29,567 bases of DNA from positions 1 to 29,567 of the forward strand of contig DATHNK010000306.1 of assembly GCA_035486075.1 (NCBI GenBank). The letters run 5' to 3'. Under the pieces are notes generated by a model. That model did not search any database. It was not told the origin of the DNA and saw only the letters and a program-made list of their open reading frames with translations. The translations under genes and the position numbers were made by a program. This DNA comes from Bacteroidia bacterium (GTDB lineage Bacteria > Bacteroidota > Bacteroidia > JABEUT01). This document shows, one piece after another, positions 1 to 29,567 of this stretch; positions within the stretch are counted from its first letter, which is position 1; each line of letters opens with the position of its first letter.

Positions 1-1102
1 GAGCGGAAACCCCGATAAATGAACCCCGCACAAAATTGGGTACGGTGGTTGTTACAGTCGCACGCATGTTAGTACCGAATTGTTCCGATGCAACGGTAAT
101 AAATATGGTCCAATAGCCTTGTGTTATTCCCAGCAAAAAGATAATAACATAAAACGCAAAAGCGCTCAATCCGAAGGATGAGAAATAAGCAACAGCCATC
201 ACAATCATAAAAGACATGGCAATCATCAGCGATTTTTTGCGCGAATGCAGCCACTGGCTTATCACTCCCCAAAGTAAGCTACCGATAGATGCTCCTATAT
301 AATGATACATTATGGCTTGCCCAGCAACAATGGTGCCCTGAATATGGAATACTTTCTGGGCAAACTCGGTAGAGAAGAATACCAATAAGCCTATGATATA
401 CCACACGGGCAATCCAAGAAAGATGCAATAAAGGTATTTTAAAAATCTTTTGGAATCGGTAAAAAGGCTCAAAAAATGCCCCCTCACAGTTTCCACCTGT
501 TTGATCTTATTGAACATTCCCGATTCCCTTACCAACAAACGCAACACAAGCAAGGCAAGTCCGAGTCCGCCACCGACTAAATAAGCGCTCTGCCAACTGA
601 ATACATCAGCTACAATAAAAGCCAGAACGGCTCCCAGAACACCAACAAAACCAACTATGGTAGTGCCATAGCCTCTGTTCTTGGTAGTCATTACTTCAGA
701 AACGAGGGTAATCCCCAAACCCAGTTCACCGGCTAAACCTAATCCGGCAATAAACCGCAAGGCGATATACGTATTTATATCATGCACATAAGCATTGGCA
801 ATGTTGGCAACTGAATAAAGTAAAATGGTGAAAAACAATATGGAAAGTCTTCCTTTTTTATCGCCCAATATTCCCCATATAATGCCGCCTATCATCATAC
901 CCGCCATTTGCCAGTTCAGCAAGAGAATACCTTTATCTAATATTTCGTCCCCTTTAAAACCAAGCGTTTCAAGGCTGGGCTTGCGAACTACATTGAATAA
1001 TATCAGGTCATAAATATCCACGAAGTAGCCTAAAGCGGCCACTATCACCGTGTTATTTATCGCTTTATGGGTAAGGCTATGCTCGTTTGTAATGTTGCTC
1101 AT
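1..1102 (-). CDS. MFS transporter (3'-truncated by window edge; absent from the ORF track)
   Basis: Manual translation from ATG at 1102 (MSNITNEHSLTHKAINNTVIVAALGYFVDIYDLILF...) stays open to the window start. MFS motif A (GILGDKKGRLS), motif B-like RFIAGLGLAGE, multiple hydrophobic helices. Confidence 0.92.
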   Translation of the reverse strand, partial: MSNITNEHSLTHKAINNTVIVAALGYFVDIYDLILFNVVRKPSLETLGFKGDEILDKGILLLNWQMAGMMIGGIIWGILGDKKGRLSILFFTILLYSVANIANAYVHDINTYIALRFIAGLGLAGELGLGITLVSEVMTTKNRGYGTTIVGFVGVLGAVLAFIVADVFSWQSAYLVGGGLGLALLVLRLLVRESGMFNKIKQVETVRGHFLSLFTDSKRFLKYLYCIFLGLPVWYIIGLLVFFSTEFAQKVFHIQGTIVAGQAIMYHYIGASIGSLLWGVISQWLHSRKKSLMIAMSFMIVMAVAYFSSFGLSAFAFYVIIFLLGITQGYWTIFITVASEQFGTNMRATVTTTVPNFVRGSFIGVSA

Positions 1103-1138
1103 ACGGTAAAATGGGGTGTTACTGCGTCTTTTATAGCC

Positions 1139-1146
1139 CAAACGTA
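1139..1146 (-). promoter_or_regulatory. Bacteroidota -7 promoter element for the MFS gene
   Basis: Reverse complement reads TACGTTTG, matching TAnnTTTG, 36 nt upstream of the ATG at 1102. Confidence 0.6.
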
Positions 1147-1155
1147 CGGAAAAAT

Positions 1156-1246
1156 GTGGTAAGTGGATAGTGGTTAGTGTATAGTTTAAAAACTTGAACA
1201 TATTCCTAAAAGGTTTACTAATCACTAACCACTATCCACTTACCAC
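1156..1246. repeat. Heptamer-periodic inverted repeat with perfect 24-bp arms (hairpin/cruciform)
   Basis: GTGGTAAGTGGATAGTGGTTAGTG (1156-1179) is the exact reverse complement of 1223-1246. Each arm is five 7-mers (atgtggt/aagtgga/tagtggt/tagtgta/tagttta). Confidence 0.9.
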
Positions 1247-1264
1247 TTATTCAACTAAAAGCCT

Positions 1265-1272
1265 TACTTTTG
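1265..1272 (+). promoter_or_regulatory. Bacteroidota -7 promoter element for the thiolase operon
   Basis: TACTTTTG matches TAnnTTTG, 22 nt before the ATG at 1295. Confidence 0.6.
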
Positions 1273-1294
1273 GGTCATAAATCAAACAAGTAAT

Positions 1295-2476
1295 ATGTCA
1301 AAAGAAGTTTATATCGTATCCGCAGTTCGTACCCCTATTGGTAGTTACGGAGGAGTATTATCAGAAGTTCCTGCTACCATGTTGGGAGCGACCGCTATTA
1401 AACAGGCATTAGCCAAAATAAATTTGGACCCGGCTAACGTAAATGAGGTGTTTATGGGCAATGTGTTGCAAGGTGGAGTTGGACAGGCTCCTGCACGCCA
1501 GGCTGCACGTGCTGCAGGTATTCCGGATAATGTGCCCTGCACAACTGTAAATAAAGTTTGCGCATCGGGTATGAAGTCAATTATGTGGGGAGTGCAGAGT
1601 ATTTTGCTGGGCGATACCGATGTGGTAGTTGCCGGAGGAATGGAAAGCATGTCTATGGCGCCATATTATTTAGATAAAGCACGTAAGGGTTACCGCATGG
1701 GCAACGGCACACTCATTGACGGAATGATGTTTGATGGACTTACAGATCCATATACTAATACCCCCATGGGACTTTCAGGAGAACTGTGTGCTACAGAGTG
1801 CAATATTTCCCGCCAGGAACAAGACGCACATGCAATTGCGTCATATACCCGTTCTGCCGAGGCATGGAAAAATGGTAAATTCAAAGATGAAGTGGTACCT
1901 GTAGAAGTGCCACAACGCAAAGGGCCGGCTATCGTTGTTAACGAAGACGAAGAATATAAAAATGTAAAATTCGATAAGATACCAAGCTTGCAACCGGTGT
2001 TTAAGAAAGACGGGACAATAACTGCTGCAAACGCATCTACTATTAATGACGGTGCAGCTGCTGTAGTTTTAATGAGCAAGGAAAAAGCAGATGAATTAGG
2101 CATTAAGCCCCTTGCAAAAATCATTGGCTATGCTGATGCCGAACAAGCTCCGGAAAAGTTTACCACTACTCCATCCAAAGCCTTGCCAAAAGCAATTGAA
2201 AAGGCAAAACTTAAAATAAGTGACATCGAATATTTTGAAATTAATGAAGCATTTTCAGTGGTGGCACTTGCTAACAGTAAAATTTTAAACCTCAACCCGG
2301 ATAGGGTTAATGTAAATGGCGGGGCAGTTTCTTTAGGCCATCCATTGGGTTGTTCAGGTGCTCGAATTATTGTAACGCTTATAAATGTATTGAAACAGAA
2401 CAAAGCAAAATACGGCGCAGCAGGAATTTGCAATGGTGGCGGCGGCGCAAGCGCTTTAGTAATTGAAAATTGTTAA
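1295..2476 (+). CDS. atoB: Acetyl-CoA C-acetyltransferase (thiolase, AtoB type)
   Basis: 393 aa; VSAVRTPIG, NKVCASGMKS (catalytic Cys), NEAF, GHPLGCSGAR, CNGGGG motifs. Confidence 0.92.
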   Translation: MSKEVYIVSAVRTPIGSYGGVLSEVPATMLGATAIKQALAKINLDPANVNEVFMGNVLQGGVGQAPARQAARAAGIPDNVPCTTVNKVCASGMKSIMWGVQSILLGDTDVVVAGGMESMSMAPYYLDKARKGYRMGNGTLIDGMMFDGLTDPYTNTPMGLSGELCATECNISRQEQDAHAIASYTRSAEAWKNGKFKDEVVPVEVPQRKGPAIVVNEDEEYKNVKFDKIPSLQPVFKKDGTITAANASTINDGAAAVVLMSKEKADELGIKPLAKIIGYADAEQAPEKFTTTPSKALPKAIEKAKLKISDIEYFEINEAFSVVALANSKILNLNPDRVNVNGGAVSLGHPLGCSGARIIVTLINVLKQNKAKYGAAGICNGGGGASALVIENC

Positions 2477-2482
2477 CGGAAA

Positions 2483-3265
2483 ATGAACCTTTTTGGCTTT
2501 TGTAATTTAAGTGTAGTGCCTTGCCGTAGGGAACCTGCGGACAGGAGCGAAATGACTACGCAACTATTGTTTGGCGAGCATTTTGAAATTCTGGAAGAAC
2601 ATAAAAGCTGGGTATATATTTCTTCTGCTATTGATGGTTATAAAAGTTGGATTGACAGAAAACAATACCTTCCAATTTCAAAAGAAACTTTCGATAAATT
2701 AAGTAGCGAAGCCTATTCACGTACATCAGACATTGTGGGAGTAATTACAGAAACAACAGAAAATATTTCTTTCCCGGTAACTATCGGGAGTCGATTGCCT
2801 TTTATCAAAGGGAAAGAATTTACTATTGAAAAAAAGAAATACAACTTCCAGGGAAGTGTTACAACCCCGGGCACTAAACCTAAGCGGGCAAAAATTGTGG
2901 AGGATTCTTTTACTTATCTCAATACTCCTTACCTGTGGGGAGGCCGCACACCTTTTGGAATAGACTGTTCAGGGTTCACACAGATGGTTTACCGCCTCAA
3001 TGGAATAAAGCTCTTCAGGGATGCTTCACAACAGGTGGAACAAGGCGAAACATTGGATTTTCCCGAAGAAGCTAAACCAGGGGACCTTGCATTTTTTGAT
3101 AATACTGATGGCGCTATAACCCATGTGGGCATTGTACTTCCGGATATGCAAATTATACATTCATCAGGCAAAGTACATATAGATAAACTTGACCATTTGG
3201 GCATTTTTAATGAAGAAAAGAAAATCTATACACACAATTTGCGGATATTAAAAACATTATTTTAA
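2483..3265 (+). CDS. NlpC/P60 (C40) peptidase with N-terminal SH3b-like region, YkfC/dipeptidyl-peptidase VI-like
   Basis: PYLWGGRT, GIDCSG (Cys), THVGI (His), IIHSSG (His) triad; N-terminal VVPCRREPADRSEMTTQLLFGE; no obvious signal peptide. Confidence 0.9.
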   Translation: MNLFGFCNLSVVPCRREPADRSEMTTQLLFGEHFEILEEHKSWVYISSAIDGYKSWIDRKQYLPISKETFDKLSSEAYSRTSDIVGVITETTENISFPVTIGSRLPFIKGKEFTIEKKKYNFQGSVTTPGTKPKRAKIVEDSFTYLNTPYLWGGRTPFGIDCSGFTQMVYRLNGIKLFRDASQQVEQGETLDFPEEAKPGDLAFFDNTDGAITHVGIVLPDMQIIHSSGKVHIDKLDHLGIFNEEKKIYTHNLRILKTLF

Positions 3266-3293
3266 CTTTACTCCCGACATACTCTGAAAATAT

Positions 3294-3998
3294 ATGGATC
3301 CAAACATAACCATCAGTTTAAAAAACGTGGCAATATACCAGGGAGACAGTCTTATTCTGAGCCGTGTAAACCTGGAGGTAAAAAAAGGCGAGCACATATA
3401 CCTGATGGGGAAAACAGGCAGCGGAAAAAGCAGTTTGCTTGAAACATTATATGCTGAACTTCCTTTAGTGGAAGGTGAAGCTCATATAGCGGAGTACGAT
3501 TTAAGTAAAATAAAAAGAAAACAAATTCCCCTTTTGAGAAGAAGGCTGGGGATTATTTTCCAGGATTTTCAGTTACTAAATGACAGAACAGTAAAGGATA
3601 ATCTTCTCTTTGTGCTTCATGCCACAGGCTGGAAAGATAAGCAGAAGATGGATGAGCGGATCAACGAAGTTCTGGATAAAGTAGGACTCAATACTAAAGG
3701 ATTTAAAATGCCCCATGAACTCTCGGGTGGCGAACAACAACGTGTAGCTATTGCGCGTTCACTTCTTAATCACCCGGAAATTATTCTGGCTGATGAGCCT
3801 ACAGGAAACCTTGACCCCGAAACCTCAGAAGATATTGTCCGGCTACTGTCCGGTATTACTGAAACAGATTGTTCCGTAATTATAGCCACCCATAACTTAT
3901 CTCTTGTTCAGAAATTTCCTGCAAGAACTTTGCGTTGCGAGAATGGTGAAGTTATGGAGGACTTAGTGCTATCAGCAGGTTTTATCAATGCTTATTAA
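3294..3998 (+). CDS. ftsE: FtsE-like ABC ATP-binding protein
   Basis: Walker A GKTGSGKS, RRRLGIIFQDFQLL (FtsE-typical), signature LSGGEQQR, Walker B LADEPTGNLDP, H-loop ATH. No permease gene adjacent. Confidence 0.75.
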   Translation: MDPNITISLKNVAIYQGDSLILSRVNLEVKKGEHIYLMGKTGSGKSSLLETLYAELPLVEGEAHIAEYDLSKIKRKQIPLLRRRLGIIFQDFQLLNDRTVKDNLLFVLHATGWKDKQKMDERINEVLDKVGLNTKGFKMPHELSGGEQQRVAIARSLLNHPEIILADEPTGNLDPETSEDIVRLLSGITETDCSVIIATHNLSLVQKFPARTLRCENGEVMEDLVLSAGFINAY

Positions 3999-4006
3999 AC
4001 TATATT

Positions 4007-4771
4007 ATGGACTCAGGTAAAGTTGAAACAAGCATACAAAACGGAATTGCAACTATTGAATTTTTCCATCCTCAAAGTAATTCCCTACCCGGAACATTAT
4101 TAAGAAATCTTGCACTTGAAATTGAAAATGCAGGGAAGAATAATGAAGCTACAGTTATAATAATTAAAAGTGGCGGAGAAAAAACATTCTGTGCCGGAGC
4201 ATCTTTTGATGAACTTATTTCCATAGCAGATTTGGAAACCGGTAAAAAATTCTTTTCTGGATTTGCAGCTGTGATTAATGCCATGCGCAAGGCTCCAAAA
4301 TTTATTATTGCCAGGGTGCAAGGTAAAACAGTTGGGGGCGGAGTAGGTATTGCATCAGCCGCAGATTATACATTGGCAACCGAGGCAGCATCTGTAAAAC
4401 TAAGCGAGCTAAGTGTTGGAATTGGCCCTTTTGTGGTTGGCCCTGCTGTGGAAAGAAAAGTTGGCACTTCCGCATTTGCAGCATTATCCATCAGTGCAAG
4501 TGAATGGATGACCGCACAATGGGCAAAAGAAAAAGGAATGTATGCAGGCATATATCCCACTATAGCAGAACTGGACAAGGCAGTTGAAGATCTTTCAACT
4601 AAACTATCGCAAAGTAATCCGGAAGCCATGATGATGCTGAAAAAAGTATTTTGGGAAGGAACTGAAAACTGGGACACGTTACTTGCTGAAAGAGCGGAAA
4701 TTAGTGGGAAACTGGTCTTATCGGAATTTACCAGGAACTTCATTGAAAAATTTAAACAAGGAGCCCGATAA
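4007..4771 (+). CDS. Enoyl-CoA hydratase/isomerase (crotonase), methylglutaconyl-CoA hydratase-like
   Basis: FCAGASF and VGGGVG oxyanion-hole motifs; one catalytic Glu in LSEL; 254 aa. Confidence 0.85.
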   Translation: MDSGKVETSIQNGIATIEFFHPQSNSLPGTLLRNLALEIENAGKNNEATVIIIKSGGEKTFCAGASFDELISIADLETGKKFFSGFAAVINAMRKAPKFIIARVQGKTVGGGVGIASAADYTLATEAASVKLSELSVGIGPFVVGPAVERKVGTSAFAALSISASEWMTAQWAKEKGMYAGIYPTIAELDKAVEDLSTKLSQSNPEAMMMLKKVFWEGTENWDTLLAERAEISGKLVLSEFTRNFIEKFKQGAR

Positions 4772-4772
4772 A

Positions 4773-5120
4773 ATGCCTTACAAGGAAAAAGAAACTGAAA
4801 AAATGTTTTACTCCATTGGAGAAGTGGCCGAAATGTTCCATGTGAACACTTCTTTACTCCGTTTCTGGGAAAAAGAATTCTCTACTATTCTTGATTTATC
4901 GAAGGACAGCCGTGGAAACAGGCAATATACTTCCCAGGATATTTCAAAAATCAGAGTATTGCATAACCTGGTTAAAGAACAAGGTTATACGCTGGAAGGC
5001 GCGCAGAAATATTTAAAAGAAAACAAAAGAGAAGCATTTGAAAGAGATGCAGTATATAGTTCACTGCTTAAAATTAAAGAACAACTCATCGCATTAAAAA
5101 AAATGCAATCGGAAGCTTAG
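4773..5120 (+). CDS. MerR family transcriptional regulator
   Basis: YSIGEVAEMF...LLRFWEKEF...GNRQY HTH. Start moved from 4683 to the ATG at 4773, just after the crotonase stop. Confidence 0.88.
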   Translation: MPYKEKETEKMFYSIGEVAEMFHVNTSLLRFWEKEFSTILDLSKDSRGNRQYTSQDISKIRVLHNLVKEQGYTLEGAQKYLKENKREAFERDAVYSSLLKIKEQLIALKKMQSEA

Positions 5121-6208
5121 AATTGGGTAGCCAATTTCAAGGTTTCTTCTTTCTTTACTTTACCTGTTGGCGTTTCAATAAACTTCTCGACTCTATAATA
5201 TTCCTTAGGGATTTCATATTTGGACAGAGTCTTTTCAGTCAGGGTTTTTATTCCGGCAATATCCATATTTTCCGGTACCTCAATTACAATAACTACTTTT
5301 TGCCCGAACTTTTCATCTGGCAAAGCTGCAATGAAAAACCTATGATCAGGAATTAACGTTGCTAATTTATTCTCTACAATCTCAGGATGAATTTTAATCC
5401 CGCCGCTATTGATGACATTGTCATATCGCCCCAGCCATTTAAAATGAGTTGAGTCATTTAGTTCGACAATATCATTTGTAATAACCGGAGCATCATTCAC
5501 TAAAGGTGCATTCACAATTAAACACCCCCGATTGTCACTCTCAAAATCGACCCCCTGCAATGCAAAATATTTATCGCTCCTTGATTTTCCACTCAATCTC
5601 CTTAATGCAACATGACTAAGTGTTTCTGTCATAGCAAATGTGGCATAAATTGAATTGGTATAACTTTCCAATTCTTTTTCCAATGATGGTGATATGGGAG
5701 CACCGCCAATAATTACATTTTTAATTGTTTGAAATCGCTTTTTGCTTATTTCATTACCACTTAAATTCTGAACTTGCAGTGGAACGAACGCTGCAAAATC
5801 AATTTTTTTTCCGGCAATACCCAGTAGCGGCTTATCAGATGGCTCCAGTGTTATCAAATCCATTCCGCTCACAAAAGCACGAACAACCATCATTTTTCCG
5901 GCAATATAATCAGGGGAGAGACAAAGTAATCCTGTTGTACGGTCAGTTAAATTAAAGTAATTACAGGTCATAAGGGCGCTGTTAATAAACTGCTCCTTTC
6001 TGAATGAAATTGATTTGGGCATACCCGTAGTCCCTGATGTATTAACTGTAACTGTTATCTTATCAGAAATCCATTCATCTATAAAACTATATAATGATTT
6101 TTTAAAGTCAGAAATAGTTGGTTCATTAATACCTTTATTGACCAATCTTACCAGATCATCCCTAAAATAGCCCTGACCATTTAATGTAATTTCGTCGAAA
6201 TAATTCAT
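5117..6208 (-). CDS. menE: O-succinylbenzoate-CoA ligase (short Bacteroidota-type MenE)
   Basis: AMP-binding TSGTTGMPK, FAMTETLSH, GRYDNVINSGGIKI. Last gene of the men cluster. ATG at 6208 overlaps the menC stop (ATGA). Confidence 0.85.
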   Translation of the reverse strand: MNYFDEITLNGQGYFRDDLVRLVNKGINEPTISDFKKSLYSFIDEWISDKITVTVNTSGTTGMPKSISFRKEQFINSALMTCNYFNLTDRTTGLLCLSPDYIAGKMMVVRAFVSGMDLITLEPSDKPLLGIAGKKIDFAAFVPLQVQNLSGNEISKKRFQTIKNVIIGGAPISPSLEKELESYTNSIYATFAMTETLSHVALRRLSGKSRSDKYFALQGVDFESDNRGCLIVNAPLVNDAPVITNDIVELNDSTHFKWLGRYDNVINSGGIKIHPEIVENKLATLIPDHRFFIAALPDEKFGQKVVIVIEVPENMDIAGIKTLTEKTLSKYEIPKEYYRVEKFIETPTGKVKKEETLKLATQF

Positions 6209-7263
6209 TCTGCAGTTTCTATTCTGTCCAAATTCCAATCTCTGCCTAAGTACCAGAGTTTAGTATCTTCCATTAAAAGAGGCGATGGAATGTTATTTGT
6301 ATAAAGTTGTCCTGTTCCTAATCCCTGTGGCAATTTGCTGTTTAGGGTATACGTCCATTGGGCAATAGCATTCAGTCCAATATTTGATTCCAATGCCGAA
6401 GTGATCCACCAACCTACCTTATACTTATTTGCAATTTCAATCCACTCTTCCGAATGCTTAAATCCACCAAGCAAGGAAGGCTTTATAATGAGATAACCAG
6501 GAAGAATTTGTGAAACAAGCCTTTCTTTCTCTTCATCTTTTAAAACACCAATAAGTTCTTCATCCAATGCAATGGGAATAGGAGATCTTCTACAGAGTTT
6601 TGCCATTTCTTCCCGGTTTCCTTGCTTTATTGGCTGCTCGATTGAATGTATTTTGAATACTGCCAACTGCTCCAATTTATTTAATGCTTCGTTATCTGCA
6701 AATGCACCGTTTGCATCCAGCCTTATTTCCAAATCATTTTCCTGATATTCCATACGTAATTCTGAAAGCATACTTAGTTCCTCTTCAAATCCGATCGCTC
6801 CTATCTTTATCTTAATACATCTGAAACCTGCTTCTATCTTCTCTTTCAGCTGCTTTTTAATAAACTCAACGGTCCCCATCCAAATAAGTCCGTTAGTTGG
6901 AATTCCTTCCAAACCGCCGGTAAAATTTGATGGGAATAGTATTCTGGTTCCATTATTTTTCAAATCCTTCAGAGCTGTTTCCACTCCAAATAATATGGAC
7001 GGAAATGCAAGTAACTCACTTGTTAAATTCTGAATATATACATTGATATTTTCACAAACATATTTCAAAAATTCTTCATAATTATCAACATCATCCACAC
7101 TTAAACCCTTTAAAATACTACATTCACCTATTCCAATAACAGAACGGGTTCCATCCTCCCATATCTTAATGAAATACGCCGGTTTTTCTGTTAGTACACC
7201 CCTTGAGGTACCTGATGGGTGTTTGAATTTTAATAAATATTTTTTATATTCAGCTTTATACAT
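6205..7263 (-). CDS. menC: O-succinylbenzoate synthase
   Basis: Enolase-superfamily motifs KIK, RLDANG, IEQP, LDEEL, IKP; position inside the men cluster. Confidence 0.85.
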   Translation of the reverse strand: MYKAEYKKYLLKFKHPSGTSRGVLTEKPAYFIKIWEDGTRSVIGIGECSILKGLSVDDVDNYEEFLKYVCENINVYIQNLTSELLAFPSILFGVETALKDLKNNGTRILFPSNFTGGLEGIPTNGLIWMGTVEFIKKQLKEKIEAGFRCIKIKIGAIGFEEELSMLSELRMEYQENDLEIRLDANGAFADNEALNKLEQLAVFKIHSIEQPIKQGNREEMAKLCRRSPIPIALDEELIGVLKDEEKERLVSQILPGYLIIKPSLLGGFKHSEEWIEIANKYKVGWWITSALESNIGLNAIAQWTYTLNSKLPQGLGTGQLYTNNIPSPLLMEDTKLWYLGRDWNLDRIETAE

Positions 7264-8161
7264 ATGGATTTAAACAAATGCTGATTCCCATGCAAAGAAC
7301 AAGTAATAAAGTAAATATAGCAAGTTGTTTAAGGTATTTATCCATTCCCGCAGAATCACTTTTCATAACGCCTACCAAATGCCAGATAAAAAGAGGGAGA
7401 GTTATTAGAAACGTCCATTGCCATGGGGAACTCATATGCAGCAGAGTAAAACGTGTTAATCGGCTAAAGGCAATTACAATTAAAAGAAAGTGATATCTCT
7501 TTGCATTAGTAAGCCCCAGTCTCACTGCAAGAGTTCGTTTACCGGTGGCCGCATCGGTATTTATATCCCTCATATTATTTACATTTAATACACCTGCACT
7601 TAAAAAACCAAGTGTACTGGCAGGCATTAAAATATCCAATTCAAAATAATGTGCATGCAGGTAAAAGGTTCCACCAACCCCAACTACTCCAAAGAAAATA
7701 AAAACAGCCATGTCCCCCAGACCTGAATATCCATAAGGTTTTTTACCCATTGTATATTTTATGGCTGCAACAATACATAGCAAGCCGATAACCAGAAATA
7801 TAAGAAATGTATAGAAATTATCTACCGCTTCGTATAACAGTATACACCCACTAACAAACGTAAGTAATGCAACAAAAATTACGGCATTCCGCATAGCGGA
7901 GACAGAAATCGTTCCGGTTTGCAAACTCCTCTGCGGGCCTATTCTTTCATCATTATCGGCGCCATGCTTGTAATCACCATACTCATTTGCCAGGTTAGAC
8001 AGTATTTGTAAAAGTACAGCAGTTAATGAAGTCAGAAGGCAAGTTTGCAAGTTAAATACCTTAAACCCTACAGCCAGGAAATTCCCCATGCCTGTAGCAG
8101 CTAAAGCAAGGGGTAATGTTCTTAAGCGCAGGGAAACGATCCATGCACGGGCCTTATTCAT
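7256..8161 (-). CDS. menA: 1,4-dihydroxy-2-naphthoate polyprenyltransferase
   Basis: RLRTLPLA, NLANEYGDYKHGAD, NNMRDINTD..GKRTLAVRLG UbiA/MenA motifs; multiple TM helices. Confidence 0.93.
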   Translation of the reverse strand: MNKARAWIVSLRLRTLPLALAATGMGNFLAVGFKVFNLQTCLLTSLTAVLLQILSNLANEYGDYKHGADNDERIGPQRSLQTGTISVSAMRNAVIFVALLTFVSGCILLYEAVDNFYTFLIFLVIGLLCIVAAIKYTMGKKPYGYSGLGDMAVFIFFGVVGVGGTFYLHAHYFELDILMPASTLGFLSAGVLNVNNMRDINTDAATGKRTLAVRLGLTNAKRYHFLLIVIAFSRLTRFTLLHMSSPWQWTFLITLPLFIWHLVGVMKSDSAGMDKYLKQLAIFTLLLVLCMGISICLNPYV

Positions 8162-8164
8162 GAA

Positions 8165-8992
8165 TTATGGGAATTTTGGGAATTTACTGAAATCGGGGTT
8201 TCTTTTTTCCATAAATGCATCACGACCTTCTTTTGCTTCGTCAGACAAATAATAGAGTAACGTTGCATTTCCTGCAAGTTCCTGTAAGCCCGCTTGTCCA
8301 TCCAATTCCGCATTAAATGAAGCTTTGAGCATCCTTAACGCCAACGGACTTTTTTGTAAAATTTTATTACACCATTCTACCGTAGCATCCTCCAATTGTT
8401 CAAGCGGGACGACTTTATTTACTAGCCCCATATCCAATGCTTCCTGTGCATTATATTGGTCGCATAAGTACCATATCTCGCGAGCTTTTTTTTGCCCCAC
8501 AATCCGAGCCAGATAAGATGCCCCAAAGCCTCCGTCAAAACTACCAACCTTAGGCCCAGTCTGTCCGAAACGCGCATTATCAGCTGCGATAGAAAGATCA
8601 CAAACAACATGTAAAACATGTCCGCCACCTATTGCCCAGCCCGCCACCATAGCAATAACAGGCTTAGGTATGGAACGTATTAATTTCTGCAAATCCAATA
8701 CGTTTAATCTTGGTGTTTTATCCTTTCCGACATATCCCCCATGTCCCCTCACACCCTGGTCTCCTCCCGAGCAAAAAGCTTTGCCGCCTTCGCCGGTCAG
8801 AATTATTACCCCAATATCGGTGCGTTCCCTACAAATATGCATCGCGTCAATCATTTCATCGACTGTGAGAGGCGTAAATGCATTATGCACTTTCGGGCGG
8901 TTAATACTAATTTTTGCAATGCCTTTATGAAAGGTAAGTAGAATTTCCTTATACTTCTTTATAGACTTCCAATCCCTTTTTTTTGTCTTCAT
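8165..8992 (-). CDS. menB: 1,4-dihydroxy-2-naphthoyl-CoA synthase
   Basis: [41 protein letters not shown] signature. Confidence 0.97.
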
Positions 8993-10689
8993 TTTTTCAG
9001 CAATTTAAAATAGCCAGCCCATATTTCTGCATTCAGTTGATTCGGAGTGAACACTTCCAATATAGCTGGTTTTCCTTTATGGTCTTTATATAATTTAGTT
9101 AAACTTAGCTTCAACTCATTTTCGTTTTTGGCAGAATAATAAGGAATATCAAATGCCTTCACAATGCCTTCGGCTTTCATAGAGTGCTTAGCCTCAAAAT
9201 ACTTTTCAAGTAATGGGGAATCCTTGGAATCGATCAAACGGAATATTCCGCCACCACCATTATTAATTACAATTATCTTCAAATTGCCATGCAGATATTT
9301 ATTCCATAAGGCATTCGAATCGTAAAGAAAAGCCAAATCTCCTGTGATGAGAGTTGTGATTCTGCCTGAACTGAATGCAGCTCCAGAGGCAGTACTCGTC
9401 ATTCCATCTATGCCACTTACACCACGATTGCAAAAATAATTTATCCTATTTTTGAATTTTGTTTCAAAAAGGTTTGCATATCTGATAGGGGAACTGTTAC
9501 CTAAATGCAGATGAGAATCTTTTGGAGTATTATTCCATATCATATCTATCACCTTTAGGTCAGTAAAAGGAACTTTTTTTGAATATGAAAGTAGGGCTTT
9601 ATTAGCATTATCCGAAATGCTCTTCAAGTCTTTTGCATAACTGATTTTCTGCTTATTTTTTTGTTTGCAAAGTAATGCGAAAAGATACTTCTCATCTACA
9701 GCCAATACATTTGTAAGAGATTGAAATGTATCAGTATGAGCAGCGGATATGGATATATGCCAATGTTGTAAAGGTATGTACTTACGCAGATATGTTTTCA
9801 GTTTCTTGCTAGTAACAGGCCCTCCAATGGTAATTAGCAGGTTAGGTTGAAAGAATTCCTTATCACTCTCATCAAAAGAATCCAAAACTGCATCCACATT
9901 ATGAATGAAATTATCATCCTGCATATTAGATGTAGTCTCGGTCAAGACAGCCACGGATGAATCATTTGCCAATTTGGCAAGCAGGCTATTTACTTCCTTC
10001 CCTGGTTTATGCAATCCGCAAACAATCATTTTCTTTTTTGCATTATTCCATACTGCCAACAACTCCTTCTCATCAACCTCACTCAATCGCTTTTGAACAA
10101 TGGAGGTATGAATGATTTTATAATCGATTTTTGCTTTTTCAACCTCTTTGTAAAGCGGTTCCCGGAGCGGAACATTGATATGCACTGGCCCCTCATTACC
10201 CCGTTCCATAGCAGTATTAAATGCCTCTGAAATCAATCGTTGAGCATACCACATATCATCTGGATGATTTATTTCGACCGGTAGATTGTAGGATCCCTTG
10301 CAATAATTAGAATATATCCTTCTCTGATTAATTGTCTGTCCGTCATCCTGGTCTATCCATTCAGGCGGACGATCAGCGGTAATAACGATCAAGGGAATAT
10401 TTTGGTAATACGCCTCTGCAATAGCAGGTGCGTAATTCAATGCAGCCGAACCGGAAGTGCAAATTATACCTACCGGAGAATTAGACTGTTGTGCAATTCC
10501 CAGCGCAAAAAAAGCTGCGCTGCGTTCATCTATTATCGACAGGCATTCTATTTCATCTTGTGAATCTAAAGCTATAATTATAGGAGCGTTGCGAGAACCG
10601 GAAGAAATAATTGCATACCTCATGCCTTTTGCTGCCGATATAGCTGAAAGAACTTGTGCTATTGGCTTGTCACTTGTAGTTTTATTCAT
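8989..10689 (-). CDS. menD: SEPHCHC synthase (ThDP-dependent)
   Basis: [53 protein letters not shown]. Start set at ATG 10689, overlapping the menF stop. Confidence 0.95.
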
Positions 10690-11734
10690 TTTCTTCAAAA
10701 GCGAAAAGTAACGTTTTCGATTTCAATTCTGTTTCTTCCCATTCTTTTTCAGGTACTGAATCCTTTGTTATTCCGCCTCCAATATACAAGTTTACTGCAT
10801 CGGTCAGTACTTCAGCGCAACGTAAGTTTACAAATAAATCGGTTTTACCTTCCATATTGCAGGGGCCCAGAAAGCCTGTATAATATTTTCTGTCGTAACC
10901 TTCCGTTTGTTTAATAAACTGGTTTGCTTCATCTAATGGAATTCCGCAAACAGCCGGAGTTGGATGCAAAGCTGAAACTAAATTCCATAATCCCGTATTT
11001 AATTTAGCAGAAAAAGAAGTCTTAATATGTTTTACATTTCCTGCAATTACCTCCTGCGGACCGGAAACAGAAATATTCTCACAATATTTTTGCAAAACAT
11101 TCCTGATATAATCCGTGACAACTTGTTGTTCTATTTTTTCTTTTTCACCCCATTCTTCCATATTTTCCAAGGGCTTAGTTCCGGCTAAAGAAACTGTTTC
11201 TATTTTATCCTGATCAGCAGAAATCAATAATTCGGGGGTAGCGGTTATCCACACTAAATTTTCCGGAATATATACCAGAGAAACAAAGGCAGCCGGATGT
11301 TTCATACAGAGTTTATAGAACACCCTTAGAGGGTTCTTGAAAGAATTACTTTTTATCTCTTTTACTCTTGACAGCACCACCTTTTTAATAGCTCCCGATT
11401 GAATTTTGGATACTGCCGATACAACATTTGCGCAGTACTCTTCCCGATTTTTAGAAACCATATCTGATACAAATACGTCTTTTATTTCCCAATTCAGATC
11501 ACGCAATGAACCACCATGCAATTCTTCAAGGTTTAATTTAGAATAGCTACTTGCGTGAATAAACAATGGTTTACATGAACTGTCAGAAGAAAATGGATAT
11601 AAAATAAACCCTGAATTTAGAGGGATATCGTCTAGGGAATCTATTTCAACAGCATTGCAATCAGACTGAAGGAAACAAACTTCCGTTTTATCAGGCATGC
11701 GGTAATAAATGATTGGAAATTTAAATTTACTCAC
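10682..11734 (-). CDS. menF: Isochorismate synthase
   Basis: KKVVLSR, ATPELL, LAGTK, HPTPAVCG, VNLRC, IGGGITKDS..EWEETELK chorismate-binding motifs; GTG start. Confidence 0.9.
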   Translation of the reverse strand: MSKFKFPIIYYRMPDKTEVCFLQSDCNAVEIDSLDDIPLNSGFILYPFSSDSSCKPLFIHASSYSKLNLEELHGGSLRDLNWEIKDVFVSDMVSKNREEYCANVVSAVSKIQSGAIKKVVLSRVKEIKSNSFKNPLRVFYKLCMKHPAAFVSLVYIPENLVWITATPELLISADQDKIETVSLAGTKPLENMEEWGEKEKIEQQVVTDYIRNVLQKYCENISVSGPQEVIAGNVKHIKTSFSAKLNTGLWNLVSALHPTPAVCGIPLDEANQFIKQTEGYDRKYYTGFLGPCNMEGKTDLFVNLRCAEVLTDAVNLYIGGGITKDSVPEKEWEETELKSKTLLFAFEENE

Positions 11735-11752
11735 GCAAGAAATTACTTATAA

Positions 11753-13543
11753 TTAGAAACAATATTTGTTCTCAGCAAGCATCTTTGCAGCTATCCTGCG
11801 ACGCGCATTCTTACTATTGAACGGATCTGTTTTGGCAAAGCGCTTAATACCGTTTAACATCATTTTTTGCTCATCGCCTTCAGCAAATGCATAAATGGCA
11901 TCTCTTCCTGCCTTATGGATCCTTTCAGCTGAATCGCTTAGCCATGTCCGCAACATATCTAATTGCAAACTACATGCTTCTTCTCCGTTCACATTCACTA
12001 ATTTTTCCACCCGCAACTGCAAAGATTCGCCCACATAAACTTCTATGAGCATGTCTGCCACATTCATTACAATTTCCTGCTCGGTTTGCAGTTGGGTCAT
12101 CAACTTCTTCACAGCTGCTCCGGCAACCATTAAGCAAGCCTTTTTAAAACCTCTCAGATACCCTTTTTCTTTTGCAAACAACGAATCGTCTTGTTCGCCC
12201 ATATCAGGAATAGACATGAGTTCGCCTGCCACTTTCTGTGCAGGACCCAACAAATCTATATCTCCTTTGAGCGCACGTTTAATCATCATGTCAAGTATCA
12301 GCATACGATTGATCTCATTGGTGCCTTCAAATATGCGATTGATACGGGAATCACGATAAGCTCTTTCCATTGGTCCATCGGCCGAATACCCCATTCCTCC
12401 ATATATTTGCACACCTTCGTCAACTATGTAATTAAGGGATTCTGAGCCGAAAATTTTCATGATGGCGGCTTCTACAGCAAACTGTTCGGTCCCTTTCAAA
12501 ATAGCCTGACTCTTATCCATTCCGGCTTCAGTCAAACCGGTTATGGCATCCTCAATATTCCGGGTAGCGCGATATAGTGCCGATTCACATGCAAAAGCCA
12601 GAATTGCCTGTTGGCCCAATTTATGTTGAATAGCTCCATAGGTACCAATTGGATGACCGAACTGGCTGCGTTGGTTTGCATATTCCACTGCATGAGTGAT
12701 GATTGCTTTTGAGCCACCAAGTGTAGCAGCACCAAGTTTAATACGGCCGACATTCAAAATATTTACCGCTATCTTAAAACCATTTCCGCGTTCTGATAAA
12801 AGATTTTCGACAGGTACTGGGCAATCATTAAAAAATATCTGGCAAGTAGAACTACCCTTAATGCCCATCTTATGTTCTTCCGGATTTATAGTGATTCCTC
12901 CAAAAGTTTTTTCTACTATAAATGCGCTTAGGTTTTTATCGGCATCAATTTTGGCAAACACTATAAACAAGTCTGCAAAACCGGCGTTAGTTATCCACAT
13001 TTTTTGTCCGTTGATAAGATACTGTTTCCCATCGGCAGATAATTTGGCATTTGTTTTTCCCGAATTAGCATCAGAGCCGGCACCAGGCTCAGTTAGGCAG
13101 TACGAAGCTTTTAATTCGCCTGAAGCAAGTTTAGGAAGGTATTTGGTTTTTTGCTCTTCGTTGCCGTAATAAAGTATAGGCAAGGTTCCAATACCAGTAT
13201 GGGCCGTAATTGTAACCGCAAAGGAATTTCCGGGTCCTACGCTTTCTGTTGAAAGCATTCCCGTGACAAAATCTTTTTCAAAACCTCCATATTGTTCCGG
13301 TATATTCAGCCCCAATAAACCCAGTTCAGCCGCTTTATCAAGTATTTTTACCATGAGCCCTTCCTCCTTGTTATCCAACCTATCCATAACGGGCCAAATT
13401 TCCTGCTCCAGAAAATCATGACAGCTTTGGGCTATCATTTTTTGCTCTTCTGTGAATTCCTCAGGAATGAATATATCCTGATAGGAAGAATCCTTCACAA
13501 GGAATTCCCCTCCTTTCAATGTTGATTTCGTTGTCGTTTCCAT
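11753..13543 (-). CDS. fadE: Acyl-CoA dehydrogenase (FadE, ~600 aa class)
   Basis: YCLTEPGAGSDA, GQKMWITN, KMGIKGSST, QIYGGMGY, RIFEGTNEINR; follows fadA. Confidence 0.92.
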   Translation of the reverse strand: METTTKSTLKGGEFLVKDSSYQDIFIPEEFTEEQKMIAQSCHDFLEQEIWPVMDRLDNKEEGLMVKILDKAAELGLLGLNIPEQYGGFEKDFVTGMLSTESVGPGNSFAVTITAHTGIGTLPILYYGNEEQKTKYLPKLASGELKASYCLTEPGAGSDANSGKTNAKLSADGKQYLINGQKMWITNAGFADLFIVFAKIDADKNLSAFIVEKTFGGITINPEEHKMGIKGSSTCQIFFNDCPVPVENLLSERGNGFKIAVNILNVGRIKLGAATLGGSKAIITHAVEYANQRSQFGHPIGTYGAIQHKLGQQAILAFACESALYRATRNIEDAITGLTEAGMDKSQAILKGTEQFAVEAAIMKIFGSESLNYIVDEGVQIYGGMGYSADGPMERAYRDSRINRIFEGTNEINRMLILDMMIKRALKGDIDLLGPAQKVAGELMSIPDMGEQDDSLFAKEKGYLRGFKKACLMVAGAAVKKLMTQLQTEQEIVMNVADMLIEVYVGESLQLRVEKLVNVNGEEACSLQLDMLRTWLSDSAERIHKAGRDAIYAFAEGDEQKMMLNGIKRFAKTDPFNSKNARRRIAAKMLAENKYCF

Positions 13544-13550
13544 ATAATAG

Positions 13551-14729
13551 TTAGTTTAATAATTCAAATATTCCTGCCCCGCCCTGACCCATGCCTACAC
13601 ACATAGTAACAAGTCCATATTTTAATTTGCGCAGACGCATTTCACTAAATAGCTGCACAGATAATTTTGCTCCTGTACATCCCAAAGGATGTCCCAAAGA
13701 AATAGCTCCGCCGTTTACATTAACAATATCCTGGTTCAATTCCAATTTGCGCATTACAGCTACAGACTGCGATGCAAAGGCTTCGTTCAATTCAATCAAT
13801 TGAATGTCCTGTAATTTCATTCCCGCCTGTTTCAGAGCCTTAGGCACAGCTTCTACAGGGCCAATACCCATGATACGCGGGGGCACTCCGGCGGCAGAAT
13901 AAGATACCAATCTTGCAATTGGCGTAAGGTTCAGTTCTTTCATTTTCCGATCAGACATTACAATAACAAACGCTGCACCGTCCGATGTTTGGGAAGAGTT
14001 ACCTGCAGTTACGCTGCCATCAGCTGCAAACACAGGTTTTAATTTTGCAAGTGCATCCAACGAAGTATCCGCACGGGGCCCTTCATCTATATCTACAACA
14101 TATTCTCTTGATTTTATTTTGCCTTGCTCATCTACATAATTTTCTTTCACAGTAACCGGTACAATTTCATCCTTGAATTTACCCGCATTTATGGCAGCAA
14201 GTGCATTGGTATGTGAGCGTAAGGAGAAAGCATCCTGGTCGGCGCGAGATATGTTGAATTCATTGGCAACTGCTTCAGCAGTCATACCCATGCCCCAATA
14301 CCAATCAGGGTGATTATACCCAACCTCGGAATTAGGAACAATGCGCCATCCACCCATAGGTATAAGCGACATAGATTCTGCTCCTCCGGCGATTATTACA
14401 TCGGCCATACCTGCTTTTATTTTCGCTGTAGCAATGGCAATAGTTTCCAATCCCGATGCGCAATAGCGGTTTACAATCATACCTGGCACTTTGTCCGTGT
14501 CCAATGCCATTAAGGATATTAATCTTGCCATGTTCAGACCCTGTTCAGCTTCCGGCATGGCGTTGCCGACAATCACATCATCAATTTCCTCTTTCGCAAG
14601 ATTAGGAACTGATGCCATTAATTTGTGAATTACGCTTACAGCTAAATCATCTGTCCGCATAAAACGGAATTTTCCCCTTGGAGCTTTTCCAACCGCAGAA
14701 CGAAAACCAGCAACAATATATGCGTCCAT
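13551..14729 (-). CDS. fadA: 3-ketoacyl-CoA thiolase (beta-oxidation)
   Basis: NRYCASG, NEAFA, GHPLGCTG, MCVGMGQG; sits between fadN and fadE. Confidence 0.92.
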   Translation of the reverse strand: MDAYIVAGFRSAVGKAPRGKFRFMRTDDLAVSVIHKLMASVPNLAKEEIDDVIVGNAMPEAEQGLNMARLISLMALDTDKVPGMIVNRYCASGLETIAIATAKIKAGMADVIIAGGAESMSLIPMGGWRIVPNSEVGYNHPDWYWGMGMTAEAVANEFNISRADQDAFSLRSHTNALAAINAGKFKDEIVPVTVKENYVDEQGKIKSREYVVDIDEGPRADTSLDALAKLKPVFAADGSVTAGNSSQTSDGAAFVIVMSDRKMKELNLTPIARLVSYSAAGVPPRIMGIGPVEAVPKALKQAGMKLQDIQLIELNEAFASQSVAVMRKLELNQDIVNVNGGAISLGHPLGCTGAKLSVQLFSEMRLRKLKYGLVTMCVGMGQGGAGIFELLN

Positions 14730-14739
14730 AATTTATTTT

Positions 14740-17142
14740 TTAGTTTCTTAATATTTTTCCCCCATTCAAAATACTCTGCATCCTTTCCAATGTTTTCTTT
14801 TCTCCGCAAAGCGATAAGAATGCTTCCTTTTCCAGATCGAGAAGGTATTGTTCGCTTACCAAAGTCGGCGATGACAAATCTCCTCCGCAAATTACATGCC
14901 CCAGTTTTAGTGATATTTTTTTATCGTGTTCCGACATATAATGGCCTTTTTCCATTACATCAGCTCCTACATATATCATTCCCAGCGCTTGCTTGCCCAG
15001 CACTTTAATATCCTTACGAAGTACAGGCTGTGTATATCCTTCGTCCGCGAGACGTATGCAAGAAGCTTTGGCATCCGATAACAGACGGGAACGGTTAATT
15101 GTTACTTCATCGTGGCCTTTGCGAAGGAACCCTAAATCATACGCTTCGTACGCTGATGTAGAGACCTTTGCCATAGCCAGTGTTAAGTATTTTTCGCGTA
15201 ATAAATTCAATTCAATATCGCCATCTGCAAAAGAATCGGAAATACGCAGTGCCATTTCTTTGGTGCCACCACCGCCCGGGATAAGGCCTGCGCCAAATTC
15301 CACCAAGCCTATATAGGATTCTGCATGGGCCTGCACTTTATCGGAGTGCATTGCCATTTCGCAGGAGCCGCCAAGCGTAAGATTATGCGGGGCAACAACC
15401 ACAGGAATTGCAGAATACCGTATCCGCATGTTCATGTTCTGGAACATTTTAATGGCCATAGCTACATCATCCCATTCCTGCTCCACAGCCATGGAAAATA
15501 GAAGTGCAAGGTTGGCACCGGCAGAAAAATTATCCCCTTCATTTGAGATTACCAGTCCGCGGAAATCCTTTTCGGCCATTTCAATGGCTTTATTCACACC
15601 TTCAAAAACTTCGCTGCCAATAGTGTTCATTTTGGTGTGGAATTCCAGATTCAGAATTCCGTCACCAATATCGGTTACAGTAGTTCCTGCGTTTTTCCAA
15701 ACGGTTTTGCTTTCCCTGATATTATCCAGCAATATAAAGGCTTCTGAGCCCGGAATTATTTTGTAAGATAAGGAAGGAATATCATAATACTTCTTAATAC
15801 CATTTTCCGTTTTATAGAAAGAAGCAAAACCCTTTTTAAGCATATCATACACCCAGGCCGCAGGTTTACTTCCTGCCTTTTCCATCATATCAACTGAAGC
15901 TTGCACACCAATAGCATCCCATGTTTCAAACGGGCCTAGTTGCCAGCCGAAACCCGCACGCATAGCATCATCTATTCTATAAAGTTCATCTGAAATTTCC
16001 GGTATACGGTTAGATACATAAGCAAACAATCCGATGAAAGATGCCCTGTAAAACTCGCCTGCAACATCTTGCCCTGCTACTAATACTTTCATGCGTTCAG
16101 GAAGCGAATCGATAGCTTTGGTAAGTTCCAATGTGGCAAACTTCACTTTCTCGGAAGGCTTGTATTCAAATGTCTTCAGATCCAATGCCTGTATTTCTGA
16201 CTTACCGTCTTTTTTTACTTTTTTATAAAATCCTTGTCCGCTCTTATCGCCATACCATTTGTTCTCATTGAGTTTGGCAACATAGGCTGGCAATTCAAAC
16301 AAGGCATGGGCTTCATCGTTTGGAAGATTTGCCTTTAATCCGTTTGCTACATTTACAAGGGTATCCAATCCAACTACATCGCAGGTGCGGAAGGTGGCAG
16401 ATTTAGGCCTGCCTAAAACAGGGCCTGTTAGTTTATCTACCTGTTCAACTGTCAACCCCATCTTTTCTACAAGATGAAACAAGGCCATGATACCAAACAC
16501 CCCTACCCTATTGGCAATAAAGGCGGGTGTATCCTTACAGAGCACTGTAGTTTTGCCCAAATATAAATCCCCATAATGTGTGAAGAAATCAATAACATCA
16601 GGTGATGTTTTCGGTTCAGGAATAATTTCCAGCAATCTTAAATAACGAGGTGGATTGAAGAAGTGTGTACCGCAAAAATTCTTTTGAAAGTCTTCGCTGC
16701 GCCCTTCAGACAATAGATGTAGTGGGATTCCCGAAGTATTGCTCGTTATTAGAGTTCCAGGTTTGCGCAACTTTTCTATTTTATCAAAAAGACCTCTCTT
16801 GATCTGGAGGTTTTCAGTCACTGCCTCTATTACCCAATCGCAGGTTGATATTTGCGCCAGATCATCGTTCAAATTCCCTATGGCAATACGCGATAAAAAT
16901 GCTTTACTGTATATAGGTGAAGGATTACTTTTCACAACTCCCGCAAGGGCTTCATTTACGATGCGGTTTTTAAACGCTTTATCCTGAACAGTGAGTCCTT
17001 TTTTTATTTCATCATCCTGCAATTCTTTGGGAACAATATCAAGCAGCAAAACTTGTACCCCTATATTGGCAAAGTGACAGGCAATACGCGAGCCCATTAC
17101 ACCCGAACCTATCACTGCAACTTTCTTTATCCTACGATTCAT
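14740..17142 (-). CDS. fadN: 3-hydroxyacyl-CoA dehydrogenase / enoyl-CoA hydratase (FadN type)
   Basis: GSGVMG Rossmann motif, SNTSG, HFFNPPRY, C-terminal crotonase (FSAGANL, LGGSCE). The track's TTG start at 17163 lies inside a -7 promoter motif, so ATG 17142 is preferred. Confidence 0.92.
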   Translation of the reverse strand: MNRRIKKVAVIGSGVMGSRIACHFANIGVQVLLLDIVPKELQDDEIKKGLTVQDKAFKNRIVNEALAGVVKSNPSPIYSKAFLSRIAIGNLNDDLAQISTCDWVIEAVTENLQIKRGLFDKIEKLRKPGTLITSNTSGIPLHLLSEGRSEDFQKNFCGTHFFNPPRYLRLLEIIPEPKTSPDVIDFFTHYGDLYLGKTTVLCKDTPAFIANRVGVFGIMALFHLVEKMGLTVEQVDKLTGPVLGRPKSATFRTCDVVGLDTLVNVANGLKANLPNDEAHALFELPAYVAKLNENKWYGDKSGQGFYKKVKKDGKSEIQALDLKTFEYKPSEKVKFATLELTKAIDSLPERMKVLVAGQDVAGEFYRASFIGLFAYVSNRIPEISDELYRIDDAMRAGFGWQLGPFETWDAIGVQASVDMMEKAGSKPAAWVYDMLKKGFASFYKTENGIKKYYDIPSLSYKIIPGSEAFILLDNIRESKTVWKNAGTTVTDIGDGILNLEFHTKMNTIGSEVFEGVNKAIEMAEKDFRGLVISNEGDNFSAGANLALLFSMAVEQEWDDVAMAIKMFQNMNMRIRYSAIPVVVAPHNLTLGGSCEMAMHSDKVQAHAESYIGLVEFGAGLIPGGGGTKEMALRISDSFADGDIELNLLREKYLTLAMAKVSTSAYEAYDLGFLRKGHDEVTINRSRLLSDAKASCIRLADEGYTQPVLRKDIKVLGKQALGMIYVGADVMEKGHYMSEHDKKISLKLGHVICGGDLSSPTLVSEQYLLDLEKEAFLSLCGEKKTLERMQSILNGGKILRN

Positions 17143-17160
17143 AATTTTCTCTTTTACTGG

Positions 17161-17168
17161 CAAATTTA
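17161..17168 (-). promoter_or_regulatory. -7 promoter element for the fadN-fadA-fadE(-men) unit
   Basis: Reverse complement TAAATTTG, 18 nt upstream of ATG 17142. Confidence 0.6.
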
Positions 17169-17271
17169 TATTATTTACGGTGATAACAGGGGGATATTTT
17201 CAAATGAAATATTTTGTCTTGGGAATCACATATTATATAGGAATAATGTAACCTTAAATCGCAGGTTTCTT

Positions 17272-17279
17272 TATATTTG
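17272..17279 (+). promoter_or_regulatory. -7 promoter element for the VOC gene
   Basis: TATATTTG, 30 nt upstream of ATG 17310. Confidence 0.55.
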
Positions 17280-17309
17280 TTGGACACCTAATATTTAAAC
17301 TTTAAATCT

Positions 17310-17678
17310 ATGAAAATTCCAGCACAATACCTGCCTGTAATGCCTTACCTGATTATAAAAGACGCAAAGGCATTCAAAACATTTATGGTCGAAGTATTCG
17401 GGGCGACCGAACAATATTTGGCACCCCGTGCCGAACATTTGATTATGCATGGCGAATTAAAAATAGGCGATGCTATAATTATGTATGCCGATGCCACCGA
17501 AAAATATGGAGCACGCCCTGCCGGGATGTTTATTTATGTGGAAAGCGTGGACGGTATTTATACTAAAGCATTGGAAAAAGGAGCTAAAAGCCTTACCCCG
17601 CCTGCAAAAATGGATTATGGTTATTCCGGTGGTTTTGAAGATGCGTGGGGGAACCAATGGTGGATTGTAGAACCATAA
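17310..17678 (+). CDS. VOC / glyoxalase-bleomycin resistance family protein (PhnB-like)
   Basis: VMPYLII, IMHGELKIGDAIIM, MDYGYSGGFEDAWGNQWWI; 122 aa. Confidence 0.88.
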   Translation: MKIPAQYLPVMPYLIIKDAKAFKTFMVEVFGATEQYLAPRAEHLIMHGELKIGDAIIMYADATEKYGARPAGMFIYVESVDGIYTKALEKGAKSLTPPAKMDYGYSGGFEDAWGNQWWIVEP

Positions 17679-17679
17679 T

Positions 17680-17734
17680 TTTGAATGATGAATTTTGAAT
17701 GGAAATGCATGAAACTATAAATTCAATATTCAAA
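17680..17734. terminator. Heptamer-based hairpin between converging VOC and pspC genes; possible bidirectional terminator
   Basis: tttgaatgatgaattt (17680-17695) pairs with aaattcaatattcaaa (17719-17734) at 14/16; T-run follows at 17736-17740. Confidence 0.45.
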
Positions 17735-17738
17735 GTTT

Positions 17739-17978
17739 TTATAAGTCCCAAAGGCGCTTGCGGGGCTGCGATTTAGGGAAGAAGTATTTTTTATTCTCTT
17801 TGAAAAAAGCCAGAACAAAATAGATAATAACAGGCGAACCGAAGGTAAAGAAAGAGAGATAAATGAAATAGAGGCGTATGGTTGTGCCTCTGATACCAAT
17901 CACTTTGCCTATAGAATCGCAGACACCAAAGGCTTGCTGTTCAAACCATGCGATGATTACAAATATTACCTTTCTCAT
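17739..17978 (-). CDS. pspC: PspC domain-containing small membrane protein
   Basis: FGVC..IG...GI....IRLYFIYLSFFTFGSPVIIY resembles the PspC motif; single TM; 79 aa. Confidence 0.8.
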   Translation of the reverse strand: MRKVIFVIIAWFEQQAFGVCDSIGKVIGIRGTTIRLYFIYLSFFTFGSPVIIYFVLAFFKENKKYFFPKSQPRKRLWDL

Positions 17979-18001
17979 TTCTTCGTTACTTGCTACTCCT
18001 G

Positions 18002-18009
18002 CAAAGTTA
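18002..18009 (-). promoter_or_regulatory. -7 promoter element for pspC
   Basis: Reverse complement TAACTTTG, 23 nt upstream of ATG 17978. Confidence 0.55.
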
Positions 18010-18022
18010 CGCTATTCTCTTA

Positions 18023-19297
18023 TCATTTCACATTCATTAGCTGGTGCCCAATGGCGCAATTAACACATTTCCGTTGGTCGCAATATTCTTTTCGTAATTG
18101 TAGTAAAGCTTGTGTTTCGTAAGCATCGGAGGCATGAATGCCGATAGATTCCCACTTTTTAATGATGCTATTCTTTTCCGGTTTTATAATGCGAAGAACA
18201 TCCAGCGCTTTTTCCGATATTTCTTCTTTGCCTGTATTTCTGCCATAAATAAACATGGTCGGGATAACAGCATTTATCATCAATATCTCTATGGTTGATT
18301 TGCCTATGGCTCCCGCTTTGCGGGTAGATAATTTATCGGGTTGAAAATGTGTTACCCAATACTCCGATGGTTTTACAGAAAATAACTTAATGATATCATA
18401 TTCCGTATTAGCTTCCATTGCTTCGCGGAATAAATGCTCCTGTGAATGAATGACGGCAGCCAATTGTGCAAGCCTTATGGTAGGAAATTGAGGAGGCCTG
18501 ATGCGCATAAACTTCCACTCTGATTTTGACATGGGCGTTAGATTCAGTTTATGTTTCAAATATTGATATTCCTTTTGTAAACGGCTTATATATTCATCCA
18601 TAAAATCACCCTCCAGAAAACCCGCCTGGCCTAATAATAAAGCTTCTACTTGCAAAATATCTGCCCGGTGCTTATGTAAAACTTTAAATGGTAAAATAGT
18701 TGCAAGTCTTTCAAATGGCTCTGAATTCAGTGGGTTGCCAAGCGTTCGCAAAATAAGCCGGTAAAAAGTTTCCTCCCAATCATTAATACTTTTCTCCAAA
18801 TTGGAAGAGATGAGATTTGTTTTCCGTTCCAACCGTTCCGCCACCAGTCTATCTAACCATGCAGTCAGAGGTAATTGATCGATCTTTTTTATTTCGTTTT
18901 CGCAAGGAATACTTTTTGATGAATTCTTCAACTCTTCGTATTTTTTGTAAATATCCTTTTCTACAAAGCCTTTCAGTTCAAGTGCAGGAAGCACGAAATT
19001 GCCCGGCAATTCTATATCCCTGTCATTTTCCCAAACCACATGAAGAATAACATTTTTATAGGCTCCGTCATACTGATGTTTATGCTTAAACCAATCGGAG
19101 GATTTAATATGTACTTCCACATTTCCGGCCCACAGTGTTTCAGCAATTCTGATGTGGGCGTTAAAAAAATCAGGGCCGGCATCGGAATTATGTAAACCGC
19201 AACGAATAATTTCAATTGCTTTTCCATCAGTTGTTTTCAGAACCGAACGGTTGAACAGGGTATGTTTCCAGATATATTGCAAAAACTCCTCCGTCAT
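18023..19297 (-). CDS. DUF2851 family protein
   Basis: E.FLQYIW, NSDAGPDF, GNVEVH..SSDW..HKH..D..Y..VILHVVW, RP.QFPTIRLAQLA, C-terminal C-x4-C-x2-C; 424 aa. Recognised from memory of the family. Confidence 0.85.
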   Translation of the reverse strand: MTEEFLQYIWKHTLFNRSVLKTTDGKAIEIIRCGLHNSDAGPDFFNAHIRIAETLWAGNVEVHIKSSDWFKHKHQYDGAYKNVILHVVWENDRDIELPGNFVLPALELKGFVEKDIYKKYEELKNSSKSIPCENEIKKIDQLPLTAWLDRLVAERLERKTNLISSNLEKSINDWEETFYRLILRTLGNPLNSEPFERLATILPFKVLHKHRADILQVEALLLGQAGFLEGDFMDEYISRLQKEYQYLKHKLNLTPMSKSEWKFMRIRPPQFPTIRLAQLAAVIHSQEHLFREAMEANTEYDIIKLFSVKPSEYWVTHFQPDKLSTRKAGAIGKSTIEILMINAVIPTMFIYGRNTGKEEISEKALDVLRIIKPEKNSIIKKWESIGIHASDAYETQALLQLRKEYCDQRKCVNCAIGHQLMNVK

Positions 19298-19340
19298 GCA
19301 CTTTTAGTTAAAAGTTCATAAAGTTAGAAAAATTAATTAT

Positions 19341-20078
19341 TCAGGGTTTCCTGCAGATAATAATCAGGCGGTCGGAATGGATGGAATCAAATTTATGAAG
19401 TTGATAATCGCCTAATATTTCAATTATTTCAAATCCACATCCGGTAATAAATTCAGCTAATTTTGTTTCTGTAAAAACACGTATCTTTTCAGAAAAATGG
19501 TGCTCAAATCCACCATCCCTGATCTTAATTTCCTTTATAATTATATCATTCTCCACAAACCTTTCAATGGTAAAGTGAACGTCCCCCACAGAAAATTCTT
19601 CATACCCCAACAAATTAGTGGCGGTTTTTTCTCCATTCATGTAATCCAGCACAAATGTTCCACCCTTTTTTAATGAATTGTAAACATTTGCCAGAACCGC
19701 TTTGTTTTCATCATCCGTATCAAAATATCCAAAGCTTGTGAACAGGTTAAATACATAGTTGTATTTGAGCGGCTCAAGCGGCATACGCATATCTTGTTCC
19801 ACAAATAAGAGCGTATCATTTTCATGTTGCTTTGCGGCCGTTATTTTCCGTTGGGAGAGATCGATGCCTGTAACGTTATAACCCATACGGTTGAGGGCAA
19901 TGGAGTAACGGCCTTTACCACAAGCCAAATCAAGCATGATAGCATTTTTGGGTGGGGATAAATGCTTTACCAGATTATCAATAAACATATCCGCTTCTTC
20001 CTGATCTCTTTCTTTATAAAGGAAATCATAATAAGGGGAGTCGAACCAATTTCTATACCATTCTTTTTTCGGGGACAT
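19341..20078 (-). CDS. Class I SAM-dependent methyltransferase
   Basis: LDLACGKGR motif I, GIDLS, DMR, NLFTSFGYF. ATG 20078 preferred over the track's TTG at 20087. Confidence 0.88.
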   Translation of the reverse strand: MSPKKEWYRNWFDSPYYDFLYKERDQEEADMFIDNLVKHLSPPKNAIMLDLACGKGRYSIALNRMGYNVTGIDLSQRKITAAKQHENDTLLFVEQDMRMPLEPLKYNYVFNLFTSFGYFDTDDENKAVLANVYNSLKKGGTFVLDYMNGEKTATNLLGYEEFSVGDVHFTIERFVENDIIIKEIKIRDGGFEHHFSEKIRVFTETKLAEFITGCGFEIIEILGDYQLHKFDSIHSDRLIIICRKP

Positions 20079-20095
20079 GGAATGCAATTACATTA

Positions 20096-20103
20096 CAAAG
20101 GTA
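20096..20103 (-). promoter_or_regulatory. -7 promoter element for the methyltransferase/DUF2851 genes
   Basis: Reverse complement TACCTTTG in the gap between the peroxidase-like gene and the methyltransferase. Confidence 0.5.
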
Positions 20104-20141
20104 ATACAAAGTGATAAGTAGAGAGAAGTGAGGAAAAACCA

Positions 20142-21194
20142 CTAATAATGCATGCTGGGGTCAGCAAAACGGCGGTCATGGAGAAAAGTCTGGTCGGTGA
20201 GTGTTTTCAGAAATGCAATAATGTCTGCTTTATCTAATTCAGTAAGCTGAATGCCTTTGATTAGTATAGGGTCAGCGTGGCTTTCAGGGCTGAATTTTTT
20301 AGTGTAATGGTCCATCACTTGTTTCAGGGTTCTGAATCTGCCATCGTGCATATAGGGGTATGTCATTTCAATATTTCTTAGGGTAGGAACTTTGAATTTC
20401 ATAAAGTCTTTCATATCCCCATTGCTGGAAGCAACCCCCGAATCTTTCAGGTTTGTATCCATAGGTAAGCCTGTATTTCGGAATGTATTATCGGTAAACA
20501 ATGGTTCTTTATGACATTGGGCACAGTTATCCCGGAATAATTGCAGGCCGCTTAATTCAGCCATAGAAAAGGTATCCTCGCCCCGCATATATTTATCGTA
20601 GCGGGAATTGGCGGAAATCATAAGTCCTGTAAACTGTGCCAGTGCTTTTAATGTGTTGCGGGAATTTACAACGCTATCATTAAAGGCAGTTTTAAACATA
20701 GAGACATAGTCCTTATTTTGTTGTAGCTTTTTTATAATATGCTCTATAGTTTCATTCATCTCAATCGGGTTGGTAATAGGAGCCAGGGGCTGCACTTCCA
20801 GGTGGTTAATTCTCCCATCCCACATAAATGAATTACTCCATGCAAGGTTTTCAAGCGGAGGCACATTGCGTTTTCCAATCAGTCCATTTATACCATGGCT
20901 AAGGGCATGATCGATATGCGCAAAGCCCGCAATGCGCTGATGGCAAAATCCACAACTGATGGAGCTATCTTTTGAAAGGATTGGGTCATAAAAAAGCTTA
21001 CGGCCAAGTACAAAGCCCGCGGGAGTTGGCTTATTATTTTTAAAATCGTAGAATGGTTTAGGAAATCCTTGCGGTATTTTAAACTCCACGTCCTTTTGAG
21101 AAATAACGAAATACTTGTTATCGGCGATAAAACCCGCTAAAAGCAGGAGAAAAAATAAAGGGAAAACAAAAAAATAAATGAGTTTCCGTTTCAT
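20142..21194 (-). CDS. mbnH: Di-heme cytochrome c peroxidase family protein, MbnH/MauG-like
   Basis: Two CXXCH motifs (CGFCH 20940-20954; CAQCH 20511-20525), LGRKLFYDP.LS, FMWDGR, FKVPTLRNI..TYPYMHDG; N-terminal export signal/anchor; directly downstream of an mbnP-like gene. Family call is firm, the mbnH name comes from context. Confidence 0.8.
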   Translation of the reverse strand: MKRKLIYFFVFPLFFLLLLAGFIADNKYFVISQKDVEFKIPQGFPKPFYDFKNNKPTPAGFVLGRKLFYDPILSKDSSISCGFCHQRIAGFAHIDHALSHGINGLIGKRNVPPLENLAWSNSFMWDGRINHLEVQPLAPITNPIEMNETIEHIIKKLQQNKDYVSMFKTAFNDSVVNSRNTLKALAQFTGLMISANSRYDKYMRGEDTFSMAELSGLQLFRDNCAQCHKEPLFTDNTFRNTGLPMDTNLKDSGVASSNGDMKDFMKFKVPTLRNIEMTYPYMHDGRFRTLKQVMDHYTKKFSPESHADPILIKGIQLTELDKADIIAFLKTLTDQTFLHDRRFADPSMHY

Positions 21195-21200
21195 GCAGTA

Positions 21201-21941
21201 CTATTTACCTGTATCCATAACGCTAAACATAGTGGAATACTTATCCGCAATAGCTTTTGCATTGTGAAAATCTGTAACAGAAGATAGTTTGGAAAAATCA
21301 ACCGGATCGGGATCGGAAAACAGATGATTCACATCTGCTTTTATTTCTACGACACTAGTATTTCCTTCTCCTATTTTAAGTGGGTTATTAAATTTTAATT
21401 GAATTTTCCGGATGCAATTATTGGGTTCTTTATATCCGCCAATATGAAATTCCAACCGCTTTCCAGTGGAATTCGAAACTGACGATATGCCTTCCATTTT
21501 AAGAAATATATAGCCCGAGTTCCATGCCCAAAACATACCATTTACAGGATCCAATGCTCCTGATTGCGCACCGCTGCAATTATCGGCGCTATCTACACCG
21601 AGAGTGAAACTGACTGAAATATGTTTACCTTCAGGAATATTATCCAACTTTATTTGCATCGAGCTTTCATCGTCTTGGTTTATCAAAAAATATCCCGCTG
21701 AAACAAACTCTTTACCTGCTAAATTCATTAAATGAAAATTCCCTACATAATACTTGAACATGGTAACCTTATATGTTTGCCCCAATGAATTTTTATATGT
21801 TGCCGAATCAAGTTTCAATAGTGCATCGTCAACATAATTTTCAAAATGAATAAGTAGCTTCCCGTTTGGCGGGGGGCTAAATGACATAGCAGCCACCAGG
21901 GCTGCTATGCATAGAACACTATAAACTAGTTTTCTAACCAT
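21201..21941 (-). CDS. mbnP: MbnP family protein (WxW motif)
   Basis: FKYYVGN, LGVDS..N..GA..GALDP.NGMFWAWNSGYIFLKMEG, EFHIGG; signal peptide; adjacent to a MauG-like gene. Confidence 0.85.
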   Translation of the reverse strand: MVRKLVYSVLCIAALVAAMSFSPPPNGKLLIHFENYVDDALLKLDSATYKNSLGQTYKVTMFKYYVGNFHLMNLAGKEFVSAGYFLINQDDESSMQIKLDNIPEGKHISVSFTLGVDSADNCSGAQSGALDPVNGMFWAWNSGYIFLKMEGISSVSNSTGKRLEFHIGGYKEPNNCIRKIQLKFNNPLKIGEGNTSVVEIKADVNHLFSDPDPVDFSKLSSVTDFHNAKAIADKYSTMFSVMDTGK

Positions 21942-23191
21942 TATTGAACCTTAACTATCTTTTTTGTATAGGATGTATTGGACGTTTGTAAACGTAATAA
22001 ATAAACCCCTGCCGGATAGGATGTAAAATCAATGGAATAACTCATGCTTGGCTGCAAATTGCGGTATGCTTTCAGCATTTTACCGGTTATATCATACAAA
22101 GCACCGGCAATGTTATTATCGCTGGACGGATCAATATAAAAATAGGCGTAATCTGTTACCGGGTTCGGGTCAAGCGAGACTGTGATAGTTTTCTTAATTG
22201 TTGGTACAGTTGTATACACTTTAGTAGAATCTGTTGGTGTATTATGTCCTCCCGATGGGCCTGTGTTACCGTTTTGAACAATTCCGTAATAGGTCAATCC
22301 AAGTGTATAGGGATAAACAGGATTTAAAGCCGAATCAATTGTAACGAAGTAAGCGTAAATTCCTGAAGGATATTCAGGGGTTACACAAAACCGGCCGTTA
22401 TTTGTATCCAAGTCTCCGGAGCCAGGGATATATTTATAATCCTGTAAAAAATCACCTAAAGGATAAGTGCCGCTTACTGCTGGACCATAGTCTGCAGAAG
22501 ACAATATAGTCCCGTTCGGCAATGTGTCTCTGTTTATCATGCTAGTACGCAATTGATAGGAAGAGCGCATCCTCCTTACAGCACCGGCTACATTTGGATT
22601 GGAATAACCATACGCTCCATAAATGGGATAGCCATCAAAAGCATAGCCGATAATTGGGGAATGGTGCGTACTGTCAGCATCATTATATAGGCACTTAGGG
22701 TTTACGTGATTGTGGTAACATCCGCCCGGGGCAGGATGGCCTAGGCAATTATCAAAACTGGAACCTTCAAAATAATAGGCATTGCGGTCCCAATAACCTT
22801 GGTTATTATACGACATGGCATCCCAGGCATTAAATATGGCAACACCATTGCTCCATACCCCAATTTGTCCGCCTCCGGGAGATGTTTTTGTGCCTGTATT
22901 TTGCTTTGGGTGAAGGGTTATCATAAACACAAAATTCTGGTTCAGTGGTACGTTAGGGTCACCTGCCCATGGGCCAATACTATAGCCGGGAACGCTGGCG
23001 CAGCTTATATAAACATTGGCTGTATCATACTGTACAACGGTAACATTTGATGGAATTCCACCATATCCGGTATCTCCCGCAAGGTTAAGAACCCAGGAGG
23101 TAATCGCAGGATTTAGCTGCGCGGATGCCTGAAGAACGCAAGCGATGATAATACTTGCCGAAAAAACGATTTTTTTAATTTTAAGTTTCAT
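21941..23191 (-). CDS. YHYH-domain protein with T9SS C-terminal sorting domain
   Basis: Signal peptide; IGVWSNGVAIFN, DNCLGH...YHNH..PKCL, PIIGYAFDGYPIYG, GSGDLD..NGRFCVTPEYP.G.YAYFVT; C-terminal PNP...YDITGK...GVYLL...KKIVK. Confidence 0.88.
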   Translation of the reverse strand: MKLKIKKIVFSASIIIACVLQASAQLNPAITSWVLNLAGDTGYGGIPSNVTVVQYDTANVYISCASVPGYSIGPWAGDPNVPLNQNFVFMITLHPKQNTGTKTSPGGGQIGVWSNGVAIFNAWDAMSYNNQGYWDRNAYYFEGSSFDNCLGHPAPGGCYHNHVNPKCLYNDADSTHHSPIIGYAFDGYPIYGAYGYSNPNVAGAVRRMRSSYQLRTSMINRDTLPNGTILSSADYGPAVSGTYPLGDFLQDYKYIPGSGDLDTNNGRFCVTPEYPSGIYAYFVTIDSALNPVYPYTLGLTYYGIVQNGNTGPSGGHNTPTDSTKVYTTVPTIKKTITVSLDPNPVTDYAYFYIDPSSDNNIAGALYDITGKMLKAYRNLQPSMSYSIDFTSYPAGVYLLRLQTSNTSYTKKIVKVQ

Positions 23192-23223
23192 ACCTGTTAA
23201 ATTAGGGGTTATCTATTACAATG

Positions 23224-23231
23224 CAAAAGTA
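23224..23231 (-). promoter_or_regulatory. -7 promoter element for the YHYH-mbnP-mbnH unit
   Basis: Reverse complement TACTTTTG, 32 nt upstream of ATG 23191. Confidence 0.6.
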
Positions 23232-23337
23232 TACCGCCCGAACAGGTTAGGTGTTATGGTTTAACTTAAAAAAGTTATAAAATTCTATTTATCACCTGAT
23301 TTTACCAGCTAAGTGGCCGGAATATCCGGCTGTCCGC

Positions 23338-24090
23338 TTATTCGTTATCAGTCGGTGGGGGAGGTGGTGGCGTATTGCCTGCAGGTTGATTAGAAGAGGA
23401 GCCCCCAAAAATAAAACCAAGGGTGAAAGTAAATCCAATATTATGGCCCGCATTCCAAGTTCCATAATAAAAGTTATAAAATGAACCACCATTATTATTG
23501 TCATGTTGCAAAGCTGAATTAATGGAATTACTGTATCTCCCTTCAATATAGAAATGAGGGGTTATATTATAATAAATACCAATATATGGACTAATATCCA
23601 ATGCATTTAAATCAATAGGAGTAGGAATGCTTTGAGTTGAATATGAATAACTTATCAATGCGCCAATTGAGGCACCCGCTTCAATTCCATACCTATCAGT
23701 TGCAACATTATGTAAATTAAAATGTATTTGCCTTTTGAAGCCAATTACAACATCTACATAATTCAAAGTTAACGTAAAATAATCATTCAATCCAATACCT
23801 GTTATATTTCCAGTAACTCCATAGGTTGTATCGTAGGCTGGAGTCTGCTGTGCCCCTTTTTGAATATAGCGGATCTCCATTTGCATAATAGTCTTTGGGC
23901 TAATCTTTGCACTTACAGTGCCAGCAACTACAAAGCCTAAATGCTTATAATCCGCATCATTATCAATATTATCGGTACCCGGCATATCCGAAACACTGGC
24001 ACCTGCATAAAACCCCGCCCTGAAAATTTGAGCATTTGAGTACTGTAAATAGGGGAATATTAGTAAAAGTAACAGTGTTAATCGTTTCAT
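23338..24090 (-). CDS. Outer-membrane beta-barrel protein (PorT/porin-like) with Pro-rich C-terminal tail
   Basis: Signal peptide; alternating strands (FRAGFYAGAS, MEIRYIQKG, FYIEGRYS, FTFTLGFIF); tail ending PPPPPPTDNE. Confidence 0.75.
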   Translation of the reverse strand: MKRLTLLLLLIFPYLQYSNAQIFRAGFYAGASVSDMPGTDNIDNDADYKHLGFVVAGTVSAKISPKTIMQMEIRYIQKGAQQTPAYDTTYGVTGNITGIGLNDYFTLTLNYVDVVIGFKRQIHFNLHNVATDRYGIEAGASIGALISYSYSTQSIPTPIDLNALDISPYIGIYYNITPHFYIEGRYSNSINSALQHDNNNGGSFYNFYYGTWNAGHNIGFTFTLGFIFGGSSSNQPAGNTPPPPPPTDNE

Positions 24091-24119
24091 TTATATTGAT
24101 GTTAATGATGTGATTTCCG

Positions 24120-24127
24120 CAAAGATA
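24120..24127 (-). promoter_or_regulatory. -7 promoter element for the beta-barrel gene
   Basis: Reverse complement TATCTTTG, 29 nt upstream of ATG 24090. Confidence 0.55.
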
Positions 24128-24194
24128 TAATTTTAGACGATATTTTTAATGAACTTCCATCCTCATATTCTAATTTCAAGTGTATAATTATTTA

Positions 24195-24202
24195 TATGTT
24201 TG
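24195..24202 (+). promoter_or_regulatory. -7 promoter element for the TPR adenylate cyclase gene
   Basis: TATGTTTG, only 4 nt before ATG 24207. Confidence 0.45.
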
Positions 24203-24206
24203 CTTT

Positions 24207-26177
24207 ATGATACACCTAAAACGCATATTTGTTTTTTTTATTTTTATCATTCCTTTCATAACACATTCACAGAATGCAGGAAAAACCTATACCGATTCAC
24301 TTACTAACCTATTGCAACAAACAAGCAATGGCCAGGACAAAGTTGTACTTTTAAATAACCTTTCACACGGTTATTATTACATTAAATGCAGCGAAGGCCT
24401 GAGATATGGATCGGAAGCTCTCGCTATAGCCCAGAAACTTGATTTAAAGGAAGAATTAGCGGATGCTTTTGACGGAGTAGGAATGAATTTTATGGGTAAA
24501 GGCGATTATGATACAGCCCTTAATTGCTATAATACATCGCAAAATATCTATGAGCAATTAAATGATAAAAAAATGATTGCGAGGGAACTGGGTAACGAAG
24601 GCTTGGTTTACAATGCAGAGAGCGATTATCCAAAGGCTTTGAAATATTTTCTGGATGCATTAAAATTGGCTGAAGACGGAAACTCAAAAGATGAAATAGC
24701 CCTTCTTTCAGGATATATCAGCAGGGTTTACGTAAGCGAATCTGATTTTAAAAAAGCCATGGAATATGGAATGAAGGGACTTGACATTCATAAAGCTTCT
24801 GGAAATAGCCTTGGATTGGCCCTTGATTATGGAACCCTGGGCTTAGTGTATATGGAAATGGGCAAATATGATTCTGCCTTGTACTATGATTTGAAGTCGA
24901 TTGATATACATCAGAAACTTGGCAATAGTGAAGAAATCAAGAATGTATTAAGCGCATTAGGCCTTTTATATGCCAAAGAGGTGAATTACGAAAAATCACT
25001 GGATTATGAGTCACAGGCCTTGAAGATGGATAGTGTTTTGGATGATAAAGATGCCAAAGCAATTAACCTTGCCCAGATAGGTGAAGACGATCTTCGGATT
25101 GCTGAAGACATTAGCGGCAAAACAAAAACAATGGATTTTATGATGCCTATGGGCCAGGGCGAAAATGATAAGATGGGTAAAGCAATTGATTACCTTGACC
25201 AGTCTGTTACTCTCAGTAAAGAAGTAGGAGATTTGAACACACTTCAATTGGCGTATAGCGATCTCGCTGAAGCCCAATCAACCAATGGAAATTATAAAGA
25301 CGCCAGGGAGTATTATACCCAGTATGAATTATTCAGGGATTCTGTTTATTCCGAAAAAAGCCAAATGCGGATAGCAAATCTTGAAATGCAACGTAACCTG
25401 ATACTTAAGGACCAGCAAATTCAAACGGCCAATATGCAATCTGCCCGAAGGCGCAATATGGTCATTTATATGTTGGGTGGGTTTGGATTGCTTCTTCTGG
25501 TTTTGTTATTAGTTATTAGAGAGCGCCGGCGTTCTGAAAACCTGTTGCTCAACATTCTTCCTGCACAAACAGCCAGAGAACTCAAATTGAAAGGCAAAGC
25601 AGCAGCCAATAGCTACACTTTAGTTACAGTAATGTTTACCGACTTCAAAAACTTTACCAAACTGGCCGAGAATATGACCCCTCAGGAACTTGTTGAGGAA
25701 ATACATTATTGCTATAGTGAATTTGACAAAATACTTTCCAGGCATAATGTGGAAAAAATTAAAACCATCGGAGATGGATATATGGCCGCCGGTGGACTTC
25801 CTGTTGAAAACAAAACTAATCCGGTTGATACTATAATGGCAGCGCTGGAAATTCAGCAATTTATGAAGACCGAAAAGGAGAGAAGAATACGGGAAAAGAA
25901 AGTATTTTTTGAATTACGCATCGGGATCAATACTGGCCCTGTTGTTGCGGGAATTGTAGGTATAAAGAAATTTGCCTACGACATTTGGGGCGATACGGTA
26001 AATATTGCTTCCCGCATAGAATCAGCGGGAGAAGTAGGAGATGTAACCATTTCCGGCGCTACGCATGAATGTGTAAAAGAAGACTTCAATTGCATTTATA
26101 AAGGAAAAACAGAGGCTAAGAATAAAGGAATGATTGATGTGTATATTGTTGAAAGCAGGAAAAGCAGCTTAGCTTAG
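24207..26177 (+). CDS. Membrane-anchored class III adenylate cyclase with extracytoplasmic TPR sensor region
   Basis: Signal peptide (MIHLKRIFVFF...), several TPR-like repeats, one TM helix (MVIYMLGGFGLLLLVLLLVI), cyclase motifs VMFTDFKNFT, KIKTIGDGYMA, RIGINTGP, YDIWGDTVNIASRIES. Confidence 0.9.
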   Translation: MIHLKRIFVFFIFIIPFITHSQNAGKTYTDSLTNLLQQTSNGQDKVVLLNNLSHGYYYIKCSEGLRYGSEALAIAQKLDLKEELADAFDGVGMNFMGKGDYDTALNCYNTSQNIYEQLNDKKMIARELGNEGLVYNAESDYPKALKYFLDALKLAEDGNSKDEIALLSGYISRVYVSESDFKKAMEYGMKGLDIHKASGNSLGLALDYGTLGLVYMEMGKYDSALYYDLKSIDIHQKLGNSEEIKNVLSALGLLYAKEVNYEKSLDYESQALKMDSVLDDKDAKAINLAQIGEDDLRIAEDISGKTKTMDFMMPMGQGENDKMGKAIDYLDQSVTLSKEVGDLNTLQLAYSDLAEAQSTNGNYKDAREYYTQYELFRDSVYSEKSQMRIANLEMQRNLILKDQQIQTANMQSARRRNMVIYMLGGFGLLLLVLLLVIRERRRSENLLLNILPAQTARELKLKGKAAANSYTLVTVMFTDFKNFTKLAENMTPQELVEEIHYCYSEFDKILSRHNVEKIKTIGDGYMAAGGLPVENKTNPVDTIMAALEIQQFMKTEKERRIREKKVFFELRIGINTGPVVAGIVGIKKFAYDIWGDTVNIASRIESAGEVGDVTISGATHECVKEDFNCIYKGKTEAKNKGMIDVYIVESRKSSLA

Positions 26178-26191
26178 GTTCTTATTTAATT

Positions 26192-26986
26192 CTATAACAC
26201 AAACTGAACTCCGCTCCTGTGTAGCCAATAAATGGCAATTGCAGCCAGTATCCGGTAAATTCCAAAAATCCGGAAACCGTGCTTTTGCAGGTAGGTAATA
26301 AAAAACTTTATAGCAATTATAGCTACCACAAATGCAACAATATTCCCAATAAGCAATAATTGAATTTCTTGTCCATGAAATCCTCCGCCACCTTTATAGT
26401 ATTCGAAAAGCTTATATGCAGTGGCTACAAACATAGTTGGTACGGCCAAAAAGAATGAAAATTCTACAGCCGATTTCCGGTTAAGTTTTTGACTAAGACC
26501 TCCAACAATGGTAGCTGCAGACCTGGATACACCCGGGATCATAGAAATAGCCTGGAAAAAACCAATTACAAGGGCGTTTTTATACAATATCTCTTTATCA
26601 GGTTCCTTTTCTGCATTTTTAAACCATCTGTCAATAAATAGCAAGATAACACCACCAATAAAAAAAGACCACGCCACTACCATTACGTCACCAAGCATCC
26701 TGTCAATTAGCTTATTACATAAAAAGCCAATTATTCCGGCAGGTAAAAAGGCCACAAAAAGCTTATAGTAAAAATTGAGGCTCTTGAAAAACCGCTTCCA
26801 ATAAAGAACTACCACAGCCATAATAGCTCCTAATTGAATAGCTACTGTAAAAGCCTTTAGGAACTGGTCTTCTTCAATACCAAGTAATGAACTGGTAACC
26901 ATCAGGTGACCGGTAGATGAAATAGGCAAAAACTCTGTTATACCTTCAACTACTCCTAAAATAAACGATTCCCAAACACCAATCAT
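26192..26986 (-). CDS. uppP: Undecaprenyl-diphosphate phosphatase (BacA/UppP)
   Basis: [45 protein letters not shown] 26986 preferred because the longer track start spans a -7 motif. Confidence 0.95.
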
Positions 26987-27007
26987 CTTTGCTCTATTAA
27001 AGTTTGC

Positions 27008-27015
27008 AAAACTAT
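27008..27015 (-). promoter_or_regulatory. -7 promoter element for uppP
   Basis: Reverse complement TAGTTTTG, 21 nt upstream of ATG 26986. Confidence 0.55.
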
Positions 27016-27142
27016 AAAATAATATCACAAATTAAATCTGATATTAAAAGATTAATAAAATTTAATGTACGCTAAAAACTTTATACCAGACATTTAGCCT
27101 TATATATGAACATTATTTATTCCTTTGCATAAATAGATAAGT

Positions 27143-27751
27143 ATGGCAGAGGAGTTTAAAATAGTAGTTATTACACCCGAAAAGGATATGATGGAAGAAC
27201 CGGCAATAATTACCGGTTTGTTCCAGGCAGGGCTGCAAACATTACATATACGAAAACCTAACCATACAAGACTGACAATAAAGAACCTTTTATTGGCCAT
27301 ACCTAAAGATTTTCATTCCAGTATAGTCCTGCATCAGCACTACGATTTACTTAATGAATTTGAGTTAAAAGGCGCTCATTTGCCGGAAAAACGCAGAAAG
27401 GAACATGACACGTATGGCATAAGAAATATTATTTCTACTTCCTTTCACAAACTGGAGGATATTACCAGGGAACGAACAAATTTCGAGTATGCTTTTTTTA
27501 GCCCTGTGTTCCGAAGTATTTCAAAAAAAGGCCATGAGTCTTCAGTTGAATTGAAGACATTGAAAGTATTCTTTGAATCACACACTCCTACTCTTCGATT
27601 TCCGATAATTGCTTTAGGTGGAATTTCTGAGCAAAACATTCTCACCGCAAAAGATATTGGGTTTGGAGGTGGGGCTTGCATAGGTTACATATGGGAAAAC
27701 CCTGATCCGTTGCAACAGTTTAAAAAAATACAAAATTTATTAAAGGGCTAA
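27143..27751 (+). CDS. Thiamine phosphate synthase family protein (divergent ThiE/TenI-like)
   Basis: LHIRKP, GAHL, YAFFSPVF.SISK.G, IIALGGI; 202 aa. Lacks the canonical ND motif (HQH instead). Confidence 0.78.
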   Translation: MAEEFKIVVITPEKDMMEEPAIITGLFQAGLQTLHIRKPNHTRLTIKNLLLAIPKDFHSSIVLHQHYDLLNEFELKGAHLPEKRRKEHDTYGIRNIISTSFHKLEDITRERTNFEYAFFSPVFRSISKKGHESSVELKTLKVFFESHTPTLRFPIIALGGISEQNILTAKDIGFGGGACIGYIWENPDPLQQFKKIQNLLKG

Positions 27752-28788
27752 TTATTGGTTAAACAGAAAATATTTTTCAACCCCTTTTTTGATAGAAGGA
27801 GCGCTGCTTGTTTGCTGCGTGATCCGCTTTTACAATAAAGCGCAACAGGAACATTATTACTCCCGAAGTCATATTCTTCAATCTCGTAAAGCGGAATATT
27901 CTTAGAGCTCTCTTCAATAGGCGTAAACTCATATTCATCGCTTACATCAATTGACAGATGCGGGATTCGTGAAAACTTTTCCAAAAAATTTCGTTTAGAA
28001 ATAGAAGTAATAATATCGTTATTGCAAGCAATATTATAATCTCCAAGCGATTTAATCTTCTTATTCTCAGCGATTGCAGTTATGTTAAGCTTAGAGAATT
28101 TATTATTAAGCAAATCTATCATCAATAATTTCCCTGATAAGACATCCCCTACCCCGGTTATAATTTTAAGAACTTCATTTGCCTGTATACAGCCAACTGT
28201 TCCTGCCAACGCTCCAATAACCCCATTTTCATCACAACTGGGGGCATTCTCTTTTGAGGGAGGCTCGGGATATAAACAGCGGTAGGTAGGTCCTTCTTTA
28301 TAGTTAAATACCGACACTTGTCCTTCAAAGCCAAGTATAGATGCAAACACAAAGGGCTTATTTAATATTACACAAGCATCGTTAATGAGATAGCGAGTTT
28401 CGAAATTGTCTGTTGCATCAACTATTACATCGTAATCGGCAAGTATATTGAGAGCATTTGACTTCTCAAGTCCCTTTTCAATAGCGACAATATTTACAAG
28501 TGGATTGAATGCTTTTAGTTTTTGAGATGCTGCTAAAGCCTTATTCTTACCAACATCCTCCATATCATAAATAACCTGTCTTTGTAAATTACTTAAATCC
28601 ACAATATCAAAATCCATAATGGTAATATTTCCCACACCAGCTGCAGCCAGATAAGAAAGTACAGGGCATCCCAAACCTCCTGCACCAATAACGAGAACAC
28701 GACTTGCTTTTACTTTTTCTTGGGCTTCAATACCCCAGTTAGCATATATGATTTGCCTGTTATATCGTATATTTTCCTCTTCAGTCAT
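27748..28788 (-). CDS. thiF: ThiF/MoeB adenylyltransferase fused to a C-terminal rhodanese domain
   Basis: RYNRQI, GAGGLG, DFDIVDLSNLQRQ, DATDNF, PSCDENGV; rhodanese loop LYCKSGSRS; immediately downstream of thiH. Confidence 0.85.
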   Translation of the reverse strand: MTEEENIRYNRQIIYANWGIEAQEKVKASRVLVIGAGGLGCPVLSYLAAAGVGNITIMDFDIVDLSNLQRQVIYDMEDVGKNKALAASQKLKAFNPLVNIVAIEKGLEKSNALNILADYDVIVDATDNFETRYLINDACVILNKPFVFASILGFEGQVSVFNYKEGPTYRCLYPEPPSKENAPSCDENGVIGALAGTVGCIQANEVLKIITGVGDVLSGKLLMIDLLNNKFSKLNITAIAENKKIKSLGDYNIACNNDIITSISKRNFLEKFSRIPHLSIDVSDEYEFTPIEESSKNIPLYEIEEYDFGSNNVPVALYCKSGSRSKQAALLLSKKGLKNIFCLTNN

Positions 28789-28789
28789 G

Positions 28790-29566
28790 TTAATGAGCAG
28801 TAAGTGCTTTATCCCAATTTTTCCAGACAGCTTCGTAGCCTTGTTGCTGGATTAATTCTAAAATTTGTTCCGGTGTGCGGTCATCGCTTATTTCAAACTG
28901 TTCCAGTGTTTCCGGTGATGCAGAATATCCTCCCGGATTAGTTTTAGAACCTGCACTCATAGACGTGACTCCCATATTTATTAAATGATTTCGCATGTAC
29001 TCCGGTTCGCGTGTAGAGAGTGACATCTCCACTTCGTGATCGAATATACGGAGTGCACAAAGCAATTGTACAAATTGCTTATCGCTAACAGGATGGTCAA
29101 CCGAATCAACTCCTTCCGCCGGGCGCAGCCTTGGGAATGATATACTGTAGCGGGTTTGCCAATAGGTCTTCTCCAAATAATTAAGATGGAGCGCCAAAAA
29201 AAATGCATCGATTCTCCAATCACTAAGCCCCAATAAAACACCTAGGCCGATTTTATTTATGCCTGCTTTTCCAACACGGTCAGGCGTATCCAGGCGATTA
29301 ACATAGTTTGCTTTTTTTCCCTTGAGATGATATGTTTTATATACTTCCGGATTATAGGTCTCTTGGTAAACAAGCACTGCATCGCATCCGGAATCTTTGA
29401 ACATTGAATATTCTGCTTCTCCCAATGGTTGTACTTCCACGGAAACATCGGCAAAATACTTCCTGGCTATAGCTATAGAATTACTAATGTAGTTAGGGTT
29501 TGCATGTATTGCATCTTCTCCGGTTACAAGCAATACATGTTCAAACTTTTCAGCTTTCAAAAACTC
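28790..29566 (-). CDS. thiH: 2-iminoacetate synthase ThiH (5'-truncated by window edge)
   Basis: LLVTGE, VEVQPL, VYQETY, GLGVLLGL, SISFPRLRP, LSTRE, SAGSKTNPGGY, QFEISD.R. The frame stays open past the track's TTG to the window end. Confidence 0.95.
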   Translation of the reverse strand, partial: EFLKAEKFEHVLLVTGEDAIHANPNYISNSIAIARKYFADVSVEVQPLGEAEYSMFKDSGCDAVLVYQETYNPEVYKTYHLKGKKANYVNRLDTPDRVGKAGINKIGLGVLLGLSDWRIDAFFLALHLNYLEKTYWQTRYSISFPRLRPAEGVDSVDHPVSDKQFVQLLCALRIFDHEVEMSLSTREPEYMRNHLINMGVTSMSAGSKTNPGGYSASPETLEQFEISDDRTPEQILELIQQQGYEAVWKNWDKALTAH

Positions 29567-29567
29567 A

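Follow-up and report, generated by a model that had tools for sequence, protein, structure and literature searches.

A YHYH protein gene conserved beside mbnP and mbnH in Bacteroidota: a possible envelope metal module

The window analyzed here (the whole 29,567-nucleotide stretch of contig DATHNK010000306.1 from a Bacteroidia bacterium) carries three adjacent, co-oriented open reading frames on its minus strand. They encode a YHYH protein (positions 21941-23191, 416 aa), MbnP (21201-21941, 246 aa) and the MauG-like di-haem protein MbnH (20142-21194, 350 aa). The junction between the YHYH gene and mbnP is CAATAATGG (TAATG), in which base 21941 is common to the stop codon TAA and the start codon ATG, and the mbnP stop codon is separated from the ATG of mbnH by six nucleotides (TACTGC). 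A putative -7 promoter box of the Bacteroidota type, TACTTTTG (TAnnTTTG; 23224-23231, minus strand), lies 32 nt before the YHYH ATG, and a second TAnnTTTG box, TACCTTTG (20096-20103, minus strand), precedes a methyltransferase gene. A preliminary description of this DNA had reported the three co-oriented genes, the overlap, the short gap and both boxes, and each of these elements was confirmed. The N-termini of all three proteins are basic and then hydrophobic, in keeping with the export signals that had been proposed, although they remain putative; in the AF2 models of YHYH and MbnP, the two proteins that were folded, this stretch is a helix.

The window has 36 copies of TAnnTTTG, against 38.5 expected; with no enrichment, the presence of the motif alone means little. 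The position of the upstream box is kept in relatives, where it reads TATACTTTTG, and this box probably acts as a promoter. The coding strand between the two boxes has no further TAnnTTTG. The preliminary description placed the downstream limit of the unit at the second box, which is plausible because the methyltransferase comes after mbnH only in the closest relatives (it and a DUF2851 gene follow mbnH only in the six closest loci); however, a search for a terminator 3' of mbnH found none. On the other side, an OMP_b-brl_2 outer-membrane beta-barrel gene (23338-24090, minus strand; PF13568, E = 3.9e-11) lies upstream of YHYH. It is present there in 9 of 80 related loci and is a lineage-specific neighbor outside the core. 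The one transcript match that was found is a 167-nt metatranscriptome contig inside the YHYH gene.

A Pfam scan of the whole window recovers genes for beta-oxidation, menaquinone, thiamine and UppP. As had been claimed, it finds no mbnA, mbnB or mbnC, no MbnT or TonB-dependent receptor, no CopC and no SCO gene. The source genome, which is 69.5% complete, gave no match to MbnB (PF05114) either.

MbnH matches the CCP_MauG profile (PF03150, E = 3.1e-53, 180.8 bits). Its best NCBIfam model is that of the MbnH family, TIGR04039, for which its score of 211.6 bits falls below the cut-off of 362.85, and the MauG model follows at 178.5 bits. The protein aligns end to end with 6E1C (E = 5.7e-38), a deposit titled 'Di-heme enzyme' that we take to be MbnH of Methylosinus trichosporium OB3b. 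Both CxxCH haem c motifs, CGFCH (residues 81-85; 20940-20954, minus strand) and CAQCH (residues 224-228; 20511-20525, minus strand), are invariant in 37 orthologues. Tyr297 (20304-20306, minus strand), which is also invariant (37/37), occupies the peroxidase Met-ligand position; its aligned counterparts are the Met of E-T-M-G in 1IQC and a Tyr in 6E1C. By comparison with MauG and bacterial peroxidases, this position is presumably the distal ligand of the second haem.

MbnP exceeds the gathering score of PF20243 by a wide margin (E = 3.8e-51, 174.1 bits versus 27), and it falls short of the TIGR04052 equivalog cut-off (43.7 bits versus 140), matching over residues 100-209 only. Chains of 7L6G are the six top PDB fold matches of its AF2 model (pLDDT 86.4), with a probability of 1.0, an E value of 6e-8 and a TM score of about 0.5; the next match has an E value of 0.03. 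By sequence, neither the single protein nor a narrow 30-sequence profile found anything in the PDB, and a broad profile (A3) found 7L6G at E = 8.3e-7. The identity between the two proteins is 14-16%.

The motif M136-F-W138-A-W140 of MbnP (21522-21536, minus strand) supplies a candidate Met ligand and the WxW Trp pair, and all 48 orthologues share M136, W138 and W140. The segment G-M-F-W-A-W aligns with G-M-A-W-N-W of 7L6G, where the counterpart of Kyn174 could be either Trp. His166 (21444-21446, minus strand), a candidate Cu ligand that is likewise invariant (48/48), aligns with the His of M-V-H-V-G in 7L6G. A copper site formed by kynurenine, Met and His is described in PMC11951088. Of its three cysteines, C11 falls in the signal region, which leaves C122 and C176 for the mature protein; the four-Cys motif after which the depositors of 7L6G named their protein is not present. 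By the alignments to 7L6G, 1IQC and 6E1C, MbnP and MbnH keep the features required for Trp-to-kynurenine chemistry.

The YHYH protein matches PF14240 (E = 5.5e-49, 167.2 bits) and ends in a T9SS type A sorting domain (PF18962, E = 1.8e-10; TIGR04183, E = 1e-10; 41.4 bits in each model). With the PF20243 and PF03150 matches, these results confirm the domain assignments that had been made from the sequence alone for all three proteins. The N-terminus, MKLKIKKIVFSASIIIACVLQASA followed by Gln, resembles a signal peptide (putatively residues 1-24) and would leave Gln25, which is kept in 81/81 orthologues, at the start of the mature protein. A core of residues ~25-330 and the C-terminal domain (CTD, ~337-415) follow. 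In the AF2 model (pLDDT 93.4), residues 337-415 superpose on the T9SS-bound CTD structures 8GLK_D (Z 10.9) and 8QB1 (Z 10.5). The source genome has at least 150 open reading frames with T9SS CTD matches.

The core contains a His/Asp/Cys cluster within residues 147-186 (22634-22753, minus strand) that comprises D147, C149, H152, Y159-H160-N161-H162, C167, H177 and D186, each kept in at least 80 of 81 orthologues. The name-giving motif is thus a YHNH variant here, accompanied by H152 and H177. In a 62-sequence family alignment that reaches down to 33% identity, H152, H160, H162 and H177 are kept in at least 90%. W33, W75, W134, Y159, Y279 and Y281 are also invariant. The His/Asp/Cys cluster is the presumed metal site of YHYH, which would be a mononuclear His-site metalloprotein. 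The core domain has no match among solved structures: PDB Foldseek, VIA wide and Swiss-Prot model searches returned matches to the CTD only, a fold search of the AFDB clusters returned only other YHYH proteins, and a feature-based Atlas search gave no usable match. The family is large (3,621 cluster representatives at E <=0.001) and extends over bacteria, phage tails and diatoms, with only tiny contigs found to encode its short members. YHYH domains occur in phage tail-associated and multidomain secreted proteins (PMC7824862), including fusions to sulfatases, arylsulfotransferase, FG-GAP, Ig and chitobiase-C domains, and the domain is therefore not generally dependent on MbnP and MbnH.

Close relatives of this YHYH protein are encoded in 271 species genomes. 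Among related loci with enough downstream DNA, which include non-independent kin and come mostly from metagenome-assembled genomes, YHYH, MbnP and MbnH occur together in 38 of 61 (37 by clustering of open reading frames, plus L055, which the clustering missed); mbnH is thus paired with mbnP in these 38 loci as it is in the window. The trio appears in two gene orders, YHYH-MbnP-MbnH and MbnP-MbnH-YHYH (L054 and L059). Its linkage persists at 50-80% identity, where the flanks are unrelated and all other neighbors change. The recurring families are YHYH (79 loci), MbnP (46), MbnH (38), an ECF sigma factor (24), Metal_resist (22) and a 96-aa protein (20), and every other family is found in nine loci or fewer. 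No outer-membrane importer or TonB-dependent receptor belongs to the conserved core. About a third of the orthologous YHYH genes (20 of 61 loci) are not beside mbnPH. Three loci have YHYH and MbnP without MbnH, and none has YHYH and MbnH without MbnP.

The association holds beyond these close relatives. In a sample of 401 genomes from the phylum, a full-length YHYH gene lies within ~2.5 kb of mbnP in 12 of the 37 genomes that have such a gene, and these span at least seven families. Throughout one family (f32), YHYH-family proteins occur and mbnP is absent; outside it, 22 of 25 genomes with YHYH also have mbnP, versus 98 of 401 overall. Linkage to MbnPH is spread throughout the YHYH tree, requiring at least ten changes, a number as low as this arising in 0 of 500 shuffles. 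This distribution suggests that the linkage is old and has been lost repeatedly. Because linkage is found in at least seven Bacteroidota families and in two orders, despite turnover of the flanks, the comparison strongly supports the view that YHYH, MbnP and MbnH form one functional unit. The survey also settles a point left to it by the preliminary description, in that the adjacency is not unique to the source genome. Chance or a lineage-specific accident is effectively refuted as an explanation, even allowing for related kin and metagenome assemblies among the data, since two such genes would fall within 2.5 kb of each other in a 4-Mb genome in only ~0.1-0.5% of cases (an estimate from gene counts and genome size) and the trio recurs among unrelated flanks and families.

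Two kinds of regulatory element are found upstream of YHYH. In ~21 of 67 evaluable related loci, genes for an ECF sigma factor, a ~95-96-aa protein and a Spy-like Metal_resist protein (PF13801, LTXXQ) precede it in that order; in L009, L011 and L015 they sit between the OMP_b-brl_2 gene and YHYH. This trio resembles the CnrH/CnrY/CnrX ECF modules and Spy/CpxP/ZraP; the small protein would be an anti-sigma factor, and metal sensing is likewise putative. Unlike those modules, it does not adjoin YHYH in the source window, and it is missing upstream of YHYH throughout the window's subclade; the only instance found elsewhere in the source genome is a weak one ahead of a TonB receptor gene. The subclade has instead a conserved 34-nt block, AGAATTTTATAACTTTTTTAAGTTAAACCATAAC (23253-23286, minus strand), 21 nt upstream of the -7 box, that is a candidate operator or activator site. 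The block is kept while the intergenic DNA around it diverges. Its core pattern occurs in exactly two copies genome-wide in each of five congeneric genomes, one ahead of the YHYH gene and the other immediately 3' of an AraC-family gene. This second copy belongs with one other operon, beside the AraC-family regulator gene. The block was also considered as an ECF-type -35/-10 promoter; this was rejected because its two copies differ in the would-be -10 region. For the AraC-like regulator, support for an HMA domain is weak (an NCBIfam CopZ match at E = 1.4e-4 and none in Pfam).

The closest known counterpart is the MbnP/MbnH pair of M. trichosporium OB3b (7L6G; the 'metallo-mystery pair', TIGR04052/TIGR04039), in which an exported protein of the MbnP fold also adjoins a MauG-like di-haem enzyme. 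The two pairs share the M-x-W-x-W loop, the aligned His and the Tyr at the peroxidase Met position. They differ in that the present locus has no methanobactin genes or TonB receptor, misses both NCBIfam cut-offs, has an MbnP only 14-16% identical to 7L6G, has two mature cysteines instead of the four-Cys motif, and has a T9SS-type YHYH gene that overlaps mbnP. MbnPH pairs outside methanobactin producers have a copper context (PMC9426467). In Proteobacteria, copper-regulated cruR (DUF2946) operons combine such pairs with TonB receptors, PepSY_TM, Sco, PCuAC, YcnI or CopC under upstream-ORF control (PMC9426467), whereas here the partner is YHYH and the candidate control is by the ECF trio or the AraC-associated operator. 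MopE/MCA2590 and CorA/CorB of methanotrophs offer another parallel, an exported copper-related protein that is encoded beside a MauG-like di-haem enzyme and would be the extracellular member of a copper system, and kynurenine Cu(I) structures of this group (2VOV and 4BZ4, MopE/CorA) are cited in PMC11951088. YHYH differs from them in its unrelated fold, which has no solved structure, in its T9SS-type export and in the presence of a separate MbnP. With PF14240 at large it shares the domain, the His cluster and a typically extracellular location, but it is a highly conserved protein, operon-linked to MbnPH, with a single YHYH core and a CTD. No mention of YHYH together with MbnP was found in the literature searched, although published MbnPH neighborhood analyses may already list it.

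We tentatively favor an explanation that falls somewhat short of an even chance, in which the three genes are transcribed together and specify a metal module of the envelope, with copper as the likeliest metal, and YHYH is a client of MbnP/MbnH before T9SS export. MbnH, with its predicted His/Tyr haem, would oxidize one Trp of the M-x-W-x-W motif in periplasmic MbnP to kynurenine, and this change would create a Met/His/Kyn Cu(I) site. YHYH, by virtue of gene linkage only, would be a dedicated third partner that acquires its fold in the periplasm before the T9SS exports it to the cell surface or the medium. It might receive metal, and possibly an oxidative modification, from MbnP/MbnH during its periplasmic transit and then act outside. 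Copper is suggested as the metal solely by the MbnP/MbnH family and by a homologue that is 14-16% identical. Expression would be conditional, through the CnrH/CnrY/CnrX-like ECF trio in many relatives and the AraC-associated 34-nt block in the window's subclade.

Alternatively, YHYH could be a surface Zn hydrolase or glycan binder with no biochemical tie to MbnPH, sharing only an envelope-stress regulon with it. Iyer et al. predicted a Zn hydrolase on the basis of a His triad and an Asp (PMC7824862) and a preprint predicts a three-His Zn site (bioRxiv 10.64898/2026.10.18.759936); both call for Zn, not Cu. The sulfatase, chitobiase-C and Ig fusions, the phage tails, the ECF/Spy-like trio upstream in many loci and the third of YHYH orthologues that are unlinked fit this explanation as well. 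Nevertheless, a stress regulon needs no tight operon, yet a stop and a start codon overlap here. The linkage also survives rearrangement into two orders and outlasts all other neighbors, and the co-occurrence of YHYH with mbnP holds at the genome level (22/25). We consider this explanation unlikely, though it carries appreciable weight.

Rather unlikely, too, is a relay in which YHYH, at the surface or secreted, captures copper outside the cell and hands it inward to kynurenine-MbnP in the periplasm for uptake. The sorting domain and the invariant His cluster would suit such a role, and MopE and CorA, secreted or surface copper proteins whose genes adjoin di-haem peroxidase genes, can be counted in its favor. 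MbnPH serve copper acquisition in methanotrophs, where Cu-methanobactin stays outside the cells upon MbnPH deletion (PMC13729199). However, a TonB-dependent receptor or importer is present in neither the conserved core nor the window, and the Bacteroidota mbnPH loci that do have TonB receptors (L099-L101) lack YHYH. The preliminary description's idea of a three-gene module stands as a functional unit, while its surface-to-periplasm direction is somewhat disfavored. Since the core has no importer, periplasmic loading of YHYH is preferred to such a relay.

A third alternative, which we regard as improbable, makes periplasmic YHYH a substrate in which the di-haem enzyme installs a kynurenine or cross-link cofactor. 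MauG, which installs a protein-derived cofactor in methylamine dehydrogenase, is the model for this reaction, and MbnH is MauG-like with a Tyr at the haem-ligand position. Several Trp and Tyr residues of YHYH are invariant, and the protein would pass through the periplasm. The loci that have YHYH and MbnP but not MbnH, against none of the reverse kind, are weak evidence either way. Against this role, the conserved Trp is also found in YHYH homologues without a nearby MbnH, and a comparison of the core domain in MbnPH-linked and unlinked copies found no residue specific to the linked ones. Moreover, the known substrate MbnP is always beside MbnH, so a second substrate is not required to explain the enzyme.

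Periplasmic loading of YHYH could also be part of something larger. In a speculative and doubtful extension, this YHYH group would constitute a novel type of secreted protein for copper or another redox metal, with an active site loaded or oxidatively matured by MbnP/MbnH before export and an operon co-regulated in this genus, via a shared AraC-type operator, with a PqqD/ATP-grasp/FslC-like decarboxylase operon that possibly makes a small metal-binding molecule. If this is true, then the AraC-linked YHYH-MbnPH and PqqD/ATP-grasp/FslC-like operons would amount to the counterpart of a chalkophore system that works without methanobactin. Both kinds of upstream control, the ECF/Spy-like trio and the AraC-associated operator, offer ways to find the inducing signal. 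YHYH is a large orphan family, and the YHYH-MbnP-MbnH trio, found in many uncultured Bacteroidota, provides the first testable functional context for it. As a copper system, MbnP/MbnH was solved recently and is poorly understood; the YHYH-MbnPH operon bears on its role outside methanotrophs and would extend its biology to T9SS cargo in Bacteroidota.

The three genes occupy the minus strand as a YHYH ORF (21941-23191, 416 aa), an mbnP ORF (21201-21941, 246 aa) and an mbnH ORF (20142-21194, 350 aa). The YHYH stop codon and the mbnP start codon share base 21941 (CAATAATGG) and 6 nt separate mbnP from mbnH, both as the preliminary description had reported. Its four domain assignments also agree with HMM searches: Pfam identifies the YHYH domain (PF14240, 5.5e-49), MbnP (PF20243, 3.8e-51) and the CCP_MauG domain of MbnH (PF03150, 3.1e-53), and Pfam and NCBIfam both place a T9SS sorting domain on the YHYH protein (PF18962, 1.8e-10; TIGR04183, 1e-10). 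The top NCBIfam match of MbnH is the MbnH family TIGR04039, with a score under its cut-off. TAnnTTTG boxes are found at 23224-23231 and 20096-20103, where the preliminary description had placed them, with no coding-strand copy between them. Since this pattern is not enriched across the window (36 found versus 38.5 expected), its weight rests on position and conservation rather than occurrence.

The neighborhood survey shows that YHYH adjacency to mbnP and mbnH recurs and is not unique to this genome. Close YHYH relatives turn up in 271 of the species-representative genomes scanned; the best 80 loci of these were examined by ORF calling and clustering around YHYH. Recurrent families in these best 80 loci are YHYH (79 loci), MbnP (46), MbnH (38), an ECF sigma factor (24), the PF13801 'Metal_resist'/LTXXQ family (22) and a protein of about 96 aa (20); any other family is found at 9 loci or fewer. 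The genes that flank the trio in the window (methyltransferase, DUF2851, TPR-cyclase and OMP beta-barrel) recur in the closest relatives only. Among the 61 loci whose sequence extends 2.3 kb or more past the downstream end of YHYH, MbnP and MbnH are both present in 37 by clustering and in one more (L055) that clustering overlooked, three have MbnP without MbnH, and 20 have neither gene. The order is YHYH, mbnP, mbnH or, in L054 and L059, mbnP, mbnH, YHYH. Three loci with YHYH and MbnP (L022, L036 and L037) carry a helicase or patatin/Omp85 gene where MbnH would follow, and in L004 (9051-10120) the mbnH reading frame is broken into two pieces. Unlinked YHYH genes of one clade (L019, L026, L030 and L032) are followed downstream by a gene for a Peptidase_C92 protein (YaeF/YiiX permuted papain-like amidase).

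As an independent check, two family searches were made across the same 401 Bacteroidota genomes, which found MbnP in 98 and full-length YHYH in 37. The two genes lie on the same strand within about 2.5 kb in 12 genomes from at least seven families. Within this sample, the YHYH-family proteins of family f32 are shorter and MbnP is wholly absent there; outside f32, 22 of the 25 genomes with YHYH also encode mbnP somewhere. No P value is attached to this co-occurrence because related genomes are not independent. Chance adjacency of YHYH and mbnPH is not tenable given the locus survey and this check. The linked state is scattered on the YHYH tree and requires at least 10 changes, which fits an old linkage that may have been lost or relocated many times.

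The MbnP of the window is highly divergent from the characterized protein, and PDB searches with its single sequence or a narrow profile reach zero entries. A broader Bacteroidota MbnP profile reaches the MbnP structure 7L6G (E = 8.3e-7), aligning G-M-F-W-A-W onto G-M-A-W-N-W and His166 onto the histidine of M-V-H-V-G. None of M136, W138, W140 and H166 varies across 48 orthologues, and the AF2 model (pLDDT 86.4) has 7L6G as its sole clear PDB match. The copper site of 7L6G consists of His, Met, water and Kyn174, the last of which originates from a WxW Trp (PMC11951088). Mature MbnP has two Cys here, whereas 7L6G has four. MbnH carries both CxxCH motifs and aligns end to end with the di-heme enzyme 6E1C (5.7e-38). 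Its Tyr297 is invariant and replaces the Met found at that position in the Nitrosomonas peroxidase 1IQC, which we take to be a MauG-type signature. Both the gene linkage and the catalytic and ligand residues are conserved in this analysis. By analogy with the family, MbnH would convert an MbnP Trp to kynurenine and thereby create a Cu(I) site, which makes copper the putative metal of the window's own trio.

The AF2 model of the YHYH protein is confident (pLDDT 93.4). Its PDB and Swiss-Prot fold matches are confined to the C-terminal sorting domain (for example, the T9SS-bound CTDs 8GLK and 8QB1), and an AFDB cluster search returns YHYH proteins only, so the core of approximately residues 25-330 is without a solved relative. 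Among its invariant positions are H152, Y159-H160-N-H162 and H177, along with several Asp and three Cys. Gln25, which immediately follows the predicted cleavage site of the signal peptide, does not vary either; this agrees with the known tendency of exported Bacteroidota proteins to begin with Gln. The family is large (3,621 cluster representatives with E no higher than 0.001), with frequent fusions to sulfatase, arylsulfotransferase, FG-GAP, chitobiase-C, Calx-beta, Ig and dockerin domains. Large secreted fusion proteins include P0006, P0011, P0018, P0032, P0048, P0063 and P0070; P0011 and P0070 each have two matched YHYH stretches.

We infer the role of YHYH in the module from three observations. 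T9SS cargo folds prior to export, the conserved core of the best 80 YHYH loci lacks an importer, and Bacteroidota mbnPH pairs without YHYH (20 loci, L083-L102) keep company with other genes. Upstream of mbnP in 10 of these 20 loci is an ORF of about 125 aa, and downstream of mbnH in 8 is one of about 325 aa (both exemplified by L083, 4971-5948 and 7964-8335); neither has a Pfam or NCBIfam match. Three have a TonB receptor instead, two of these with a YtkA-like protein as well. This pattern suggests that MbnPH may serve different partners. Together, these observations lead us to favor, tentatively, a model in which YHYH would encounter MbnP and MbnH in the periplasm, would gain metal or undergo other maturation there, and would then be exported. 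The searchable literature on YHYH goes no further than a predicted Zn site or hydrolase function (PMC7824862 and a preprint) and a phage-tail role. That YHYH is a Zn-hydrolase merely sharing a stress regulon with its neighbors agrees with the first of these but seems unlikely beside maturation in the periplasm. The scavenger relay of the preliminary description, in which secreted YHYH captures extracellular copper for periplasmic MbnP, would use the same sorting domain; with no importer in the conserved core, we consider it more doubtful still. That YHYH is a second substrate of MbnH is the most improbable of these readings.

At about one third of related loci, genes for an ECF sigma factor, a protein of about 95 aa without family matches and a Spy/CpxP-like PF13801 'Metal_resist' protein lie directly upstream of YHYH (L012, 2829-4197; L009, L011, L013, L015 and about 20 others). 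The layout resembles that of CnrH/CnrY/CnrX, and it is found at loci both with and without mbnPH. In L009, L011 and L015 this set sits between an OMP beta-barrel gene and YHYH; it is absent beside YHYH in the window, in whose subclade YHYH immediately follows the barrel gene. A weakly similar set occurs away from YHYH in the same genome (contig G000:C301; L082, 215-3448), consisting of an ECF sigma gene, three small ORFs, one with 32% identity to the Metal_resist protein, and a TonB-dependent receptor with a CarboxypepD_reg domain.

Other genes in the window encode beta-oxidation, menaquinone and thiamine enzymes, UppP, a TPR-adenylate cyclase, a DUF2851 protein and a methyltransferase. A menaquinone-type run (5117-11734, minus strand) comprises chorismate-binding, TPP enzyme, enoyl-CoA hydratase/MenB-like, UbiA/MenA-like, enolase-C/MenC-like and AMP-binding/MenE-like genes, and a beta-oxidation set follows at 11753-17163. 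As previously claimed, no methanobactin, TonB-receptor, CopC or SCO gene is among those annotated in the window, and a search for MbnB in the genome (2.77-Mb assembly, 69.5% complete, 525 contigs) gave no hit. Type IX secretion is used unusually heavily in this genome, with the C-terminal sorting domain on at least 150 ORFs of the assembly.

A 34-nt block (23253-23286, minus strand) lies 21 nt upstream of the -7 box and is conserved in the window's subclade, where the remaining spacer diverges. Matches to its core pattern among 41 relatives are confined to the window's genus, and five congeneric genomes have exactly two each (control pattern, 0-1). Both copies are accompanied by a TATACTTTTG box in these genomes (L111-L121). 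One copy invariably precedes YHYH-mbnP, and the second invariably separates a 200-aa AraC-family gene from a PqqD-like gene; in the window's genome the second copy is on contig G000:C267 (L104, about 811-872). The operon downstream of this second copy encodes the PqqD-like protein, an ATP-grasp enzyme, a PLP decarboxylase, a urea-transporter/M23 fusion and two TPR proteins. The top NCBIfam match of the decarboxylase is the rhizoferrin enzyme FslC, under cut-off and barely above LysA. The N-terminus of the AraC-family regulator is faintly CopZ/MerP-like (E = 1.4e-4) and has no Pfam match. In another congeneric genome, a kynureninase-like gene (KYNU_C and Aminotran_5; L123, 3913-5202, plus strand) occurs a few kb from this operon, possibly a coincidence, given that MbnP chemistry involves kynurenine.

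The regulator has close orthologues (89-98% identity) in the five genomes with the YHYH-side operator and in genome G404, which yielded no YHYH gene. Most of the remaining congeners encode YHYH but, of the regulator, only paralogues at 70% identity or less. This pattern is that of one clade and counts as a single evolutionary event. The MbnP/MbnH pair is already known; its combination with a T9SS-exported YHYH protein and these regulatory front ends has no match in the searchable literature, with the likeliest neighborhood tables outside that scope. What is specific to the window is the absence of the ECF set together with the operator shared with the AraC-associated operon. The paired operator copies and the distribution of the regulator suggest a swapped regulatory input and a candidate two-operon regulon, in which YHYH-mbnP and the PqqD-like/ATP-grasp/decarboxylase operon may be governed through a common 34-nt block.
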